Assembly (NCBI GenBank): GCA_964472675.1
Contig: CAYYLO010000003.1
Location: forward strand, 3,768-67,767
Length of the DNA stretch: 64,000 nucleotides
Source of the DNA: an uncultured Gammaproteobacteria bacterium
GTDB taxonomy: Bacteria; Patescibacteriota; Microgenomatia; UBA8517; UBA10165
Reading direction: 5' to 3'
Shown here: piece by piece, positions 1 through 64,000 of the stretch
Layout of the letters: each line of letters starts with the position of its first letter
Position numbering within the stretch: the stretch's first letter is position 1
The notes under the pieces: model-generated
Seen by the model: the letters and a program-made list of their open reading frames with translations, nothing else
Database searches by the model: none
Told to the model about the DNA's origin: nothing
Program-made: the position numbers and the translations under genes

Positions 1-55
1 TAGTTTGATTGTAGCAGTTTCGAAAGTTGAGGCCAACTTGTGTACAATATACGCT

Positions 56-1144
56 ATGGACACAGATGAGCAAATTAGGGCAATAGAGATTGAAATGGCC
101 AAGACACCGTATCACAAGGCTACGCAGAAGTGGTTTGGGAAGATGCGGGCCAAAATTGCTAAATTGCGGGCACAAGAGACAGACCGCCAAGTTAAAAAAG
201 GTGGCGGTGGGGGTGGCGGGTTTGGCCTCAAAAAGTTTGGCGATGCGACTGTTGTATTAGTTGGTTTTCCTTCTGTTGGCAAATCAACACTTCTAAACAA
301 ACTTACCAATGCCAATTCCCCAACCGCTGAGTACGCGTTCACTACAGTTTCTGTAATACCAGGGATGATGAATTACAACGGCGCGCAGATACAAATTTTG
401 GATGTGCCGGGTTTGATTGAGGGCGCAGCCCGTGGTTTTGGCCGAGGGCGGGAAGTTTTGTCTGTTGCTCGCGGGGCAGACCTTTTGCTGCTTATTGCTG
501 AAGCCGGACACGAGAAAAGCCAGTTTACCAAGATTGAAACTGAGCTTTATCAAAACGGGGTCCGTTTAAATGAGGAAGAGCCGAATGTAGTTATCTCAAA
601 AACTTTACGGGGTGGTATTAAAATCAATTCCACAACATCACAAGAGCTATCCCGGGAGACAATTGTGGAAGTTGTCCATGAATTTGGCCTCATAAACGCA
701 GAAATTACGATCAAAGAAAAGCTTGACCTTGATCGTTTAATTGATGCTTTTGCTCCCAACAGAGTTTATATGCCTGCTTTATATGTAATTTCGAAAACAG
801 ATAAACATAAAGCGAAATATGAGCATGTGATTTCAATAAGTGCTGAAAAAGAAATAGGACTTGAAGAATTAAAGGAAGCGATATGGAATAATCTCAGATT
901 AGTGAGAATTAACCTAAGACCAGCCGGAAAATTAGCCTTACACCCCCGAGGTGTAAGCTCAAACGTTGAGCCACTGATTATGCATGAGGGGCAGAAGTTA
1001 AAGGACGTTTTGGAAGCGGTTAGCCGTGAGATGGCTCAAGACAAGAAAGCAGCAAAAATTTGGGGACCAGGGGCAAGATTTCCGGGGCAAACAGTTTCAT
1101 TTGAAACGCGAATACAGGATGGTATGGAGGTTACCTTTATCTAA
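56..1144 (+). CDS. DRG-family (Obg superfamily) GTPase with C-terminal TGS domain; true start probably Met at 56 (ORF opens at 5)
   Basis: G1 motif GFPSVGKSTLLNKLT, DxxG (LDVPG). DRG-specific N-terminal helix (EIEMAKT..HKAT..AKIAKLRAQ) and glycine-rich linker. C-terminal TGS-like segment (RLVRINLRP...). Confidence 0.65.
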   Translation: MDTDEQIRAIEIEMAKTPYHKATQKWFGKMRAKIAKLRAQETDRQVKKGGGGGGGFGLKKFGDATVVLVGFPSVGKSTLLNKLTNANSPTAEYAFTTVSVIPGMMNYNGAQIQILDVPGLIEGAARGFGRGREVLSVARGADLLLLIAEAGHEKSQFTKIETELYQNGVRLNEEEPNVVISKTLRGGIKINSTTSQELSRETIVEVVHEFGLINAEITIKEKLDLDRLIDAFAPNRVYMPALYVISKTDKHKAKYEHVISISAEKEIGLEELKEAIWNNLRLVRINLRPAGKLALHPRGVSSNVEPLIMHEGQKLKDVLEAVSREMAQDKKAAKIWGPGARFPGQTVSFETRIQDGMEVTFI

Positions 1145-1491
1145 TCATGAGAAAAGTTTTTCCATGAATCTGTTTGTTTATAAACCAGCCTTCGTGCTTC
1201 TGGCATAGATATACCCTGGAGAACCCCGCCTATTAATACCCCCTTTGCAAGCACAGCGTCTAAAATACCTGCATTTGTATATGTAGCTACAAGAAGTAAT
1301 ACACCACAAGTGAACCAATGGTGAAGATGTATTATGCGGCCGCGGGCAAAAAGACGTATGCTAGGAGTTAGCTGGACCCTACGACTCATTTTTATCGAGG
1401 GAATCTTGTGCCAAAGCTTTGAAGTCGGGTGGGTTAAATAATAAAAACCGGCATAGCCGGAAATTATGGACAGAACAAGAGCAAGATTCAT
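1141..1491 (-). CDS. hypothetical small membrane protein
   Basis: 116-aa ORF with hydrophobic segments; no recognisable motif. Confidence 0.25.
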   Translation of the reverse strand: MNLALVLSIISGYAGFYYLTHPTSKLWHKIPSIKMSRRVQLTPSIRLFARGRIIHLHHWFTCGVLLLVATYTNAGILDAVLAKGVLIGGVLQGISMPEARRLVYKQTDSWKNFSHD

Positions 1492-1619
1492 GTCAGATTT
1501 CTTTTATAACGAAGTTTGAAGAGAAATTCAAATTTCTTTTATAATGTAACACAACTTCAATTTAAATTCACGCCCAAATCTTGCGTAAACGTTACAATTC
1601 GTCCATAATCTTATTAAAT

Positions 1620-2135
1620 ATGCAGTTGCTAGGCGATAGTGAACATGAGGTAAAACACGCTCGCGCGAGTGTCACAGGTGATGCAATCCAAGGTGAGGCT
1701 GAGTTTGAAGAGTTGCAAATTGGAACACAAACGCTTGTCAGACTTACCTTAACTTTGTCAGGCAATCCTCAAAAATTAGTCCCCGGTCTTCATGCAGTTC
1801 ATATCCACGAAAAAGCAGATTGCAGCGGAGATTTTGCCTGCGCTGGCGGACATTTTGACCCGGGGCCTTCCGGCAATTCTGATCCGGATGTCAACCATCC
1901 CTTCCACATGGGTGATTTACCCAATATTCTAATTGACGATGAAGGTAATGGAGTTTTGCAATGTGTGAGTACGCGCATTACCTTGTCTTCCGGCCCCCTT
2001 TCTATACTTGACGGAGAAGGCACTTCTCTGATGGTACATGCCAATCAGGACCCGTACCGTGGCGGTGAACATGGTTCAGGAATTTCCGGAGGGCCAAGAA
2101 TTGCCTGCGGAATTATCCGGGAAGTTCCTCTTTAG
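1620..2135 (+). CDS. sodC: Cu/Zn superoxide dismutase (ORF track opens at TTG 1581; ATG at 1620 more likely)
   Basis: Copper/zinc ligand motifs HAVHIHEKADCS, GGHFDPG, HMGDLPN, HANQDPY and C-terminal GPRIACGII. No obvious signal peptide. Confidence 0.7.
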   Translation: MQLLGDSEHEVKHARASVTGDAIQGEAEFEELQIGTQTLVRLTLTLSGNPQKLVPGLHAVHIHEKADCSGDFACAGGHFDPGPSGNSDPDVNHPFHMGDLPNILIDDEGNGVLQCVSTRITLSSGPLSILDGEGTSLMVHANQDPYRGGEHGSGISGGPRIACGIIREVPL

Positions 2136-2190
2136 AAATTCTTACCTTCTTCTTTCCGTTTTTGGGGGGAATCTGCTCTCTTGACAGTAA

Positions 2191-2225
2191 GAAAACCTTT
2201 TGATATATTGCCCCTCGCAGCTTAA
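2191..2225 (+). promoter_or_regulatory. sigma70-like promoter (TTGACA-17-TATATT) upstream of GH18 gene
   Basis: cTTGACAgtaagaaaaccttttgaTATATTg read directly. Confidence 0.4.
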
Positions 2226-2319
2226 AAAAACTTGCCCTGACTGATTCTTTAACCCGTCCTCACTTTCTTACACAAATTCTTCTTGGGGGTGCAGGAGTTT
2301 TAGTGTTGCACTAAATGCT

Positions 2320-3591
2320 TTGATAAAAATATTCAAATCTTCCCAAACATGGTTGGTTTGCGGCCTGGCTCTCTGGCTTTTAGGGGTAGCTCTAATGTCC
2401 AAACCTGTCGATGTGCTTTCGCCTCTTTATCCTAACCATATTCGGCCAGTTGCTAATGCTTCGCATATAGGTTATGAAATTTTTGGCTTTGCTCCACATT
2501 GGACACTGGACAAGCTGGACAATGTTGACTTTAATGTTTTAACAACACTAGCTTACTTTGGCGTCCCTGTTTTGGCTGATGGCAATTTGGATACCTCAAG
2601 TCGCGGATATGAAGTATTTAAAAGCAACAATGCAACAGAATTGTTTAATAAAGCACACAATCATGGCACACGCATACAGCTGACCTTGATTCAAATGGAC
2701 GCGGGAACGACAGAAAAGTTTTTGTCAAATAAGGACGCACAATCTCGCACGATTGATCAGGCTGTGAATGAGGTAAGTGCGCGCGGCATAGATGGGATAA
2801 ACGTTGATTTCGAATATTTTGGCTCAAACGGGGAAAAATATCGCCAGGACTTTACCAACTTTGTGGCAAATCTTACCCTGGCATTACATCAGCGTGTGCC
2901 GGGTAGTAAAGTAAGCGTAGCGTTATATGCTTCTGCTACTATATCTCCAAGAATTTATGATATTTCCTCGCTTTCTAAAACTTCTGATCAGATATTTATG
3001 ATGGCATACGACTTTGCCGGCACAAAGGCGGATATAGTTGCTCCGACATCTCCATTATATGGCGCCCAAGATGGTAGTTACTGGTATGACATTTCAACAG
3101 CCGTTGACGATTTTTTGACCCAAATGCCGTGCAACAAATTAGTTTTGGGGCTGCCCTGGTATGGGTATAATTATCCTGTCTATTCTCCGGGCAACAATGC
3201 TCTGACGCAAAAGGGTTACTATGTTTCCTCGCGTGTTCGCACAAAGCGTGGTTATAAAATAGTTCGCCGTTTTGTGAGCCCCCCTCCCTCTTTGGCTACC
3301 ACTTATGCACAACTCCAGCAGATTGGGTTTCATGGGGAAGGATTTACAACTGGATGGGACGATAAAGGACAGGTTGGCTGGGTAGCTTATAAACAAAACG
3401 GGGTTTGGAGGATGGCGTATCAGGAAGACACAAGGTCACTTGCTATTAAGTACGATTTTGCTAAACAAAAGAACCTGGGTGGGGTAGGTATTTGGGCTTT
3501 GGGGTTTGAGGGAGATACTAACGATTTCTGGGCATTGTTGCGTGAGAAGTTTAGTGCTCCCGTTTCGGCTGATGCAAGTGTAATACGATGA
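2320..3591 (+). CDS. glycoside hydrolase family 18 (chitinase-like / peptidoglycan hydrolase-like), membrane-anchored
   Basis: GH18 catalytic motif DGINVDFEYFG (DxxDxDxE) and MMAYDF; N-terminal TM helix; TTG start. Confidence 0.6.
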   Translation: MIKIFKSSQTWLVCGLALWLLGVALMSKPVDVLSPLYPNHIRPVANASHIGYEIFGFAPHWTLDKLDNVDFNVLTTLAYFGVPVLADGNLDTSSRGYEVFKSNNATELFNKAHNHGTRIQLTLIQMDAGTTEKFLSNKDAQSRTIDQAVNEVSARGIDGINVDFEYFGSNGEKYRQDFTNFVANLTLALHQRVPGSKVSVALYASATISPRIYDISSLSKTSDQIFMMAYDFAGTKADIVAPTSPLYGAQDGSYWYDISTAVDDFLTQMPCNKLVLGLPWYGYNYPVYSPGNNALTQKGYYVSSRVRTKRGYKIVRRFVSPPPSLATTYAQLQQIGFHGEGFTTGWDDKGQVGWVAYKQNGVWRMAYQEDTRSLAIKYDFAKQKNLGGVGIWALGFEGDTNDFWALLREKFSAPVSADASVIR

Positions 3592-3773
3592 AGATTTTTG
3601 AAGCTTTAGAAACGATATTGGCGGCTGTAGATTTAAAGAGACAATGGGTTACGTTTATAGTGAGCCTTTTGATTGTTTACTGGTTTGTATCCTTCCCTCT
3701 TTTTTCCTGGGTGTCGGCCAAGTTCCCGGTGTTTAACTTCCTGTCCGGAATTGAACAGTTTTTTGGGAATTGA
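3588..3773 (+). CDS. hypothetical small membrane protein
   Basis: 61-aa hydrophobic ORF overlapping upstream stop by 4 nt. Confidence 0.2.
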   Translation: MKIFEALETILAAVDLKRQWVTFIVSLLIVYWFVSFPLFSWVSAKFPVFNFLSGIEQFFGN

Positions 3774-3822
3774 AGTTCCGAGGTTTAAAAAACTTCGAGT
3801 TTTGTAAAGGCGGACTAAATTT

Positions 3823-5928
3823 GTGCTGCCACCTCTTACAATACTCTACCCCACTTTTCACCCCCCCACTATCAAACTAGTTCAAACTCTAGACAAAATG
3901 GATAGGCTGCCCCTGGGCGCAAAATCTTTGGTTGTCAAAACACTAATAACGGGAGTTGTTTTGCTTTTGACTATTTTGGCCATCCTGCCCGTTTTAACGC
4001 ACCTTTTCTACTCACGAGATCTAACAAGCCCCGAGAAAATAATGTATAGAAATGACACTGGGGTTATTCTTTTAGATAGAAAAGGCAGGCCTTTTTTTAC
4101 ATTTTCCGGCGCCAAAGATAAACAATTTGTTTCTTTAGACCAGATACCCAAAGACACACAAAATGCGTTTGTGGCTATAGAAGACAAAAGTTTTTGGGAT
4201 CACAAAGGCGTGTCTTTGCGGGCAATAATTCGCTCCTCCGTAGCCAATATTTTTTCAGGTAGCTTAAGTTATGGAGGTTCAACAATTACACAGCAGTTGG
4301 CAAGAGGCGCTCTTTTGTCCAGCAGAAAAAGTTTTGTCCGCAAATATCAAGAGCTGGTTTTAGCAAGAGAAATTGAAGAAAGGTACCCAAAACAGAAAAT
4401 CCTGGAAATGTATTTAAATACGGTTTACATGGGCAAGGGTTGTTTTGGGGTTGAGCAATGTGCCCAAACTTACTTTGGCAAAAATGCCAAAGACTTGAAC
4501 ATCGCTCAATCTGCCTTTCTTGCGGGGTTGTTGCCTGCGCCGTCAAGGCTTTCTGATCCTGCCTCTTTTCCTGAAGCTAAAAAACGGCAAAAGTTGGTCT
4601 TGCAGAAAATGCGCGAACAAAGATATATCAACCAAGACCAGGAGGGACAAGCGGGAGATGTACCGCTTGCCTTTGCAGATGGAACTCAGGCAATTGGGTA
4701 TGAGGCGCCACATTTTGCTTTTTTAGTTTTGGACCAGCTTAATAGTATTTATGGGGAAGAGTATGTAGCGCGATCCGGGTTTAAGGTGCGCACAAGTTTG
4801 GATTTAGACTGGCAAAAATATGCCCAGGAATCGGTTAGCAAAAACGTTACACTTATGGCTTCCAGAAATGTTTCAAATGGGGCTGCGGTTGTTCTTGATC
4901 CAAAGAGTGGAGAAATAAGGGCTTTGGTTGGCAGTCTGGACTGGTCAAACTCCGATTTTGGCAAAGTAAATGTAGCTACCAGCCTTCGCCAGCCAGGCTC
5001 TTCTTTTAAACCCATTTTATATGCAGCAGCTTTAGAAAACCAGGCAATTACTTTAGCTTCGGTATTGGACGACTCCCCTATTGAGATAAAAACAGCAGTT
5101 GGGCCGTATCGCCCAAAAAATTATGACGGTAAATTCCGCGGGAAAGTTTTAGTCAGGCGGGCTCTTGCTAATTCCTTAAATATTCCGGCGGTTAAGGTTA
5201 TCCAAAAAATTGGGGTGCCCCAGGCTTTATCAATGGCTCGCCGCTTAGGTATAACCAGCCTTGATCAGGAGGACAGGTTTGGCCCCTCGCTGGCTTTGGG
5301 GACAGGTGAAGTTCAGCTTGTCCAACTAGTTGGCGCATATGCTGTATTTGCCAACGAAGGCAAAAGATCTGAGCCTACCACTATCTTGGAGATTAAAGAT
5401 AAATATGGCAAACAAATTTATAATAATACAACGATAACCGAGCAAATTTTGGATCCGCGGGTAGCGTTTTTGATTTCATCCATATTATCTGACAGCAAAG
5501 CTCGTGAAGAAGAGTTTGGCAGGCTGCTTACTATCAGCCGGCCTGCGGCCGTAAAGACCGGGACTACCCAAACATACAGGGATTCCTGGACCGTGGGCTA
5601 TACCCCAAGTTTGGTTGTGGGCGTGTGGGTAGGGAACAATAGTGGCCGTTCGATGGACCGTGTGGCAGGTTCGATGGGCGCTGCGCCAATCTGGAAAGAT
5701 TTGATGGAACATTACCTTGCGGGAACAGCAATCGAAGAGTTCAAACTGCCGGAGGGGATTGTAGAACATACAATTTGTGACAAGGGAAATGTTTTAAATG
5801 AATATTTTATTTCGGGAACTGAACCGAAACAGGTTTGTATCCCCCCTTCCCCACAATTGTTGCAGCCTCCTGCTACAGTTACAACAGTTCAATCTCCGGT
5901 TGCCGCTGTTCCGCTTGACAATAATTAA
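3823..5928 (+). CDS. class A penicillin-binding protein (bifunctional transglycosylase/transpeptidase, PBP1A-type)
   Basis: GT51 motifs (AIEDKSFWDHKGV; RGALLSS..RK..E). Transpeptidase motifs SSFKP (SxxK) and KTGTT. N-terminal TM helix. Confidence 0.85.
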   Translation: MLPPLTILYPTFHPPTIKLVQTLDKMDRLPLGAKSLVVKTLITGVVLLLTILAILPVLTHLFYSRDLTSPEKIMYRNDTGVILLDRKGRPFFTFSGAKDKQFVSLDQIPKDTQNAFVAIEDKSFWDHKGVSLRAIIRSSVANIFSGSLSYGGSTITQQLARGALLSSRKSFVRKYQELVLAREIEERYPKQKILEMYLNTVYMGKGCFGVEQCAQTYFGKNAKDLNIAQSAFLAGLLPAPSRLSDPASFPEAKKRQKLVLQKMREQRYINQDQEGQAGDVPLAFADGTQAIGYEAPHFAFLVLDQLNSIYGEEYVARSGFKVRTSLDLDWQKYAQESVSKNVTLMASRNVSNGAAVVLDPKSGEIRALVGSLDWSNSDFGKVNVATSLRQPGSSFKPILYAAALENQAITLASVLDDSPIEIKTAVGPYRPKNYDGKFRGKVLVRRALANSLNIPAVKVIQKIGVPQALSMARRLGITSLDQEDRFGPSLALGTGEVQLVQLVGAYAVFANEGKRSEPTTILEIKDKYGKQIYNNTTITEQILDPRVAFLISSILSDSKAREEEFGRLLTISRPAAVKTGTTQTYRDSWTVGYTPSLVVGVWVGNNSGRSMDRVAGSMGAAPIWKDLMEHYLAGTAIEEFKLPEGIVEHTICDKGNVLNEYFISGTEPKQVCIPPSPQLLQPPATVTTVQSPVAAVPLDNN

Positions 5929-6013
5929 CTTCTTACAAGATTTTGCAGTCGATTCTCACGGTTAGTGTGTACGCTGCTAAGGTTAAAGTATTAAGGTGGT
6001 GAGAATTTTAGAT

Positions 6014-6169
6014 ATGGCCCAACAGATTGCAGACAAAGTAAGGGGGTTTGCTGCCCTTTCCGAAGCAGAAAAGAAATACGACCGGCGCGGACGCGCCAAA
6101 CCGGTTATTAAGGCTAAGAACAGCCGCAAAAGTGTCAAAAAGGGGGATGAGTATTACGAGTGGTAAATT
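6014..6169 (+). CDS. small basic protein (51 aa), hypothetical; not in ORF track
   Basis: Strong SD AAGGTGGTGA 6-8 nt before ATG at 6014. ORF MAQQIADKVRGFAALSEAEKKYDRRGRAKPVIKAKNSRKSVKKGDEYYEW. Confidence 0.35.
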
Positions 6170-6246
6170 CTTATTCACTACGAAAGAATTCACTCTCAGG
6201 GCAAAAAGTGCTTCTATTTAGCATACCCCTGACTGAGTTTGGAGTA

Positions 6247-6816
6247 CTAGTTTTTCTTTAGAAGATATACCGTGTGCCCTTTTCTTTTTTTGATGGCTAA
6301 CATTCGTAACTTGTATTTTCTTTCGACAAGGTGTGGAAGACGGTTTAGGGCGTTGACCACAACGACCCAAAGTTCCCCGCCGGGATTAAGAATGTCATGA
6401 GGTTTAACTATAAACTCTTCAATAATCGCCTCGTCCCCGAGTTTTGCTGGGATATTTGAAACGATTAGATCGAACGTTCTGTCCTGCACGGCTTCTATCC
6501 CAACACTGCCCAAAGCTTGAGCATTTGTTATTGCGTTTTTCTGTATGTTCTTCTCTGTGTAACGTACCGCAAGCAAATCCCGATCTATCATCCAGAATTG
6601 TGCATCGGGGATAGTTTTTGCAAGCACTATTCCGATTACTCCATATCCACATCCAATGTCTAAAATAGTTTTGGGATTATTAGGTTTTATTGCTCGGAGA
6701 AGTACGTCGGTTCCGTGATCAATGTCAAAAGTGGAAAACAACGTATTTCCGATATCAAACTTAAATTTTTTGTTGTTATATTTGCAACTAACCTCTTTTT
6801 TAAAATACACATCCAT
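6247..6816 (-). CDS. class I SAM-dependent methyltransferase (RsmC/RlmG-like small rRNA methyltransferase)
   Basis: SAM-binding motif LDIGCGYGVIGIVLA; motif IV-like IVSNIP. Confidence 0.55.
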   Translation of the reverse strand: MDVYFKKEVSCKYNNKKFKFDIGNTLFSTFDIDHGTDVLLRAIKPNNPKTILDIGCGYGVIGIVLAKTIPDAQFWMIDRDLLAVRYTEKNIQKNAITNAQALGSVGIEAVQDRTFDLIVSNIPAKLGDEAIIEEFIVKPHDILNPGGELWVVVVNALNRLPHLVERKYKLRMLAIKKRKGHTVYLLKKN

Positions 6817-6843
6817 GCCTGAAGTATATCAGGAATCAGTTTT

Positions 6844-8115
6844 TTATCGCACCAAAATCTCCTCCAATTCCTTGATTCCCCCGAAGGCGATGCGGTCGGG
6901 AATCGTGTTTTGAGTTCCCAGCATCCGTGCAGGAGTGATGACGAAGTTTCCCCAGCGCTGATTTATTTTATCTACAGCTTGGGTAAGTTTAGTTTTTTGA
7001 CCTAGCTCTCCAAAAAGGTCGGGTTGAAGGCTGGTTAGCTTTTGCAGGTTAAAGCAGGATTCGGCCAAAAGAATAACAGGCTTTTTCTTTGGGCAGTTGA
7101 TAAGCAGGCGGAAAACTTCTTTATAAATATCTCGCGAGTCAAAAAACGCTTTGGAGATAGTGTGACCATGATGCCACCAGTCATGGTCTTGAAAAACTAA
7201 AGATAAATGAACTCCTTGGGCTGCATACCCGGCGTTTCTTAGGCGGGAACCGGTTTTTTCGACCAGCTTTTGCAAGATAGGAGCCAGTTCTTCAGTATTG
7301 GCAAGAGGACGCGGAAGAGCAAAAGAATTACCAAAGCTTTTTCGCAAAGATTCTACATCGTCTATTTCCCAACCATGTAAGCGTACATGCCAGTAATATC
7401 CGTTAATTGAAGAAAAAGCGCTTTTGAGCCGGTGGACGGGGGCATTGTAAAAATCCATCACCGTGTGGATTCCCATACTGCCCAAACGGGCGGCGTTTCG
7501 GGCTTTGATTCCGCACAGGTCTGTAAGTTTTAAGCTCTGGAAAATCTTTTCATAATTGTTTTGATTGATAACATCTAAGCCGTCGGGTTTACGCAAACCC
7601 GCGCCCGTTTTGGCCAGGAAGCGGTTGGGAGCAATTCCAATAGAAACTGTCAGCCAATCCCCTATTTCTTCTTTGATTCTTTTTTTTATTTCGGCAGCGA
7701 CGTTGACTATACCTTTCTTGAAAGCAGGATAGCCTTCAAGATTTAACACAAACTCGTCTATAGATTTAGGGGCTAGTTTGTCGGTGTAAATTGATAAAAG
7801 TTTGCGTAAGCGAAGATGAACAGTACGGTATTTCCAAGGGTCCGGAGAAAGAACGATTAGGTTTGGATAAAGCAGTTTTCCCTCTTTGACGCGCATGCCG
7901 GTTTTGATGCCAAAACGCTTGGCTTCGATAGACGGTGCCAAAATGCAGCCGGAGGGAGAATTGTAAGCGGCCACAGCGATGGGTTTTCCTCGCAATTTAG
8001 GATTTGCCTGCTGTTCAATTGTTGCAAAGCAAGAGTTAAGATCAATATGCAAAACACTTGGATCTTTTGGGTTGAAAGGTAATTGAAATGGTTGCATTTT
8101 AGTCCGCTTCTCCAT
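6844..8115 (-). CDS. Y-family translesion DNA polymerase, UmuC/ImpB-like
   Basis: N-terminal LHIDLNSCFATIEQ (DxD-F-A-xVE); AAYNSPSGCILA resembles UmuC SNNDGCVIA; 423 aa. Confidence 0.8.
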   Translation of the reverse strand: MEKRTKMQPFQLPFNPKDPSVLHIDLNSCFATIEQQANPKLRGKPIAVAAYNSPSGCILAPSIEAKRFGIKTGMRVKEGKLLYPNLIVLSPDPWKYRTVHLRLRKLLSIYTDKLAPKSIDEFVLNLEGYPAFKKGIVNVAAEIKKRIKEEIGDWLTVSIGIAPNRFLAKTGAGLRKPDGLDVINQNNYEKIFQSLKLTDLCGIKARNAARLGSMGIHTVMDFYNAPVHRLKSAFSSINGYYWHVRLHGWEIDDVESLRKSFGNSFALPRPLANTEELAPILQKLVEKTGSRLRNAGYAAQGVHLSLVFQDHDWWHHGHTISKAFFDSRDIYKEVFRLLINCPKKKPVILLAESCFNLQKLTSLQPDLFGELGQKTKLTQAVDKINQRWGNFVITPARMLGTQNTIPDRIAFGGIKELEEILVR

Positions 8116-8359
8116 CCGCTATCTCTTCAACTGTCCAAAAAAGGGTTTCCGTATTTAAAACCAATTTAAAATATAAAGTTGCACTCTCGACTGAAAAAAC
8201 GTGCATTAATGTGCGTCCCACACGGTAAGAGTGGTGAAATCCGAGCCTGATGACTTTGTGAGTTTGTCCTTCCCAAATTACCCATCTAGGAAGGACAGAG
8301 CGGCACCTATGGTTAAAAACTAGAGCGACAGAAACTGGAGCGCTAATCTTTTGAACCAT
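8099..8359 (-). CDS. small ORF translationally coupled upstream of UmuC-like polymerase (possible accessory, YolD-like?)
   Basis: 86-aa ORF overlaps polymerase start by 17 nt; no S24/UmuD motif seen. Confidence 0.25.
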   Translation of the reverse strand: MVQKISAPVSVALVFNHRCRSVLPRWVIWEGQTHKVIRLGFHHSYRVGRTLMHVFSVESATLYFKLVLNTETLFWTVEEIADGEAD

Positions 8360-8463
8360 ACCCTATTAAACACCCGAACAAAGTACGAAGTCAACCCCGT
8401 CATGGTCAGTTATATTATTGCCTCTTGCACTTCTGCTTGTCTTTACGCTAAATTAAAAAGCTG

Positions 8464-8934
8464 ATGGCTGCCCAGGACCAAACAAACTTTCAAACACCCG
8501 AGCAAAAACTTGAGTCTTTTGGTGAAAACACGAATAACCAAGCTGTGACTCTCCTTTCTGTTGAAAATGCAATTAAGGCAAGGCTTGCTCAAATTGAAAA
8601 ACAAAAGGAAGAAACCAAAGCTTTAAAAGAGATGGTAGATTCTTACCTTCTTAACGATCCTCTTTTTCAGGAACATGAAGAAATGGCCAAAAATGCCGCA
8701 AAACAGAGGAATGCAACTAAAAAAGCTCTTCTTTCCAAGTCTGACGCAAAGCAGATTGTGGAAAAATTGAAAATCGCGTTAGGCGAGGCAAAAGAGCTAA
8801 AAGATGGCCTGTCTTATTATTTGACACAATATCAGCAAATGACCGGACGGAACCAATTTGAAGATGAAGATGGCGAAGTCCGTGATATTGTCTACGTTGC
8901 CAAGCTCGTCAAACGCTCCGCATTTGATAAGTAA
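8464..8934 (+). CDS. hypothetical coiled-coil protein
   Basis: 156-aa K/E-rich ORF; no motif. Confidence 0.4.
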   Translation: MAAQDQTNFQTPEQKLESFGENTNNQAVTLLSVENAIKARLAQIEKQKEETKALKEMVDSYLLNDPLFQEHEEMAKNAAKQRNATKKALLSKSDAKQIVEKLKIALGEAKELKDGLSYYLTQYQQMTGRNQFEDEDGEVRDIVYVAKLVKRSAFDK

Positions 8935-8983
8935 CCTCTTCTGCTCTTCTTGTTTTCTTGTCTCCAAAGTGTAACATGGATAT

Positions 8984-9220
8984 ATGCTAACGCAACAAGA
9001 TTTGGAGCAGATAGAAGAACTGATTGAAGAAAAAATTGTCGAGAGAATTAGGCTGCTTCCTACTAGGGACGAGTTCTTCTCGAAAATGGACGAACTTATA
9101 ACGGAGTTAAAAGCCATGCGTGAGGAGCATGCTGTTTCGAAAGGCCAGGTAATTGATCACGAGGAAAGGCTGGAAAGTTTAGAAGAAATTCATCCCCAAG
9201 GCAAACACATACCTCTTTAA
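8984..9220 (+). CDS. hypothetical small coiled-coil protein with C-terminal EEIHPQGKH motif (paralog at 61091-61415)
   Basis: 78-aa ORF; C-terminus VIDHEERLESLEEIHPQGKHIPL matches HEQRLIKLEKIHPKGKHAIPVSS at 61339-61415. Confidence 0.4.
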   Translation: MLTQQDLEQIEELIEEKIVERIRLLPTRDEFFSKMDELITELKAMREEHAVSKGQVIDHEERLESLEEIHPQGKHIPL

Positions 9221-9388
9221 AAGTAAAAAGCCGGGAAACAAGCATTTTCGTATACGTTGCACGAAAGCGCTCATCTCCCGGCTGTGGGTTAGCACCATTG
9301 CATGGCTGCAAGTGGAGCCCCAAGCCAGGAAGCAAGCTCCTGAATTGTTCTTGTTCCTGTGAGAGAGTACGCCTCAGAAAGGTGTATC

Positions 9389-9707
9389 TCAAAGCTCATC
9401 AGACAACCTTCCGGTCTGCACAAGCCACTTTATAAACCTCATGTGGGGCGTTGGTTCAAAAGACTGTGGCTTCGGTGGCTCCGCTCTCATCCCTTTCAGT
9501 CTCTCAGTTTCCAATCTCTCCACTTCGGCACAAAGTACCTGGCACTTTCTTTCGATTTGCCTATACGCTGTCAATGCTTCGCCAAGTGCCTCGGGATGAT
9601 ATGCCCCGCTGAATACACCCCTACGTGCGTTTGTGAGCCGTTCTGACGCTAACTTGAGTGCGGCAGTAGCGTCTTCCAGCTTGCTTAGAGCTTCCTCGTA
9701 CGTCATG
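9389..9707 (-). CDS. hypothetical protein in GC-rich (~52%) segment; ORF-track 5' extension overlaps tRNA-His and is not real
   Basis: Start trimmed to Met MTYEEALSKLE at 9707. GC content clearly above flanks. Confidence 0.3.
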
Positions 9708-9802
9708 CCCCAGGCTCTCCTCTTTGCGCAAACTCTTAGGTTGGAGTATACACCCTTTGTTTTATGAAGACAAAGGTGGTGGAGATCAGTTGGGCTTTGA
9801 TA

Positions 9803-9878
9803 TGGGTGGGCGACGGGAATTGAACCCGCAACCTCTGGTGCCACAGACCAGCGCTCTAACCGTTGAGCTACGTCCACC
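9803..9878 (-). tRNA. tRNA-His (GTG) with encoded G-1 and CCA
   Basis: Cloverleaf read by hand. Anticodon loop CTGTGGC. Extra 5' G pairing with C73. One A-C mismatch in acceptor stem. Confidence 0.75.
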
Positions 9879-9895
9879 AAATTTCTCGCATTTTC

Positions 9896-10318
9896 TCACT
9901 GTTCGTAATCGTTCAAGTCTTCTTCCTCTTCGGTTTCGTTTTCTTGCGCCCAATCTTCCAAACTTTCTTCCCCCGCGGGGAGGGTAAATCCTTCCTCTTC
10001 TAACGCATCAGCCTCCGGATTCTTTTCTGTAGCGGGCTCGCCAGCGCCTACTTCCGGTTCTTCATCTTTACCTGATATTCTTTCTTTTTCGTGCCTGTTA
10101 ATAATATCGGCCATGGTTTCGCCGCTTTGCGGTTCTTCGCCGGTTACCTCTTTAACCATTTTCCCGACATCGTCATCCATTGTAGGAATAGAAGTTGTGC
10201 CGCCAACTTCTTCTTCGCCGGATTCTGCTGGAGATTGAGTGGGAACATGATCGCCTATTCCCTCTTCAGCAACATCTTGTCCCGGGTCAAGTCTGGTTAA
10301 GTCCTGGTCGTTTGTCAT
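9896..10318 (-). CDS. highly acidic (D/E-rich) low-complexity protein, hypothetical
   Basis: Start trimmed to Met (MTNDQDL) just 3' of tRNA-Arg; ORF-track 5' part overlaps the tRNA. Acidic repeats EEEEDLNDYEQ. Confidence 0.4.
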   Translation of the reverse strand: MTNDQDLTRLDPGQDVAEEGIGDHVPTQSPAESGEEEVGGTTSIPTMDDDVGKMVKEVTGEEPQSGETMADIINRHEKERISGKDEEPEVGAGEPATEKNPEADALEEEGFTLPAGEESLEDWAQENETEEEEDLNDYEQ

Positions 10319-10341
10319 TTGTTTCCACCCCCTTTGCTTTG

Positions 10342-10414
10342 CGCCGCTGGCAGGAATCGAACCCGCAACCTTATCGTTAGAACCGATCTGCTCTGTCCGT
10401 TGAGCTACAGCGGC
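10342..10414 (-). tRNA. tRNA-Arg (TCT)
   Basis: Acceptor GCCGCTG/CAGCGGC, anticodon loop GTTCTAA, T-loop TTCGATT. Confidence 0.75.
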
Positions 10415-10463
10415 AAAGATACTTAATATTCTACCATTCAAGGCCAGTTTTTTCACCTGGAGT

Positions 10464-12086
10464 CTAAGATGAGGTGTGTGCGGTTTGCCGCGCCGCTTTA
10501 ACAAAGCCCACAAATAGCGGATGGGGTTGTAAAGGGCGGGATTTTAGCTCAGGGTGAAATTGTGAAGCGATAAAGAAAGGATGACTAGGTAATTCTATGA
10601 CTTCAACCAATTTTCCGTCCGGAGAGGTTCCGGCAAGGACAAGCCCTGCATCCACGAACTGGTCCTTGTAAGTATTATTAAATTCGTATCTGTGTCTGTG
10701 TCTTTCACTAATTTTGCTTTTACCATAGAGTTTGCAAGAGAGAGTTTTGGGGGCAAGAATACATTCCCAGGCGCCGAGTCTCATAGTTCCACCATAGTTA
10801 TGTTCCAATAACTTCTTTTGTTGATCGGTCATGATGTGGATAACCGGATGCTTTGTCTCGGGATCGATTTCGGTTGTGTTAGCGTCTCTCCAGCCTAAAA
10901 TGTTTCTGGCAAACTCAACAGTTGCCAGCTGCATTCCGTAACAAAGCCCCAAATAAGGGATATTATTTTCTCGCGTGTACTTTATTGCTTCAATTTTCCC
11001 CTCTACCCCGCGGGAGCCAAAGCCGCCCGGAACAATTATTCCATGATAAGCTTTCAAAATATTCGGGTTCTGTAATACTTTTTCCGAATCGATCCAACTG
11101 ACAACAGGCTTAAGATTTTGGTTGTATGAGGCGTGTTTTATAGCTTCAATAACAGAAATATAAGCATCAGACAATGTAAAATGCCCGCTGGCAAAATACT
11201 TCCCAACGATGCCTATTTTTACTTCTTCTTTTGCTTCCTCTACCCTTTTTATATATTGTCTCCATTCGACCATGTCTTTCTTTGGTTGGCGCAATTTTAA
11301 TTTTTTCAAAATTCTTTTTGTTAAGTTTCCTGCGTCATAATTTAAGGGCACATCATAAACATTTGACACATCCGGGGCTGAAATTATGTCTTCGGGTTCC
11401 AAACCAGTTGAAACAGCAAGTTTTTTTATTCTCATCTGGTCCAAACCTTGCGACGAACGGGCCAATATTATATCGGGTTGAATGCCAACCGAATTTAAGT
11501 TGCGGACAGACATTTGTGCTGGTTTACTTTTCATCTCGCCCAAAGAGGGTGGAATTGGAAGGTAAGTTATATGAACATGCAAAACGTCATTAGGTTTTTT
11601 GAGTTTCAGAAGACGATTGGCTTCCAAAAAAAGTACATTTTGGTATTCTCCGGCTGTTCCGCCGATTTCAATTAAAACTATGTCAGCATTTTTTGCTCTT
11701 CCTGCTTCTTGAATGCGGCTTAAGATTTCGTTTGTAATATATGTGACAACATCCACACATTCTCCGCCATATTCAAGGTTTCTTTCTCTTTGTAAAAACC
11801 GAATAATAAATCGAGCCTTGAGTAGCAATGTTAGTTTTATTTAAGCTTTCATTCAAAAACCTTTCGTAATGCCCCAGGTCTTGATCAGTTTCTGTTCCGT
11901 CATCCAAAACAAAAACCTCACCGTGGGCAATGGGATTCATAGTTCCAGCATCAATATTTAAATAGGGGGCCATTTTTATAGGGGCAACTTTCAAGCCCGC
12001 GCTTTTAAGGAGGAGGGAATAGATGCTGTGGCAATCCCTTTGCCGATTCCAGAGATGACTCCGCCGGAAATAAAAATATATTTCAT
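10464..12086 (-). pseudogene. pyrG: CTP synthase pyrG interrupted by two frameshifts (-1 near 12008 in a C/G run, +1 in a T5 run near 11795); possibly sequencing errors
   Basis: N-terminal [23 protein letters not shown] in frame of ATG 12086. Middle segment [11 protein letters not shown]...HYERFL...SIYYSV in a shifted frame (ORF 11773-12126). Remainder (GATase domain GLCYGMQ, HRHRYE) back in the original frame (ORF 10464-11828). Confidence 0.8.
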
Positions 12087-12243
12087 ACGCAGTTGAAAAG
12101 AAATTCCGATTTCTTTTGTATACCACACCAATGATGCTTTGGTAAACATCCGCATTCCTGCATTCCAGTTTTTAACTTTAAGGTGGTATAATCGAAATCA
12201 GAATTTCGCTTCAGTCTGCGATATAATCGAAATGATTGCGAAG

Positions 12244-12340
12244 ATTTCGGGGATTGGCTCATGACGAGCGTTAGCGAGTTCATATCAGACTTTTTCGAAA
12301 AAGTCTGTTAATTGGTAGAGCGCGCGAAGCGCAAAAGTCA
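12244..12340 (+). repeat. degenerate partial duplicate of tRNA-Pro 5' half interrupted by a 50-nt insert containing a perfect 22-bp palindrome
   Basis: 18-nt atttcggggattggctca at 12244-12261 and again at 12375-12392. ttggtagagcgc also repeated. Palindrome cagactttttcgaaaaagtctg at 12286-12307. Confidence 0.5.
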
Positions 12341-12379
12341 GTGGACTAGGGTTTAGTTTTAAACAGCGACAACTAATTT

Positions 12380-12452
12380 CGGGGATTGGCTCAGTTGGTA
12401 GAGCGCTCGCTTTGGGAGCGAGAGGTCGGCCGTTCGAATCGGCCATCCCCGA
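12380..12452 (+). tRNA. tRNA-Pro (TGG)
   Basis: Acceptor CGGGGAT/ATCCCCG, anticodon loop TTTGGGA, T-loop TTCGAAT. Confidence 0.85.
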
Positions 12453-12544
12453 CTCGTTTACAATAGCCTTACCTTCTACTTGCCTTATTTCACCAAACAA
12501 AACCCAGAATTAAGCAATAAATAATTTGACAGGGAGGTGAAACA

Positions 12545-12865
12545 ATGTTTCCGGGATTTATAGTTTCCCTAATAAATTTAGTAATTGGGCTAATTGAACT
12601 TCTTTTAGCGATCAGACTTTTGTTAAGACTGTTTGCTGCAAACCCAGCGACTCCTTTTGTGCGTTGGACTTATGAAACAAGCCAACCTTTAGTCAACCCC
12701 TTTTTAGGTATATTCCCAAATCCAGTTTTGACGGGGGGCTTGGTAATTGAGTTTTCAACTTTGGTTGCACTGGTAGTTTACGCGATTGCTGGCTATGTTT
12801 TGGCAGAGCTTATCGGGACTCTTGGTTATGGGGCAAGAAGAAGGACAATTGTGGAAGAAAGATAA
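12545..12865 (+). CDS. YggT-family-like small membrane protein
   Basis: LLAIRLLLRLF..NP..PFVRW...PLVNPF pattern typical of YggT/Ycf19; two TM segments. Confidence 0.45.
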   Translation: MFPGFIVSLINLVIGLIELLLAIRLLLRLFAANPATPFVRWTYETSQPLVNPFLGIFPNPVLTGGLVIEFSTLVALVVYAIAGYVLAELIGTLGYGARRRTIVEER

Positions 12866-12903
12866 GGTTTTGTGCTAAAATTACCTTGTTCGTTGGACCG
12901 GTT

Positions 12904-12977
12904 GCGGGATTAGTTGAACGGCCCAACATCTGCTTTCCAAGCAGAAAAAACGGGTTCGACTCCCGTATCCCGCTCCA
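12904..12977 (+). tRNA. tRNA-Gly (TCC), CCA encoded
   Basis: Acceptor GCGGGAT/ATCCCGC, anticodon loop TTTCCAA, T-loop TTCGACT. Confidence 0.85.
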
Positions 12978-12978
12978 T

Positions 12979-13033
12979 ACGGGATACCCTGGTCAGAAAA
13001 AGCCTGAATGGCTTGATATAACGGGCTAATCTT
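12979..13033 (+). repeat. conserved ~55-nt tRNA-Gly 3' trailer element, copy A (second copy at 32190-32244)
   Basis: acgggataccctggtcagaaaaRgcctgaatRgcttgatataacgggctaatctt identical at 53/55 positions in both copies. Confidence 0.7.
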
Positions 13034-13165
13034 AGGGTTTCCGGATAAGCTTAATTCCATAAATTGTTAGCCTTAAATTTATTTTGAAGATACGGGATTC
13101 ACACTAAACTTTGTAACTTACGACAAATGGATTGAATTCCTCTAACGCTTGATCTAAATTTTCAT

Positions 13166-13594
13166 TTATCTCCAAAGCGAGAACTTTTTGGTAAGCGTAT
13201 TTAATTGTTCTTTTGGTCCAAACATACAAATTCCCCAATATTCCAGTTCAATCTCTGGCGTGTTTTTAGTTCTTTCCTGTTGCTCTATGTAAGTTCCTAT
13301 TGTCATTGTCGAAGTAAAATCGACAACATGAATACCAGCTTGAATTGTTTGATTTCTTAAATTCCTGATCTGACTGGAATTATCAGCTTGCAGAATAATA
13401 AATGGATTGTCAGAAATACTTTTGTGTTGTCCACCGTCTTTATCAAAATATGTATCAAATCTCATTTCAGGTAAGTTAGGATAACTGCCTGCAAGACCCG
13501 CTGCCATATGGCCTAAAGCATTCATCAGATTTCCAACCGGAACCTTTTTGTTTAACACTGCTACGAATTTATGTGTTAATTCATCTGCCTGCAT
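13166..13594 (-). CDS. hypothetical protein (DUF2000-like)
   Basis: 142-aa ORF; N-terminal KFVAVLNKKVPVGNLMNALGHMAAGL resembles DUF2000 family. Confidence 0.35.
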   Translation of the reverse strand: MQADELTHKFVAVLNKKVPVGNLMNALGHMAAGLAGSYPNLPEMRFDTYFDKDGGQHKSISDNPFIILQADNSSQIRNLRNQTIQAGIHVVDFTSTMTIGTYIEQQERTKNTPEIELEYWGICMFGPKEQLNTLTKKFSLWR

Positions 13595-13983
13595 ATCAGG
13601 ATTATATCAAATTGTTGGATACAAGTCAGAAAATATTATTTAGGAGTAACTATTATCTCCCAACAAGCTAATGACTTCTTAAGCCAGGATTACGGCCGGA
13701 CAATTGCTTCCCAATCGGCGGTCAGGATACTCATGAAACAGGATACGACCACCATTAGAAAAGTTGCTGAAGAATTTAACTTATCAGAATATGAACAGCA
13801 CTTTTTACTAACCTGCGACCGGGGGAAAGCTTTAATTATTGCCGACCCGCTTCGCCCGCCTTGACCGACGCAAGTCGAGGCAGGCCTACTCAGCGAGGCG
13901 AGCCAAAATCGTGTAGCAGTAAAGGTCGTGGCCTCTGACAAAGAGCATCCATTACTTACCACTGATCCTAGGGAGATTTATAT

Positions 13984-14736
13984 TTAATCATCGACATATT
14001 CCGTCTCAAAAGGTGCGTATTCCTGACCTTTATAGAGATCTAATAAACCATCCCGCCGAGCAGCTAAATCTTGCGGAAAATAACCGGTTGTTGCCTTAAG
14101 ATAATATGCAGCCTGCTCAATAATTTCCATCGCAAATCTTCTTACATCATTATTCGGGTCATTGATGTAGTTTCCGTAGTAGTGTGTCCAATTATGTAAT
14201 TGCTCTCTCACCCTTCCATTATCCATGTTTTCAAGCGCACTGCTATAATGCACGCGTATGATCCCTTCATCCCTACGGGCATAAGCTATGTAGTATTCAA
14301 GAGGCGGTTGTGGAATTTCTCTAGAAAAAGGCTCGACTAAATATAGCTTAAAAGGAGCTTCTTCCTTCCCTCCAAAAACTTTCAACAAGTCATGTCGCTT
14401 TTGTATTATTTCTTCCGGCGTGAACCCCGTTAATTTAGTAACCGCAGCACTTGTCCTATTTAAAACTCTTTGTATTCTTGGAGGAACCCTACTAACAACC
14501 CCAAGATGCAAAGCCGCTCCTATATGGCTCCATTCACCAAAATTCCTCTCAACTTGTCCGTTTGCTAACGCGTCAAATATTTCGCTCTGCCAAATTCCGA
14601 GAATATCCCGGACACGGCCATATCCGACATACCATTCGGTGGGAGGCCCAGAAGCGAGCAACTCTTCAACACTTCTTTTTGGTGCTTCTTGGCTCATAGT
14701 ATTGTAGAGTTTATCACTTTCATTATTCAAACTCAA
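13984..14736 (-). CDS. hypothetical protein
   Basis: 250-aa ORF, no recognisable motif. Confidence 0.45.
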   Translation of the reverse strand: MSLNNESDKLYNTMSQEAPKRSVEELLASGPPTEWYVGYGRVRDILGIWQSEIFDALANGQVERNFGEWSHIGAALHLGVVSRVPPRIQRVLNRTSAAVTKLTGFTPEEIIQKRHDLLKVFGGKEEAPFKLYLVEPFSREIPQPPLEYYIAYARRDEGIIRVHYSSALENMDNGRVREQLHNWTHYYGNYINDPNNDVRRFAMEIIEQAAYYLKATTGYFPQDLAARRDGLLDLYKGQEYAPFETEYVDD

Positions 14737-14957
14737 GAATTTAGGCCTACCAATTCAGTATAATGTGTACAACTGCCTAATAGGCAGATGAATTATTTAC
14801 AAGCAGCTCTTACAATTTGGTCTTTTCGTAAAGAATCGTTGATCGGGTTGTTGTAACGTCCCATTTTCATCCTCCGCAGCTTGATAAGCCTCCATCAATT
14901 TGCTAAAATAAATAAGGATTTGATCGTAAACGGGCGCTAAATAACTTGCGTCTCCCG

Positions 14958-14990
14958 CTCCAAAGCGAAATGGTTTTTAAAACCTTCCAT
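14958..14990 (+). repeat. ~33-bp direct repeat, left copy (right copy 17185-17216), bracketing hypothetical/DinD-like/GIY-YIG cassette
   Basis: tccaaagcgaaatggtttttaaaaccttccat versus tccaaaccagaatggtttttgaaaccttccat. Confidence 0.6.
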
Positions 14991-15157
14991 TTTTATCCTT
15001 CAAAGCAGGATTTTCTCCAGTTCGAGCCTAAATTTTTGAGCTAATTTTACTAGCTTCAAAAATCTAATACCGGACACCGGAGTCGAACCTACTATAAAAT
15101 CAGTCCATAGATAATCATTGTTGATATAATAAGTTTCAATATAAATAAGCACATCCT

Positions 15158-15739
15158 ATGACAAATCAAGAAGTTCAATATGCAAAAACAGCTCTAACCG
15201 GAAAGATTTCATCATTAAGGAATGATTTCAGTAGAGCTTATTTTAACCTTAATCAATACAGCATCCAAACTAGTCCGTTCCCAATCTTAATGTTCACTAT
15301 GTCTGTAGTAGACTTTTTCTCAGCATTATTAGCTGGATGGAGTGAGTCTAGTCGCAATCAAAATAGATTTCAAACAACAAGAATGATAGATTTCTGCGTT
15401 AATCAGCTTGGATATGGTCGAATTGAAAGTACGGTATTGGTCAAAGTTCACAGACATTCTCTTATGCACACGAGCGATCCTAGAATAAGATCGAATCAAA
15501 ATGGGATATATGGTTGGCAAATCATGAATATCAATCCAAATCATATGCATCTTAGTCCACAACCTAATCAAAATAATATTCAAGTTACTTTGCTTGATGT
15601 TGGAACAGGCAATCTAATTGACGATTTAGAGAACTTCTTAACCACGTCTGGAGGATACTTTGAACTTTTAGATAATGACCCAGAAATTCAGGCTAATTAC
15701 ATGCAATGTATTCAAGAACTTGATAGTCAAACAATATGA
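15158..15739 (+). CDS. hypothetical protein
   Basis: 193-aa ORF, Q/N-rich, no motif. Confidence 0.4.
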   Translation: MTNQEVQYAKTALTGKISSLRNDFSRAYFNLNQYSIQTSPFPILMFTMSVVDFFSALLAGWSESSRNQNRFQTTRMIDFCVNQLGYGRIESTVLVKVHRHSLMHTSDPRIRSNQNGIYGWQIMNINPNHMHLSPQPNQNNIQVTLLDVGTGNLIDDLENFLTTSGGYFELLDNDPEIQANYMQCIQELDSQTI

Positions 15740-15892
15740 ATTAAAAAACCCGGTCCCTGTGGCTAAGATGGATCACTTACGTGTCATCAGTTCTCTAAAA
15801 GTAAGGTACCTTCACTACAAAGATCATTCGGTACCCACATGCTAGCAAAAATTCAGGTTATTGTCCGTTTAAGAATCTGCTAAAATGATGTC

Positions 15893-16723
15893 GTGGGAAA
15901 AACAACTAAAATTGCAATTTTTGAAGGTAAAAGAATCCGCCGCCATTGGAATGACAAAGAGGAAAAATGGTATTTCTCAGTTGTCGACGTCGTGGCAGCA
16001 TTAACAGAAAGTGAAAATCCACAGGTTTATTGGCGAGTCCTTAAGAAAAGATTGATTGATGAAGGTTCCAATGAAACCGTTACAAAATGTAACGCTTTGA
16101 AAATGGTTGCAGCTGATGGGAAAATGAGGCTTACTGATGTGGCAAATACCGAAGTAATGTTACGTATCATCCAATCAATTCCTTCTCCCAATGCAGAACC
16201 TTTTAAACTATGGCTTGCTAGAGTGGGTTATGAACGCATTGAAGAAACTGCTGATCCGGAGCTTGCTATAAATAGAGCTCTTCAAACATATTTAAGAAAA
16301 GGCTACAGTAAAGACTGGATAAACCAACGCTTAAAAAGTATTGAGATACGAAAAGCTTTAATAGATGAATGGGAAACACGGGGAGTAAAAGAAACCAGTG
16401 AGTTCGCTATTTTAACAGATGATATTACTATTGCTTGGACAGGCATGACTACAAAGCAATATAAAAATTTCAAAGGGCTTAAGAAGGAAAATTTACGGGA
16501 TAATATGACAAATTTGGAATTGGTGCTTAACATGTTGGCAGAAACTGCTACAACGGAGATTTCTCAAAAACGTAAGCCTAAAACATTCCCTGATAATAGA
16601 AAAGTTGCCACCGAAGGAGGAACTATTGCTGGAAATGCTAGAAAACAGATTGAATCCAAAAGCGGTAGAAAGGTAATAACAAGGAAGAATGCCAAAGAGT
16701 TAAAACTTATTGGGAATAAGTAA
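15893..16723 (+). CDS. DinD-like DNA-damage-inducible protein (N-terminal Bro-N/antirepressor-like domain)
   Basis: IAIFEGKRIRRHWNDKEEKWYFSVVDVVAALTES matches Bro-N. C-terminal GLKKENLRDNMTNLELVLNMLAETATTE...GRKV resembles E. coli DinD C-terminus. Confidence 0.6.
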   Translation: MGKTTKIAIFEGKRIRRHWNDKEEKWYFSVVDVVAALTESENPQVYWRVLKKRLIDEGSNETVTKCNALKMVAADGKMRLTDVANTEVMLRIIQSIPSPNAEPFKLWLARVGYERIEETADPELAINRALQTYLRKGYSKDWINQRLKSIEIRKALIDEWETRGVKETSEFAILTDDITIAWTGMTTKQYKNFKGLKKENLRDNMTNLELVLNMLAETATTEISQKRKPKTFPDNRKVATEGGTIAGNARKQIESKSGRKVITRKNAKELKLIGNK

Positions 16724-16928
16724 CGAGACTATTTAAAGTGCTTAAGACTTTTTATCTCTAAATGATTTTTAAGGATTTCCAATTTTAATTGAAGTTGGTG
16801 ATCCATTATGATACAGTACTTAAGTTCAAATAGGTCCGAGCCAATTACGCTCCCCAGCTCAAGTCGCCAAAGGCGAACTTGAGCGAGGCTCGTCTCGCCC
16901 TTTGGGCGGAGCGGCCCGCTCCTCAATA

Positions 16929-17180
16929 ATGTATTTTGTCTATATTCTCCAGAGTCTAAAAGATAATAAAACATACATAGGTTATACCGATAATTTTGAA
17001 CGGCGATTTGAACAACATAATTTAGGAAAATCGAGATCTACAAAATATCGAGTCCCATTTAAATTATTATTTAAGGAAGAATTTAAGAATAGCGTAGATG
17101 CCAAGAATCGAGAGATATGGTGGAAAAGTGGTGCGGGGAGACGAAAACTGAAAAAATGTTTCGAAAATCAGATAAAATGA
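16929..17180 (+). CDS. GIY-YIG domain nuclease (small stand-alone, UPF0213-like)
   Basis: MYFVYILQS..KTYIGYTDNFERRFEQHN..G motif. ORF-track 5' extension (MGGAARSS) lies in a GC-rich hairpin cluster and is probably not coding. Confidence 0.6.
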   Translation: MYFVYILQSLKDNKTYIGYTDNFERRFEQHNLGKSRSTKYRVPFKLLFKEEFKNSVDAKNREIWWKSGAGRRKLKKCFENQIK

Positions 17181-17184
17181 TCAA

Positions 17185-17216
17185 TCCAAACCAGAATGGT
17201 TTTTGAAACCTTCCAT
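17185..17216 (+). repeat. ~33-bp direct repeat, right copy (pairs with 14958-14990)
   Basis: See left copy; begins 5 nt after the GIY-YIG stop codon. Confidence 0.6.
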
Positions 17217-17636
17217 GCTATAACCTGCCGAAGGATACTTCATAGAGCTTTTTAAATTCATCTATTTCTGCTACAAGTCTAGAGTGATACAACAACTAAA
17301 GACTATTTCCAGGAATGATGGTGGTGGAGCTAAGAAGACATATTAGAAGTATTACGGAATTTACTGCAGACGAATTAATGAATTAGTGAGTGTTTTAAGA
17401 TGAAAGATGCCACTGGTGGAAAAATCAGAAACATTCAGCTTATTTTTAACCACGCCAAAGAAAATATGGTTACAAGAGGATGCATTAAAGAAGTTGAGGA
17501 GATTACAAAGCGGATTAAACTTTCACTAAAGTCTAAGCTGGAATTTTGAAACGAGTTGTATACTTCGGCGCTAAAAAACCCTCGAGGAGGAGCAAACGAT
17601 TTTGCTCAACTCTTATACCCGAGGGCTGCTTGTCCC

Positions 17637-17930
17637 CTAGCCTGCCTTGCGAACAGGCTCAAGGCTTGTGACCCGGTCTATCAGATCACAAGCAATGTTG
17701 ACTGTGTATTGGAGTGTATCTGGTGGAGGATCCAGTTCCACGCCAGTCGCGATGGCCACAAGCGCTGTTCTGAGCGCCTTTAGGAGATGATGCTGTTCCA
17801 TGTGTTTTGCTTCACGCATTAAGAGCTCTACTTCTTTGGCCAGCCTCCTTAGGCTCCATGCCAGCTCGCTGCGTCTTGTGCCACCTACTTCTGTCAGGTC
17901 GGGAAGAATTTGGGCACCAACACTGCTCAT
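17637..17930 (-). CDS. hypothetical protein (GC-rich segment)
   Basis: 97-aa ORF overlapping upstream ORF by 4 nt (ATGA); local GC ~50%. Confidence 0.3.
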   Translation of the reverse strand: MSSVGAQILPDLTEVGGTRRSELAWSLRRLAKEVELLMREAKHMEQHHLLKALRTALVAIATGVELDPPPDTLQYTVNIACDLIDRVTSLEPVRKAG

Positions 17931-18142
17931 GTCTTTTCTTTCTTGTTCTTTTCTTCAATAGACTTTCGCGTCGCGTTAATCAAAAATGTCATTGAACGGA
18001 GTAGCGCGTCCCACAACTCTTGCGAACCAGGAGAGTTTAAGGTTTGCTCAGAATTAGGGACCCTCAAAAGATCAGCTATCAGATTGCATTGCGCCGCCAT
18101 GTCTTCCCATCGCATTATGAGCTTTTCTCTGTCCATACCCAT
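17927..18142 (-). CDS. hypothetical protein (GC-rich segment), coupled to 17637-17930
   Basis: 71-aa ORF; ATGA overlap with downstream ORF. Confidence 0.3.
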   Translation of the reverse strand: MGMDREKLIMRWEDMAAQCNLIADLLRVPNSEQTLNSPGSQELWDALLRSMTFLINATRKSIEEKNKKEKT

Positions 18143-18528
18143 TCTACTATTACCTTGATTGATAACGTGCCAACTAACTATATGATACCGTAAGAGGGCA
18201 AAAGAAAAGCCCTCGAGTCAAAAATTTGCTCTAAGGGCCAAAAGATGATTGCTACAAAGGTAGAATTCTGAGCACTGCCATAAAGTACATTTCGCCTGCC
18301 CTGCAAAACGTACAAGCAATGCCCATAATGCTACCTTCGAATACTTCTTTGTAATGTGCTTCCCGCCTACTCTTGAAGCTAGCGGGACAGTGCTAGGTAC
18401 AAAAACGATTTCCTTAATCAAATCAAAATGAAGAGTTGGAGGAAATCTAAATCTTTACTCTAGTAGCTCATAATGTATCACAAAAATGGCCATTTGTCAA
18501 GTACTACAGGTTTCTAGTCCTTACTTTG

Positions 18529-18551
18529 TTGACAGGGTGGAACCCTGTCAA
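18529..18551. promoter_or_regulatory. 23-bp palindrome TTGACAGGGT-GGA-ACCCTGTCAA upstream of tRNA-Leu(TAA) promoter; inverted second copy at 18799-18822
   Basis: Read directly. The second copy is the exact reverse complement of the core (gacagggttccaccctgtc). An extended -10 tgatataat follows at 18583-18591. Confidence 0.45.
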
Positions 18552-18611
18552 ACAGTCTAAAGCTCGATTGTGCCTATTTATTGATGATATAATGCCTTAG
18601 TCTTAGTTTTC

Positions 18612-18697
18612 GCCCGGGTGCTGGAATTGGTAGACAGTGTGGCCTTAAGAGCCATTGCTCCTAAAAGAGCGTGTGGGTTCGAGTCCCTCCCCGGGCA
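18612..18697 (+). tRNA. tRNA-Leu (TAA), class II with long variable arm
   Basis: Acceptor GCCCGGG/CCCGGGC, anticodon loop CTTAAGA, variable arm TGCTCCTAAAAGAGCG, T-loop TTCGAGT. Confidence 0.8.
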
Positions 18698-18754
18698 CTT
18701 CCTGTTCCTACCTTCCTTTTCTCCTAATCTTGTGTTAACTTTTGTCGTTCTCTG

Positions 18755-18797
18755 CCCCTTGCGTTTTTTTGCCCGAACGCTGCAAGGGGTATTTTTT
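18755..18797 (+). terminator. rho-independent terminator after tRNA-Leu(TAA)
   Basis: CCCCTTGC...GCAAGGGG 8-bp stem followed by TATTTTTT. Confidence 0.55.
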
Positions 18798-18817
18798 GCT
18801 GACAGGGTTCCACCCTG

Positions 18818-20134
18818 TCAAGACAACTTTGCGAGGATTTCGGAATATTTTTTGATGTTGTCTTGGGTGCTTTTGAGCGCTCCTTGAATGACCAAGTTTA
18901 CTTTCTTAAAGTCCCAATACTTTTGCATTAAATCGATCAAGTCTTCTGAAGTTGTGCTTTGAATAAGTTCTATCATTTTTTCAGGAAGATGAATTTTGTC
19001 CTCCCAAAGTAAATCGCCTTCGATCCAATTGGCAATTGAGCTCGGGTGGTCAAAACTCATCAGCCACTGGTTTGAGAGAAATTCTTTTGTGACAATAAGT
19101 TCTTCTTCGGTTGGGCCATTTTTAATAAATGTAGCCAATTCCTGGACGATTAGTGTCACTACTTCCTCCAGGTTTTCCCGGGAAGCTTCCGAGGCTATAG
19201 CGGTATAACCTAATCCATTCGTAATTAAAGAACCGGCATTTACGCCATAAACCAATCCTCTTTGGTAACGTAGGAGCCTAAACATACGGCTTCTTGAGAG
19301 GTTAACCAATATTGCAAGAATAATGTTTTGTCTCAAGCGCAATGCAATGCTGTTATCTAAAGATAAAGATGGAAAAGAAAGATCGATATAATTTGATTTA
19401 AGGCTTGAATCAAAGCGGATCCCCACATTTTTGCCTGACAGGTTTTTACTACTAAATATGGGAATTTTTGAATAACTTGAGTTGTGGTAGTTGCCAAAGT
19501 ATTGTTTTAGATAGTGTTTAAGCTGAGGCTTCTCAAAACTTCCAGTTATTGAAATATAAGTATTTTTGGGAACAAAAAGCTTCTCCCAAAATGACAAAAT
19601 ATCTGCCTTTGTAATTTTTTCAACGTCACTAATTGTTCCGGCGATGGGGTTAAGCAGTGGACAACCTTTTGTAAACCTAATTTCCCGCACAAATTTACCT
19701 ATTTTATATTCCGGGCTATCCATCCTTTGTTTTATTTCTTCCAAAATAGCCCGCCTTTCTTTTTCTATAGCAACTTCGGGGAAAAGTGGCTCAAAAAATA
19801 CCTCGCTGGCAATTTTTAAGGCGTCTTCCAAATGTGTTTTGGGAACAGTTATAAAAAAATTTATGGAAAATTCTCCAGTTGAGGCATTATAGCTTCCTGC
19901 TAAACTTTCAATATAATCAGACATACTTTCAGCGTTCGGCAACGAAGGAATGCCTTGTATAAGCATGTGCTCTAAAAAGTGCGCAAGGCCAATTTTTCCG
20001 GCGTCCTCTAAAACAGAACCTCCTTTAACATCAATTCTGAGGTGAATTGATCTCAAAGAGCGCATTCTGTAGGTTGCAACTTTTATACCATTTTGCAGCG
20101 TAAACGTATTCAACATTATCCTTACCTCGACCAC
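18818..20134 (-). CDS. M16-family (pitrilysin/insulinase-like) zinc peptidase
   Basis: Inverted zinc-binding motif HFLEH (HxxEH) in GLAHFLEHMLIQG; 438 aa. Confidence 0.75.
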   Translation of the reverse strand: MVEVRIMLNTFTLQNGIKVATYRMRSLRSIHLRIDVKGGSVLEDAGKIGLAHFLEHMLIQGIPSLPNAESMSDYIESLAGSYNASTGEFSINFFITVPKTHLEDALKIASEVFFEPLFPEVAIEKERRAILEEIKQRMDSPEYKIGKFVREIRFTKGCPLLNPIAGTISDVEKITKADILSFWEKLFVPKNTYISITGSFEKPQLKHYLKQYFGNYHNSSYSKIPIFSSKNLSGKNVGIRFDSSLKSNYIDLSFPSLSLDNSIALRLRQNIILAILVNLSRSRMFRLLRYQRGLVYGVNAGSLITNGLGYTAIASEASRENLEEVVTLIVQELATFIKNGPTEEELIVTKEFLSNQWLMSFDHPSSIANWIEGDLLWEDKIHLPEKMIELIQSTTSEDLIDLMQKYWDFKKVNLVIQGALKSTQDNIKKYSEILAKLS

Positions 20135-21804
20135 AAAGTATACACTACCGTTCCATCTGGTCGTTTGATTTGCCCCAGAAGCGTGGCTCCGGCAGGCGGA
20201 GAGCTGGTTTCGCAGGCATCAGCGTCAACTGCCAGAATCCGTTCTTCTAGAGCAAAAACGTCTCTGGAGGGACAGCGCTGGCTAGTAAAAGTAAAGTTTT
20301 GGAAACCCCAAACACCTTTATCTCTTTTGTTCGCCGATTGCGTAAAAGTTGCCGGATCATATTTGCCAAAAAATGCTAGCCATGGGTATGGGCTATCGGG
20401 AATTTCGGTAAAGTAAATCTTATCATAGTTTCCTTGCAGGCTGTTGATTTTGAGCGCAAGTTCTTTTGCGCCGGCATTGCGAGATAAGGTTCCGCCAACC
20501 GGATTGTGGATGAAGTATTGATGCAGAAAGAAGATAAAATTTACTGACAAGAGGGCAAAAGACAGTGACAAGGATAATGTGCGATGCCGTGAATTCGCAA
20601 ACCAGTACAGCCCGTAGGCTTCAATAATAGATAAAAAGGGAATCATAAAAAGCGCGCGGTGCATATTTGGAGCGTCTTCGGTTGTAACAGCCGCGGGAAG
20701 CGGAGATATCAGTACAAGTCCAAGTACAAGAATTGAGGCATACGGTTTATGCTGTGCGATTGCGACCAGTCCGGCTAAAAGTAGGAAAAATTCAACGTAA
20801 GTTAAAACGCCCATCCCGCTGGTCATGTAACGGGTGGGTTTTGCTTCTTTGGGGACAAGGAAGAATTTGGCGCTAATGTATTGAGTGTATTCATTGACAA
20901 AGCGTCTTGCGTAAACTGAGGGCTTGTTGTGGAATAGTCTGGCGACAAAGACTCTGTTAGGCCCTTCTTCAAACGGCATTTTATCGAGTTCGTAAGCAAC
21001 GTCGAGGTCTTTGAAGATGGAAACCTGGTTGAATCGGCCGCGAGCGGCTGGATCGAGGGCAAATAGTAAAGTAACAAGTGATACAGAGAACAAGAGAACA
21101 AGCGGGAGTTTGAAGTGTAATTTTGGCAGATCGCGCAGGGTGGGACGCGGGCGCGAATTCCACCAGAAGAAAGCTATGGTTATAAAAACAAACATAGGAA
21201 TTAAAAGGCGGGCGGAATGGTATAGAAAGTAAGACGAAAGTAGAAAAAGCAGAGTGAGTAGGAAAGGTAGTAAGGCGGGTGGCTTTTTATTGTTCAGTTG
21301 CCGTACAAGAAGCCACAAACCTGTGAGGGCAAAGAAAAGTGCAACGATACCTTCGGAGGTGGCGCGGGAAAGAGAGATGTGCCATGGCGACAAGGCTAGC
21401 AGCAGAGCAGAAAAAATTTCCAATGTCCAATTTCCAATGTCCAATTTTTTCCGAGGTGCTAATTCTCGAACTAAAAAATACATAGAAATTACGGTTAGAG
21501 CTCCGAAGAGGGCGCCTGGGAAGCGAACGGCAAACTCATTCAAACCAAAAATCAAAATCGAAGGGATGGTTAGGTAAAAATATCCGGTGGGGCGGAAATC
21601 GCCGAAAGAGTTGTAGTAGAGAGGAAACTTGTGCCCCCAATCGTCGGCTCCGGTCTTTAGAATTGAATAAGCATTCCAGCCCGCTTTTACCTCATCTACA
21701 TGGAAGCCGTCAGGTAGCCCTGCAAGTTTCCAGGTTCGCAAAAATAAAGCTAAAAGGAAAATTAAGAAAATCCATTTGTGCTTTTTCAAAAAATGTAAAT
21801 GCAT
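20122..21804 (-). CDS. GT39/PMT-ArnT-family membrane glycosyltransferase (dolichyl-phosphate-mannose-protein mannosyltransferase-like)
   Basis: Multi-pass membrane protein; N-terminal RTWKLAGLPDGFHVDE...YYNSFGDFRPTGYFY typical of PMT_2/ArnT family. Confidence 0.65.
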   Translation of the reverse strand: MHLHFLKKHKWIFLIFLLALFLRTWKLAGLPDGFHVDEVKAGWNAYSILKTGADDWGHKFPLYYNSFGDFRPTGYFYLTIPSILIFGLNEFAVRFPGALFGALTVISMYFLVRELAPRKKLDIGNWTLEIFSALLLALSPWHISLSRATSEGIVALFFALTGLWLLVRQLNNKKPPALLPFLLTLLFLLSSYFLYHSARLLIPMFVFITIAFFWWNSRPRPTLRDLPKLHFKLPLVLLFSVSLVTLLFALDPAARGRFNQVSIFKDLDVAYELDKMPFEEGPNRVFVARLFHNKPSVYARRFVNEYTQYISAKFFLVPKEAKPTRYMTSGMGVLTYVEFFLLLAGLVAIAQHKPYASILVLGLVLISPLPAAVTTEDAPNMHRALFMIPFLSIIEAYGLYWFANSRHRTLSLSLSFALLSVNFIFFLHQYFIHNPVGGTLSRNAGAKELALKINSLQGNYDKIYFTEIPDSPYPWLAFFGKYDPATFTQSANKRDKGVWGFQNFTFTSQRCPSRDVFALEERILAVDADACETSSPPAGATLLGQIKRPDGTVVYTLWSR

Positions 21805-21941
21805 TAAAATGTCCTCAACAATTGTACTGCTGTATGTAGTTGAAAAGAAATGCTGATTTTTTTATTTCTTTTACCGTGTGCGGGCACTTGACAAAGTTGC
21901 CTTCAATCAGCTTAACTAAAAGTGTAATTTACTTTAACAGC

Positions 21942-22418
21942 ATGACTGCCCGTAAAAAAATTAACAAAAAGCCTACTCCGTCTTCAGAGGGTACAATTTT
22001 TGTATTGTCTGTTGCTTTGGTTATTGCAATTGGCACATTTTTGTTTCTCTCTTCAAGACAAAAAGAGACAATAAAAGTTGCAGAAAAAAAGGAAGTAACA
22101 GTTATGTTAGCTTCTGAGAATAACTCAAGTGAAACCGGAACTGCCTTTTTAAAGGAAGCTGATGGTAAGGTTGTGGTGACTTTGGCGGTTGAAAATAGCC
22201 CCAAGGGTGTGACCCAGCCGGCCCACATTCATACCGGAACTTGTCCCAATCCAGGAGAAGTAAAATATCCTCTAAATTCCCTGGTTGACGGGAAATCTGA
22301 GACAACTCTTAACGTTTCTGTCAATGACCTACTAAGTCAGATGCCCTTAGCAGTTAATGTCCACAAGTCTGTTGCTAAGGCTAAAGTAAGCGTCTCCTGC
22401 GGCGATATAGCAAAGTAA
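21942..22418 (+). CDS. membrane-anchored secreted protein with HIH motif (possibly CHRD/SOD-like beta-sandwich)
   Basis: Start trimmed to ATG 21942 (MTARKK); TM helix; AHIHTGTCPNPGE motif; family call uncertain. Confidence 0.35.
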   Translation: MTARKKINKKPTPSSEGTIFVLSVALVIAIGTFLFLSSRQKETIKVAEKKEVTVMLASENNSSETGTAFLKEADGKVVVTLAVENSPKGVTQPAHIHTGTCPNPGEVKYPLNSLVDGKSETTLNVSVNDLLSQMPLAVNVHKSVAKAKVSVSCGDIAK

Positions 22419-22426
22419 ATGAAGCT

Positions 22427-22454
22427 CTACCAGCTTACGCTGGTAGTTTCTTCT
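22427..22454 (+). terminator. rho-independent terminator
   Basis: CTACCAGC-ttac-GCTGGTAG followed by TTTCTTCT, 9 nt after the stop codon. Confidence 0.55.
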
Positions 22455-22635
22455 AGCTTCAAGCGACATAGTCGCTTGCCCTCACACTCCGTGTTCGGGA
22501 AATCTTCATCCACTTACTCGCGCAAGTGGTTTTAAGATTTGTCGCTATAAAAAAACGCGCCTCCGTTCAAACCACCCCACTGTGGCGATCCTCGAAAGGA
22601 TCCTTACGTCAAACGAAGGCGCAAAGCGCTACAGG

Positions 22636-23064
22636 TTACCTGCGGTGTGCGTACCAGCTGTAGGCGCCGCCAAACTCGCACGCGACTGCGACAACGAATC
22701 CGACGACCAGCTGTTTCCAGAGGAAATCAATCTCCTCCGGAGAGATAGCCTGTTGCGCAAGCTGTGTCATCATGTAGAATGCGGTGCGAACCATGCCGAT
22801 GATTAAGAGCGCTCCCAAGGCGTTGTAGGTCAGCGGGAACGTGAAGACGCTCTCCACCACCCTTAGGCACTTCTCTGTCCCGAAGGCATCGCATGCTGCA
22901 AGGAAGAGTCCTCCGGCACAGAGCGCTAGCGCCCACATGCCCTGCCGAGTAGTCCAGATCCCATAGAGGAAGAACCACGTCGGATTGCCGAAGAGGTGGA
23001 ACCCAAACACTACCATGCCCAAGAACATCAAAGCGGATGCGATCAATTCCCTAGTCTTCACCAC
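22636..23064 (-). CDS. hypothetical integral membrane protein in GC-rich (~55%) segment
   Basis: 142-aa ORF with four hydrophobic segments; GC strongly above genome background. Confidence 0.4.
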   Translation of the reverse strand: MVKTRELIASALMFLGMVVFGFHLFGNPTWFFLYGIWTTRQGMWALALCAGGLFLAACDAFGTEKCLRVVESVFTFPLTYNALGALLIIGMVRTAFYMMTQLAQQAISPEEIDFLWKQLVVGFVVAVACEFGGAYSWYAHRR

Positions 23065-23205
23065 ATTCCCCTGTAAAGCTTACTTCAGCGATTTCTCACT
23101 GAGATTGAGGTTAAGCATACACCAAACTCACACGAAAGTCAAGTATTATGGGTTTTACTTCCAAGAAAAAAACGCTTCCTTTCGACCATCGTTAAGTTGT
23201 GGTTT

Positions 23206-23679
23206 CTATTGAGGAGTTTTTAGATTGAAGCGAACATTGGCCCATTCTACCAAAATCCGTGCAAGGTAAACCGCAGTAAGCGCGACAATAAAACTGCCTC
23301 CAATGTCCAACCAATGATGAACTTGAGCGTAAACGCGGGAGGCGCCAACTAAAAATGCAAGGAAGGCAAGTACCATCCCCCACTTTTTGTTATAGATAAA
23401 AATTATTGCCGCGATTGTAGCAACTAAAAGCGTGTGATCTGAGGGGAAGCCGTTGTCAGGAGCGTGTGGAATTAAAGGCGTTGTATTGTTAACCACAAAT
23501 GGACGCGGATCGATGATAAATTTTGAAGCAATTCTGGAAATTATCAGCGAAAGCGGCAGGGAGGCTATTGTGAGAACAGCTAATTTTTTGCGCTGGGTTG
23601 AAAGTACAAGTATGACAAGTCCTAAGACTACACTGAGGATATAAGAATGTTTGGCAAAAGTTACAAGTAATGCATCCAT
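23206..23679 (-). CDS. PAP2-superfamily phosphatase (undecaprenyl-diphosphatase/BcrC-like)
   Basis: PAP2 motifs DPRPF (KxxxxxxRP-like), PSDHT (PSGH), SRVYAQVHHWLD (SRx5Hx3D). Confidence 0.7.
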   Translation of the reverse strand: MDALLVTFAKHSYILSVVLGLVILVLSTQRKKLAVLTIASLPLSLIISRIASKFIIDPRPFVVNNTTPLIPHAPDNGFPSDHTLLVATIAAIIFIYNKKWGMVLAFLAFLVGASRVYAQVHHWLDIGGSFIVALTAVYLARILVEWANVRFNLKTPQ

Positions 23680-23925
23680 ATAATGTTGTCATCCTGACGT
23701 CGCATTCGCTCCCCAGAATGAAAGGTTTATTTCCCGGGCTTGGTTTTTGAAAGCGCTCCTCTGATTTTTTGATGGAAATAGACGAACTTTTCTTTGGAGA
23801 AATGATAGGCGCTGTAGGGAAGATTGCGCTTTACACGCGCAAAAACTGAGGCGCGAGATTGAGAACGAAACTCTTTGGGGGTTTGCCGAAAATTGATATT
23901 CCTTGGTTTACTCATAAATAGCATG

Positions 23926-24507
23926 TCAGCCTAGTCTGCCTATGCCTTGTTGTAATTCTAAAGCATCCACCCACTGCGGGACAGGCACATCTTTGTAGGT
24001 GGGATTGGGAATTGCTGTGGCGATACCATTTTCTTCGGTTATGTAATAAGCCATGCCTTGATGCTTTTCTATCTCTTCATAATCTTGCGGAACGTGTCCG
24101 TCGTTCCAATTATCAAGTAGAACTAACTCCTGGTTCCCAATATTTGACCAAGAATGACCATATTCGGGAGTGATTAATATTTCATCCCCCGCCTTGGCTC
24201 GGATTAGTAAAACCTCATCAACTATATCTGGATTCCACTCCCCGTTTCCGATATGTTTCTTTTGCAAAAGCAAAACTCCCTCTCCGGATTCGACTTTGTA
24301 AAGCTCTTCCAAAGGGTGTGTATGATAATGTCCAAAGGTTTTTGTGTATTCTCTTCCAAGTTTGCCAGGCTTAATAACCGTATTGTTTGCCCATTCGGAT
24401 GGGCTTTTAAAGCTGAAAACTTTGTAAACTGGATTGGGACCGGAAGAATTAGGTTCTTGCAGAACCTGTTTTAAGGATTCGAGCTTTCGGGTGCTAACAA
24501 GTTCCAT
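23926..24507 (-). CDS. cupin-type glucose-6-phosphate isomerase-like protein (archaeal cPGI family)
   Basis: TFGHYHTHPLEELYKVESGEG matches cPGI signature TxGHxHx..ExY; second motif PEYGHSWSN. Confidence 0.45.
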   Translation of the reverse strand: MELVSTRKLESLKQVLQEPNSSGPNPVYKVFSFKSPSEWANNTVIKPGKLGREYTKTFGHYHTHPLEELYKVESGEGVLLLQKKHIGNGEWNPDIVDEVLLIRAKAGDEILITPEYGHSWSNIGNQELVLLDNWNDGHVPQDYEEIEKHQGMAYYITEENGIATAIPNPTYKDVPVPQWVDALELQQGIGRLG

Positions 24508-24616
24508 ATTATTAACCTAAAATCATTTTAAGGATATTATTCAAGCTTGTCGAGCAGCACACAGGCAAGCTTGCAATTATCCCCCAAAAGCGCAAAACTA
24601 ATATAGTTGACAGGGG

Positions 24617-24817
24617 GTGATTTTTTTGATCAACAAAATTTACAAATACCTGGGCAAGCATCCGCACTACAACAGCGTAATTCACACAATATCAGGCCTG
24701 GGGATTGGAGTCATTATCTCAAGGCCGTATGTAGCCAATCCGGTCAAATGGGGGGTGTTTCTTATTGTAATAGGCATCGTAGGACATCTTTACCCATATT
24801 TTGCAGGCAAGAAATGA
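24617..24817 (+). CDS. hypothetical small membrane protein (GTG start)
   Basis: 66-aa ORF with two hydrophobic helices; TTGACA -35-like hexamer directly upstream. Confidence 0.25.
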   Translation: MIFLINKIYKYLGKHPHYNSVIHTISGLGIGVIISRPYVANPVKWGVFLIVIGIVGHLYPYFAGKK

Positions 24818-25243
24818 GACTCGTTTAAAAAGCAAACAGACAGCCTTTTATATTTTACTTTACATAAAAAGACTGTCTGCAGCTTTTTTCTGGTTGACAC
24901 GCCTGCTCTTTGCGTCAACCAAATTCAAATCATCCTGCCCTGACCTGGTGTGTTTTTTGGTAACCTTGCTCTTAAAGCTACCGTAAGTTAGATTAAGCCC
25001 TGGAAGTTAATAATATGAAAGTTAAATGTAAGAATTAAGTAAGTTAGCTATTATTCATTAATTTTGCTTCAAATCTGCTGTAATTTCTCTCAAAAATGAA
25101 GTAACATTGGCTCGGTATTTCGTGCCGCAATCAAATTGGGTATTGCATTTGTGAAAAAAAGCATAAATAATTTACAAAACGATAGTTCTGAACCTTTTTT
25201 AGCGAAGCTTTTTCTTATAAAAACTTCGCATATATGATAGTAA

Positions 25244-26110
25244 ATGACAACTACTGAGAGACCAATTTTTAACACAGATAGTCTTGGTATGATAACCGAA
25301 AAAACCGAGAAATCTGTAAGCATTCGGAAGGTAACATCTCCCGACCAACTTCGTGTATGGCGGGAGATTTTTGATGGTGTTTTTCCGGAAAATGCTGGTG
25401 AATGCCCACAAAATTTACTTGAGCGATGCGCAAGCCGGGAAGCTTTGATTCACTCAGATTTTTACCTTATATTTAGAGGGGAAGAGGCGGTTGGTGTGCA
25501 CTGGGTTTGTTGGGCACCTAACTCTTTGGTAGCGTATGTTCCCTGGTGCGGTGTTTTGCCGGGGCACCAAGGTTCAGGAGTTTACTCTAAAGCAATGGCC
25601 CTTGTTGAAAATGATTTGAGAGCTCAGGGTATACGTATCGTTGCGCTAGAGTGCGAAGACCCAGCGTATATGACAACTCCTGAAAGAATTACTTTGGCCC
25701 AACGAAGATTGAAATTTTATCATAGGAATGGGTTTGCACATGTAGAGCAGAGTGCAGTTGCCTATGTCAGGCCAGACGAAACAGGTGTTGATTATAACGG
25801 ACAGGTTAAAAGTGGTTTAATGTTTGGCCTTAAGCAGCTTTATCCTGAAGACCGTCTATTTGTTGAAGATCAAGGAGGGTTGGCTATTTCTGCAGTTGTG
25901 CTAAGGTATGTTTACACGGAAGTGATGAAAACAGATAGTGGGATACTAGATTGGCAAACACTTGCAGGGAATAGAGCTATACGCGAATACATACAGTCCT
26001 TGGAGCAGGCTGGTCTCTACGTTCCAATGTTATCTTTACAAAAAGGTTCTTCTGGCTTCCCCCTACCTCAGCAAATTGCTGTTGCGCAACCAACTCTAAC
26101 TCTTCAATAA
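25244..26110 (+). CDS. GNAT-family acetyltransferase-like protein (GC ~48%)
   Basis: GVLPGHQGSGVYSKAMALVENDLRAQGIRIVALE resembles GNAT motif A; otherwise unassigned. Confidence 0.4.
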   Translation: MTTTERPIFNTDSLGMITEKTEKSVSIRKVTSPDQLRVWREIFDGVFPENAGECPQNLLERCASREALIHSDFYLIFRGEEAVGVHWVCWAPNSLVAYVPWCGVLPGHQGSGVYSKAMALVENDLRAQGIRIVALECEDPAYMTTPERITLAQRRLKFYHRNGFAHVEQSAVAYVRPDETGVDYNGQVKSGLMFGLKQLYPEDRLFVEDQGGLAISAVVLRYVYTEVMKTDSGILDWQTLAGNRAIREYIQSLEQAGLYVPMLSLQKGSSGFPLPQQIAVAQPTLTLQ

Positions 26111-26199
26111 CTGCTCCTCCCACCTTCTCCTTACGGAAACGTAATCTTACTTTAACCAATCAATGCTAGTCTTTTGATTTAGAAGGAGGTGAGTAAAAT

Positions 26200-26403
26200 A
26201 TGGGTGGAATGGATATGCAGTCGAAAAAGGCAGCGATTGACCATTTGGACCACGTAAGCTATCCGGCAACCAAAGAAGAACTGGTAAAAGCATGTGACAA
26301 CATGTCAGATGTTCCGGAAGAAGGTAAAAAATGGTTTATGGACAATTTACCTGGAGGCACATACCAAAATTCAGGTGATGTTAGAGCCGCGCTTAGGATG
26401 TAA
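26200..26403 (+). CDS. DUF2795-family small protein
   Basis: HVSYPATKEELVKAC motif; strong SD GAAGGAGGTGA upstream. Confidence 0.5.
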   Translation: MGGMDMQSKKAAIDHLDHVSYPATKEELVKACDNMSDVPEEGKKWFMDNLPGGTYQNSGDVRAALRM

Positions 26404-26520
26404 GTTTCTTGCGCACTGAAGATACAACTTGTTTCAAATTGAGACGGTTGGAGAAGCTGTTTTGCAACAGCTTCATAGAAATCTGTACCAATCTAGGGTA
26501 TGATATATTAAGGTACAGAA

Positions 26521-26611
26521 GGACGGGTGGTGAAATTGGCAGACACGCAGCGTTCAGGGCGCTGTGAGCTAAAAAAAGCTCATGCGGGTTCAACTCCCGC
26601 TCCGTCCACCA
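26521..26611 (+). tRNA. tRNA-Leu (CAG), class II, CCA encoded
   Basis: Acceptor GGACGGG, anticodon loop TTCAGGG, long variable arm, T-loop TTCAACT; extended -10 tgatatatt about 10 nt upstream. Confidence 0.8.
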
Positions 26612-26682
26612 CAAGAAGTTTGTAAGTGTGATTATCTCCCCCGCTAAATGTTTGATCCCATTTGTGATAAAATAGCTACCAG

Positions 26683-26764
26683 GCCAGGGTGTCGTAACTG
26701 GTAGCCGAGCACGCTTGAGGTGCGTGTGGAGAAATCCGTGCAGGTTCGAGTCCTGTCCCTGGCA
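26683..26764 (+). tRNA. tRNA-Leu (GAG), class II
   Basis: Acceptor GCCAGGG/CCCTGGC, anticodon loop TTGAGGT, variable arm, T-loop TTCGAGT. Confidence 0.75.
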
Positions 26765-26790
26765 CTATCTAAAGACAATTAGTGATTCGT

Positions 26791-26861
26791 TGCGGGATCG
26801 TCTAGTGGTAGGACACGGGACTTTGGATCCCGGTACCTAGGTTCAAATCCTAGTCCCGCAG
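26791..26861 (+). tRNA. tRNA-Gln (TTG)
   Basis: U1-A72 and G73 as in bacterial tRNA-Gln; anticodon loop CTTTGGA; T-loop TTCAAAT. Confidence 0.75.
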
Positions 26862-27015
26862 CAAAACGAAGTTTTGCAAGGGACAAAAGGAAATTCTTAT
26901 TTCCTTTTAATCCCGCTTCCTCCCAAGGAGGAATTATACGCTCGAATTTTTTTTAGACACTTACCGCGAAAGTGGGCGCCATAGGCGCAACTTAAGTTGG
27001 GTAAGCACTTGAAAA

Positions 27016-27088
27016 GGACAAGTAGCTCAGTTGGAAGAGCATTCGGTTTACATCCGAAAGGTCACAGGTTCGAGCCCTGTCTTGTCCA
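27016..27088 (+). tRNA. tRNA-Val (TAC)
   Basis: Acceptor GGACAAG/CTTGTCC, anticodon loop TTTACAT, T-loop TTCGAGC. Confidence 0.85.
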
Positions 27089-27117
27089 CATTTAGAGACC
27101 GAAAAGAATTTGTCCTC

Positions 27118-27594
27118 TTAAATATCTCTTATTTCATCCTTGGCTCTTTCTGCTTCTAATATCTCAGACTTTTTAGTAGGTGAATAAATACTCCAAGGAA
27201 ACTCAACTCCGAGATGTTCTAAAGTATTAACTTCTTGGTTACCAATAATGCCATAAATATCAATTAGTTTTACACCACATACGGTTAGTTGCATTTTTAG
27301 ATGGTCATAAAAGTACGAGCCACCTCTGGTAAATCTATCTATGGATTTAATAACAAAAAGCTGGATGCCATTGTTAGAGTCTTTACAGTAATCAACAACC
27401 TCCTGCATTGGTTGTTCATCTTTTGAAGCCGACTCCATTAAGAAAAAGAACTTCTTAATGTTTAAGTTATGACTTTTTGCAAACTGTTCTATTTGATCTT
27501 TTTGCGCTTGTGGGGAATCACCCTGAAGGCCTTGTTTTAATGAAGAAATTCTTATCGCTGCTACTGCACTATTAGTAGATAAGTTAGGATTCAT
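27118..27594 (-). pseudogene. large serine recombinase, catalytic domain only (3'-truncated remnant)
   Basis: Catalytic Ser motif AAIRISSLKQ and KSIDRFTRG (DRxxR) align with the resolvase/invertase catalytic domain. ORF ends after the alpha-E helix (ILEAERAKDEIRD), 30 nt from the tRNA-Val 3' end. No recombinase/zinc-ribbon domains follow. Confidence 0.65.
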
Positions 27595-28498
27595 GGTTGA
27601 GCAATTACTTTGTTTTTAAATCGCAACTTTCCATTTAACTGGTCTTCTAAAATCCTATCGACAATAAGGTTTGTAATTACTTGAAGTCTTTCTTCTAGTG
27701 TCAAATTAGAGGTTAAGGTCTTTTATTTTCTGGAGTCTTAGTTTGTCTAAATCGTTCTGTTTTACTCATACCCACTCCTTACACACTATCCGTACTACGG
27801 ATATATAATATCTCAAAAATGATTTGTCTGTCAAGGGGTAAAATGACTTAAAAACTGTGTAAACCTGCTTACACTAAAAAAAGGCAAATTGGAAGCTAAA
27901 TTACTGAAATTTTTGTCGCTCTTATACTTTATATATAATATAAAGAGAGAAGATAAAAAATATATGGCTTCTATATCATAAAAAACACCTGCAAACTAAA
28001 ACTTACTTAACCTAAAATATTTAAAAAACCAAAAAGAAAGCTAGATTAAATAACCCTAATCAAAACTATAATTATCACCAATTTAATTCTATAAAAACTC
28101 ACAATTTCCTGCACCCATGTAGATCCTAAAATTACCACTACGCGTAGTGGTAAAAAATTGATCTTTTTGAAGCTAAATACTTAAAAATCTTTCCTATTCA
28201 TTCCTTATATAGATATAAGAGGATGTAAATTCTGTATAAATAATCTCTAAACTATTAAAATAATCCTTACAAAAAATCTGCAAAATACCTAACTAAAAAC
28301 GTCACTAAAAAATAAAAATCGATCTATACTTACTACTCTTTCTTAACCCAAAACACATATCTTTCTTAATTACCAACAAACATTCCTAAACCTCTGAAAT
28401 GAAAGATGTAATTAAAATTAAAAAACAATTAAATAACAATTAAATAACAAGAGCTTATAATCTTTTACTAAAACAGCCACATCTGATATAATCTCGCA
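27595..28498. other. ~900-nt extremely AT-rich (~25% GC) non-coding tract with 20-bp perfect palindrome and 11-bp tandem repeat
   Basis: No ORF >=60 aa. Palindrome taccactacgcgtagtggta at ~28128-28147. caattaaataa x2 at ~28424-28445. Extended -10 tgatataat at 28481-28489 just before ATG 28499. Confidence 0.6.
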
Positions 28499-29308
28499 AT
28501 GATTGAAGCAGGAACGTCACAGGCACGTCAAGAATTTGTTGGTGGACTTGAAGCAGGAGTTACTCATCGAGTAGTAAATGCTCGCCCAATTACACTTTTA
28601 AGTGAATCTGATGGAAAAACAGTTGTAGTAGCAAGAGATTTTAACAAAACCTTGTTTGTGAGGAGAAATTACAAACAAGTTGCCTTAGATAGAATGAATC
28701 AATTAAATGGTGCATCTTTTGAAGATGCTTGGACAGCCTTCCACCAACTATATAGTAGTGTTGGAATAGAATTAGTCCCAAGCGTTGTGATTCGTCCTGA
28801 TCCGAAAGTTTCAATTGTCGAGGCTCCTGTGGTTGTAGCAAGTGAATATATTGATGGAACAGAATTGTCGTTAGCTCCTACAAAAGCAAAAGTTCAAGTT
28901 GCAGAAGCAATGGGAGCTATGCTTAAAACACCTGGAGAATACTATCCAAGTCTTGAATCAATAAGACGAGATATGTTTAGAGTAGGAAGAAATATAGATA
29001 GGACACCCCGTGTTGTTTTGGTTGATGTTGACCCTTTTTTGGTAGATAGAAAAGCAGTTGAATCAACGCCTGATGAAAGAGATAACTGGTTTTCAGAATA
29101 TATTGTACAAGTAAGGGATCTTCTTTGGGATAGATGGTGTAAAGAAGATGAGAGAGCTACGGTATTGACTGCTTTTGCTCGCCCTCTTGGCTTTGTCCTA
29201 AATACATTTGGTCAGAGGGATGGAGAAAGAACTCTAAGAGCTTTTATGAATGTGCAATCGATGGCTAAGGGAATAGATATGCGTAAATTTTCTTCCTTAC
29301 CTTTTTAA
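28499..29308 (+). CDS. hypothetical protein (269 aa), possible atypical kinase-like fold; leaderless-type start
   Basis: No firm motif. VVLVDVDPF (DFG-like) and RRDMFRVGRNID (catalytic-loop-like) are suggestive only. Promoter -10 ends 9 nt before ATG. Confidence 0.45.
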   Translation: MIEAGTSQARQEFVGGLEAGVTHRVVNARPITLLSESDGKTVVVARDFNKTLFVRRNYKQVALDRMNQLNGASFEDAWTAFHQLYSSVGIELVPSVVIRPDPKVSIVEAPVVVASEYIDGTELSLAPTKAKVQVAEAMGAMLKTPGEYYPSLESIRRDMFRVGRNIDRTPRVVLVDVDPFLVDRKAVESTPDERDNWFSEYIVQVRDLLWDRWCKEDERATVLTAFARPLGFVLNTFGQRDGERTLRAFMNVQSMAKGIDMRKFSSLPF

Positions 29309-29444
29309 TCTTTTTTAATACCTCTATATAATTCTTTATTTTTTGCAGTTCATTGGTGCATAGTAATTTATTCCAGTTCCAGATATAATTGAGCTGTAAA
29401 AATAACAGGCGAAGTTTAGCCTGGGGTAGTCAAACTCTTCAAAT

Positions 29445-30146
29445 ATGGCATATAAAGTACGTGTTCAGTCGAATGATGAATCAGTTTTACAGGATGTGAA
29501 TGGAATTCCTGACGCTTGTCCTGCCTGTGGCAAAGGTATTTCTCCGCTATTCTGCTATCAACATGGTGTCGATACCTGGAGAGCTTATGATGGGTTTTTA
29601 CAAATTGTATTTAGATGCCCAAGAAAAGAATGCCAAAGGTTATTTATTGCTGTATATGGAACTGAAAAAGCATTTGCTGGGACAAATTTGATACTGAGAC
29701 GAACTTTATTAATGGATTTTATGGAGTTTGAAAAATTTCCTGAATCCGTAACAAGTATTTCCAGTCAATTTGAAGCAATTTATAATCAATCCAAAATTGC
29801 AGAAGATAACGGCTTGCATCTAATTGCTGGTCCTGGTTATCGCAAAGCATTGGAGTTTTTGGTTAAAGATTATTTAATTAGAACTGATCCGGAGCATGAA
29901 GACCAGATAAAAAAAGAGCAACTTGGCACAGCGATAAAAAGAATTACTGAAAAAAGGATTGAAGCTTGTGCATCCCGGGCGGCTTGGTTAGGAAATGATG
30001 AGACTCATTATGTTAGAAAATGGGAGGATAAAGATTTACAAGATCTTAAAAATCTTATTAAAATGGTTGTTGATTGGATCGATCACATAGAAAGATCAGA
30101 TGGGTATGAACAAGCGATGCCTTCTCCTGAAATTCCCGCCGATTAA
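29445..30146 (+). CDS. zinc-ribbon (CPxC...CPRKEC) protein with C-terminal DUF4145-like alpha-helical domain
   Basis: CPACGKG...CPRKEC four-Cys motif. C-terminal YRKALEFLVKDYL...RAAWLGNDETHY matches the DUF4145 pattern seen in Abi and type I R-M accessory proteins. Confidence 0.5.
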   Translation: MAYKVRVQSNDESVLQDVNGIPDACPACGKGISPLFCYQHGVDTWRAYDGFLQIVFRCPRKECQRLFIAVYGTEKAFAGTNLILRRTLLMDFMEFEKFPESVTSISSQFEAIYNQSKIAEDNGLHLIAGPGYRKALEFLVKDYLIRTDPEHEDQIKKEQLGTAIKRITEKRIEACASRAAWLGNDETHYVRKWEDKDLQDLKNLIKMVVDWIDHIERSDGYEQAMPSPEIPAD

Positions 30147-30164
30147 AAATGATATACTATCCGT

Positions 30165-30365
30165 ATGGGTGATAAACAACTTGGTAAAAAATTAAAAGAA
30201 GCAAGGGAAAAACTGAAGTTAACTCAAAAGCAAGTTGCAGAAAAATCTGGGGTAACTACAAATTGGTATGCTAGGTTTGAAAGAGGAGAGAAATCAGCTT
30301 CTCTTAAAACAATTAAGGATATTTTTAAGGTCTTGAAGTTAAAAGTACCTTCTCCCTTTAATTAA
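30165..30365 (+). CDS. XRE-family helix-turn-helix transcriptional regulator
   Basis: LGKKLKEAREKLKLTQKQVAEKSGVTTNWYARFERGEK is a classic HTH_3 (Cro/C1) motif. Confidence 0.7.
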   Translation: MGDKQLGKKLKEAREKLKLTQKQVAEKSGVTTNWYARFERGEKSASLKTIKDIFKVLKLKVPSPFN

Positions 30366-30565
30366 TTCTTAGGTTGTAATTTTCCTGATTTTTTGTCTTT
30401 TTCAATTTTCTCCACAACAATTTTTGGTAATCCTTTTAAAGTATCCAATAAGCTAATTGCCTGTTCTCGTGTAGCTCTTTCAGGATGCTTCTTTTTAAGC
30501 TCATTTATTGCCCATTCAATCTCTTTTTCTGTATATTTTGTATTAGTCATGATGCATTTTAGCAA
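30362..30565 (-). CDS. hypothetical small protein, convergent with HTH gene
   Basis: 67-aa ORF; no motif. Confidence 0.3.
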   Translation of the reverse strand: MLKCIMTNTKYTEKEIEWAINELKKKHPERATREQAISLLDTLKGLPKIVVEKIEKDKKSGKLQPKN

Positions 30566-30582
30566 TAAATATATTTGTTCAT

Positions 30583-31176
30583 CTAGTGAAAAGTATCTGC
30601 TTGACTCAATTCGGTTGGTGTCGGCTCAAAATTGAACGTATTCATAATTTCTTGAATCATTTCTTCAAAAGGGCTCTCAATAGGATATTCTGCAGTAAAG
30701 GATACCTGACTTTGTTTTCTATTTAGGATTAATCTATTACTTTTTTTAATATCGCCTTCTGTTGACCACACTAACTTATTATCTAATGTGGGTTTTTCTG
30801 TAACAACAGCTATTCTCAATGTTAAATCACCAATTCTGTTTGGTTCGTGAGCTTGTTCCCATGTAACGTGTGTGGAATAGATTCTAATTTCTGAAGAAGA
30901 ATGAGCATCTATACTGACAACACTCCACTCGGAAGGGAGTTTAAAAGTGAATGCATTCGCTTCAGGTTTCCAAACTTTCCAGGCTTTTGGTTCGTCTATA
31001 GCATTTGGTTGAGCAGAAATGGTAGGAATGTTTGATTGAACAAAGGAATCCTTAATCGAGGCAGAATCTTTTTTCATCCTTAAAGAATACAATCCAAAAC
31101 CTATTAAAAGAACCATGCCAATTAAGCAAATGAGTGGTACAAGGTTACCTTTTTTATATGATTTAGATCTTTTCAT
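30583..31176 (-). CDS. hypothetical membrane-anchored protein
   Basis: N-terminal TM helix (LVPLICLIGMVLLIGFGLY); no motif. Confidence 0.4.
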   Translation of the reverse strand: MKRSKSYKKGNLVPLICLIGMVLLIGFGLYSLRMKKDSASIKDSFVQSNIPTISAQPNAIDEPKAWKVWKPEANAFTFKLPSEWSVVSIDAHSSSEIRIYSTHVTWEQAHEPNRIGDLTLRIAVVTEKPTLDNKLVWSTEGDIKKSNRLILNRKQSQVSFTAEYPIESPFEEMIQEIMNTFNFEPTPTELSQADTFH

Positions 31177-31196
31177 CTATTGCATTTTAGCAAAAA

Positions 31197-31643
31197 TCAT
31201 AAAACTTTGTTCAGTTTTAAGAAATTAAACATTTCTAGGGTTAAATCTGTATTATTAATTCTTCTCATAATCTCGCGACTATGCGTTTGAGAAAGTATGT
31301 TTAATGACCCTTCCCAAAGTACTTTTCGATCCAAAATAGCTAATTTGCGGTGATGGTTGCCAACGCATAGTAAAACTTGTACTCCGAGAGTCTCAAAGTA
31401 CTGAATTTCCTCCTCAGATTGGACTTCATGTTCTCTAGGATCGCGGGTAATTACAAAGACCTTAACGCCTATATTAATTAATCTTTCGAAAATGGGTTTT
31501 AGGGTTTTCATCCGGGCAGAGCTGACATATGGAGATTCGATGATAACTTCCTTTCTACAGTCCTCTAAATCCTTTAAAAAAGCTCTATAAAAGGTTTTTT
31601 CGTCATGAAGCTCTGAGTTAAACACCGGAGTCTTCCTCCTCAA
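31197..31643 (-). CDS. phospholipase D-family (single HKD motif) nuclease, Nuc/BfiI-like
   Basis: HHRKLAILDRKVLWEGSLN carries HxKx4Dx6GSxN; 148 aa, would need to dimerise. Confidence 0.65.
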   Translation of the reverse strand: MRRKTPVFNSELHDEKTFYRAFLKDLEDCRKEVIIESPYVSSARMKTLKPIFERLINIGVKVFVITRDPREHEVQSEEEIQYFETLGVQVLLCVGNHHRKLAILDRKVLWEGSLNILSQTHSREIMRRINNTDLTLEMFNFLKLNKVL

Positions 31644-31719
31644 TATCTATGATAGAAACCTGGCCTTCGAAGTAGGTAAACCCAAGATCCTTTAATTTTT
31701 GATATAATCGGGTGAGACT

Positions 31720-31977
31720 TTGGAATATGGTGTTCCAACCATCATCCAAATTGTCCACCATATGGCAGCTAAAAAATTGAGAAGATCATCGACTAATAAA
31801 GTTGTTAGTGGTATATTAGGTGGAATCGGAGAATACTTAAATATTGATCCGGTTGTGGCAAGAATTGTGTTTCTTGCGATCGCAATTTTTACAGGCTTTA
31901 TTCCCGGGCTACTATTCTATTTATTAGCACATTTAGTAGTCCCGGAAGCATCAAACGAAAAATTTAAGCCGAGCTAG
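31720..31977 (+). CDS. PspC-domain membrane protein (alternative start ATG 31762)
   Basis: KKLRRSSTNKVVSGILGGIGEYLNIDPVVARIVFLAIAIFTG..LLFYLLAHLVVP matches PspC domain. Confidence 0.6.
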   Translation: MEYGVPTIIQIVHHMAAKKLRRSSTNKVVSGILGGIGEYLNIDPVVARIVFLAIAIFTGFIPGLLFYLLAHLVVPEASNEKFKPS

Positions 31978-32040
31978 CCAAGTTGGTCACGGCGGGCCCC
32001 TGAAGAGGGTCAGATTTCGGTTCGATTCCGGAGCTCGGCA
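31968..32040 (+). tRNA. tRNA-Phe (GAA)
   Basis: Acceptor GCCGAGC/GCTCGGC, anticodon loop CTGAAGA, T-loop TTCGATT. Confidence 0.8.
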
Positions 32041-32114
32041 CAAACAAATCACATTCGTCCGCGGGTATAACAACCTTGCTTCGCAAGAACGTTGTACGCC
32101 GCTCAAGTATTTTC

Positions 32115-32188
32115 GCGGGTATAGTACAATGGTAGTACACCTGGTTGCCAATCAGGGTACAGGGGTTCGATTCCCCTTACCCGCTCCA
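32115..32188 (+). tRNA. tRNA-Gly (GCC), CCA encoded
   Basis: Acceptor GCGGGTA/TACCCGC, anticodon loop TTGCCAA, T-loop TTCGATT. Confidence 0.85.
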
Positions 32189-32189
32189 G

Positions 32190-32244
32190 ACGGGATACCC
32201 TGGTCAGAAAAGGCCTGAATAGCTTGATATAACGGGCTAATCTT
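32190..32244 (+). repeat. conserved tRNA-Gly 3' trailer element, copy B
   Basis: See copy A at 12979-13033. Confidence 0.7.
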
Positions 32245-32896
32245 GTGGATTCTCACAAAGAATAAACCTTTCCTGGGGTCCAGTGTGATAAAAATAAGTT
32301 TTATCTTCTAGAGATAGACTTATCTTATAACCACCAACAACCGCCAACGTGTATGCCTTGCCAGGTTCTGGACAACCTAAGCTTCCATCTCTCCAGATCG
32401 CTTCTGTCACACTATTAACAATGACCGTATCTCTGCCCACACTTAATCTTTTTGACAAATTGTCGACCACAGCCATAATTAAACTGTGGTTTTTTCCACT
32501 ACAAACACGTATGGGGTTACAAGGAGCTTTCACGCAGATAATTCTTGAGTAATAACAATTTGCTGACTTATCCATTTTCAACTTACATATATTATTTATA
32601 CATTCAGCTGTTCCCTCACATACTCTTTGACAAAGTTTATCCTCTTCACTAATGTGTTTTTTATTCATAGCTGTACATTTACAGATGTTTTTTCCACAAT
32701 CCTCATCCGAGTTACAGGAAAAACTCTCAGGATTGTATGGCTCTCCTGGGATTATTTTTGGCGGAAAACCGTGTTTATTAATTAAAAGAGTCTGAAGAAT
32801 TGTTGACGAATTTACCAAATAGAAACCTGCTGCTAATAATATTAAAACTAGTCCTATTAGAACAAGTGAATTCATTTTTAATTGTTTTAACCCCAT
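32237..32896 (-). CDS. cysteine-rich secreted/membrane-anchored protein, hypothetical
   Basis: N-terminal TM helix, then ~20 Cys in CxxxC-type spacings. Confidence 0.4.
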   Translation of the reverse strand: MGLKQLKMNSLVLIGLVLILLAAGFYLVNSSTILQTLLINKHGFPPKIIPGEPYNPESFSCNSDEDCGKNICKCTAMNKKHISEEDKLCQRVCEGTAECINNICKLKMDKSANCYYSRIICVKAPCNPIRVCSGKNHSLIMAVVDNLSKRLSVGRDTVIVNSVTEAIWRDGSLGCPEPGKAYTLAVVGGYKISLSLEDKTYFYHTGPQERFILCENPQD

Positions 32897-33001
32897 AAGC
32901 TTAATTTATCAGTTTTACTGATATATTTCCATCAATTTGCTAAAAAGAGATAGAGTTCATAAACTATTGACAAAAATTAAGAAATATTGTTAAATATTCT
33001 T

Positions 33002-33268
33002 ATGTCTACAGTAACAATATCACTCCCAAGTCAGATTGCCAAGCAGGTAGACTCTGAAGCCAAAAGACAGGGATTTGCTACCCGTTCTGAGTTTATTAGA
33101 AGCCTAATACGCAAACACTTTACAAAAAGTCAGTTTGAATTGGAGGAATTTGAACCAGTACCTCTAAATCAACTTAAAATGGAACTTGCCCAGACTGGGA
33201 AGCACAGCGAGGAATTTATAAATAGTGTTATTGAGGGCTTTGGAAAATCCTCTTTATATGAGAACTAA
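33002..33268 (+). CDS. ribbon-helix-helix antitoxin (CopG/ParD/RelB-like)
   Basis: MSTVTISLPSQIAKQVDSEAKRQGFATRSEFIRSLIRK is an RHH fold signature. Confidence 0.6.
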   Translation: MSTVTISLPSQIAKQVDSEAKRQGFATRSEFIRSLIRKHFTKSQFELEEFEPVPLNQLKMELAQTGKHSEEFINSVIEGFGKSSLYEN

Positions 33269-33503
33269 AGATCTAAGACTAGATCTTGTTAAATATCTTA
33301 AAAAGCGCAGGCTCGAAAATAAGTTCCAAAAACAGTTCGATCTCTTACTCCAGGACTTCCGACACCCATCACTTCATACAGAAATCCTAGAACCTAAATA
33401 TCGTAAAATTTATTCATTTCGCATTGATCAAAAATATAGAGCAATATTTATAGTAAAAGAAGGAAAGATTCTAATTATTGATATTAATGATCATTATCAG
33501 TAG
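33258..33503 (+). CDS. RelE/ParE-family toxin
   Basis: Overlaps antitoxin by 11 nt. C-terminal KIYSFRIDQKYRAIFIVKEGKILIIDINDH matches the RelE/ParE core. Confidence 0.55.
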   Translation: MRTKDLRLDLVKYLKKRRLENKFQKQFDLLLQDFRHPSLHTEILEPKYRKIYSFRIDQKYRAIFIVKEGKILIIDINDHYQ

Positions 33504-33585
33504 CATAGGTCCGCATTAACTTGGTAAAATGTGTGAAGACGTTATCTAGCAGGGGTTCAAAATAATTTGCGTCTCTCGCTCCAGA

Positions 33586-34932
33586 TTATTTTCTAGTTAT
33601 GGTATAAGTCACCGGATAAAAGAGAGGAATAACCGGTAAATCTTCTAACAAAAAGCGTTGAAAATCATAATAAATAGACTTTCTTGCTTCCGGGTCAAGC
33701 GTTCTTCTCCCGTCTTCTAAAAGTTTGTCAATTCTTGGGCTCTCTTTTGCCGGCGCCCCATATTTTGTCATGTTCGTTCCTGTTTGTGTTGAGTGCCAAA
33801 AGCTGTACTGGTCGGGATCTGAAGGAATACTTTGTATCCAAAGTAATGCTTGAAATTCTTCCGGTGGCGCGTTAACAACTTGAATATTGGTGTGTAAGCC
33901 AATGTCTTCCCAACTTTTTTTAATTTTATCAGCAACGGGAAGAAGACTCGGAAGCGTGACTAAATTAATGTTAATACCTTTTTTAATCTCAACGGGGACG
34001 TTTTTTAAAAGCTCTTTTGCCCGATCAGGGTTGTATTTATAATCTTTAACTTGAGGATTGAAAACCCATGACTTTGGAGAAATTACGCTAAGCGCCCGTT
34101 TTTCAGGGAATTCATCCTTATTGATAGCATAAGCAAGCGCCTGGCGGATATTTTTGTCAGAGGTGACCTTGTCCTGCATATTTAAAAAAATTCCTACATA
34201 TCTATCTTCATTTGTTTTTATATCTATTTTTGCATTATTCCAGGTAATTAAATCTTTAGGGTCAATTATTCCAACAAGCGACCTTACCTGCCCAAGTTTA
34301 TAAGCTGTTAAAGCAATTTCCTCCGTATCGTAAAATCTATAAGTTTTTTTCTCATCCCTTTTTTTATTTACTAATGTTAACGAACGGCTAAATTGTCCAG
34401 TAAATGTAGTTAAATTTGTCACTTTCCAATCCCCCGCTCCTACCAGACCCTTTTTAAATATAGGCTTAGTTACTGCTGTCGGGAAAGGGATATAAGGGTC
34501 TTTATTGAGTGTAAATTTGATTGTTTTTGAATCTATTAGTTCTTTTTTTGCATCTTTGAACTGGTAATTGATATCTCTGGCCTGGATTTCAGTCCCGTCC
34601 TGCCATTTGTAGTTTCCCAGGTGAAAAATCCAAACTCGACCACTTTCCTGGTTTTCCCAGCTTGTGGCAATACCCGGGATTGGCTGGTTGTTTGCATCCA
34701 GCCTGGTTAAGCCAACACTAATCTCCTGTTGGATAACAAGTGGAAGATTGTCAAGGTTAAATTTATCAACAATGCCAACAGTATTACCCGTTTGAAAAAA
34801 TGAGGTAAACCGGGTAAATTTGGAGGAAAACAGAAATATAAAAGCTCCCAATATAACACTTCCCAAAAGGACAAATTTAAACCGCGACAGAAATGCAGCT
34901 GTGAAAATTAGCCAATATCGCAATATTTTCAT
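33586..34932 (-). CDS. ABC transporter substrate-binding protein, family 5 (peptide/oligopeptide type)
   Basis: ISVGLTRLDANNQPIPGIATSWENQ...YKWQDGTEIQARD typical of SBP_bac_5; N-terminal TM anchor. Confidence 0.65.
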   Translation of the reverse strand: MKILRYWLIFTAAFLSRFKFVLLGSVILGAFIFLFSSKFTRFTSFFQTGNTVGIVDKFNLDNLPLVIQQEISVGLTRLDANNQPIPGIATSWENQESGRVWIFHLGNYKWQDGTEIQARDINYQFKDAKKELIDSKTIKFTLNKDPYIPFPTAVTKPIFKKGLVGAGDWKVTNLTTFTGQFSRSLTLVNKKRDEKKTYRFYDTEEIALTAYKLGQVRSLVGIIDPKDLITWNNAKIDIKTNEDRYVGIFLNMQDKVTSDKNIRQALAYAINKDEFPEKRALSVISPKSWVFNPQVKDYKYNPDRAKELLKNVPVEIKKGININLVTLPSLLPVADKIKKSWEDIGLHTNIQVVNAPPEEFQALLWIQSIPSDPDQYSFWHSTQTGTNMTKYGAPAKESPRIDKLLEDGRRTLDPEARKSIYYDFQRFLLEDLPVIPLFYPVTYTITRK

Positions 34933-34941
34933 GTCTTGGGG

Positions 34942-35154
34942 TCAGGAGATTAGGCTTAAAAAGGAAAATGTGACAAAAAGAATTGCAGTTATAATCGTTG
35001 CTCTAAAAAGGAGTTTCTCAAAACCCCTGCGGGTAGCATAAAATTCCCCTGACCCACCCCAGGAAGAACCCATGCCTGCTCCCCGATTTTGAATTAAAAT
35101 AAATACAATGAGTAATATTCCCAGAACCACTTGTGCGACTGATAACGGAGACAT
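34942..35154 (-). CDS. secG: preprotein translocase subunit SecG
   Basis: VLGILLIVFILIQNRGAGMGSSWGGSG matches SecG (LLQxGKGAGxGxxFGGG). Confidence 0.6.
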   Translation of the reverse strand: MSPLSVAQVVLGILLIVFILIQNRGAGMGSSWGGSGEFYATRRGFEKLLFRATIITAILFVTFSFLSLIS

Positions 35155-35192
35155 ATGGACATTATACCTGATGAAAGGTTAATACGTACAAC

Positions 35193-35600
35193 CTACTTAC
35201 TGACCCAAAAGAGGAAGGAAGAAATAACCGATATGACAAACGAAACGACAATGAAAGCGGCAAAAGCTGAAAATGTCATGGCAGGGATAATAAACATATT
35301 AGATTGGAAGCCGGGATATGTAAATGCAACTATAGAAAAACCCCTGACTAAAGTTGTGGCAACATACAAGGTAATAACTCCTGAAACCCATCTGAAAAGG
35401 CCTAAAGTTACTAAGTTGAAAGGTAAAAGTAACAAATTAATTAAAGGCTTAAGTAACGAGTCAGCAAGTGTTAAAGCAAGGGCGCCAAGGGCTAAATATT
35501 GAATATTGTTTTGGTAACTTATACCCCCAAAATTATTAGCAACAAACCAAACGACAAGAATATGTATAAAAAACGATCTTAAAAATCTTTTCATTTGCAA
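35193..35600 (-). CDS. DUF360-family membrane protein (phage-holin-like family 4)
   Basis: LADSLLKPLINLLLLPFNLVTLGLFRWV core plus four TM segments. Confidence 0.4.
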   Translation of the reverse strand: MQMKRFLRSFFIHILVVWFVANNFGGISYQNNIQYLALGALALTLADSLLKPLINLLLLPFNLVTLGLFRWVSGVITLYVATTLVRGFSIVAFTYPGFQSNMFIIPAMTFSAFAAFIVVSFVISVISSFLFWVSK

Positions 35601-35633
35601 AAAGCTACTAATTACATAGTGGGCAGTGTAAAC

Positions 35634-37055
35634 TCACTTGTCAAGAGATTGTGGTAAAAGCTCCTTGAGGCGAAGCTTGAAGTGATAGGCGCGGGCAAAA
35701 CGGTGGGCTTCGTCGCGCATGCGCTGGAGAAGTTTTGTCGCTGGATTGTCCTGACCCAATCGCACTACATTGAATCCACCATCAAACAGTGGAATTACAA
35801 TTTCCTCCTCTCTTTTGGCTAGACCTATTGTGGGGATTACGCTTCCACCTCGGGGGTGTAAAGCTAAAACTTCAAGTGCGGCCGATACTTGTCCTTTGCC
35901 GCCGTCAACAACAATTAGGTCTGGTTTGCCCCAGTCTGCTAAGTGCGAGAACCGACGTGTGAGTGCCTCACTTAGTGAAGCAAAGTCATCAACCCCCTTT
36001 ACCTTCTTTATTCTAAACCTGCGATAGAGCTTCTTTTCCGGTTCTCCGTCGATAAAAGTAACCATTGAGCAGGTTGTCTCTTTACCGCCGGTGTGGGCAA
36101 CGTCGTAACACTCAATTCGGTGGATGGCGCCGAGTGATGGGTGATAAGCGCTTAAAATGTCTTGGAGTGCGCGCAGTTCTTCTTCACGGATGTCGGAAAC
36201 CAAATTTGGGTTCTCCAAATAGGCTTTTGGCTTTTCGTACGGCTTGGTAATGTAAGAAATCTGACGCAACTGGTCGCGAATTCGCGCAGCAGCTTCAAAA
36301 TCTTCCCGCAAGGAGGCAGCTTTCATTTCTCCCAGCAGTTGCTTTTCCAGACGTTTAGTTTTACCTGAGAGCAACGTGGTTATTTTGCGAATGTTGGACT
36401 TATATAGCGCAGTCAGTCTAAGGCGAGAGTCCCGCCCCTGGCGAGGCTCGCCTCCGGCGGCTAAGTCTAAGTCGTGTACGATATTGTTAGGACAAGGATT
36501 ACAAAGTCCGATGTGGGAGTAAAAACAGCCGCGTTTGCCAAGTTTTTTTTGTGAACAATATGGAAAAACCTTTCTGATCTGCCGCAAAACACTTTTTATA
36601 TTGGCTGATGAAGGAAAAGGTCCGAAGTAGCGGTCTCTTTTTGCACTTTTTCCGTTTGTGAAATCTTCACGCCTTGCCATACCCACTTTGGGGAACTCCT
36701 CACTTGTGGAAATTTTGATATAAAGAGGATGTTTGTCGTCTTTGGCGGCTGAGTTGTATTTAGGCAGATGCTTTTTGATTAGTTCTGCTTCCAGAAGAAG
36801 TGCTTCTAACTCTGAAAACACTGGTATTGTGGCAACCTCTATTGCCTCGCGTGCAATATCCTGACTTTTTGTTCCTCGCGCCTGAAGGTGTGAAGAAACT
36901 CTCTCATACACATTTATGCTTTTCCCGACATAAATTGCATTGCCTTGCGCATTTTTAAAAATATAAACCCCAGGCCCTTTAACAAGACTTTTTGCCTGTT
37001 TTCCTAGATCTGATATAAATGAAGGCATAGTTGGCAATAAATCCTCCACCAGCAA
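35634..37055 (-). CDS. uvrC: excinuclease ABC subunit C (short form, 473 aa)
   Basis: N-terminal GIY-YIG (GPGVYIFKN..GNAIYVGKSINVYERVSSH); UvrBC-interaction and endonuclease regions. Confidence 0.8.
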   Translation of the reverse strand: MLVEDLLPTMPSFISDLGKQAKSLVKGPGVYIFKNAQGNAIYVGKSINVYERVSSHLQARGTKSQDIAREAIEVATIPVFSELEALLLEAELIKKHLPKYNSAAKDDKHPLYIKISTSEEFPKVGMARREDFTNGKSAKRDRYFGPFPSSANIKSVLRQIRKVFPYCSQKKLGKRGCFYSHIGLCNPCPNNIVHDLDLAAGGEPRQGRDSRLRLTALYKSNIRKITTLLSGKTKRLEKQLLGEMKAASLREDFEAAARIRDQLRQISYITKPYEKPKAYLENPNLVSDIREEELRALQDILSAYHPSLGAIHRIECYDVAHTGGKETTCSMVTFIDGEPEKKLYRRFRIKKVKGVDDFASLSEALTRRFSHLADWGKPDLIVVDGGKGQVSAALEVLALHPRGGSVIPTIGLAKREEEIVIPLFDGGFNVVRLGQDNPATKLLQRMRDEAHRFARAYHFKLRLKELLPQSLDK

Positions 37056-38850
37056 ATCCCAAAAGAACTATAAATACAGTTACCATTTGTAACATCTGGA
37101 TGCTTTTTGGGGAGATTTCGTAGGTTTTGCTGTATTCCCCTACTTTAACTTGTATTTTACTACTTTTATCTGCTCCAAGCAGCGGAATTGTATATTGAAT
37201 ATCAAATGATGAGGTGGATTGAGGCGCAAGAAAGTCTAGGTTATTATAAACATTACCTCTTATGTCCAGCCCGCTTGAAACAACGGTTATTGGTTTTTCG
37301 TAAAGCGCTACAGGTCCGGGGTTATATATATTAATATGAAGTTTATTTAAGAAAAAAGGCAAAAGAGATTTACCTTGGGTTATTGTAATTTGTGGGATTG
37401 ATTCCCGAACTATTGGCAAATGTCCGAACTGTACTGAAACGTCACGTTGATTATTGTGGGCAAGTTTGTAAGAACCAGCGGGGGCAGGGGAATCATCGTT
37501 TTTGCCGTGGATTGAAAACGTAATATGGGACATATCAAATTTATTAAAATAATCGATTCCGCCCGTAGTTTTACCCCAGGTAGGATCAACAGGTTTCCAA
37601 ATGCCCATATTCTTGTCCCAATATTCCGGCCAGGCATGTAAAACATCTGCAACTAGAGATAGTGGTTGGATTTGGGGATTGTCTGTGTAAGCAAAACCAT
37701 TGACTTCTCTCGCGGGAATCTTTGCCGCACGGGCAAGCGTTACAAATAAATCTGTAAATTCCACACAGATTGCGTTATCGGGGGTTGCCAAAGCTCTCTT
37801 TGCCCCAAGCCTTTCTATGTTATTGGTTACGCGACTGTAATCGTAGCTAAGGGTCTTTACGACAAACTCGTAAATTGACAAAGGATCATTCCCAACAGAT
37901 TGAGCCATTAATTTTATTTCCGGATCATTCGCCGGCCAATATTTTGTGCCGGAAAGATAGTAAGGGAAGTCGTTCGGGCTTGTTGATACATAAAAGGTTT
38001 GCGGGTTTGCGAAAACCTGTACATTTCCGCTGGCTTGAATATCCATCTTTTCTCCAGGTTTAAGGTAATACGTAGCCATCCAGTTGCCATCGGAGTCGAG
38101 CGCTACCGAATAGGGTTTGGGTGAGATTTTAGAGTAATAAACTTTTTGATAAGCAGTATCCGGAATTAGCGCAATTGATGTTTTACCCTTTTTGTCTAAA
38201 TATGGATTTTCGAGGTGATAGTTTAAGTCAAAAGAAAAAACCTGAAAATCCCCAAAAGCAGCCACAACTCCTGCCTTCAAAATATCTTCTTTCACAAAAG
38301 TAAATGTAGTTTCTTTTTCGCTTTCAAATTTGCTTTTAGGTTCCGGGGAAATATAAGCAAGTTTTCCCAAGTTTTTTGAAACAGTTAAAGACAAGTTGTA
38401 AGAGTTAAAATTGTCTACTGAAGTAATCTTCGGAATTGTTAAGTCCCAAACTTGACCGTTTTGTGAGGCAAGTTGCGGAATTTGGTAGGCAACGGTAAAT
38501 TTTCTTGATTTGTTTTTCCCGACTATCGCATCAGGAAAATTAACAAGAATTTTTGTTTCTGTGTCTGTTTGCTCAACAGAAACAGTGATCCCTTTCCCGG
38601 ATTCTATAGCTGTAACTCCAACAGGCTTTTTACCTTCCAGGCTTAGAGAATAAGAAGTCGCGTAAATTGTAGAAAAATTATTTGTTAAAGTTATTTCCTG
38701 AGTGACCTGCGCGTCTCCGTTTTGGTCAACAATGTATGTAGTAGCAAAGTCGGTTTTAAATTCCTGCTGGGCGGAGGCGGTCCGCGGCAGTGCATAGTAC
38801 ACAGCGCATAGTATGCAGGACAAAAAAATTACATTTAGAATGCGCTTCAC
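36979..38850 (-). CDS. transglutaminase-like cysteine protease-domain surface protein (signal peptide + C-terminal TM anchor)
   Basis: Core AICVEFTDLFVTLARAAKIPAREVNGFAY ... LHAWPEYW gives a Cys-His-Asp transglutaminase-like triad. Confidence 0.6.
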   Translation of the reverse strand: MKRILNVIFLSCILCAVYYALPRTASAQQEFKTDFATTYIVDQNGDAQVTQEITLTNNFSTIYATSYSLSLEGKKPVGVTAIESGKGITVSVEQTDTETKILVNFPDAIVGKNKSRKFTVAYQIPQLASQNGQVWDLTIPKITSVDNFNSYNLSLTVSKNLGKLAYISPEPKSKFESEKETTFTFVKEDILKAGVVAAFGDFQVFSFDLNYHLENPYLDKKGKTSIALIPDTAYQKVYYSKISPKPYSVALDSDGNWMATYYLKPGEKMDIQASGNVQVFANPQTFYVSTSPNDFPYYLSGTKYWPANDPEIKLMAQSVGNDPLSIYEFVVKTLSYDYSRVTNNIERLGAKRALATPDNAICVEFTDLFVTLARAAKIPAREVNGFAYTDNPQIQPLSLVADVLHAWPEYWDKNMGIWKPVDPTWGKTTGGIDYFNKFDMSHITFSIHGKNDDSPAPAGSYKLAHNNQRDVSVQFGHLPIVRESIPQITITQGKSLLPFFLNKLHINIYNPGPVALYEKPITVVSSGLDIRGNVYNNLDFLAPQSTSSFDIQYTIPLLGADKSSKIQVKVGEYSKTYEISPKSIQMLQMVTVFIVLLGFAGGGFIANYAFIYIRSRKTGKKSC

Positions 38851-38897
38851 AAGACTAATCTTAGCACAGCTATATTACTCCTGTGATATATTAAATT

Positions 38898-40568
38898 ATG
38901 CCCGAACAAGTAGAGGCTAGTGGTATTTCCTCAATTCAGACGGCAACCTCTTCCCCTGAATTTCAGAACTTTGCAAAGAGCCGTTTACAAGAATTTATAC
39001 AGGCAACTTTGAAAGATAGAGCCTCGCTTTTCTTGCTTTCTGAAGCGTCCAAGGTTGACTTGAGTGCGCCCGACATACAGCCCCAAGTTGCAATGGCAGC
39101 TTTTCTTTTGCTACGCAGACAATGTCCAACTGTTTGGGATATTGGGGCTGCTCTTCAAGCCGCCGAAAGCAGGCTCCAATATGGCCAAGGTCAAACTGTC
39201 CGAGCAGGAGCGATTGGTACAGATCCTCAGTTGATGGGAAGTATACAAAGAGGCAGTACTTTTATTGGGGAATTTGCGCGAGAAGTTTACGAACAATCCG
39301 GCACGCCAGTCAGCGATCGGACTAAAGATGCTATTCTGGGTCGGTTCAACACATGGGCCTCTGTAAAAACAGTTCCGGACGAAGCTTATTACGTTCGGGA
39401 AATGGCAGTTTGTGCAGCTTCGCAAAACCTAACGCAGCAGGATGCGGCAGCAGTTCTTCGGGGTATTGAAAATTATAAGAGATATAATTTTTGGCCATTA
39501 AGCCAATATGGTGCACAACAAGCCCGCTACGCTCGCTTTAACCAAGCGCTTACTCGCCTGCAACTTGTATCGGCCGGCCACGTTTCTGGCGGAGGACATC
39601 TTGACCAGTATGAATCACTGATACACTTGCCTTCGCAGTCTCAAGCGGAAGTTGTTAAACAAGCTGACCTGGTGAAGCCTGAAAGTGCAATAGGCACAGA
39701 ATTATCTTATTGGGAAAATTCAATAGGTAACGAAGGTGGGCGTTGTTTAGTTAACCGAGTTGAAATGCAACAAAGATATACTTTTGCGCATACAGAACGG
39801 GGGAGGTTTGTTTATTACACGGCTACAAACCAAAATACAGAGCCTTTGCTAAATCGATTTGATGAAATAAACAGGCGCCTTGCTCAAACTTTGGGCACAG
39901 ATGGTACAAAGCCTGTACATGTAGTTTTGGTACCCGAAGCCAAGTATTGCCCAAGGGGTGGCTATGCAAAGCCTGACGGCTCGGGTTTTATTTTAGCTCC
40001 GGCGCAGGATATTGATCAGGTTTATGCACATGAGGCAGTTCATGCAAACCTTGCCCAGATTTTTGGGACAAGCCAAAGCGCTACAGCTACCGAGGGGGCA
40101 GCAATGTATTTGGCACGCGTGGTTAACCCCTATGATAAGAGAAACGACTATGTAGCACAAAGATATGGTGATGATCAAATAATCAGAATAAGAGGAAAAG
40201 GCGGCCAAATTGGGCTTTCAAATACGCAAATGCTGGACAATGCCGGCGAGGCAAGATCTAAAGCTGATTATGAGTATGCATATAAATTTGGAGGGTTGTT
40301 GGCGGAATTTATTATCAGTAGAGTTGGTATTAAAGGTTATTTACAGTTTTACAACCGAACTTGCCTGTCCAACTTATACGATAGCGATACAGGAAAACAA
40401 CTGGTGGCAAATGGCAAGAGGGCGCCAGGTGTAGGTGAACGCGAAATTAACGCCCAAGCTTTAAAGGCCATGGCTGCGCTAACAGGCAGACCAGACATGA
40501 GGCCTGAAAATATATTACAAGAATTTACGGCTTTTGCCTTGGCCCGAAACGCCAAAGGCCCCTTCTAA
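38898..40568 (+). CDS. hypothetical HExxH-motif protein (putative zinc-dependent hydrolase), GC-rich (~50%)
   Basis: VYAHEAVHANL contains HEAVH; no signal peptide; GC and codon usage differ from flanks. Confidence 0.4.
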   Translation: MPEQVEASGISSIQTATSSPEFQNFAKSRLQEFIQATLKDRASLFLLSEASKVDLSAPDIQPQVAMAAFLLLRRQCPTVWDIGAALQAAESRLQYGQGQTVRAGAIGTDPQLMGSIQRGSTFIGEFAREVYEQSGTPVSDRTKDAILGRFNTWASVKTVPDEAYYVREMAVCAASQNLTQQDAAAVLRGIENYKRYNFWPLSQYGAQQARYARFNQALTRLQLVSAGHVSGGGHLDQYESLIHLPSQSQAEVVKQADLVKPESAIGTELSYWENSIGNEGGRCLVNRVEMQQRYTFAHTERGRFVYYTATNQNTEPLLNRFDEINRRLAQTLGTDGTKPVHVVLVPEAKYCPRGGYAKPDGSGFILAPAQDIDQVYAHEAVHANLAQIFGTSQSATATEGAAMYLARVVNPYDKRNDYVAQRYGDDQIIRIRGKGGQIGLSNTQMLDNAGEARSKADYEYAYKFGGLLAEFIISRVGIKGYLQFYNRTCLSNLYDSDTGKQLVANGKRAPGVGEREINAQALKAMAALTGRPDMRPENILQEFTAFALARNAKGPF

Positions 40569-40585
40569 AGGAAACTTAAAAATTA

Positions 40586-41371
40586 TTGAAGTTTTTATTT
40601 GGGGTTATAATGGAAGTTATGGGAGAGGTTGTTACGGAAAGTTTAACTGCAAAAGAGACAAGGATAGATTTTCCTCAAAAGTTTAAAGAAACGCTAAAAA
40701 CGTGCGATTATACCTTACCTGCAGAGAGTGTGGGGATAACTACTGGATTGGGAAAGGCAGGAATTTTAAGGGTTAAAAGGCTTGTGCCTTGCGTAATTTT
40801 TGATACTGGAAACATAAGTGCCTCAGAATGGCATTTGGCGCTTACAGATGCAAAAGCGGTAGCCGACCCACACAAAAAAATCCTTGAAGAGTTAAAACCA
40901 TTACTTCCGCAAGATAGCGCCACAATAATTACAGAGCTTGCACAAACGGCATACGTTGCCGAAGACCAAACAGGCAAACTAAGCTTATTGCTTAGCAACC
41001 TTGACAGCAAAATAACCAAGGAGCTTTTGGAAAGTCCTAACCAACTAGAACCCTTCAAGAAACTAATCAAAAATTACGGATTGCTTCAAATTGTGGGAAA
41101 AGTAAGTGCAGACGAACATGATTATCATACTGTTTGGGGAGAAAAAGTAGAAGTTTTAGTTAGGGAAGATACTCAAGATAGGCCAGTTAATATTGCAGAT
41201 GAAAGGCAGAGATTTAATCCGTACCAGGATCCTGATGAATCGGCCATAGCCTTAGCCAGAGAAAACCATCTTACGAATACACAAGCGTTGAAACTTGCTT
41301 CTCGATTGCGAGCTGGAATTGAATGGCCAAATTATCAAAAATTGATTGTAGATATCCTTGATGAGGAGTAA
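40586..41371 (+). CDS. hypothetical protein, co-oriented with HExxH protein (18-nt gap)
   Basis: 261-aa ORF, no motif. Confidence 0.4.
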   Translation: MKFLFGVIMEVMGEVVTESLTAKETRIDFPQKFKETLKTCDYTLPAESVGITTGLGKAGILRVKRLVPCVIFDTGNISASEWHLALTDAKAVADPHKKILEELKPLLPQDSATIITELAQTAYVAEDQTGKLSLLLSNLDSKITKELLESPNQLEPFKKLIKNYGLLQIVGKVSADEHDYHTVWGEKVEVLVREDTQDRPVNIADERQRFNPYQDPDESAIALARENHLTNTQALKLASRLRAGIEWPNYQKLIVDILDEE

Positions 41372-41565
41372 GTTCTACACCCTATGGGCCCAGGTGCAGC
41401 GCTTATCGCAGGCGTGTGCATTACTGTCGGGGCTGGAGGGCTGTACGCCTACATTACTGGCCGGCTGGGCTAAGAAGAAACCTACCCGCGGACGGCTCCT
41501 AGATTTTCTTTCATACACTTTTTGTATCACTGGCTATCTTGGAGCCGCCCGCCTTTTTTTTGCTT

Positions 41566-41582
41566 GACACCCCCGAGGTGTA
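41566..41582. repeat. REP element (hairpin ACACC-CCCGA-GGTGT), 5' of RAYT gene; overlaps -35/-10 promoter TTGACA(41564)-17-TAAAAT(41587)
   Basis: gacacccccgaggtgta. Inverted 13-mer cacctcgggggtg at 42254-42266. Identical 17-mer at 62499-62515. Confidence 0.6.
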
Positions 41583-41597
41583 AGGCTAAAATAAATA

Positions 41598-42275
41598 ATG
41601 CCAGGCAGAAAGATACCCCTTGTTAACGGAGAGTTTTACCACATTATTAATCGTGGAAGCGACAATAGGAAAATCTTCTTAACTGAAAGAGACTATAAAA
41701 GGTTTCTTAGCGCACTTTTTTATTATCAGTACCATGGGCCAAAGCCTAAATTCTCAAATTTATCTGCACAAAAACTTCAGCTGTGGAAACCAAAAGAAGA
41801 AGACAAACTTGTTAACATAATTTGCTATTGTTTAATGTCCAACCACATACACTTACTAGTTCAGCAGTTAAAGGACGATGGCATCTCGATATTTATGTCA
41901 CAGTTATGCAATAGTTATACAAAATATTTTAATACCAAACACAAACGTATTGGTCCGCTACTCCAAGGCCGCTTCAAGTCGGTACTCGTAGGGGATGATT
42001 ACCAGTTACTACATGTTTCTAGATACATACACATTAATCCTGTTGTTGCTCGCATGGTAATCAGACTGGAGGACTATACATGGTCCTCCTTTGCTCAATA
42101 TGTGGGTTCAGTAAATGGGTTTTGCACTCCGAAAAAAATAATGGAACAATTCAAGTCGCCTCAAGAATACAAAAAAATCCTGGAAGATCAAATAGGTTAT
42201 GGAGAAACCCTTGAAACAATAAAAAACCACTTGGCCGACGACTATTACGATGACACCTCGGGGGTGGAAAGCTAA
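41598..42275 (+). CDS. REP-associated tyrosine transposase (RAYT, IS200/IS605-like Y1 HuH transposase)
   Basis: YHIINRGSDNRKIF, HuH motif NHIHLLV, catalytic Tyr region VSRYIHINPV; flanked by inverted REP hairpins. Confidence 0.75.
   Translation: MPGRKIPLVNGEFYHIINRGSDNRKIFLTERDYKRFLSALFYYQYHGPKPKFSNLSAQKLQLWKPKEEDKLVNIICYCLMSNHIHLLVQQLKDDGISIFMSQLCNSYTKYFNTKHKRIGPLLQGRFKSVLVGDDYQLLHVSRYIHINPVVARMVIRLEDYTWSSFAQYVGSVNGFCTPKKIMEQFKSPQEYKKILEDQIGYGETLETIKNHLADDYYDDTSGVES
42252..42268. repeat. REP element, inverted copy 3' of RAYT gene
   Basis: gacacctcgggggtgga; core is the exact reverse complement of the upstream 13-mer. Confidence 0.6.
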
Positions 42276-45226
42276 AGAATCTCTGTGAGAAACTGGCCTG
42301 TATAGGATTTTTTGTTTTGTGCAACTTGCGAGGGAGTGCCGGCGGCAATGATTTCTCCACCTTTCTCTCCTCCTTCAGGGCCCAAATCAATAATCCAATC
42401 CGCGTTTTTGACAACGTCTAAATTGTGTTCGATAACTACAACTGTGTTACCCATAGAAACTAATCGCAAGAGGCATTTCAAGAGTTTTTCAATATCAGAA
42501 AAATGTAAACCCGTTGTAGGTTCATCAAGAATATAAAAAGTTGAACTGCCCGCCCGTTTCATGAGCTCTGAGGAAAGCTTAACGCGCTGGGCCTCACCGC
42601 CCGATAAGGTTGGCGCAGACTGGCCCAGCTCAATATAATCAAGCCCCACCTCAGACAAGGTATCTAATTTATCGGCAATGTGAGGAATATTGGCAAAGAA
42701 TTCTTTGGCTTCAGCAACAGTCAAATTCAGCACTTCAGCAATATTTTTTCCATGCCATTCGACTTCTAGAGTTTCTCTGTTAAATCTTGTTCCGTTACAG
42801 ATATCGCAGGTAATATAAACGTCAGACAAAAACTGCATTTCAATTTTGTTTACACCTTGTCCTTCGCAACCCTCGCACCGCCCCCCTTTGACGTTAAAAG
42901 AAAACCTTCCTGCTTTATAGCCGCGAACACGAGCCTCTGGAGTTTGGGCAAATAACGCCCTTACTTCGTTAAAAACCCCTGTATATGTTGCAGGGTTTGA
43001 GCGTGGTGTCCGGCCAATTGGTGATTGGTCCAGTAAAATCAGGCGGTTGACCTGATCTGTGCCTTCCAGACGCTCAAAATCACCATTTTTGGAAGTGTAA
43101 GGCAGGTTCCTTTCCTGCCATGAACGGTTTAGGGCATCATGAAGTGCAGGATAAAGTGTGTCTACTAATAATGTTGACTTGCCTGAACCGGAAACACCAG
43201 TGATGCAAATTAGCTTTTGTAGAGGTATTTTAACATTTACATCTTTTAAATTATGCTCACTTGCACCAGTGAGTTGAAGATATCCTTTATCGTCTTGAAC
43301 CAAAGTATCGTGACCATCGGATTTGTTAACCCACAAGTCCTTTTTCCCGGATAAATATTTGGCAGTTACAGAATCCTTGTGTGCCAAAATTGCCGGAAGA
43401 TCGCCTTGGGCAACCAGCGCTCCACCCTGTTTACCTGCCCCAGGACCAAAGTCCAAAATCCAGTCAGCTTTTTCCATCATCTCCCGATCATGCTCAACAA
43501 CTATTACAGTGTTCCCCAAATCCCGAAGGTTTTGCAAAGTACTTATTAAACGCCGGTTATCTCTCTGGTGAAGTCCTATTGTTGGTTCATCAAGAACGTA
43601 TAAGACGCCGCTTAGTCCTGACCCGATTTGCGAAGCCAAGCGAATTCTTTGAGCCTCCCCGCCCGCCAGTGTGCCAGAGGATCTGTCTAAAGTTAAATAT
43701 TCAAGTCCAACGGAAACTAAAAAATGAAGCCGCGAAACTATTTCCTTAAGAATCATCCTGGCAATTTCCTGCTCTCTTTTTGAAAGCGGCGTGTCCTTGC
43801 CTGAGAGCATTTGAGCAAACTTTAAAGAGTTGGCAATTTGCATACGCGTTACGTCAACGATTGACTTGCCATCAACAGTGATCGATAGAGCCTCTTCCTT
43901 TAATCTTGCGCCTTTGCAATCTGGACAAACTTGTTTTTGCATATATTTTTCAATCTCCGCGCGGGCATAATCCGAATCACTATCTGAATGTCTTCTTTCA
44001 AGCTCTGGAATTATTCCGTGGAAGGCCTCTTTTATATAAGTTTTTTCACCAAATTTATTTGTTCCCCAAACTTTGTATATTTGACTACCTGTGCCCCAAA
44101 GAAGAATTTTTACCTGTTCCTGAGTTAAATTCTTCAACGTGATTTGAATGCTAAAGCCATTTTCCCTGGCTACTTGTTCAACTATTCTTGAATACCAGGT
44201 TTCATTTTCGAACATCGTCCCCATCGGCAATATCGCACCTTCAGACAACGTCAGTTCAGGATTAACTAACCTCTCAGGATCAATTTTTAACAAAGCTCCG
44301 ATACCCGAACAGGTTGAACAGGCCCCATGCGGAGAATTGAAAGAAAAAGTGCGGGGCTCAATCTCCGGGAAACTGATATTATCAACAGGACAGGAAAATT
44401 TCTCAGAGAAGAGGTGGTCTTCTAGTTTTTTTGGACTGTCAGGAATACTAAAGCTCGAATCGTGGACTTGAGATAAAATTATCAAGCCTTCAGAAAGTCC
44501 CAAACCTTGTTCTATAGAATCAGCAAGCCGTAAGCGAAGATTATTTTCGGCAATTTTGTCGCGTAATTGTTTTTTCTCAATAGAGATTCTATCAATAACT
44601 ACGTCAATTGAGTGCTTATTGGTCTTTATTAAAAATAAATCCTCGTCCAGACCGTATATTTTTCCATCAACTCTGACGCGGGTAAAACCTTTAGCACGCA
44701 AATTGGCAAAGAGGGTGGTAAATTCCCCTTTTTTGTCGCGGACAACAGGAGAAAGCAGCAAGAATTTTGCGATCTTTTCTTTATCGGCAACCTCCTTGAT
44801 CATGCTTAGGGAGTTGTTGGTTATAGTTTCAACAGACTGTTGTTCAATTTCGCGGCCGCAAATCGGACAGTGTGGGTGGCCAATGCGCGCAAAAAGCAGG
44901 CGCAGGTAGTCGTAAATTTCGGTTATTGTCCCTACTGTGGAGCGGGGATTATGGGAGGTGGTTTTTTGCTCTATAGAAATTGCAGGCGACAAACCTTCAA
45001 TGCTATCTACATCAGGTTTATCCATAATCCCTAAAAACTGCCTTGCATAAGAAGACAAACTTTCCACATACCTCCTTTGACCTTCAGCATAAATTGTGTC
45101 AAAAGCCAAAGAGCTTTTACCTGATCCAGAAATCCCCGTAAAAACAACCAGTTTGTTTTTCGGAATCTCTACATCGATGTTCTTGAGGTTATGTTGTCTG
45201 GCTCCCTTAATAATAATTTTATCCAT
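42272..45226 (-). CDS. uvrA: excinuclease ABC subunit A (start trimmed to MDKIIIKG)
   Basis: Two ABC ATPase modules ([12 protein letters not shown]; [10 protein letters not shown]), zinc-finger Cys clusters, signature LSGGEAQR. Confidence 0.9.
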
Positions 45227-45284
45227 GTCCACCAATAAATGCCCGCGATTAACGCGGCGCAAGTAGTATATCACGACTGGTTCC

Positions 45285-47303
45285 TCAAATACTTTCCAGC
45301 TGGCGGACTCTGTCGCGGAACTTGGCGGCAAGTTCAAAGTTTAAATCTTTTGCGGCGGCGGTCATGGCCCGCCTTAGCTTCAAGATCATATTTTTTCTAT
45401 CTCTTGGGGTAAGCCCGTCGGGGCTTAAATTTTCAAAGCTGTTTACCACATCCCGTTCGATACCGTACAACAGAGGTTCTGTCTCCTGAACTTGCCCGCG
45501 GTCGATTAACTTTTCGCGGATGGGTTTAACAATTGTTTTTGGGGTAATATTGTGATTTTTATTGTAGTCAAGTTGAAGCAAACGCCTTCTTTCAACTTCG
45601 CGTATAGCCCTCTGCATCGATCCGGTAATGTTATCAGCATACATAATAACTTTGCCTTCTATATGCCGTGCAGCGCGGCCCATGACTTGAATTAGAGAAG
45701 TTTCAGACCTTAAAAATCCTTCTTTGTCGGCGTCCAGGATGGCAACCAGAGAAACTTCCGGAAGATCCAAGCCCTCGCGAAGAAGATTAATTCCTACCAA
45801 AACGTCGTAGTCTCCCCGCCTTAACTGGTCCAAAATATCCGTCCGGTCAAGAGTATTAACTTCAGAATGCAAATACTGAACTTTAAGGCCTTCATCTTTG
45901 AGGTATGAAGTTAAATCTTCAGCCATTCTTTTAGTCAGCGTAGTAACTAAAGTTCGCTGCTCCTTTTTGACTCTTTCCGAAATTTCCCTAATTAAATCCG
46001 GAATCTGCCCTTCTGTCGGTTTGACAACCACTTCCGGATCGGGAATACCCGTTGGACGGATCAACTGTTGTGCAATACCATTTTTACCCGCTCTGGCAAG
46101 CTCCCAGTTGGCAGGAGTGGCGCTTGTGTATAAGACTTTAGGCGTGCGTCTCAAAAACTCTTCAAATTTCAGGGGACGGTTGTCATACGCTGACGGAAGT
46201 CTGAACCCAAAATCAATCAATGTCCGTTTTCTGGCTAAATCTCCGTTGTACATTCCCCCAATCTGCGGAATCGTCATATGCGACTCGTCAATAACAACTA
46301 AAAAATCATCACCGTAATTGTGCTTGTAGTAATCAAGAAGAGTGTATGGAGCGTCCCCTGATTTGCGGCCGTCAAAGTAGCGCGAATAATTTTCAATTCC
46401 ATTAACGTAGCCAACCTCTTCAATCATTTCCAGGTCATATGTAACTCTCCTCTCAACACGGTTGGCTTCCAAAAGCTTCCCGGCATCTTTAAAATTTTTA
46501 ACGACTCTTTGCAAGTCTTTCCTAATTTGTCCAAACACCCCCGCGTGTTTCTCGCGATCCATCATATAGTGTTTGGCCGGATAAATTAATGTGGACCTTA
46601 AGTCTGAAAGCGCTTTGCCGGTATTCGGATCAATAATCGAGAGTTTTTTTAAGTTTTCCTGTTCAAATTCCAAACGGACGGCCGTATCTTCATACGCCGG
46701 AAAAATGTCGATTATGTCTCCCCTAACCCGCCAGGCGCCTCTATGAAAACCATAGTCTCCCCGCTCGTATTGCAAATCAATTAACCTTTTTGAAATATCC
46801 TGTCGCGCATAGCTTTTCCCAACTTCCAGTTCCAGGACAAAGTTTCCGTATTCCGAAGGCGAGCCGATATTATAAATACAGGAAACAGAAGCAACAGTAA
46901 TAACGTCTTTTCGGGTCATGAGATTGGTTGTGGCGCGCAGGCGGAGTTTGTCTATCTCGCGGTTGATATCGGTTTCCTTTTCAATATAGGTATCAGTTTG
47001 CGGGATATATGCTTCAGGTTGGTAGTAGTCATAATAAGAGACAAAGTAGGAAACGCCATTTTCCGGGAAAAAATCGCGCAACTCCTGATAAAGTTGTCCG
47101 GCTAAAGTTTTGTTGTGAGAAATAACCAGCGTTGGAAGCTGCAGCTGCTCAATGACAGAAGCAACAGTGAAAGTTTTTCCTGAACCCGTGACTCCCAAAA
47201 GGACCTGGTCAGTTGCTCCGGTTTTTATTCCTTTTACCAGCTGATCAACGGCCTGCGGTTGGTCGCCTGTGAGTTTATATGGGGATTCTAATTTAAACCT
47301 CAT
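45285..47303 (-). CDS. uvrB: excinuclease ABC subunit B (start trimmed to MRFKLESPYKLTGDQ)
   Basis: Helicase motif GVTGSGKT, beta-hairpin region, C-terminal UVR domain (AAKDLNFELAAKFRD). Confidence 0.9.
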   Translation of the reverse strand: MRFKLESPYKLTGDQPQAVDQLVKGIKTGATDQVLLGVTGSGKTFTVASVIEQLQLPTLVISHNKTLAGQLYQELRDFFPENGVSYFVSYYDYYQPEAYIPQTDTYIEKETDINREIDKLRLRATTNLMTRKDVITVASVSCIYNIGSPSEYGNFVLELEVGKSYARQDISKRLIDLQYERGDYGFHRGAWRVRGDIIDIFPAYEDTAVRLEFEQENLKKLSIIDPNTGKALSDLRSTLIYPAKHYMMDREKHAGVFGQIRKDLQRVVKNFKDAGKLLEANRVERRVTYDLEMIEEVGYVNGIENYSRYFDGRKSGDAPYTLLDYYKHNYGDDFLVVIDESHMTIPQIGGMYNGDLARKRTLIDFGFRLPSAYDNRPLKFEEFLRRTPKVLYTSATPANWELARAGKNGIAQQLIRPTGIPDPEVVVKPTEGQIPDLIREISERVKKEQRTLVTTLTKRMAEDLTSYLKDEGLKVQYLHSEVNTLDRTDILDQLRRGDYDVLVGINLLREGLDLPEVSLVAILDADKEGFLRSETSLIQVMGRAARHIEGKVIMYADNITGSMQRAIREVERRRLLQLDYNKNHNITPKTIVKPIREKLIDRGQVQETEPLLYGIERDVVNSFENLSPDGLTPRDRKNMILKLRRAMTAAAKDLNFELAAKFRDRVRQLESI

Positions 47304-47481
47304 TTGCAAATTGTACCATAGATTACCCAAAAACTGGGTCTTGACAATCGGGTTTTGTTAGGGTAGATTGAAAATACCAAATATAAAATATTAAAAATCA
47401 AAAATACACAGCAAAAAGGCAAAATTTATCTGTTTAATATGTCTATTTGAGATTTGATATTTAATTTTTGATATTACAACC

Positions 47482-48099
47482 ATGCCACCTGTTATTTATA
47501 CCAGACAGCGCCAAATTCTTGACTTTATCAGTCAGTTTATTGACGCTAACGGATGTGCGCCCACTTTAAAACAGATTGCCCAGGCAATTGGTGTTTCTTC
47601 TTTAGCAACAGTCCACGAGCATCTTCAGGCTTTGGAAAAGAAGGGCTTAATAAAAAAACACGTTGGCGATACCCGCGGAATTGAATTAACAAAAATTACT
47701 CCTCGTGTTACTCCCGGAGTTGAGGTTCCCATCATGGGATTTATTGCAGCAGGGGCCCCTATTGAACCGTACACTGATCCTAATGCGACTCTTTCAATTC
47801 CTCCTGCGATGTTTTCTTCTACTAAAAGAATCTATGTTCTTCAAGTTCGCGGGGAATCTATGATTGAGGTAGGGATAAATGATGGCGACTATGTTGTCAT
47901 TGAACAACAGGACCGTGCCAGCAATGGTGAAATAGTCGTTGCCCTTCTGGACAATGGCATGGCGACGTTAAAGCGCTACTTTAAGGAGACTACAAGAATC
48001 CGGCTTGAACCAGCCAACCGCACCATGAGCCCGATTTATGCCAAGAACGTCACTGTTCAAGGTAAGGTTGTCGGCTTAATTCGCAAATACGCGAATTAA
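47482..48099 (+). CDS. lexA: LexA repressor (S24 peptidase), divergent from uvrBA
   Basis: N-terminal winged HTH; cleavage-site region GFIAAGAPIEP; Ser/Lys dyad context (RGESM...K). Confidence 0.85.
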   Translation: MPPVIYTRQRQILDFISQFIDANGCAPTLKQIAQAIGVSSLATVHEHLQALEKKGLIKKHVGDTRGIELTKITPRVTPGVEVPIMGFIAAGAPIEPYTDPNATLSIPPAMFSSTKRIYVLQVRGESMIEVGINDGDYVVIEQQDRASNGEIVVALLDNGMATLKRYFKETTRIRLEPANRTMSPIYAKNVTVQGKVVGLIRKYAN

Positions 48100-48132
48100 A
48101 ATTCGCTACAGTGTGGCATCTTGAAGGTGAGT

Positions 48133-48579
48133 TTACTCGCGGTTTCCTTTGACGGCTTTTAGCACTTCTTCCTCTTTTTCCAGTTCTTTCTTTTGGTAAT
48201 TTATTAAGAGTTTCAAAATTTCATTTTGTTTGGAATTTACCTCTTCAACACGATCAACAGTTTGTTTGGTATGCTCAATCATTTTACGCAAAGTACGTTC
48301 TGAGCGGTTGGCGGCAGCCGCAACCAAAAAACCTATGTAAAGTTCTGCAAGTGTTGTTATGGTGTTTAGTGGAAAATTCCATGCATTTGAAGTAAACCAG
48401 TCAGGCAAGAAGTCTCCTCTTGCAAATAATTCGCGTTGCGTATAGCCCAAAGCAAACCAGACAACCACAGCCAAAATCCAAAAAGCGATGTTCGTAGGCG
48501 TACCCATCCCCCACGAAACAACGTCTGCTATGCGGATAAATTTCTCATTAAGCTTTTTCATTTCTTTAGAGATTGCCAT
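48133..48579 (-). CDS. low-affinity iron permease-like (PF04120-like) small membrane protein
   Basis: NTITTLAELYIGFLVAAAANRSERTLRKMIE resembles NTxTTIxTFLMVFLIQNxQNRD. Confidence 0.35.
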   Translation of the reverse strand: MAISKEMKKLNEKFIRIADVVSWGMGTPTNIAFWILAVVVWFALGYTQRELFARGDFLPDWFTSNAWNFPLNTITTLAELYIGFLVAAAANRSERTLRKMIEHTKQTVDRVEEVNSKQNEILKLLINYQKKELEKEEEVLKAVKGNRE

Positions 48580-48622
48580 GTCGCTTTGCTCCTGGCAATG
48601 ACAATCACTATAATTACTTCAT

Positions 48623-49318
48623 ATGTTGGGGAAATTGTCAATTGTTGCTACTCCTATTGGAAATTTAGGCGATATTACATATCGGGCGATACAAACGTTG
48701 ATGGAGTGTGATGTCATCTTAGCTGAGGATACAAGAACTACGGCCAAATTGCTAACCCATTATCAAATTCCCCGCAAAGAATTAATTTCTTTTTTTGAAG
48801 GGAACGAAGAACGCAGGCTAAAGTCTGTTATTACACTTCTGCAAGAGGGGAAACATGTTGTGCTTGTCTCAGAATCTGGCACACCTTTAATCTCTGATCC
48901 TGGATACAAACTAGTTCGTGAAGCGCTAAGCAGGGAGTTAAGCGTGGAATCCATTCCCGGGCCAACTGCTCTAATTGGCGCTCTGACCATATCAGGATTG
49001 CCATCAAACGCTTTTTTATTCTTGGGATTTTTACCTAAAAAAGAAGCGCATATAAAACGTCTGTTTTTGTCTGTACGTGATACGTTGTGGGATGTCGGAC
49101 AACTAAAAACTGTTATTTTTTACGAAAGCCCCTACAGGTTGCTAAAGTCTCTTACCCTGATAAAACAAGTGTTTGAGGAGGCAGACATTGTGGTTGCGCG
49201 TGAACTAACCAAAATACATGAAGAGGTTAAGAGAGGAAAGGTGTCAGAAATAATTAGCCACTTTGAGAAAGTAAAACCAAGGGGAGAGTTTGTAGTTCTG
49301 CTTCGTTCATTAAATTAA
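48623..49318 (+). CDS. rsmI: 16S rRNA (cytidine1402-2'-O)-methyltransferase RsmI
   Basis: Tetrapyrrole-methylase fold; N-terminal LSIVATPIGNLGDITYRA. Confidence 0.7.
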   Translation: MLGKLSIVATPIGNLGDITYRAIQTLMECDVILAEDTRTTAKLLTHYQIPRKELISFFEGNEERRLKSVITLLQEGKHVVLVSESGTPLISDPGYKLVREALSRELSVESIPGPTALIGALTISGLPSNAFLFLGFLPKKEAHIKRLFLSVRDTLWDVGQLKTVIFYESPYRLLKSLTLIKQVFEEADIVVARELTKIHEEVKRGKVSEIISHFEKVKPRGEFVVLLRSLN

Positions 49319-50944
49319 CGAACGTCCTGTCATTTCCTGTGGCTTTGGCAAGCCCAATATTTTCAAAATTGTGGGGGCAACATCTGCTAATATTCCTGTT
49401 TGCAGTTGCTGAAAATCACCCATAAACTCTTTTCCTGCAATTATTAAAGGAACAGGATTGTTAGAATGCTCCGTATCTATAGTGCCGTCTGATTTAAGCA
49501 ATTCCTCCGCATTGCCATGATCAGCAGTAATTATTGTTACTCCTCCAAGGTTGGAAACTCTCGAGACTATATTGCCAACACAAGTGTCAACAGTTTCGAC
49601 AGCAGACTTTGTTGCCTCATAATTTCCCGTATGGCCAACCATGTCGGGGTTTGCAAAGTTAATTAATACAAACTTAAAATTATTTGGTGGGGCAAGAGCG
49701 TTTTGAAAGTTTTTAACGATTTCTAAAGCAGACATTTGAGGCGCTAAATCGTAAGTCGCGACTTGAGGAGAACGGGCAATAATCCGTGTCTCGCCACGAA
49801 AGGCCATCTCTCTTTGCCCATTAAAATAATAAGTTACAAACCTTTCTTTTTCAGATTCCGCAAGCCGAAGCTGCAAATAGTTTCTTTGTGAGATTACATC
49901 CCCTAAAGGTAAAGTCACATTCTCGGGGGGGAAAGCAGCTTTTGCGTATTTTGCAATGACTTTGCTATATTCTGTCATTGTCGCAAAATATAAATTTTTA
50001 ATTTTCGGACGTCTTGGGAAAATGTTGCTCCCTTCAACTTTAACGTTCTCTTTCTTATAATATTTCTCAGAGTAAGGGTCAAAATCCATATGGCTTGCCG
50101 CTGCTTCTTTGGAAAAATCTTCAAAAACAAAGGCTCCGGCAAGTTGTCGTGGACGGTCAACTCTGAAGTTAAAAAATATTACCGCATCATTTTCCCTTAC
50201 CAAGTAAGGCGTCTGCCCGCCTTCTTCTAAAATTGCGGGGTGTATGAATTCATCTGTAATTCCATTATCGTAAGATTGTTGTATAGCTTCTTTTATGGAT
50301 GCTGTATGTTTTGCCGCCCCTGCAGTTAACGCATCAAAAGCAACCTTTGTCCTCTCCCACCTTAGATCCCTATCCATTGCCCAATACCTTCCCATAACTG
50401 AAACAAATTTTCCAATTGACTGAGTTGACATGAATTTCTCTATGTTAGCAATATATGAAATTCCAGCGGTTGGTGGCGAATCGCGCCCGTCTGTAAAAGC
50501 GTGGACGAGGACGTTTTGTGATAAATTTTGCTCTTTGGCAAGCCGCAAAAGCCCTAAAAGGTGATCAGTGCTGGAATGAACTCCCCCACCTCCAACTAAG
50601 CCAAAAAGGTGCAGGCGTGAATTATTTTTTTTAACATGCTCTATCGCTCCCAAAAAAGCAGGATTCTTAAAATAAACTCCACTGGCAATAGACATGTTTA
50701 TCCGCAAAAGATCCTGGTAGACAATCCTGCCCGCACCCAGGTTTAAGTGGCCGGTCTCTGTATTTCCCACTTCGCCTCTTGGCAAACCTACAGCTTCTCC
50801 TGAGGCAAGCAAAGTTGTATGCGGAAAACCCGCCCACAGTTTTCTAATAGTTGGCAGGTTTGCTGCCATTATCGGATTTCCAGGACCTGCCGGCGCCGTT
50901 CCCCAACCATCCATAACGATTAAAACTACTAAGGGATAGTTCAT
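49310..50944 (-). CDS. gpmI: 2,3-bisphosphoglycerate-independent phosphoglycerate mutase
   Basis: VVLIVMDGWG N-terminus, metalloenzyme domain, 544 aa. Confidence 0.85.
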   Translation of the reverse strand: MNYPLVVLIVMDGWGTAPAGPGNPIMAANLPTIRKLWAGFPHTTLLASGEAVGLPRGEVGNTETGHLNLGAGRIVYQDLLRINMSIASGVYFKNPAFLGAIEHVKKNNSRLHLFGLVGGGGVHSSTDHLLGLLRLAKEQNLSQNVLVHAFTDGRDSPPTAGISYIANIEKFMSTQSIGKFVSVMGRYWAMDRDLRWERTKVAFDALTAGAAKHTASIKEAIQQSYDNGITDEFIHPAILEEGGQTPYLVRENDAVIFFNFRVDRPRQLAGAFVFEDFSKEAAASHMDFDPYSEKYYKKENVKVEGSNIFPRRPKIKNLYFATMTEYSKVIAKYAKAAFPPENVTLPLGDVISQRNYLQLRLAESEKERFVTYYFNGQREMAFRGETRIIARSPQVATYDLAPQMSALEIVKNFQNALAPPNNFKFVLINFANPDMVGHTGNYEATKSAVETVDTCVGNIVSRVSNLGGVTIITADHGNAEELLKSDGTIDTEHSNNPVPLIIAGKEFMGDFQQLQTGILADVAPTILKILGLPKPQEMTGRSLI

Positions 50945-51041
50945 CGGGTAAATTTATAATTTTGCAATTTTCAATTTCCATTCCAGTCCGAGCGTGTACA
51001 TGTCTCAATGTATTAATTTTTCAAAATTAGAGCATTGAAAA

Positions 51042-52319
51042 TTATTGCTGTGCAGATAGTTCCTTTTCTATTGTAAGTAACCTGTTGTATTTGGCTATAC
51101 GTTCTCCTCGGGCTGGCGCTCCAAATTTTACGTAATCGCTTTTTACGCCAACAGCAAAATCAGCAATAAACCAATCGTTAGTTTCGCCTGACCTGTGAGA
51201 AACAATTACTTTCCAGGATGCATCTCTTGCCAGTTTAATAACGTCTAAAGTTTCCGTGACAGTTCCTATTTGGTTGGGTTTTACTAAAATTGCGTTACAC
51301 GCCTTTTGGTCAATTGCCTGTTTGACTCTTTCCGGATTGGTAACAAGAAGGTCATCTCCAACAATCATCATTTTGTTTCCTTCTTGTGAAGTGATAACTT
51401 TCCAGGACTCCCAGTCTTCCTCGTGGAAAGGGTCTTCAAGGTATGTCAATCTATACTCCTGGTTTATGCTGTCGTAAAAAGAAATTAAGGCTGAGCTGTT
51501 AAGAACGTTTGAGCGGTCTTTAATTGTGTAGCTTCCATTCTTCCAGATTGTGTTTGCCGCGACGTCAAGTCCTAAAAAAAAGTCCTGTCCGATTTGGTAT
51601 CCTGCTTCTCTGATGGCTTCTACATTGATTTCTAATGCGTCAGCGTTGGTAAACAAGTTGGGCGCAAAACCTCCTTCATCCCCAACTGAATGAATCGCTC
51701 CGCGGCGAATTAACGCCTGGCGAATTTGGTAATAAACTTCAACAGAAGACCTTAAACTTTCAGAGAAAACTTTAGAGGTAGCAGGGATAACCTGAAATTC
51801 CTGAAAATCCAGGTTTCCGGCTCCGTGCTGACCTCCGTTTATCATGTTAAAAACTGGAGTTGGTATTCGTGACGGGAGGCCAGGGGTAGACGCCTGAAGG
51901 TTTTCGGCTAACTTGCTAATCCAATTGTACAAAGGCATTCCTGAGGCAACAGCTCCGGCTTTACAAATCCCTTCCGATACGGAAAGAATAGCGTTTCCTC
52001 CAATGCTCTTTTTCTCTTTCGTCCCGTCAAGCTGGATTAACTTCTGGTCAATTTCCGCCTGATTTGTTGGATCCATTCCTGTTAAAGCAGGCCCCAACTT
52101 TTGATTAACATTGTCAACAGCCTGCAATACCCCTTTGCCTGCAAATCTTTTGCTGTCATTATCCCTTAACTCTAATGCTTCTCTTGATCCAACAGAAGCA
52201 CCGGAAGGAACAGAAGATACTGTGGCTTGGCCACTGTCTAGTCGAACAATTGTTTCAATAGTCGGATCTCCCCGGCTATCTAATATCTCATGAGCATAAA
52301 TTTGAGTGATTCTAGACAT
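51042..52319 (-). CDS. eno: enolase (start trimmed to MSRITQIYAHEILDSRG)
   Basis: EILDSRGDPTIE, active-site regions; ~425 aa. Confidence 0.9.
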   Translation of the reverse strand: MSRITQIYAHEILDSRGDPTIETIVRLDSGQATVSSVPSGASVGSREALELRDNDSKRFAGKGVLQAVDNVNQKLGPALTGMDPTNQAEIDQKLIQLDGTKEKKSIGGNAILSVSEGICKAGAVASGMPLYNWISKLAENLQASTPGLPSRIPTPVFNMINGGQHGAGNLDFQEFQVIPATSKVFSESLRSSVEVYYQIRQALIRRGAIHSVGDEGGFAPNLFTNADALEINVEAIREAGYQIGQDFFLGLDVAANTIWKNGSYTIKDRSNVLNSSALISFYDSINQEYRLTYLEDPFHEEDWESWKVITSQEGNKMMIVGDDLLVTNPERVKQAIDQKACNAILVKPNQIGTVTETLDVIKLARDASWKVIVSHRSGETNDWFIADFAVGVKSDYVKFGAPARGERIAKYNRLLTIEKELSAQQ

Positions 52320-54615
52320 GTTTTTCGCATTCCTGTACAATTCTTTGCACTCTCCCGACAGAATCAGGATTGACCGAAACGCTGGTTATTCCTAACTTTA
52401 CAAGAAACTCCACCAAGTCGTCGTGTGAACTTGCTGCCTGACCGCAAATCGAAGAGGTAATGCCATGCTTGTTGCAGGCTTTAATTGTGTGCTCTAAAGC
52501 CCACAAAACCGCAGGGCTTAGCTCGTTAAAAGCCGACGCGACCTCGCTGTTGTCACGATCAGTCCCTAACATCAACATTGTTAGGTCGTTGGAACCTATC
52601 GAAACTCCGTCAATACCTACTTTAATATAATCCTCAATCAAAACAACATTAACAGGCAGCTCAACCATTAACCATAATTTAAAACTTGGACCCCTTACTA
52701 ACCCTGACGCTGCCATTATTCTTTTGACCTGTAAAAGTTCCTCAGGAGACCTGACAAAAGGTATCATCATGTTCAAGTTTTTATAAGTTTCGCGCACTTT
52801 TTTAATAGCCGCAAGCTCAAGCTCAAACACGTCCGGATCTGAAATATATCTGTAAGCGCCTCTGTAACCAAGCATAGGATTTGGCTCCTGCGGCTCATAT
52901 GCCTTTCCACCGTCAAGATTCCTGTACTCGTTAGTTTTAAAATCTGTAGCCCGATAAACAATCGGTCGTGGGTCAAACTCTTGGCAAAATGTTGTCAATC
53001 CGGAAGCTAGTTTATCGACAAATTCTTTCTGGCGACGTTGTGCGATCAGGTGCCTAGGATGAACACCAATTTGAGCAACCATAAATTCAGCCCGCAACAG
53101 TCCGACGCCCGAAACGGGAAGAAGAGAAACTTCATGCGCCCTTTCAGGTTCTGCCAAATTTACATATATTTTTGTTGCTGTGCGGATTGCCGGATCCGCT
53201 TTGTCCTGGACAACTTGCCGGCTTGCTACCTTGCTGACAAGTTGGGCCTTCTCAGGCTTTCCCCTATACACTTCCCCGGTCTTACCATTTACGGTAACTA
53301 TGTCACCATCTTTTAAATTTTTTGTAGCAAGCTTTGTGCCAACAATGCAGGGAAGCCCAAGCTCACGGGAGACTATCGCAGCATGTGACGTTACTCCGCC
53401 TTCATCAGTTACAATTGCTCCTGCTTGCTTCATTGCCGGAACATAATCCGGTGAAGTCATGCGGGCAACCAAAACATCTCCTTTTTTAACTTTTCCAATT
53501 TCTTTGGGTGAGTGGAGTATTTTTACTTTTCCTGTAGCAATTCCGGGACTTGCACCTTGTCCTATTAAAATCGCCTCACCTGTGGTCTGCTTGCCTGCCT
53601 CATTGGAATTTGGAGACTGGACATTGGAACTTCCACTCGATAGAGTGGTAATTGGCCTTACCTGAATAACATAGAAAGCACCCTTATTGTATGCCCATTC
53701 AATATCCTGGGGGAAGTAATAATGGGCGTGAATTCGCTGCAAAATTCTGCCCAATTCTTTGATTTTATCTTCAGAAAGTTTTTGTCTGTTCTGGCGATTT
53801 CCTGGGACCTTTTCTTCTTTTGTTTTGGCCCCTTTTCTTATTAACTGAACTTTTTGCTCGTGTTTGTCGATCTTTTGGATTTCCAATGAATGTCTTTCAA
53901 GTTCATATCTGTCCGGCGTAACCGTGCCCTGTACTGCATATTCCCCCAAGCCCCAAACTGCTTCAACAACCATTTTATGTTTGTCTGAAGTTCTGGGGTC
54001 GTTGGTAAATGCAATTCCGGAAATCTCCGACTGAACCATCTCCTGAACAACAACAGCAATGTAAACTTTAAAATGATTAAAACCTTTTTCTTCCCGATAA
54101 AAAATAGCGCGTGGAGTAAAAAGAGATGCCCAGCAATCTTTAACTGCCTGCAAAAGTTGCGCTTCGCCGCGAATATTTAAGAATGTCGCTTGTTGGCCGG
54201 CAAAGGATGCATCAGGCAAATCTTCTGCAGTTGCCGAAGAACGCACAGCAACCAATGGCTGCTTTTTAAAAAGTCCGCGTTTCCCATAGCTTTGCACAAT
54301 TTCTTGGGCAATCTCTTGAGGCATTTTACTTTTCAACAAAAGCTTGATTATTTTTTCAGAAGCAGATTGAAAATGCTCTGGGGCTACTTTCCGGTGACCT
54401 ACGATTCCCGCAGATTTAAGAATGTCCCGGATTTGCGAGGATAAACCATTCTCCTCAATAAACTTTTTATAGGCGGAAGCTGTTACCACAAACCCAGTGG
54501 GGACAGGAAAGCTAGCCTGGTACATTTCGCCAAGATTTGCACCTTTCCCTCCAGCAAGAGCGATACTATCGTGGTCAATTTCTGAGAATTTGAGGATGTA
54601 GCTTGCAGGTCCCAT
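52312..54615 (-). CDS. ppsA: phosphoenolpyruvate synthase (pyruvate, water dikinase)
   Basis: N-terminal ATP-grasp (GGKGANLGEM), central phospho-His domain (GGVTSHAAIVSRELGLPCIVG), C-terminal PEP-utilising TIM barrel. Confidence 0.75.
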   Translation of the reverse strand: MGPASYILKFSEIDHDSIALAGGKGANLGEMYQASFPVPTGFVVTASAYKKFIEENGLSSQIRDILKSAGIVGHRKVAPEHFQSASEKIIKLLLKSKMPQEIAQEIVQSYGKRGLFKKQPLVAVRSSATAEDLPDASFAGQQATFLNIRGEAQLLQAVKDCWASLFTPRAIFYREEKGFNHFKVYIAVVVQEMVQSEISGIAFTNDPRTSDKHKMVVEAVWGLGEYAVQGTVTPDRYELERHSLEIQKIDKHEQKVQLIRKGAKTKEEKVPGNRQNRQKLSEDKIKELGRILQRIHAHYYFPQDIEWAYNKGAFYVIQVRPITTLSSGSSNVQSPNSNEAGKQTTGEAILIGQGASPGIATGKVKILHSPKEIGKVKKGDVLVARMTSPDYVPAMKQAGAIVTDEGGVTSHAAIVSRELGLPCIVGTKLATKNLKDGDIVTVNGKTGEVYRGKPEKAQLVSKVASRQVVQDKADPAIRTATKIYVNLAEPERAHEVSLLPVSGVGLLRAEFMVAQIGVHPRHLIAQRRQKEFVDKLASGLTTFCQEFDPRPIVYRATDFKTNEYRNLDGGKAYEPQEPNPMLGYRGAYRYISDPDVFELELAAIKKVRETYKNLNMMIPFVRSPEELLQVKRIMAASGLVRGPSFKLWLMVELPVNVVLIEDYIKVGIDGVSIGSNDLTMLMLGTDRDNSEVASAFNELSPAVLWALEHTIKACNKHGITSSICGQAASSHDDLVEFLVKLGITSVSVNPDSVGRVQRIVQECEKHV

Positions 54616-54631
54616 TGGCAGTGTTGTATTT

Positions 54632-55861
54632 TCATTCTAACTTAACAGCTAGCAATATGCCAACTGTAAGTATTGACGCTGTGGCCAAAAAGATAATCCA
54701 AGTTGGGGAAGATACCCCGACCACAGGAGTAACAGGTGCAATCGCGGTTTTGGCTGAGGAGTTTGTCGGAGTGGACACGCCGAGAATGGAAAAATTTGAG
54801 GTGTCTTGATTGCTACCAGAAGCAATTGTGACTGTATGTTGGCCTGCGGCTAAACTCTGATTAGGCGTATATGACCACTTCCCATCTTGCCCAACGGTTA
54901 CTTGAGCAGTCACAATCTGCGAGGAATGGATGGTAATAGTAATTATGTCTCCCGGTCTGCCGGTGCCTGAGAATGTTGGCTGGCCGGTGTTTACTGTTTC
55001 GCCTTTTCCAGGAGCTAAAACACTTAAAGGTATTGCCGATTCTGAGGCCTGTCTAATATTTTGGAGACTAAAATCAGAAGTTGCAGTTTGAGCAGGAGGA
55101 GTAAGAGTTACTTGGGCGGCAGACCCCTGTGTACTAAAAGAATATGTACCACCCAGCTTAATATTTGGTATAGGACGGACATTGTTGGTGTCTGCCGTGG
55201 CACGTGCGCTACCTGCTTTTCCCGCCTGAACATAAAGGTCAACGGTATCCCCAGCGGGTTTGTAAACGATATATGAAGATAAATTATCAGTTCTTGCATT
55301 ATTCAGGGTAATTAACCAATTGCCGTCCTCCCGAGTGTACGAAGAAAGAGGCGATCCGCCTTGTACAGTTAAGTAGACTAACGCGCCGGGGACCGGGCTA
55401 CCCGCTTGGTTGACAACCTTCCCAAATGCAGGTTCGGCAACTGCAGGAGGGTCATTTGTTGATGGTGCGGTTGTTATAAAAAAAGAAGAGCCATTGTTAT
55501 CATAGGCTGACGAACCGGATCCTATTTTGAAGAAGTAAAGAGTTTGCGGATTTAAATTTTCTATTGTTACATAATGCGTGTTCCTTGGTGTTTGCCCGCC
55601 TTTGTCACGGTCATCAGAAGCAGTCAACCCCAGTTTGTCAGTGTCGCCATAAACAATAAAGCCGGATGTTTGTTTATCAGTTAGCCAGGAGACAGAGAAG
55701 GAATTATCAGAAATATTTGTTATTTTAATTTCTTTGGGTTGTTCTTCAAGAGAAGCGTTGCTTCTAATATTCTGCCTGTTTAAGGCAAGAAAAACCATAA
55801 CAGGAAGCCCTGCTAAAAGCATCACCATCGATAAAATTCCAAAGATTTTCTTTTTGCTCAT
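54632..55861 (-). CDS. FN3/purple-acid-phosphatase-N-like domain surface protein with C-terminal TM anchor
   Basis: FSVSWLTDKQTSGFIVYGDT...HYVTIENLNPQTLYFFKI; paralogous N-terminus to 60318-61055. Confidence 0.45.
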   Translation of the reverse strand: MSKKKIFGILSMVMLLAGLPVMVFLALNRQNIRSNASLEEQPKEIKITNISDNSFSVSWLTDKQTSGFIVYGDTDKLGLTASDDRDKGGQTPRNTHYVTIENLNPQTLYFFKIGSGSSAYDNNGSSFFITTAPSTNDPPAVAEPAFGKVVNQAGSPVPGALVYLTVQGGSPLSSYTREDGNWLITLNNARTDNLSSYIVYKPAGDTVDLYVQAGKAGSARATADTNNVRPIPNIKLGGTYSFSTQGSAAQVTLTPPAQTATSDFSLQNIRQASESAIPLSVLAPGKGETVNTGQPTFSGTGRPGDIITITIHSSQIVTAQVTVGQDGKWSYTPNQSLAAGQHTVTIASGSNQDTSNFSILGVSTPTNSSAKTAIAPVTPVVGVSSPTWIIFLATASILTVGILLAVKLE

Positions 55862-55946
55862 AACTAATATTTTTGAAAAATATAAGAAACTATGGTACTA
55901 TCCGACTACTAAAATCGCCTGCAAGATCGAAAGACGTTTGCAGGCT

Positions 55947-56288
55947 TTATTTTTGTTTTCTTACTCTCAATTTTCCCAAAAATTTGCCGACGTCTTCTCC
56001 AGTAAGTAAGCGCGACTCTGAACATTGAGCAACCAAAGCCACGCTTGCTTTGTGCGAAAATAGCTTTTGCTGGTCTGATTGCAGTTTTCTAGATCTCTCG
56101 GTTCCATCGGTTCGCACTTTTCCCACGTAATATGTTGCAGAAACAAACTCGCGATTTTCACCAACAAGTATTTTTAAAAATCCGGAGAAGTTGAAGTCTA
56201 AGAGATTATGAAGTTCAAGATTCTTCAACTTAAAGTAAAAGTTGCTGCCATCTATTAGAATAATCACACGCTTATTAGTTTTAGGCAT
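55947..56288 (-). CDS. NYN-domain (PIN-like) protein
   Basis: VIILIDGSNFYF start is typical of the NYN/LabA N-terminus. Confidence 0.4.
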   Translation of the reverse strand: MPKTNKRVIILIDGSNFYFKLKNLELHNLLDFNFSGFLKILVGENREFVSATYYVGKVRTDGTERSRKLQSDQQKLFSHKASVALVAQCSESRLLTGEDVGKFLGKLRVRKQK

Positions 56289-56289
56289 T

Positions 56290-59200
56290 TTAGATTGCTA
56301 GTTCAGACTTATCTTTTACTTTAATGATATACCCTCGATTGACCTCAATCGGAAAGTCTTCGCCATATTGCTCCTTACTTTGCTTAACGTATGTATCCCA
56401 AAGGCCGGACTTCCAGCGAGCCATCGTTAAATCTCCACTAATTAAATCCGAAACCTTGTGGAATGTGCTGTTTTTAGGAAAACCTACCGCATTCCAGCCT
56501 GAAGCAAGAGTGGTTTTTAAAGGGGCCGCAAACTCTTGGCCCTCAAAAATCATGACCGACTTTTTAAGGTTTTTGACAAAGTAGGCTTTTCCGGGAAGTA
56601 ATGGGAAATCCTGTCCGGAATACGCCTTGTCTCCTCTTTGAACATAAGTTTGCCATTCCCCATTCTCTAGATTAGCAACAGAAGTTGCGTATCCGCCTTG
56701 TTTGGCAATCTGGGCAAGCAGACTTGAAGCAGTCAAAGGGATAGAAGGAACCGCCGTTAATGTAATCAAGTTCCACCCGGCGCTGAGATTTATAAACTTT
56801 TCCTGATTAACCTTCCTAAGCTCAACCTGAACTCCAGCCCAAGGTATTGCATGCTCGTTATCATCCCACTTCCCATTTTTATTCTGATCGTAGTATGTGG
56901 TTACTTTTATAGGCTGGTCGTTCTCTGTAGCGTAGGCAGCAATCTTTAAAAATGAGGTTTTATTACGTGCCTGGTTATTGGCGCCCTTATCATAATTTAT
57001 CCCAATAGGCACTACTTGTTCCCCATTCCTGATTTCTACTTTTTGGGGAAAGGCCAAGCTAATTTGTTCATAGCTTGGTACTCTAATGGTGTAATTACCG
57101 CTTTCTATTTTGCCACTCACGCTTCCGGTTTTGCCAGTGACAAACACATATCCCGAAGGTGTTTGAATAACAGACGGGTCAACAATGTCAGATTTTAAAA
57201 TTTCTTCCACTAGATCCTTTGAAACGAATCCGTCGTTACTTAGCGTGTGTTTAATAAAATTAAGCCTCGTTCTCATGTTAAAAATTTGGTAATGTTTTGG
57301 TTCGCCTTTATCAGATACTTGAGCATTAACATGCTTAACAAATGGAAAATTAAACGGAAGAAGTTTATTTTCTTCCTCACGTATTTCTATGATTCCTTTT
57401 ATGCCAATGTATTCCAATGGCGCAGAAACTGCCAACCCTGCTGCAACAATTGCTGCTCTCTCTTTGGGTGTTAATATTTGGACTTTTTCCGGCACATTTG
57501 TAGGCAGATGGGCTTCTATAACATTGGATGAAGTATCGGGCGTATTATCCAGGATCTCTTTTAATATCTGTTGCCCTTTTTGTTCGTTACCCTTCCCAAG
57601 TGGTTCATATAATCTACCGTAATAACCGCTGACGGCTGCTTCTATAACTTTTGCTTCAGCCTCAGGACGTTCTAAACCTTTATCTAAAACATACCCTCCT
57701 TCTTGCAGTTTCTGTATGATTTTTTCAACCGCATTGACTTGCTGTCCATATCCTGATACAAAATCAGGCTGTTTGCCTTGAAGTTCATAAGCTTTTAGGT
57801 TTGCCCATTCTGTTAATCCCTCTGTAAGTTTCTTTCGGTTTTCTACTCCACCCAATTGGTAATTAAGCGCTTCTGCTCTTTGAACTACATCTCTCGTTGT
57901 TAACCCACAAGCTGCGTGTATGCACTCATGTGTTACAACTGCTGATATATCCATATCTGCTCTGATTAAAAGCTGCTTATCGCTTCCAACATAAAGCCCG
58001 GCAGTGTTGGCAGGTTGGCCTAAAGCCTGAAGCTTTGCGGGAGTAACTATGTGTATGTTATCTGGATCGGTGGCACGCAAAATTGCGGAAAAAGCTTGTT
58101 TGTCTGCGCCATTATCTACAGCATATTTTCTCAAAGCTGCCAGGGAAGAAGCTGCATCATCTAATTTCGAAGCTAGAACTTTTTCGCCCTGGCTTTTAAG
58201 CAAAAGTGAATCAGTTAAGTCCAGCAATTGGTTAGCTACACCAGTATCGTACGTTAAGCGGGAATTATAACGTGCGGCAGCATTGATGGATGATTCTAAC
58301 TGGCCACCGTTTGCGTCAATCATTGCCTTTGCTGCTTGGTAATATTTAGATACTATTTCTTCTTCGGTTTTGCCTGCGCGCAACCACTCTGCAAAAACTT
58401 GCATTTGCGCTTTTTCAGACTCCTGGGAAAAATCATTAGTCAAATTGCCAAAAGTTTTTGTCCACACCTCCATTACTTTGAACCGAATAAATGCTGGTTG
58501 GTCGTCAAACGGTGTTAAAGGGGGGAATCCTTCATTTTGCCTGGTTCCAATTGTTTGTACGTAGTCACCAGCAGAAATTAAAGTTTGTGCAAATACCGGT
58601 TCACCTTTTTGCAAAGCAGTTTGAACAGCTCTTTCTTCCACGTTTAGAGCTTCTTTTTTGAAAAATCCGCCCACAAAATCAACAACTGTTTCTGCAGCAT
58701 TTCTTATTGGACTGGTCACGCGTTCGGCATATGGCGCTAAAAAATCGCCGCCTTTTTCCATAGCCTTGGCTCCGACGGTATTTAAAATTACAAATGCCGC
58801 ATAATCTTTCATTCCCTCATCAATTCTTTGCATCTGATCTTTGTCATATTGCGCAAGACGGTCTGCATAAGCTTTTTTAGCTGTCAATTGTTGTTCAAAG
58901 AAGGAAACATCGTCAGGCTGTTCGGTCCTAATTCTGTCAATTTCAGCCTTTAAATCGTCGCTTGATAACCTTTGAAGCCTGATTATTTCTCTTTCCTGTT
59001 CCGGGTCGATTACTCCAAATGGCGGAGAGAAACCTGTTCCCTGGCGCAAATTTTCAAGCTGGTCAAGATCACTTTTGTTTGCTTCGTTTCTAGCAATCTC
59101 AGCTTTGCCAAGGTCTAAACCTCCTCCGGATGCCATATTGAGACTAAACTCTCCTATGCTTTTTAGAGCGGTTTGTCCTTGCTGAAGCCGCTCCTGCCAC

Positions 59201-60246
59201 TGGCCAGGCGTAAAATTCTGAAAATCGGGGTTTTGAGGATCATAAATGCTTATTCCAGTTATGGCTGGATTATCAATGTCGCCCTCTAGTGTGAATCCTG
59301 TACCTTCTAAAGTTTTATTGATTGCGGGTATTACCTGGTCGTCTGGTGTTTCATCGTCGAGTCCTAAAGCTTGTTTGGCAGCTTGAATTTGTTCTACTGT
59401 GGGAGCATTAAGTGCGGCATCAATTTGTGCTTGCTGGTCTGCCTGGGCTTTAATTACTTCCTGTTCGGCTGCTTCTGCCAAATTACCCAATTGTTCTTCG
59501 TATCCTGCATTTAGTATTCCGCTTAATATCTCTGGAGTTTTGACTATTGCGTCCTGGGAGGAAGAGAAAGTGTCTGATAAAGCTCCGGGAAGCTGGTTGC
59601 CCGCTTCTTCAATTCCAGAGATTAAATTTTGCAAAACTGTTTGATCTGAGGTTATTTCTCGAGCATCCTGAGTCGGGGCATCTGTGCGACCTGTTACCTC
59701 ATCCCCATAGTTTTCGTACTCATTCAAAAGGTCTTGTTGGGAAGAGGCATCAACAACCGGAAATTCAAGAGCTGTTTGCCGGTAATCCTCTGTAACATCC
59801 TGGGCTTGCTCATTTGCCGATGTTATAGAGACACTGCCTTCATCTTCGCGGGCCGTTTGAAGTTCAGTTAGACTTCCAGACATCTCCGCCTGTTCAGAGG
59901 CAATTTGTTCTGTAAACTCTGTGAAAACAGGGGCTTCTTGGGGTTGGGGTTCGAATTCTTGGACTGGCACGGGAGCTTCTTCCACAGGCGATGGCTCTTG
60001 TGGAACTTCCGGTTCCTGAACTTCTGCCGGAGGCGCTTCGGTTGCTTGTTCTTCAACGGCGGGCCCCGAGTCAGAAGGGGCAGGAGCTTCAACTGGCGTT
60101 TCTTGAGGCACAGTTTCCGCTGGTTGTTCTGGAAAGGGCTCTAATATGCCATCTTGCGCATATACCAAAGCTGGAGCTAGGGTGGTAAAAACAATTTGAA
60201 AACACAGAAAGATACTTGTGAGTTTAAAGAGTATTTTGCTTTTCAT
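56290..60246 (-). CDS. giant secreted protein (1318 aa) with signal peptide, P/E/Q-rich low-complexity N-terminal region and internal HExxH (THECIHAA)
   Basis: Signal peptide LTSIFLCFQIVFTTLAPALVYA; PE/PQ repeats; HECIH motif. Confidence 0.45.
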   Translation of the reverse strand: MKSKILFKLTSIFLCFQIVFTTLAPALVYAQDGILEPFPEQPAETVPQETPVEAPAPSDSGPAVEEQATEAPPAEVQEPEVPQEPSPVEEAPVPVQEFEPQPQEAPVFTEFTEQIASEQAEMSGSLTELQTAREDEGSVSITSANEQAQDVTEDYRQTALEFPVVDASSQQDLLNEYENYGDEVTGRTDAPTQDAREITSDQTVLQNLISGIEEAGNQLPGALSDTFSSSQDAIVKTPEILSGILNAGYEEQLGNLAEAAEQEVIKAQADQQAQIDAALNAPTVEQIQAAKQALGLDDETPDDQVIPAINKTLEGTGFTLEGDIDNPAITGISIYDPQNPDFQNFTPGQWQERLQQGQTALKSIGEFSLNMASGGGLDLGKAEIARNEANKSDLDQLENLRQGTGFSPPFGVIDPEQEREIIRLQRLSSDDLKAEIDRIRTEQPDDVSFFEQQLTAKKAYADRLAQYDKDQMQRIDEGMKDYAAFVILNTVGAKAMEKGGDFLAPYAERVTSPIRNAAETVVDFVGGFFKKEALNVEERAVQTALQKGEPVFAQTLISAGDYVQTIGTRQNEGFPPLTPFDDQPAFIRFKVMEVWTKTFGNLTNDFSQESEKAQMQVFAEWLRAGKTEEEIVSKYYQAAKAMIDANGGQLESSINAAARYNSRLTYDTGVANQLLDLTDSLLLKSQGEKVLASKLDDAASSLAALRKYAVDNGADKQAFSAILRATDPDNIHIVTPAKLQALGQPANTAGLYVGSDKQLLIRADMDISAVVTHECIHAACGLTTRDVVQRAEALNYQLGGVENRKKLTEGLTEWANLKAYELQGKQPDFVSGYGQQVNAVEKIIQKLQEGGYVLDKGLERPEAEAKVIEAAVSGYYGRLYEPLGKGNEQKGQQILKEILDNTPDTSSNVIEAHLPTNVPEKVQILTPKERAAIVAAGLAVSAPLEYIGIKGIIEIREEENKLLPFNFPFVKHVNAQVSDKGEPKHYQIFNMRTRLNFIKHTLSNDGFVSKDLVEEILKSDIVDPSVIQTPSGYVFVTGKTGSVSGKIESGNYTIRVPSYEQISLAFPQKVEIRNGEQVVPIGINYDKGANNQARNKTSFLKIAAYATENDQPIKVTTYYDQNKNGKWDDNEHAIPWAGVQVELRKVNQEKFINLSAGWNLITLTAVPSIPLTASSLLAQIAKQGGYATSVANLENGEWQTYVQRGDKAYSGQDFPLLPGKAYFVKNLKKSVMIFEGQEFAAPLKTTLASGWNAVGFPKNSTFHKVSDLISGDLTMARWKSGLWDTYVKQSKEQYGEDFPIEVNRGYIIKVKDKSELAI

Positions 60247-60317
60247 AATTCAAGATTCTGGTCAAGACAGAATGACAAACTGGGCGCACTAAAAGGCGCT
60301 ACTACACACATCACCCT

Positions 60318-61055
60318 TCACTTTTCATTCGTCACTATCAAGTCCGGCCAGGGTTTGTCTTTCCCTGGCGGTGTGGTTGCTTTTCCAGTTCCTTTGGTCC
60401 CTGCGTAAATTAGTACTTCTTCTACTGTGCTAGCAGATGTTGGGAAAGCGGATTTGAAGTCTTCTGTCCGTAAATTTCCAAGGTCTAAGGACCAGCGCCC
60501 GGAAAGGTTTGTCAAAGCTGACAAAAGTGTTGAACTTTTGCTGCCGTTTTTTGCTCTCAGATACACCATCGCTCCAACAATGGGTTTTTTATTTTTATCT
60601 AATACTCTGCCATAAACAGGATTGGGGGAAGGCAGAGAGGAAAGCGCTTGAGCAGTTGTTAATCTACCTATATATTTTTTGCCGATACCTTGATAAATAG
60701 CAAAAGTGTAAGTTTTACCGGATTTTAGGTTTTCAAGAGTCACATGATGTGTCGTATAAAATCCGGGGCGCGGTAAGGATTTGTCTCCATCATCTTTTTG
60801 CAAGCTTTTTGACCAGCGGGGGAATAGAGGAAGCTTATCAGTTGTTGCAATTACTAGCCCTGTTGTTGCTTTCCTGGTAGTCCATGAAACAGTGGCCTGA
60901 TGATCAGTTACGTTTGAGATTAAAACATTTTCCGGAGGCGAGGCTGGCTCAAAGGCTACTACCAAAAAAGGCAAAACTGCGAAAATTAATAAGCCCGAAA
61001 TAAAGAGTCCGAGTAAGGGAAAACGAATACGTTTCCATAACGGATCAGGTTGCAT
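60318..61055 (-). CDS. FN3/PAP-N-like domain protein (paralog of 54632-55861 N-terminus)
   Basis: ISNVTDHQATVSWTTRKATTGLVIATTD...HHVTLENLKSGKTYTFAIY. Confidence 0.45.
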   Translation of the reverse strand: MQPDPLWKRIRFPLLGLFISGLLIFAVLPFLVVAFEPASPPENVLISNVTDHQATVSWTTRKATTGLVIATTDKLPLFPRWSKSLQKDDGDKSLPRPGFYTTHHVTLENLKSGKTYTFAIYQGIGKKYIGRLTTAQALSSLPSPNPVYGRVLDKNKKPIVGAMVYLRAKNGSKSSTLLSALTNLSGRWSLDLGNLRTEDFKSAFPTSASTVEEVLIYAGTKGTGKATTPPGKDKPWPDLIVTNEK

Positions 61056-61090
61056 ACTTTAATATGACATATTTTGTGTTCTTGTAAAAG

Positions 61091-61415
61091 ATGGCACTGA
61101 ATATATACTGGGTTATGGCATTTGATAAGACAGAATTAAAACAACTTCAAGAACTGTTCAAGGAAAACAATAAGGCTATAGCAGAAGCCGTGTCTAAGGG
61201 TTTTGAAGTTATGGGCGAACAAATTGAGGGTACGAGATCAGAAATCCTTGGAGGGTCGATGATCTCGAGAAAAAGGTTGATGTTGGTTTTGAGCGAACCG
61301 ACGACTCTCTCGATAGAAAAAATCTAAAGGGGTATAACCACGAACAAAGATTAATCAAGTTGGAGAAAATTCATCCAAAAGGTAAGCACGCTATACCTGT
61401 TTCCAGTTGAAAATT
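61091..61415 (+). pseudogene. frameshifted paralog of small protein 8984-9220 (C-terminal IHPKGKH motif lies in a different frame)
   Basis: ORF 61091-61327 N-terminus (TELKQLQELFKEN) resembles (QDLEQIEELIEEK). Downstream frame encodes HEQRLIKLEKIHPKGKHAIPVSS*. Confidence 0.35.
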
Positions 61416-62809
61416 ACTCCTTGTGCGCCCAGTAGTTCTTCCATCAATAAGACCACCTTCTTTAGTCCAATCCCGTTTTTGGCTTCAGCGCGGAGGGATA
61501 AGACATTTTCAGTATTGGAGAGACGAATTAGGCCCCAGCTGCTGTTGGGAAAAGTGAACAAAACTCCATCTGTTAGATTAATTCTTGCCTCCGGGTACTT
61601 CTTTATTATCTCTTCTTTCACTTTTTCAATAAGTTTTTCTTTGTCTGCCCGTTCGGGAAGATTTACTCGAACTTCTTCCGTTGCGTAAACTTTAGGAAAT
61701 GTATGCACAAGTTGAGAAACGGCAACCTTTTTCTCCCCAATAATCTGGCAAAAACGTGCCGCGGCATAGGTTGCATCACCAAATCCATAATATTCATCCT
61801 TAAAGTAAAAATGTCCCGACAATTCTGCTCCAAAGGGAGAGTTAGCTTTTTGCATAGTATTCATCATAAACGGATAACCAGTTTTTGAATAAACGACTTT
61901 GCCGCCGTGCTTTTCTATATAAGTTGTTGCTGCGCTTGACGTGCCCACATTAACAACCATGCTCTCACCTGGCTTTTTCTCTAAAATGGATGCGGCAAAA
62001 ATTGCCCCCAAAAGATCATCTTGTACAAAAAAACCTTTTTCATCATAAATTCCCAGCCGATCTCCATCCCCGTCAAAAGCCAGCCCAAAATCTGCCTTGT
62101 TCTCTTTGATGGAATAACTTAAATTTTTATAGTTATCAGTTAATTGCGGATACGGCAAGTGGTTGGGGAACGTACCGTCCGATTCAGTATAAAGCTCGAT
62201 AACTTCGCAACCCAAACTTCTAAAAAGGTCAGGCGCAAAAAGTCCTGTCGTTCCGTTGCCCGAATCAATAACTATTTTTAATTTCCGAGGCATCTTAATC
62301 AACTGGAGTATCTGTTCTTTATAACTTGGCCAGATATCTTCCTTTTGCAATTTGCCCTTGCCTTTCTCAAACTTGCCAATCTTAATAATTTTTGCCAATT
62401 CCTGGTAGTCTTTTGTCGAAAAAGGCTTCTTGTTAAAACTAATTTTTAATCCATTAAATTCCGGCTTATTGTGGCTTGCCGTTATAGAAACTCCTGCAGA
62501 CACCCCCGAGGTGTACTCTGAAAAGTTAGCCATAGGTGTTGTCACGATTCCTAAATTTGTAACACCACAACCTGTGGAAAGTAGACCCTCTATAAAACTT
62601 TTCGACAAATCTTCACCGGAAGGCCGGTTATCACGGCCCACAGCAATGCTATTATTTGAAACGTTGGCTGATCCGTGACAAATTACATACGTTCCAAAAG
62701 CCTGCCCCAAAGCAAAAAATACATCTTCATTTATTTCTTCAGGATAAACACCACGAATATCATACGCATGGAACATACCGCTTGTTAAAGAAGGGAGCAT
62801 CAACCTCAA
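61391..62809 (-). CDS. phosphoglucomutase/phosphomannomutase family protein
   Basis: Active-site GVSITASHNKPEFNGLK (TASHN), Mg-binding DGDGDR, sugar-binding GEESG-like region. Confidence 0.85.
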   Translation of the reverse strand: MRLMLPSLTSGMFHAYDIRGVYPEEINEDVFFALGQAFGTYVICHGSANVSNNSIAVGRDNRPSGEDLSKSFIEGLLSTGCGVTNLGIVTTPMANFSEYTSGVSAGVSITASHNKPEFNGLKISFNKKPFSTKDYQELAKIIKIGKFEKGKGKLQKEDIWPSYKEQILQLIKMPRKLKIVIDSGNGTTGLFAPDLFRSLGCEVIELYTESDGTFPNHLPYPQLTDNYKNLSYSIKENKADFGLAFDGDGDRLGIYDEKGFFVQDDLLGAIFAASILEKKPGESMVVNVGTSSAATTYIEKHGGKVVYSKTGYPFMMNTMQKANSPFGAELSGHFYFKDEYYGFGDATYAAARFCQIIGEKKVAVSQLVHTFPKVYATEEVRVNLPERADKEKLIEKVKEEIIKKYPEARINLTDGVLFTFPNSSWGLIRLSNTENVLSLRAEAKNGIGLKKVVLLMEELLGAQGVIFNWKQV

Positions 62810-62811
62810 TA

Positions 62812-63483
62812 CTAGATGGAAGTTAAAAGCAGTTCAAGCGAGGAAAACAAATCAACAGGCAGTGTGGAATTTTTACTCTTGCGGTCAAGCTCCAAAAGCT
62901 TGGTATTTAAGTTTTTAAGGTTGCTCTCAGAATACCGGCCCGATTGAGCAATAAGCTTTCCTTTCTGCCATAACGGAAGAGTCATTGCTGCCGGTTCAAG
63001 TTTTGCCCACAATAATTGACGGACACGAGAAGCCAGCATTATCAAAACAAATTCTGCTTCCAAACCCCGTTTTGCTGTTTCTAAAAGTTCTAGAACTTTT
63101 TTAGTATTCTTGGGATAAATATTATCTAGAAGAGCAAACAAAACCGTTGGCAGCTTAAATTCTAAAACTGTAAATCGGCCAGACAGCTTTTTTAGTATAC
63201 CGGCAGTTAAAAGTCTTTTCTCCCAAATTATTAACGTTGTATCCTTGGGTATATCTGACAAAATTTCACCTGCTTCTTTGTCCGCTGTTAAAAAATTTTC
63301 AACAACGATTAGATTTTGGCTTCCAAATAGACCTTGCGCAAAGACCACGTCAAGCAGTTCTTTTTTGCTGGGATTATCCAAATAGACGACCTCAAGCCCG
63401 TTTTTTTTACCGTCATTTACTAGAGAAACAAGTTTTTCTCTTGAGGCAACCTGGTTGTCGCCATGAAGTAAGAATGAATTCAT
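62812..63483 (-). CDS. holA: DNA polymerase III delta subunit-like (HolA)
   Basis: N-terminal LLHGDNQVASREKL, AAA+-like clamp-loader fold pattern; weak. Confidence 0.45.
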   Translation of the reverse strand: MNSFLLHGDNQVASREKLVSLVNDGKKNGLEVVYLDNPSKKELLDVVFAQGLFGSQNLIVVENFLTADKEAGEILSDIPKDTTLIIWEKRLLTAGILKKLSGRFTVLEFKLPTVLFALLDNIYPKNTKKVLELLETAKRGLEAEFVLIMLASRVRQLLWAKLEPAAMTLPLWQKGKLIAQSGRYSESNLKNLNTKLLELDRKSKNSTLPVDLFSSLELLLTSI

Positions 63484-63884
63484 TTGTTTAAAAATGCCTG
63501 TTGGTATAGCAATTTTACCTTCTTTTCGTTCACTCCGCCTTTTCTTTTGTGAGGAACTAGTGCTCCGGAAAAATTTTTAGGGATGTGAAGAAGCTCGTGA
63601 ATTAAGACATGATCTTTTTCAAATGAGGAAAGTTTGTTGAATTTTTCGCTTATCACTTCCAAAATGTATGCCGGTTCAACTCCTAGCGTGCTTTGCCAAA
63701 TTCGGTTTAAACCCCAAATCCTGGCATAAGCGCGAGTTTTGGCGCCCGTGCTTTCATAGCAAAAAATACGATTTGTGCGGATGTATCCAAGGCCACAGGC
63801 GGCAACCAGACAATATACTCTTGTAGATATTTTAGCAGAACTTTGCCATTCTAACTTTGCTCTTTTTGTCACCCGCCTTTTCAT
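63480..63884 (-). CDS. HExxH metal-dependent hydrolase (DUF45/SprT-like)
   Basis: VLIHELLHI motif near C-terminus; 134 aa. Confidence 0.4.
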   Translation of the reverse strand: MKRRVTKRAKLEWQSSAKISTRVYCLVAACGLGYIRTNRIFCYESTGAKTRAYARIWGLNRIWQSTLGVEPAYILEVISEKFNKLSSFEKDHVLIHELLHIPKNFSGALVPHKRKGGVNEKKVKLLYQQAFLNK

Positions 63885-64000
63885 TCTTTGTACACCTCTG
63901 CCCCCTCTTTTAATTTTTGGGTGACCTTAATACCGATCTCATCACCTTTTTGGGCTGAATCTACACTTTGATGCTCAATTTGGATAGAGTCAACTTCCTG

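Follow-up and report, generated by a model that had tools for sequence, protein, structure and literature searches.

A 4.7-kb island beside tRNA-Val(tac) of Candidatus Blackburnbacteria as the probable remnant of a small serine-recombinase element with a RAZR-like cargo gene

We analysed a 64-kb stretch of DNA (64,000 nt, hereafter the window) from a genome of Candidatus Blackburnbacteria, a bacterium of the candidate phyla radiation (CPR). Very probably, the 4.7 kb following its tRNA-Val(tac) gene are the immobilised remnant of a small large-serine-recombinase (LSR) element with a RAZR-like cargo gene, and not one novel six-gene defence system. The six genes in question belong to three units with separate histories, namely the element backbone, the zinc-ribbon/DUF4145 gene and the 269-aa gene. 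All six ORFs of the original prediction were recovered in place, and most of its domain calls hold (Pfam Resolvase, HTH_3 and PLDc_2). The features of the region, with their positions in the window, are as follows.

27016-27089, plus strand: tRNA-Val(tac) (ARAGORN, Rfam); marks the left boundary of the element and is its presumed target of integration
27090-27117, no strand: spacer of 28 nt from the tRNA 3' end to the recombinase break
27118-27594, minus strand: truncated LSR gene, codons 1-158 kept (catalytic domain through helix alpha-E), about 415-440 codons lost
27600-27770, minus strand: small ORF with a frameshift, upstream of the LSR gene
27771-27855, minus strand: conserved block at the upstream end of the recombinase operon
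27856-28498, no strand: non-coding part of the variable cargo slot, AT-rich and A/C-skewed
28499-29308, plus strand: gene of a 269-aa near-orphan protein; single-gene cargo, function unassigned
29445-30146, plus strand: zinc-ribbon and DUF4145/HEPN protein, 233 aa; stand-alone cargo gene with RAZR/PD-T7-4 architecture
30165-30365, plus strand: XRE-family HTH regulator, 66 aa (HTH_3, E=1e-13); converges on the 67-aa gene with a 4-nt overlap
30362-30565, minus strand: gene of a 67-aa protein, member of the PLD module
30583-31176, minus strand: gene of a 197-aa protein anchored by an N-terminal TM segment; fills a second variable slot in the PLD module
31197-31643, minus strand: single-HKD PLD-family nuclease, 148 aa (PLDc_2, E=7e-9)
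31618-31761, minus strand: conserved 47-aa ORF with an acidic tail, first gene of the PLD operon; overlaps the PLD start
31755-31762, no strand: right junction of the element, where the L054 and L016 homologies meet
31762-31977, plus strand: PspC-domain membrane protein gene (Pfam PspC, E=3e-19); chromosomal flank, outside the element
31968-32041, plus strand: tRNA-Phe(gaa) (ARAGORN, Rfam); next gene in the tRNA array

Boundaries of the insertion

The two flanking tRNA genes lie where they had been predicted, and the DNA between them has truly been inserted. The same two genes, tRNA-Val(tac) and tRNA-Phe, are separated in relatives by a gap of 62 nt (L017), 42 nt (L018) or 75 nt (L054). These empty sites, together with the full-length homologues of the recombinase and the stop of homology at its codon 158, bear out the earlier description of a tRNA-bounded island with a recombinase remnant. 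A search for an empty-site strain of the same species found none. The GC content of the island is 34.0%, that of the whole window 41.6%. We propose that a small integrative element, reaching from 27090 to about 31761, entered the chromosome at the tRNA-Val(tac) 3' end and is now fixed, and that this insertion would have split an ancestral tRNA-Val/tRNA-Phe pair.

The island had been thought to extend to 31967. However, its true right boundary lies at about 31755-31762: the match of the sister element L054 to the window stops at 31762 (blastn), and homology to the chromosomal flank of L016, the closest relative, begins at 31755. The PspC gene beyond this point is chromosomal. Its product is 87% identical in L016, where the gene adjoins tRNA-Phe as well and no island genes were found near the pair. 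Inside the boundary, the 47-aa ORF had been overlooked. Att-type direct or inverted repeats were not found at the two junctions; since LSR sites require just a 2-bp core, the missing repeats are weak evidence either way. At the left junction, the first ~10 nt of the spacer (ATTTAGAGA) appear similar to the sequence where element and tRNA meet in the intact sister (window, ACATTTAGAGA; tRNA-Val(gac) of L054, ACATTAAGAGA), and this stretch differs in four other Val(tac) copies. This likeness is suggestive only.

Different inserts are present at or near the same tRNAs in L016 and L040, and the stretch from the SBP_bac_5 (solute-binding protein) gene to tRNA-Gly differs between relatives. Both observations would fit an ordinary, hypervariable place in the chromosome close to a tRNA array, which received unrelated insertions piecemeal and never held a single element. 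However, three collinear backbone blocks, both ends included, are common to the window and L054 with 76-83% DNA identity, and the architecture of L070 matches too. We consider a mere hypervariable spot to be very unlikely.

The recombinase remnant and its element family

The 158-aa recombinase corresponds to the N-terminal quarter of an LSR of 573-600 aa. It is 93%, 76% and 62% identical to residues 1-158 of the full-length proteins of L054 (574 aa), L037 (600 aa) and L028 (573 aa), respectively. Pfam Resolvase matches it with E=2e-7 over profile positions 2-82 of 145 only, and the full-length LSRs of L054 and L037 contain Resolvase and Zn_ribbon_recom, L054 also Recombinase. Codon 158 is the exact point where DNA homology to the full-length genes ends, and it is followed directly by a TAA stop. 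This junction is identical across independent assemblies; the truncation as well as the frameshift in the neighbouring small ORF recur unchanged in the MAGs GCA_016187265.1 and GCA_964583055.1 and in Logan assemblies. The small ORF is intact in L028, L037 and L054, with a length of 52-59 aa. In a three-frame translation of this part of the window, one frame reads MSKTERFRQTKTPENKRP and then a stop, a second frame reads LTSNLTLEERLQVITNLIVDRILEDQ, and the ORF of L054 runs uninterrupted through TKTPKKERPLTSNLTLEERLKVIANLIVDRI.

Homology to L054 continues upstream of the small ORF (blastn, window 27855-27120 vs L054 15319-16056, 83% identity). Within the conserved upstream block lies the site that looks most like a promoter in this region (27834-27805, TTGACA-18-TATTAT), from a promoter scan with a total site count not above chance. 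The adjoining gap had been described as AT-rich and non-coding. Its composition was confirmed (25.3% GC for 27856-28498) and no ORF of at least 40 aa exists in 27595-28498, but the frameshifted ORF and the conserved block occupy it up to 27855. The remainder, 27856-28498, gave no Rfam match and just a weak 68-nt similarity to L054.

An internal deletion has probably trimmed the LSR to its first 158 codons, leaving no DNA-binding domains. Because the LSR is truncated and the upstream small ORF is frameshifted, the element can probably no longer excise. One could also imagine that the 158-aa product was domesticated as a functional stand-alone protein, for example as a regulator or as a catalytic subunit acting in trans. 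Its ORF is intact, starts with ATG, keeps the motif AIRISSLKQG of the catalytic domain, has the conserved promoter-like block still upstream and is identical in several assemblies. However, the Recombinase, zinc-ribbon and coiled-coil domains, which serine integrases require for DNA binding and synapsis, are gone, and the stop codon coincides exactly with the homology breakpoint. A frameshift disrupts the co-transcribed upstream ORF, and all homologues found with the N-terminal start are full length (573-600 aa). Domestication is thereby a highly improbable explanation, and we regard the gene as a remnant.

The intact sister L054 matches the window in three collinear blocks with 76%, 78% and 83% DNA identity, with both variable slots filled differently. 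The common blocks cover the PLD end and the recombinase end and keep the order 47-aa ORF, PLD, 67-aa gene, XRE, small ORF and LSR. The 3' end of the LSR gene overlaps a tRNA gene antisense in L028 and L037 (Glu), L054 (Val-gac) as well as L070 and L094 (Lys), which suggests a family of elements in which the LSR gene ends inside, and antisense to, its target tRNA gene. Described along the minus strand, the backbone would consist of the 47-aa ORF, PLD, a variable slot (here the 197-aa TM protein), the 67-aa gene, the convergent XRE, the cargo slot, the small ORF, the LSR and the tRNA.

The island lies next to a tRNA gene, is low in GC, has its recombinase at one end and encloses accessory or defence cargo. 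In these respects it resembles LSR integrative elements and prophages and the decaying islands beside tRNA genes, where decay of the recombinase likewise fixes the island in place. It differs from tRNA-side islands by a serine integrase instead of the usual tyrosine integrase and by the antisense overlap of LSR and tRNA gene in intact relatives. Moreover, the element is small (~5-9 kb), and no conjugation, replication or capsid genes were identified in it.

The PLD/XRE module

In the family of the PLD nuclease, H98-x-K100-x4-D105 and G112-S113-x-N115 are invariant. We found 2500 clusters, the best 119 matches after the self cluster being 65-84% identical. The protein belongs to a tight, highly conserved clade that has so far been seen in CPR sequences only, and phage, plasmid and IMG/VR collections gave no match to the module. 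The best sequence match in the PDB was Zucchini/MitoPLD (E=3e-4), with NucT and BfiI matching weakly. Nuc of pKM101, NucT, Zucchini/MitoPLD and the BfiI catalytic domain share with it a single HxKx4D motif and GSxN within ~150 aa, and a homodimeric active site is therefore implied. Unlike Nuc and NucT, the protein of the window has no signal peptide, and in contrast to the known single-HKD PLDs its clade has fixed partners, the small upstream ORF and the convergent XRE. PADLOC also matched it to the PLD nuclease domain of Mokosh MkoC (C-terminal region, E=9e-11) and DISARM DrmC, but no helicase or other partner genes of these systems lie nearby.

Homologues of the 47-aa ORF in L054 (61 aa) and L070 (55 aa) share the motif LGFTY(F/Y)xGxVxIIxxEE, and similarity to it adjoins the PLD gene in 35 of the 67 loci with at least 220 nt upstream, mostly with E<1e-3. 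Of 49 informative metagenomic loci, 36 have a convergent XRE gene after the PLD gene, on the opposite strand in all 36, and the XRE protein is 74% identical to that in the matching position of L054. The XRE gene, which had been grouped with the zinc-ribbon protein, thus belongs to the PLD module. The 67-aa protein has no family match; at equivalent positions, a 59-aa protein of L054 is 84% and a 63-aa protein of L052 42% identical to it. Its gene is optional, with a PLD-to-XRE gap of at most 35 nt in 10 of 36 loci. The 197-aa TM protein, also without a family match, was seen in this lineage only: its gene is absent from L046, L052 and L054, the last of which carries an 81-aa CBU_0592-like membrane protein instead, and none of 80 metagenomic PLD loci contains it, the 269-aa or the 233-aa gene.

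An LSR was present in 9 of 35 PLD loci of at least 6 kb. Since the other 26 show no recombinase within the available sequence, the PLD module may be an independent module and not the backbone of the element. The 47-aa ORF, the PLD, the optional small protein and the convergent XRE might then form a self-contained toxin-antitoxin-like or anti-phage system that rides in recombinase elements. In type II antitoxin-toxin pairs, a small acidic ORF classically overlaps the beginning of a nuclease gene, a layout which the 47-aa ORF and the PLD gene would resemble. Moreover, the XRE matches controller proteins of restriction-modification systems and CapH (PADLOC), and the PLD matches of MkoC and DrmC point in the same direction. 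With respect to the recombinase, however, the module keeps its order and orientation in the window, L054 and L070, and a recombinase immediately upstream in five further distinct loci gives the same circular order. For a defence effector, 59-84% identity between many lineages is high, the phage, plasmid and IMG/VR collections were without a match, and the whole set was matched by no PADLOC system model. A self-contained system is possible, yet in our view rather doubtful. We favour the PLD/XRE module as a probable conserved core of the element, where it may act as a regulated cytoplasmic nuclease for element maintenance or for excluding competing DNA, this function as a whole being the least supported step of the proposed scheme.

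Two single genes in the cargo slot

The 269-aa protein forms only 3 clusters among 5.8 billion proteins (100%, 83% and 78% identity). Its closest homologue sits in a conjugative element with LSR, relaxase, coupling protein and type-IV-secretion genes (L007), and the other one is followed by a phosphoglucomutase-like ORF (L008); these neighbourhoods differ and lack the other island genes. Its DNA homology is limited to the gene and 13-43 nt on each side. The kinase-like patterns that had been noted in this protein found no support. Homologues of the 233-aa protein at 81%, 68% and 63% identity were located in three unrelated contexts, likewise without the other island genes. Streptococcus prophages carry further homologues in their lysogeny modules, and on a conjugative plasmid of Vibrio the neighbour is ToxN/AbiQ. 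For each cargo gene, DNA homology ends within tens of nucleotides of the ORF, and both were probably acquired independently as single genes.

These neighbourhoods bear on the proposal that the 269-aa, zinc-ribbon/DUF4145, XRE, 67-aa, TM and PLD genes constitute one novel multi-gene defence system. It could draw on the tight packing of six non-housekeeping genes in the island, on two genes with domains common in defence systems and on the 99.98-100% identity of the whole block in several same-species assemblies. However, the genes co-occur in that one species only. The homologues of the 269-aa and 233-aa genes and the 80 metagenomic PLD loci show separate histories, and the homology of the cargo genes breaks off close to each ORF. 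A single six-gene system is thereby largely refuted, and we attach hardly any probability to it.

The architecture of the zinc-ribbon/DUF4145 protein has already been described (PMC13017515). RAZR (PD-T7-4; RRL46918.1 of E. coli UMB1727) is a ring-activated zinc-finger RNase that acts by abortive infection; its zinc ribbon senses a phage protein, its HEPN domain cleaves RNA and it forms a 24-mer ring (PMC13017515, PMC9519451). Both proteins combine an N-terminal Cys4 zinc ribbon with a C-terminal DUF4145 (divergent HEPN) domain (PMC13017515), in a size range of ~220-235 aa (233 aa here, 219 aa in RAZR), and both have a HEPN helix with a conserved Arg and an invariant His. Both are single-gene units found on mobile elements and near integrases. 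The family comprises 2299 clusters at 50% identity. Among the 77 members compared, C25, C28, C58, D185 and H188 are invariant, C63 is kept in 76 and R178 in 69, and the DUF4145 profile matches 49. The AF2 model of the 233-aa protein (pLDDT 90.5) has HEPN folds as its best structural matches, and the sequence matches phrog_1305 (E=3e-36).

In contrast to RAZR, the zinc-ribbon region spans ~90 instead of ~65 residues, the R-to-H spacing is Rx9H instead of Rx7H (R146/H154), and the host is a CPR bacterium. The PADLOC PD-T7-4 model gave no significant match to the 233-aa protein or to three tested plasmid and prophage homologues, and matched only one of the 77 family members (E=0.035). Neither sequence nor fold searches with the 233-aa protein recovered a RAZR chain in the PDB. 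Phage sensing, the 24-mer ring and RNase activity are features of RAZR, whereas here we deal with a predicted protein only. With its domain architecture, its fold and its context taken together, a RAZR-like mode of action is the most likely one, and we predict an abortive-infection RNase.

Serine recombinases have been described as markers of defence genes (PMC9519451, PMC13552941). In the defence hotspots of P2/P4 and in ICE defence loci, a variable slot between backbone genes holds defence systems (PMC9519451, PMC13552941), and the cargo slot described here is similar, although it occurs in a CPR lineage and between other backbone genes. The slot of L054 contains genes without recognisable defence domains. 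In L070, which has the layout of the window, a type I CBASS (Cyclase, E=1e-122; Cap15-like 2TM effector, E=3e-74) takes the place that the RAZR-like gene has in the window.

The insertion between tRNA-Val and tRNA-Phe

The observation of a tRNA-bounded island with a recombinase remnant is confirmed. Both ARAGORN and Rfam recovered the two bordering tRNA genes within a larger array (Leu-Leu-Gln-Val ... Phe-Gly), and all six open reading frames of the original prediction are present at the coordinates it gave. Two further genes had been missed, PspC and a 47-aa ORF that overlaps the start of the PLD nuclease gene.

Main features of the region (window coordinates)
27016-27089: tRNA-Val(tac)
27118-27594, minus strand: 158-aa remnant of a large serine recombinase (LSR)
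28499-29308, plus strand: 269-aa orphan
29445-30146, plus strand: 233-aa zinc-ribbon/DUF4145 protein
30165-30365, plus strand: XRE HTH protein (profile search, E=1e-13)
31197-31643, minus strand: 148-aa single-HKD PLD nuclease (PLDc_2, E=7e-9)
31618-31761, minus strand: 47-aa ORF with an acidic C-terminus (…LGFTYFEGQVSIIDIEEEDSGV), overlapping the PLD start in an antitoxin-like position
31762-31977, plus strand: PspC
31968-32041: tRNA-Phe(gaa)

Using the flanking gene of the solute-binding protein SBP_bac_5 to locate relatives, we found that tRNA-Val(tac) and tRNA-Phe are separated by only 62 nt in another Blackburnbacteria genome (L017), by 42 nt in L018 and by 75 nt in L054, a locus that also carries an intact sister element. 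These are the empty sites expected for a tRNA-associated integrative genomic island, and they show that the stretch between the tRNAs is an insertion. The closest relative (L016), whose SBP_bac_5 protein is 85% identical to that of the window, retains PspC (87% identical), tRNA-Phe and tRNA-Gly together with none of the island genes, and its DNA homology to the window begins at 31755. PspC therefore belongs to the chromosomal flank. The island spans 27090 to ~31761, with its right border at the start of PspC rather than at tRNA-Phe.

Neither att repeats nor a duplicated tRNA fragment were found flanking the island, right boundary included; serine integrases do not require them. The host MAG is Candidatus Blackburnbacteria GCA_016187265.1, a member of the candidate phyla radiation (CPR). 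A second MAG and several Logan assemblies contain the island block with 99.98-100% identity, and a search for a same-species strain with an empty site, using the exact 269-aa and PspC proteins, returned only island-bearing contigs. Beyond PspC, the contig of L016 continues with a high-GC PurM-like gene and then a run of N (L016:15200-16642), which may be a chimeric or mis-scaffolded contig end. For this reason L016 cannot show what adjoins tRNA-Val in that genome. In the window as well as in L016, the stop codon region of PspC shares the first 10 nt of tRNA-Phe (window 31968-31977).

The tRNA array as a whole is an accessory-gene hotspot. The stretch from SBP_bac_5 to tRNA-Gly is also variable, holding in the window (32237-33503) a Cys-rich secreted 219-aa protein and an RHH_1 gene paired with a 92-aa gene, probably a toxin-antitoxin system. 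At the same place L016 (11429-13515) carries a Bro-N protein and a two-gene pair that may be a VapBC system, and L017 is empty there.

The GC content is 34% in the island and 41.6% in the window. As originally described, an AT-rich gap follows the remnant, with no ORF of at least 40 aa in 27595-28498 and 25% GC over 27856-28498. The latter stretch shows a strong A/C skew (GC skew down to -0.53), yielded no matching ORF and contains a single tandem repeat, an 11-nt unit (AATTAAATAAC) in 3.2 copies at 28416-28450. A few short repeats lie ~280 nt apart within it; an internal duplication of that length was considered and judged unconvincing. Rfam returned only the tRNAs and no non-coding RNA in the gap, and promoter and terminator scans gave counts not above chance.

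The integrase remnant and the element backbone

The 158-aa ORF has the Resolvase domain with its catalytic serine (PF00239, E=2e-7), with an alignment limited to positions 2-82 of the 145 in the profile; a single-sequence PDB search with it found nothing. By tblastn, its full-length relatives have 574 aa in L054 (93% identical over residues 1-158), 600 aa in L037 (76%) and 573 aa in L028 (62%). The LSRs of L054 and L037 match Resolvase and Zn_ribbon_recom in Pfam, that of L054 also Recombinase. The window ORF ends at residue 158 and lacks Recombinase (PF07508), the zinc beta-ribbon (PF13408) and the C-terminal coiled coil, so that it is a remnant and not a functional member. Among the homologues, only those of L054 and L007 have the missing domains, and that of L037 shows a weaker match. 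In the DNA alignment the homology ends exactly after codon 158, immediately followed by a TAA stop codon. Moreover, an ORF of 52-59 aa is conserved upstream of the integrase in relatives, and a frameshift breaks the window copy. We have shown both the truncation and the frameshift of this operon; they are identical in independent assemblies and hence not assembly errors. With none of the DNA-binding domains of a serine integrase left in the remnant, the element would no longer be able to excise.

In the intact relatives the 3' end of the integrase gene overlaps an antisense tRNA gene.

Integrase genes and the tRNA genes they overlap, on opposite strands
L028:464-2204 and L037:1774-3576: tRNA-Glu(ttc)
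L054:15582-17317: tRNA-Val(gac)
L070:8236-9641 and L094:6434-7973: tRNA-Lys(ctt)

In this integrase clade the overlap comprises the last ~60 nt of the coding sequence, and thus the C-terminus of the integrase is an antisense translation of the 3' half of the tRNA. By implication, attP is located within the integrase gene. The window remnant and tRNA-Val(tac) stand in the same convergent geometry as in the intact relatives, and the 10 nt past the window tRNA (ATTTAGAGA) resemble the L054 junction (ATTAAGAGA), from which other Val(tac) copies differ. This hints that the LSR lost ~1.2 kb by an internal deletion, rather than by loss of the element end.

The comparison with L054 shows a common backbone, whose whole layout is intact there: a 61-aa ORF, PLD, an 81-aa membrane protein, a 59-aa protein and XRE on the opposite strand, followed by ~4 kb of other genes, a 59-aa ORF and the integrase ending in tRNA-Val(gac). 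The 197-aa TM protein of the window is replaced by the 81-aa membrane protein in L054.

Collinear blocks between the window and L054 (blastn)
Window 31762-31188, L054 9864-10450: 76% identity
Window 30542-30144, L054 10712-11097: 78% identity
Window 27855-27120, L054 15319-16056: 83% identity

Between the last two blocks lies a cargo slot, window 27856-30143 corresponding to L054 11098-15318. Another sister element (L070:5499-9716) has the same layout and carries in its slot a complete type I CBASS, in which a CD-NTase matching PADLOC Cyclase at E=1e-122 is combined with a Cap15-like 2TM effector (E=3e-74). The integrase of L070, ending in tRNA-Lys, has lost the N-terminal ~110 residues, which makes this element a second, independently decayed copy. 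The six genes of the island are not one cassette but three units: the backbone, the 233-aa gene and the 269-aa gene.

The two cargo genes

The novel six-gene defence cassette proposed as a candidate in the original prediction is not supported, since homologues of the two cargo genes occur in unrelated neighbourhoods. We have shown that both are mobile independently. The closest homologues of the 233-aa protein (81%, 68% and 63% identity) come from three neighbourhoods with no relation to one another, and DNA homology is confined to the ORF. The 269-aa protein has relatives in only two other clusters among 5.8 billion proteins, and DNA homology of its gene stops 13-43 nt beyond the ORF. The gene of the 83% homologue (L007) is flanked by a Y-family polymerase gene on one side and type-IV-secretion pilin genes on the other, in an element whose further genes include those of a relaxase, a coupling protein and a full serine integrase; downstream of that of the 78% homologue is a phosphoglucomutase-like ORF.

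The profile searches run on each protein identified the Resolvase, XRE and PLDc_2 domains, and returned nothing for the 269-aa, 67-aa and 197-aa proteins. Kinase-like patterns had been suggested for the 269-aa protein; this reading was rejected, as searches of Pfam, NCBIfam, PADLOC, PHROGs, PDB profiles, plasmids and IMG/VR gave no hit. Its AlphaFold model, built on 3 sequences only, is unusable (pLDDT 41.6), and neither a structure nor a fold could be assigned. The L007 contig (L007:3-14376, GCA_034680565.1, CPR) carries an apparently complete conjugative element, encoding a serine integrase, XRE, a TraG/TrwB-like coupling protein, a Replic_Relax relaxase, SRAP and a Y-family polymerase, along with two T4SS pilin-like proteins, an ATPase resembling VirB4 and an M23 peptidase. 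The orphan gene is directly upstream of the pilin genes.

The 233-aa protein belongs to a large family (2299 clusters at 50% identity, 3974 at 90%), and we have shown that it combines a zinc ribbon with a HEPN fold. The Cys4 ribbon is formed by C25, C28 and C58, all invariant, and C63, present in 76/77 members. Further family features are G129, E137 and the motif R178-AAWLGNDET-H188, in which H188 and D185 are invariant. The predicted DUF4145-like C-terminal domain is borne out: the match of the protein itself is weak (E=0.039), while DUF4145, a divergent HEPN, matches 49/77 family members. In the confident AlphaFold model (pLDDT 90.5), the zinc-ribbon region at the N-terminus is built of beta-sheet and the C-terminal part is a bundle of helices; residues 35-89 form a four-stranded beta region with pLDDT 66-94 per 10-residue block. 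Moreover, the protein matches phrog_1305 (E=3e-36), and full-length homologues are present in 48 phage records, mainly Streptococcus prophages. In Javan197, the one examined, the gene is in the lysogeny module. Homologues occur on plasmids too, one of them adjoining ToxN/AbiQ.

The same two-domain architecture is known from RAZR (PD-T7-4), in which an N-terminal Cys4 zinc ribbon is joined to a DUF4145 divergent HEPN RNase (PMC13017515). RAZR is a single-gene abortive-infection system that is activated by assembly around phage portal-like rings (PMC13017515). DUF4145 was placed in the HEPN superfamily, and its zinc-ribbon fusions noted, in 2013 (PMC3710099). The HEPN Arg and His differ in spacing, Rx9H in the window family (H188 invariant, R178 in 69/77) and Rx7H for the catalytic pair of RAZR (R146/H154), a comparison made by residue numbers. 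The PADLOC PD-T7-4 profile (PDLC04109) does not match the window protein; it matches 1/77 family members (E=0.035) and 0/3 of the plasmid and prophage homologues. Since the profile gives no match and the Arg-His spacing differs, we call the protein RAZR-like and not a member of the RAZR family. By analogy with RAZR, it is probably an HEPN RNase triggered by phage, and if such proteins work in CPR, ring-sensing immunity would extend to organisms with tiny genomes. The main value of our analysis is a correction, in which an apparent six-gene cassette becomes a decayed mobile element carrying a gene of RAZR architecture and an orphan gene.

In L009 (7727-8460), the genes of a DpnI-like protein of 144 aa (E=1e-6) and of an 88-aa protein adjoin the 81% homologue of the 233-aa gene and are convergent with it. 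This may be another small defence neighbourhood.

The PLD nuclease module

The PLD protein has the HxKx4D and GSxN motifs of Nuc/Zucchini-type nucleases in a single domain of about 150 aa, and residues H98, K100, D105, G112, S113 and N115 are invariant across 37 homologues. Zucchini is its best PDB sequence match (E=3e-4); a single-sequence PDB search found nothing. Together with the absence of a signal peptide, these features suggest a nuclease that acts in the cytoplasm as a homodimer. The XRE protein may restrain it, as possibly may the small acidic upstream ORF. The weakest step in the proposed mechanism is the role of the nuclease, which might be to maintain the element or to exclude competing DNA.

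The closest PLD homologues come from three independent contexts (L046, L050/L054 and L052), and each is followed by a small gene and a convergent XRE of 66-73 aa. A metagenome scan queried with the PLD protein gave 80 loci, 49 of them with at least 900 nt downstream of the PLD gene. XRE lies within 1.2 kb of PLD in 36 of these 49, on the opposite strand in every case, and the gap between the genes is either up to 35 nt or ~200-440 nt with a small gene between. Among the 35 loci of at least 6 kb, nine have a serine integrase. In some it occupies the opposite end of the element, as it does in the window, and in others it is directly upstream of PLD; read on a circle, the two positions represent the same order. 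None of the 80 loci contains the 269-aa, 233-aa or 197-aa genes. Relatives of the module were absent from the phage, plasmid and IMG/VR collections searched, and neither the 269-aa nor the PLD protein was found in IMG/VR viral contigs.

XRE was also considered as a partner or antitoxin of the zinc-ribbon protein and rejected; the closest 233-aa homologues have no downstream XRE, and XRE travels with PLD. In the window only 19 nt separate the end of the 233-aa gene from XRE. Backbone homology starts only 21 nt upstream of XRE, which thus lacks its native upstream region, and it may now be read through from the cargo genes.

The window PLD resembles Mokosh and DISARM in the PLD domain only (PADLOC); their partners (RNA helicase/ATPase MkoA or MkoB; DrmA, DrmB, methylase) were not found in the island or the 80 related loci. 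In the literature searched, the conserved PLD module appears to be undescribed, as does the element family with its integrase 3' end in a tRNA gene and its PLD/XRE backbone in CPR. The components are all of known kinds, namely a decaying tRNA-side island, a serine integrase remnant, a zinc-ribbon/HEPN abortive-infection gene, a single-HKD nuclease and XRE, and overall our results are a modest extension and no new category. Mobile elements and immunity of CPR/Patescibacteria are poorly charted. For their study two by-products may be useful, a recognisable element family with a tRNA-overlapping integrase and a cargo slot for CBASS or a RAZR-like gene, as well as a highly conserved PLD-nuclease/XRE module at many metagenomic loci.

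The module has four parts: an acidic 47-61-aa ORF, a single-HKD nuclease whose gene start lies within that ORF, a small protein that may be missing, and XRE in convergent orientation. We regard it as rather unlikely that this module is an uncharacterised nuclease immunity or addiction system, seen so far only in CPR, and the backbone of an undescribed family of cargo-shuttling mini-elements. If it were, mini-elements with tRNA-ending integrases would shuttle defence cargo, such as the RAZR-like gene and CBASS, between ultra-small symbiotic bacteria, and the 269-aa orphan would add one more unknown gene of defence or counter-defence.

In type II toxin-antitoxin systems, a small upstream antitoxin gene overlaps the toxin gene, and its product neutralises the downstream toxin. 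The layout of the 47-aa ORF and PLD is conserved, and the pair has no family match. An upstream ORF of 47-61 aa adjoins PLD in about half of 67 metagenomic loci. In the window, the ATG of the 47-aa ORF (31761) abuts that of PspC (31762), exactly at the element junction.

Follow-up and report, generated by a model that had tools for sequence, protein, structure and literature searches.

The window analyzed here, a stretch of 64,000 nucleotides, comes from Candidatus Blackburnbacteria (CPR, Microgenomates). Between uvrC and uvrA it carries a 225-aa ORF bracketed by two copies of a short hairpin. One is enclosed by a promoter-like sequence, and the other lies within the ORF's own 3' end, where the last ~9 codons read through the hairpin (encoding TSGVES and the stop). 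The stop of this ORF overlaps the stop of the convergent uvrA gene at 42272-42275, and the downstream hairpin abuts the uvrA stop codon. Three more copies of the hairpin lie inside the coding sequences for a ribosome-binding GTPase, UvrC, and PGM (Table 1).

Table 1. Positions in the window of the nuclease gene, its promoter-like sequence and the five hairpin copies
Feature	Position	Strand	Remarks
RAYT-like class-2 Y1 HuH nuclease gene	41598..42275	+	225 aa; matches Pfam Y1_Tnp; fold match
Promoter-like TTGACA-17-TAAAAT	41564..41592	+	11/12 in promoter scan; encloses upstream hairpin
Upstream hairpin element	41559..41589	+	core CACCCCCGAGGTG at 41568-41580, 30 nt before ATG
Downstream hairpin element	42245..42275	-	core 42254-42266, reverse complement of upstream core
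GTPase intragenic copy	932..962	+	core 941-953 (+); ribosome-binding GTPase ORF 5..1144 (+)
uvrC intragenic copy	35837..35867	-	core 35846-35858 (-); uvrC ORF 35634..37055 (-)
pgm intragenic copy	62499..62515	+	core 62501-62513; pgm ORF 61391..62809 (-)

An earlier note on this DNA had singled out the 225-aa ORF for its NHIHLL and RYIHINP motifs, and both were borne out. The same note had named failure of a Y1_Tnp HMM as grounds for giving up the call; Pfam PF01797 (Y1_Tnp) scored 35.4 bits over residues 62-145, above its gathering cut-off of 23. The ORF missed the NCBIfam equivalog NF047646 (REP_Tyr_transpos), at 54.5 bits against a curated cut-off of 80. The HuH metal-binding motif (N82-H83-x-H85, here N82-H83-I-H85), the catalytic tyrosine of the C-terminal helix (Y143), and the YHxxNRG motif were invariant among 46 homologues. 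The AF2 model (pLDDT 87.4) recovered an IS200-like fold, and its top Foldseek match in the PDB was 4ER8 (E 1.2e-7, TM 0.74), the complex of E. coli TnpA-REP (YafM) with a REP hairpin; scores for the IS608 and ISDra2 transposases were lower. The family profile also had 4er8 as its best PDB sequence match. Only profile and fold searches gave such matches, as single-sequence phmmer of the ORF against the PDB returned none. The tyrosine motif reads YIHINP in the window protein and YIHLNP in the family consensus, i.e., the Y---NP signature of class 2 TnpA-Y1 proteins as opposed to the Y---Q of class 1.1 (IS200) (PMC6006769).

Homologues are typically ~216 aa long, and a few also terminate in TSGV or TSKV. 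Residues 188-220 of the model form a single long C-terminal helix, and no C-terminal HTH (Bac_DnaA_C / HTH_23 / HTH_28-like) was matched by Pfam in the 225-aa ORF at E <= 1. The CPR branch comprises 342 clusters at 50% identity (E <= 1e-30) within a wider superfamily of 24,100 such clusters (E <= 1e-3). By its sequence and modeled fold, the ORF is a transposase-derived, class-2 Y1 HuH nuclease.

The earlier note had placed the 17-mer gacacccccgaggtgta at 41566-41582 on the upstream flank, the reverse complement of its core, cacctcgggggtg, on the downstream flank, and an identical 17-mer within pgm. The observation was real and its positions and sequences were all correct, but the copies had been under-counted. 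The 13-mer CACCCCCGAGGTG occurs five times in the window without mismatch, and the two unnoticed copies are those in the GTPase and uvrC genes. Extending the contig by 8.8 kb on the right and 2.1 kb on the left added none, so that the motif, which the note expected to be enriched outside the gene, stands at five exact copies in ~75 kb. By chance, 0.50 matches would be expected in the window with up to two mismatches allowed, and none of 100 shuffles reached five copies. Variants of the 13-mer with one or two mismatches were not found in the window.

In four of the five copies, the repeat extends beyond 13 to 17 nt into a ~31-nt quasi-palindrome, TTAGCCTTA-CACC-CCCGA-GGTG-TAAGGCTAA; the pgm copy has only 17 nt in common with the others. 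The stem is short, at 4-10 bp (core stem, 4-5 bp), and the copies folded as DNA at about -3 to -7 kcal/mol. The GTPase copy is the best-preserved palindrome and has the strongest fold (-7.4 kcal/mol, z -5.9), while the upstream copy forms an interrupted stem of 5+4 bp (-6.4 kcal/mol, z -2.9). The downstream element can be aligned with the uvrC copy across ~31 nt. A GT[AG]G foot (GTAG or GTGG) is absent from all five copies on either strand, and in its place is a semi-conserved flank, TTAGCYTTA. We could not call the two flanking copies inverted or direct from these flanks, with 12 of 18 positions matching the direct and 10 of 18 the inverted arrangement; the orientation is ambiguous because the flanks are themselves quasi-palindromic. 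An Rfam scan of the whole window detected 11 tRNAs only, none at the hairpins.

All of the intragenic copies are in frame. The GTPase copy encodes LALHPRGVS and is an 8-aa insertion found in 6 of 18 homologues. The uvrC copy contributes LALHPRGGS to the linker that joins GGKGQ to GLAKREEE and makes the protein 2-3 aa longer than its homologues; at the same spot, uvrC of lineage L143 has a different, longer hairpin insertion. In lineage L129, a hairpin doublet adds 17 aa to uvrB. Single copies measure 24-27 nt and the doublet measures 51 nt. The pgm copy encodes YTSGVS, seven residues upstream of ITASHN. For this site the earlier note had weighed an insertion against ancestral coding sequence that the repeat mimics. 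Neither holds: protein length is unchanged compared with 14 homologues, and the hairpin is present only in close Blackburnbacteria-type relatives (at least 81% identity) and absent at 72% identity or below.

Flanking hairpins proved to be a property of the family. Both flanks shared an identical word of 13 nt or longer at 51 of 68 homologous loci, compared with 4 of 204 mismatched flank pairs used as a control. The words are locus-specific and are found 20-100 nt ahead of the ATG on one side and 15-60 nt beyond the stop codon on the other. They are hairpins with locus-specific loops, and their stems covary across loci (CACC/GGTG, AACC/GGTT, CAATCC/GGATTG, and CGATCC/GGATCG). Orthologues bear their own hairpin at the position of the upstream element, and the related lineage L140/L143 has the same downstream element in the same place. 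At most homologous loci, no additional copies were found within +/-6 kb. The whole assembly of a related species, MHBW01, in which the nuclease gene is truncated at its 5' end, had only 3 matches to the extended pattern. Scanning a collection of genome contigs from genomes other than that of the window with CACCTCGGGGGTGNNARGCNAA gave 8 matches, 3 of them chance matches in GC-rich genomes. Scans of this kind require a pattern of at least 18 nt, as shown by a 14-mer scan of viral contigs, which was uninformative, with single chance matches among the matches listed (at least 120). In L129, uvrA and uvrB contain REPIN-like inverted doublets.

A second Blackburnbacteria genome, GCA_016198465.1 (L227; here, genome B), allowed the same sites to be compared. 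Its nuclease orthologue is 60% identical to that in the window, versus 76% for uvrC, and is flanked by CACCTGGAAGGTG and CACCTTCCAGGTG, with a loop (TGGAA/TTCCA) unlike that in the window. Thus, loop and protein change together between the two genomes. This hairpin type has four copies in 35 kb of genome B, one of them at the pgm site, which reads TACACC-TCGGG-GGTGTC in the window and TACACC-TGGAA-GGTGTC in genome B. The stems are the same, the protein length is constant, and in each genome this site has the loop that also flanks the resident RAYT-like gene. The uvrC copy of genome B is one loop base off the orthologous copy in the window. Its uvrC and GTPase copies have the loops TCCGA and TCGAA, which are foreign to its RAYT flank, so not every copy tracks the resident enzyme. 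Homogenization of all copies to the resident type was ruled out by these other loops, in uvrC and at the second GTPase site. The L143 uvrC and L227 GTPase elements are a longer form in the same orientation with the loop flipped (TGGAA versus TTCCA).

Taken together, we think it probable that the locus is a REPtron-like unit, in which a vertically inherited Y1 HuH nuclease gene is bracketed by its cognate mini-hairpin and a few copies of that hairpin have been dispersed. As in the REPtrons of E. coli (YafM/4ER8) and Pseudomonas (REPIN-RAYT), the enzyme is a class-2 Y1 HuH nuclease (Y---NP), with a REPtron protein as its best structural match. The gene is bracketed by a palindromic repeat that is also dispersed beyond it, it is low in copy number and vertically inherited, each enzyme lineage has its own repeat, and the doublets of L129 are REPIN-like. 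Unlike in REPtrons, the GT[AG]G foot is absent, a 3-5 nt loop sits on a core stem of 4-5 bp instead of on a bulged one of 10-14 bp, there are a handful of copies per 75 kb instead of hundreds per genome, most copies are intragenic, and the NCBIfam equivalog score is under its cut-off. The REP/RAYT reading of the earlier note is thus supported, as judged from sequence and model, and came through both of the tests the note had set for it, enrichment of the motif being judged on ~75 kb. Its canonical form did not stand, given that foot, stem, and copy number differ, and what is supported is a miniature, previously undescribed version of the REP/RAYT system.

The hairpins could instead be host regulatory or structural signals, such as an operator or an RNA-stability or termination element, that the nuclease does not spread. 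The promoter bears on this. The TTGACA-17-TAAAAT sequence reported earlier was recovered with its -10 ending 5 nt before the ATG, a gap with no room for a Shine-Dalgarno sequence. A candidate promoter with a leaderless mRNA is plausible, and the same geometry recurs in two orthologues, those of genome B (TTGACA-17-TAAAGT-6-ATG) and L126 (TTGTAA-17-TAAACT-6-ATG). The upstream copy fits exactly between the two boxes of this candidate promoter. A role as a host signal would also suit the downstream copy, at the junction of convergent genes, and REPs are known as RNA elements (PMC3733652). However, such a role leaves unexplained the exact copies inside three unrelated coding sequences, the sharing of a hairpin by both sides of the gene in 51/68 loci, and the pgm genes that bear the RAYT-flank loop of their own genome. 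Furthermore, the hairpin lacks a trailing T-run, and terminator prediction gave no call. We consider host signals alone an unlikely account. Separately, SOS control of the nuclease gene was dropped, as no LexA-box-like palindrome was evident between uvrB and lexA.

An autonomous IS200/IS605-type insertion sequence, in which the two hairpins would mark the left and right ends and the remaining copies would be footprints or solo ends, is still less likely. The resemblance to IS608 and ISDra2 extends to fold, catalytic motifs, subterminal hairpins on both sides, and a presumed single-strand chemistry. About half of the homologous loci have their two hairpins in direct orientation, like the LE and RE of IS608, and some contigs (L131 and L148) hold two paralogues. 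These same-contig paralogues are highly divergent, though, sharing 41% and 59% identity with the query. IS200/IS605 elements are multicopy, mobile Y---Q (class 1.1) systems, often with tnpB, whereas the gene here has the Y---NP motif of class 2, is syntenic, and is single copy per locus, and its best structural match is TnpA-REP and not an IS transposase. The window contains one copy, and there is no tnpB among the gene's neighbors. In the window, L126-128, L129, L143, and L227, those neighbors are transglutaminase/uvrC on one side and uvrA/uvrB/lexA on the other, and five lineages, with 54-81% identity, share the gene's location between uvrC and uvrA. The constant chromosomal position implies vertical inheritance instead of a hopping IS. 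Because tblastn of UvrA/B/C, transglutaminase, DinB, and LexA against 80 metagenome loci found no real matches, this uvr synteny is confined to the orthologous subgroup.

It is very improbable that the 13-mer is a genome-wide recognition word, of the DNA-uptake type or the target of another system, that lies near the gene incidentally. The core is exact everywhere with no degenerate variants, occurs in coding and noncoding DNA, and is also present in other MAGs (L138, L139, and L228), all of which would fit such a word. Its density is low, however. Homologues also carry their own, different words on both flanks, and word and gene change together between the window genome and genome B. Finally, an assembly or binning artefact or chance has a negligible probability: the source is a metagenome-assembled genome, but the gene with both hairpins was recovered from five independent assemblies, orthologous copies exist in other genomes, and the shuffle statistics oppose chance.

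By analogy to E. coli TnpA-REP and IS608 TnpA, the protein of the proposed REPtron-like unit would recognize the hairpin folded on single-stranded DNA, e.g., at a replication fork. Tyr143 and the HuH-bound metal would cleave next to the hairpin, and the cut end could be rejoined to another copy, with modules copied or exchanged between sites. For binding, cleavage, and strand transfer alike, the model draws on relatives sharing only ~17% identity. Since enzyme lineages differ in the loop, with one of its own for each orthologue or paralogue, the loop is the likely specificity determinant. In so gene-dense a genome, the copies that survive would be those at the ends of genes or those read in frame within tolerant linkers of housekeeping proteins (GTPase, UvrC, and PGM). 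The place of the upstream hairpin, between -35 and -10 of the candidate promoter, suggests that the gene may be autoregulated through a leaderless transcript.

The sequences at the shared sites raise a more tentative idea, that existing hairpin copies may be altered where they stand, in addition to new ones being inserted. If true, nick-and-resynthesis or strand exchange at the hairpin would retain the stems but replace or invert the loop, in a manner comparable to flip/flop hairpin transfer by the parvovirus HuH Rep protein. This would be a new turnover route for a REP family and would cause small recoding events in essential proteins.

Two further described systems are close. By sequence motifs, the protein appears nearest to TnpA-Y1 subclass 2.1 (the Group 1 RAYTs of Bertels, or TIRYTs): our family consensus has NHFH (NHIH in the window protein), LFQG/LLQG at the "FQ" position, YIHLNP (YIHINP in the window protein), and a WSS tail motif. 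This placement is a motif comparison only (NH[YF]H / FQ / Y[IV]HLNP / SS in Table 1 of PMC6006769). Proteins of subclass 2.1 (Quentin et al. 2018, PMC6006769) have a median length of 238 aa and carry a DnaA_C-like HTH domain at the C terminus; they were reported to lack REP-like sequences, or to be associated with terminal inverted repeats of the form GGGGWSAS. In contrast, the family here is ~216 aa, has no Pfam-detectable HTH, and has family-wide flanking hairpins. The second comparison is with intragenic REPs, documented in other phyla and notably in uvrA/B/C (Di Nocera et al. 2013, PMC3733652), and with Rickettsia palindromic elements (Ogata et al. 2000, as cited in PMC3733652). These too are short palindromes in frame in linkers of functional proteins, and the excess of intragenic REPs in uvrA, uvrB, and uvrC is echoed here by uvrC (window and L143) and by uvrA and uvrB (L129). 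Our elements differ in that they are shorter, the pgm copy leaves protein length unchanged, and the loop of copies at orthologous sites varies from genome to genome.

Although the largest subclass related to RAYTs (2.1, Group 1) was reported as repeat-free, a large CPR branch with 2.1-like motifs is mostly bracketed by locus-specific mini-hairpins, which in at least two genomes have reached further sites. Descriptions of REP/RAYT systems come mainly from Proteobacteria and Cyanobacteria, and our literature search did not find CPR bacteria as hosts. In genomes of ~1 Mb that have hardly any intergenic DNA, the repeats land in frame in essential genes, among them the nucleotide excision repair genes that carry REPs in unrelated phyla as well. 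The paired genomes, with the same sites and different loops, are a tractable natural experiment on the coevolution of a domesticated HuH nuclease with its target, and they also bear on whether hairpins are converted in place.

The features that an earlier note had described at the RAYT-like gene were all found as stated: the 225-amino-acid ORF with its NHIHLL and RYIHINP motifs, the 5' repeat, the reverse complement of its 13-nt core downstream, and an identical 17-mer inside a phosphoglucomutase/phosphomannomutase (pgm) ORF. The 13-mer core (CACCCCCGAGGTG) has five exact copies in the window and no near-copy at one or two mismatches, compared to 0.5 matches expected with up to two mismatches allowed, and 0 of 100 shuffles reached five. 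Thus, the motif is enriched beyond the RAYT-like gene, and two of its copies, in a GTPase gene and in uvrC, were missing from the earlier list. Four of the five share a longer similarity, a ~31-nt quasi-palindrome of TTAGCCTTA-CACC-CCCGA-GGTG-TAAGGCTAA. Folded as single-stranded DNA, the copies have stems of 4 to 10 bp (-3 to -7 kcal/mol), and no Rfam family matched any of them. Another window site, AACC-AGAAT-GGTT, has the same general form with a loop unique within the window; it may be due to chance, as by a rough estimate about two such sites are expected per 64 kb. The eleven tRNA genes of the window are unrelated to the hairpins.

Positions of hairpin copies and associated features
Feature	Position	Strand	Context
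RAYT-like ORF	window 41598..42275	+	between uvrC side and uvrA
5' repeat gacacccccgaggtgta	window 41566-41582		core 41568-41580
Reverse complement of 13-nt core	window 42254-42266		3' end of RAYT-like ORF
Identical 17-mer	window 62499-62515		pgm ORF 61391..62809 (-); encodes YTSGVS, immediately ahead of ITASHN
13-mer copy	window 941-953	+	ribosome-binding GTPase ORF; encodes LALHPRGVS
13-mer copy	window 35846-35858	-	uvrC; encodes LALHPRGGS
AACC-AGAAT-GGTT	window 17187-17203		
tRNA genes	window 9805-10414, 12380-12974, 18612-18697, 26521-27088, 31968-32185		five of the eleven clustered at 26521-27088
Excision-repair/SOS cluster	window 35634-48099		uvrC, transglutaminase-like, (1-3 ORFs), RAYT, uvrA, uvrB, lexA
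UvrC extra segment NNIVHDLDLAAGGEPRQGRDSRLRLTALYKS	window ~36440-36540		codons ~187-220
Flanking hairpin AACCTTAAAGGTT	L126		
Flanking hairpin AACCTGAAAGGTT	L129		
Flanking hairpin CACCTTAAAGGTG	L131		
Flanking hairpin CACCTTCCAGGTG	L131		second paralogue
MHBW01 element copy			orthologous 3' end of RAYT-like gene
MHBW01 element copy	L134:7485-7515		directly 5' of murA
MHBW01 element copy			upstream of PBP1A gene
Truncated MHBW01-like orthologue	L140:5533-6285		
Truncated MHBW01-like orthologue	L143:9339-10441		
Identical 13-mer	L138:5961-5973		low-GC MAG
Identical 13-mer	L139:4773-4785		low-GC MAG
Inverted doublet	L129:12309-12351		uvrB
Inverted doublet	L129:9299-9335		uvrA
Longer element	L143:3890-3965		uvrC
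Longer element	L227:10750-10825		GTPase

The host of the gene is Candidatus Blackburnbacteria (CPR, Microgenomates; GCA_016187265.1), and five independent assemblies yielded an identical gene with both hairpins. As the earlier note had proposed, the protein belongs to the Pfam Y1_Tnp family (35.4 bits; cut-off, 23), but it fell below the cut-off of the NCBIfam REP_Tyr_transpos equivalog model (54.5 bits; cut-off, 80). A word-indexed search gave 2,473 homologues, and an exhaustive search of 50%-identity clusters gave 24,100 at an E value of ≤1e-3 and 342 at ≤1e-30. Across 46 aligned homologues, the HuH residues N82, H83, and H85, Y143, the N-terminal YHxxNRG, and the WSS motif were invariant. 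The family profile matched a single PDB sequence, that of E. coli TnpA-REP (4er8; E, 0.0014). For the AlphaFold2 model (pLDDT, 87.4; pTM, 0.84), the best Foldseek match was also 4ER8, which is TnpA-REP in complex with a REP hairpin (E, 1.2e-7; target-normalised TM, 0.74), followed by the IS608, ISDra2, and IS200 transposases. The motifs NH[FI]H, L(L/F)QG, YIH[LI]NP, and WSS agree with those tabulated for TnpA-Y1 subclass 2.1 by Quentin et al. (PMC6006769). However, that subclass has a longer protein with a C-terminal HTH domain, which was undetected in the window protein, and is reported without REP-like sequences, whereas the window gene is flanked by hairpins. The protein is a class-2 Y1 nuclease that is conserved and apparently catalytically competent.

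All of the orthologues first inspected carried an xACC-N5-GGTx hairpin 5' of the start and again directly 3' of the stop, with a sequence that varied by locus. At 68 loci, we compared the 160 nt upstream of the gene with the downstream flank and recorded the longest exact word common to the two, in either orientation. A word of at least 13 nt was present at 51 of them compared to 4 of 204 mismatched-pair controls (medians of 15 and 8 nt). These words are hairpins, most commonly (N)CACC(T)-NNN-(A)GGTG(N). The stems of more distant members differ but remain complementary (e.g., CAATCC/GGATTG, CGATCC/GGATCG, and ACACTCC/GGAGTGT), implying that pairing is preserved despite sequence change. Direct and inverted configurations both occur, and the inverted cores of the window are one of two common family states; this refers to the cores, as the quasi-palindromic hairpin flanks leave the orientation of the whole element ambiguous. 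In the window and several homologues, the ORF reads through into the 3' hairpin, giving C termini of TSGV, TSKV, or TFEV. In the window, the gene arrangement leaves no alternative, as the RAYT-like stop overlaps the convergent uvrA stop (42272-42275). Three distant homologues (L192, L201, and L224) also have copies of their own flanking hairpin about 160 to 165 nt into the gene (also at ~206 in L201), which recalls the internal REP insertions described in tnpA-REP genes of subclass 2.4.

The hairpin changes together with the protein between genomes. In a second Blackburnbacteria genome (genome B, GCA_016198465.1), the orthologue is intact (216 amino acids) and 60% identical, compared to 76% for uvrC, and has CACCTGGAAGGTG as its upstream and CACCTTCCAGGTG as its downstream hairpin. 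This type has four copies in 35 kb: both gene flanks, a GTPase insertion specific to genome B, and pgm. The orthologous pgm site reads TCAGAGTACACC-TCGGG-GGTGTCTGCAGGAG in the window and TCAGAGTACACC-TGGAA-GGTGTCCGCAGGAG in genome B, so that in both genomes the pgm hairpin matches the RAYT-flank loop of its own genome; we estimate the chance of such agreement at ~2/1024 per genome. The exceptions in genome B are a uvrC copy, CACCTCCGAGGTG, one base from that of the window, and a second GTPase copy, CACCTCGAAGGTG. The former type flanks a homologue at L171 and the latter homologues at L162, L167, and L172, and the off-type copies possibly stem from additional paralogues in genome B.

Several intragenic copies are insertions. 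The GTPase has an 8-residue insertion, L(A/S)LH(P/L)RG(G/V), in 6 of 18 homologues, and window uvrC has 2 to 3 extra residues in the GGKGQ...GLAKREEE linker, which in the L143 lineage contains another, longer hairpin insertion. Elsewhere, window UvrC has a segment without the 13-mer that is 17 residues longer than the L126/L129 stretch and 11 longer than that of genome B. In L129 (Daviesbacteria), uvrB contains a REPIN-like inverted doublet, CACCTCCGAGGTG-N17-CACCTCGGAGGTG, as a clean 17-residue insertion (EHLRGGVAPAAHLGGEF), and uvrA contains a similar pair of CACCTCCGAGGTG. This type differs from the syntenic RAYT-flank hairpin of L129, implying another cognate paralogue elsewhere. Di Nocera et al. 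(2013; PMC3733652) reported intragenic REPs that keep the reading frame in other phyla, where uvrA/B/C and further repair genes are markedly over-represented, a close parallel to the uvr copies here. For pgm, the earlier note had posed ancestral coding sequence or insertion, and the 17-mer is neither a conserved ancestral sequence nor a simple insertion: the hairpin is limited to close relatives of at least 81% identity (YTSGVS, YTWKVS), with YESNLI and no hairpin in a 72%-identical homologue, and protein length is unchanged compared to 14 homologues.

We scanned one genome per species with the extended pattern, a set outside which the window's own genome lies. The related Blackburnbacteria species MHBW01 had three copies in its whole assembly. 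Its murA copy ends ..GGTGTAAGGCTAAAAT directly ahead of the ATG; the 3' arm of the element is thus the sequence immediately 5' of the start codon. Candidate signals from this arm are AAGG, ~7 nt 5' of the ATG, or a TAAAAT box, and the copy may influence expression of the neighbouring gene. MHBW01-like orthologues have lost the start, promoter, and upstream hairpin and keep the 3' hairpin; their 5' end is now overlapped by a 169-amino-acid ORF, and only a 146-amino-acid fragment is called as a gene. The few copies in MHBW01 would be consistent with decay following enzyme loss. The same element, with an identical 13-mer and matching flanks, is in frame in a methyltransferase-like ORF (KLALHPRGV) and a dihydroorotase (HLGGG) of two MAGs of 34 to 38% GC labelled "uncultured Gammaproteobacteria," L138 and L139; the latter also has hairpins CACCTCCGAGGTG and CACCCTCCGGGTG. 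Unless these bins are mislabelled, the element family extends beyond Microgenomates.

The position of the gene is conserved across genera. In five locus sets, the gene is bordered by transglutaminase/uvrC and, at its opposite end, by uvrA, uvrB, and lexA: the window (reference), L126-128 (P0051; 58% identity by alignment), L129 of a Daviesbacteria MAG (~54%), L143-146/L140 (81%), and L227 of genome B (60%). Such synteny is unlike what an active insertion sequence would show. Homologues at 34 to 54% identity have other genomic contexts, a uvr gene was near the homologue at 0 of 80 metagenome loci, and some contigs carry two divergent paralogues. The repair/SOS cluster is conserved in L126, L129, L143, and L227, and one L131 paralogue adjoins a Y-family (DinB-type) polymerase gene. 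The gene is possibly tied to DNA damage, functionally or by regulation; the uvrB-lexA interval showed no obvious palindrome resembling a LexA box.

The upstream hairpin lies inside the promoter-like site of the earlier note, TTGACA-17-TAAAAT, in which 5 nt separate the -10 from the ATG. Genome B (TTGACA-17-TAAAGT-6-ATG) and L126 (TTGTAA-17-TAAACT-6-ATG) have the same layout, which would be compatible with a leaderless, perhaps autoregulated transcript. By analogy to TnpA-REP and IS608 (PMC8266576, PMC6006769), the nuclease would bind the hairpin on single-stranded DNA, cut beside it via Tyr143, and join the cut end to another hairpin copy. Since the loop is the variable part of the hairpin, it is likely the specificity determinant. 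Two Blackburnbacteria lineages carry in-frame insertions of a longer element, GGTGGCG..CTAGAC-CACC-loop-GGTG-GGACAGAT(A/T)CGCCACC, with a different gene and reading frame in each. Between L143 uvrC and L227 GTPase, its flanks are co-oriented and its 5-nt loop is flipped (TGGAA versus TTCCA). Together with the pgm sites, which keep stems and flanks around other loops, this suggests that loops are replaceable or invertible in place. Alternatively, the differing loops could stem from separate insertion events or from small inversions of the ordinary kind at inverted repeats. In-place exchange could proceed by a nick and then resynthesis through the hairpin, as in parvovirus flip/flop.

The REP/RAYT reading of the earlier note thus stands in substance, with a gene bracketed by its cognate hairpin, a small number of dispersed copies, and co-change with the protein, but not as a canonical RAYT. 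Unlike canonical REP/RAYT systems, the window hairpins have no GT[AG]G foot and are very short. Copy number is low, with five in ~75 kb and none further in 11 kb of extra contig, and the whole assembly of MHBW01, whose gene is 5'-truncated, has three matches to the pattern. In the searchable literature, we found no description of such a system in CPR bacteria. Given the missing foot, short hairpin, low copy number, and failed equivalog model, we filed this system as REPtron-like, from a subclass-2.1-like CPR branch, rather than as a canonical RAYT.
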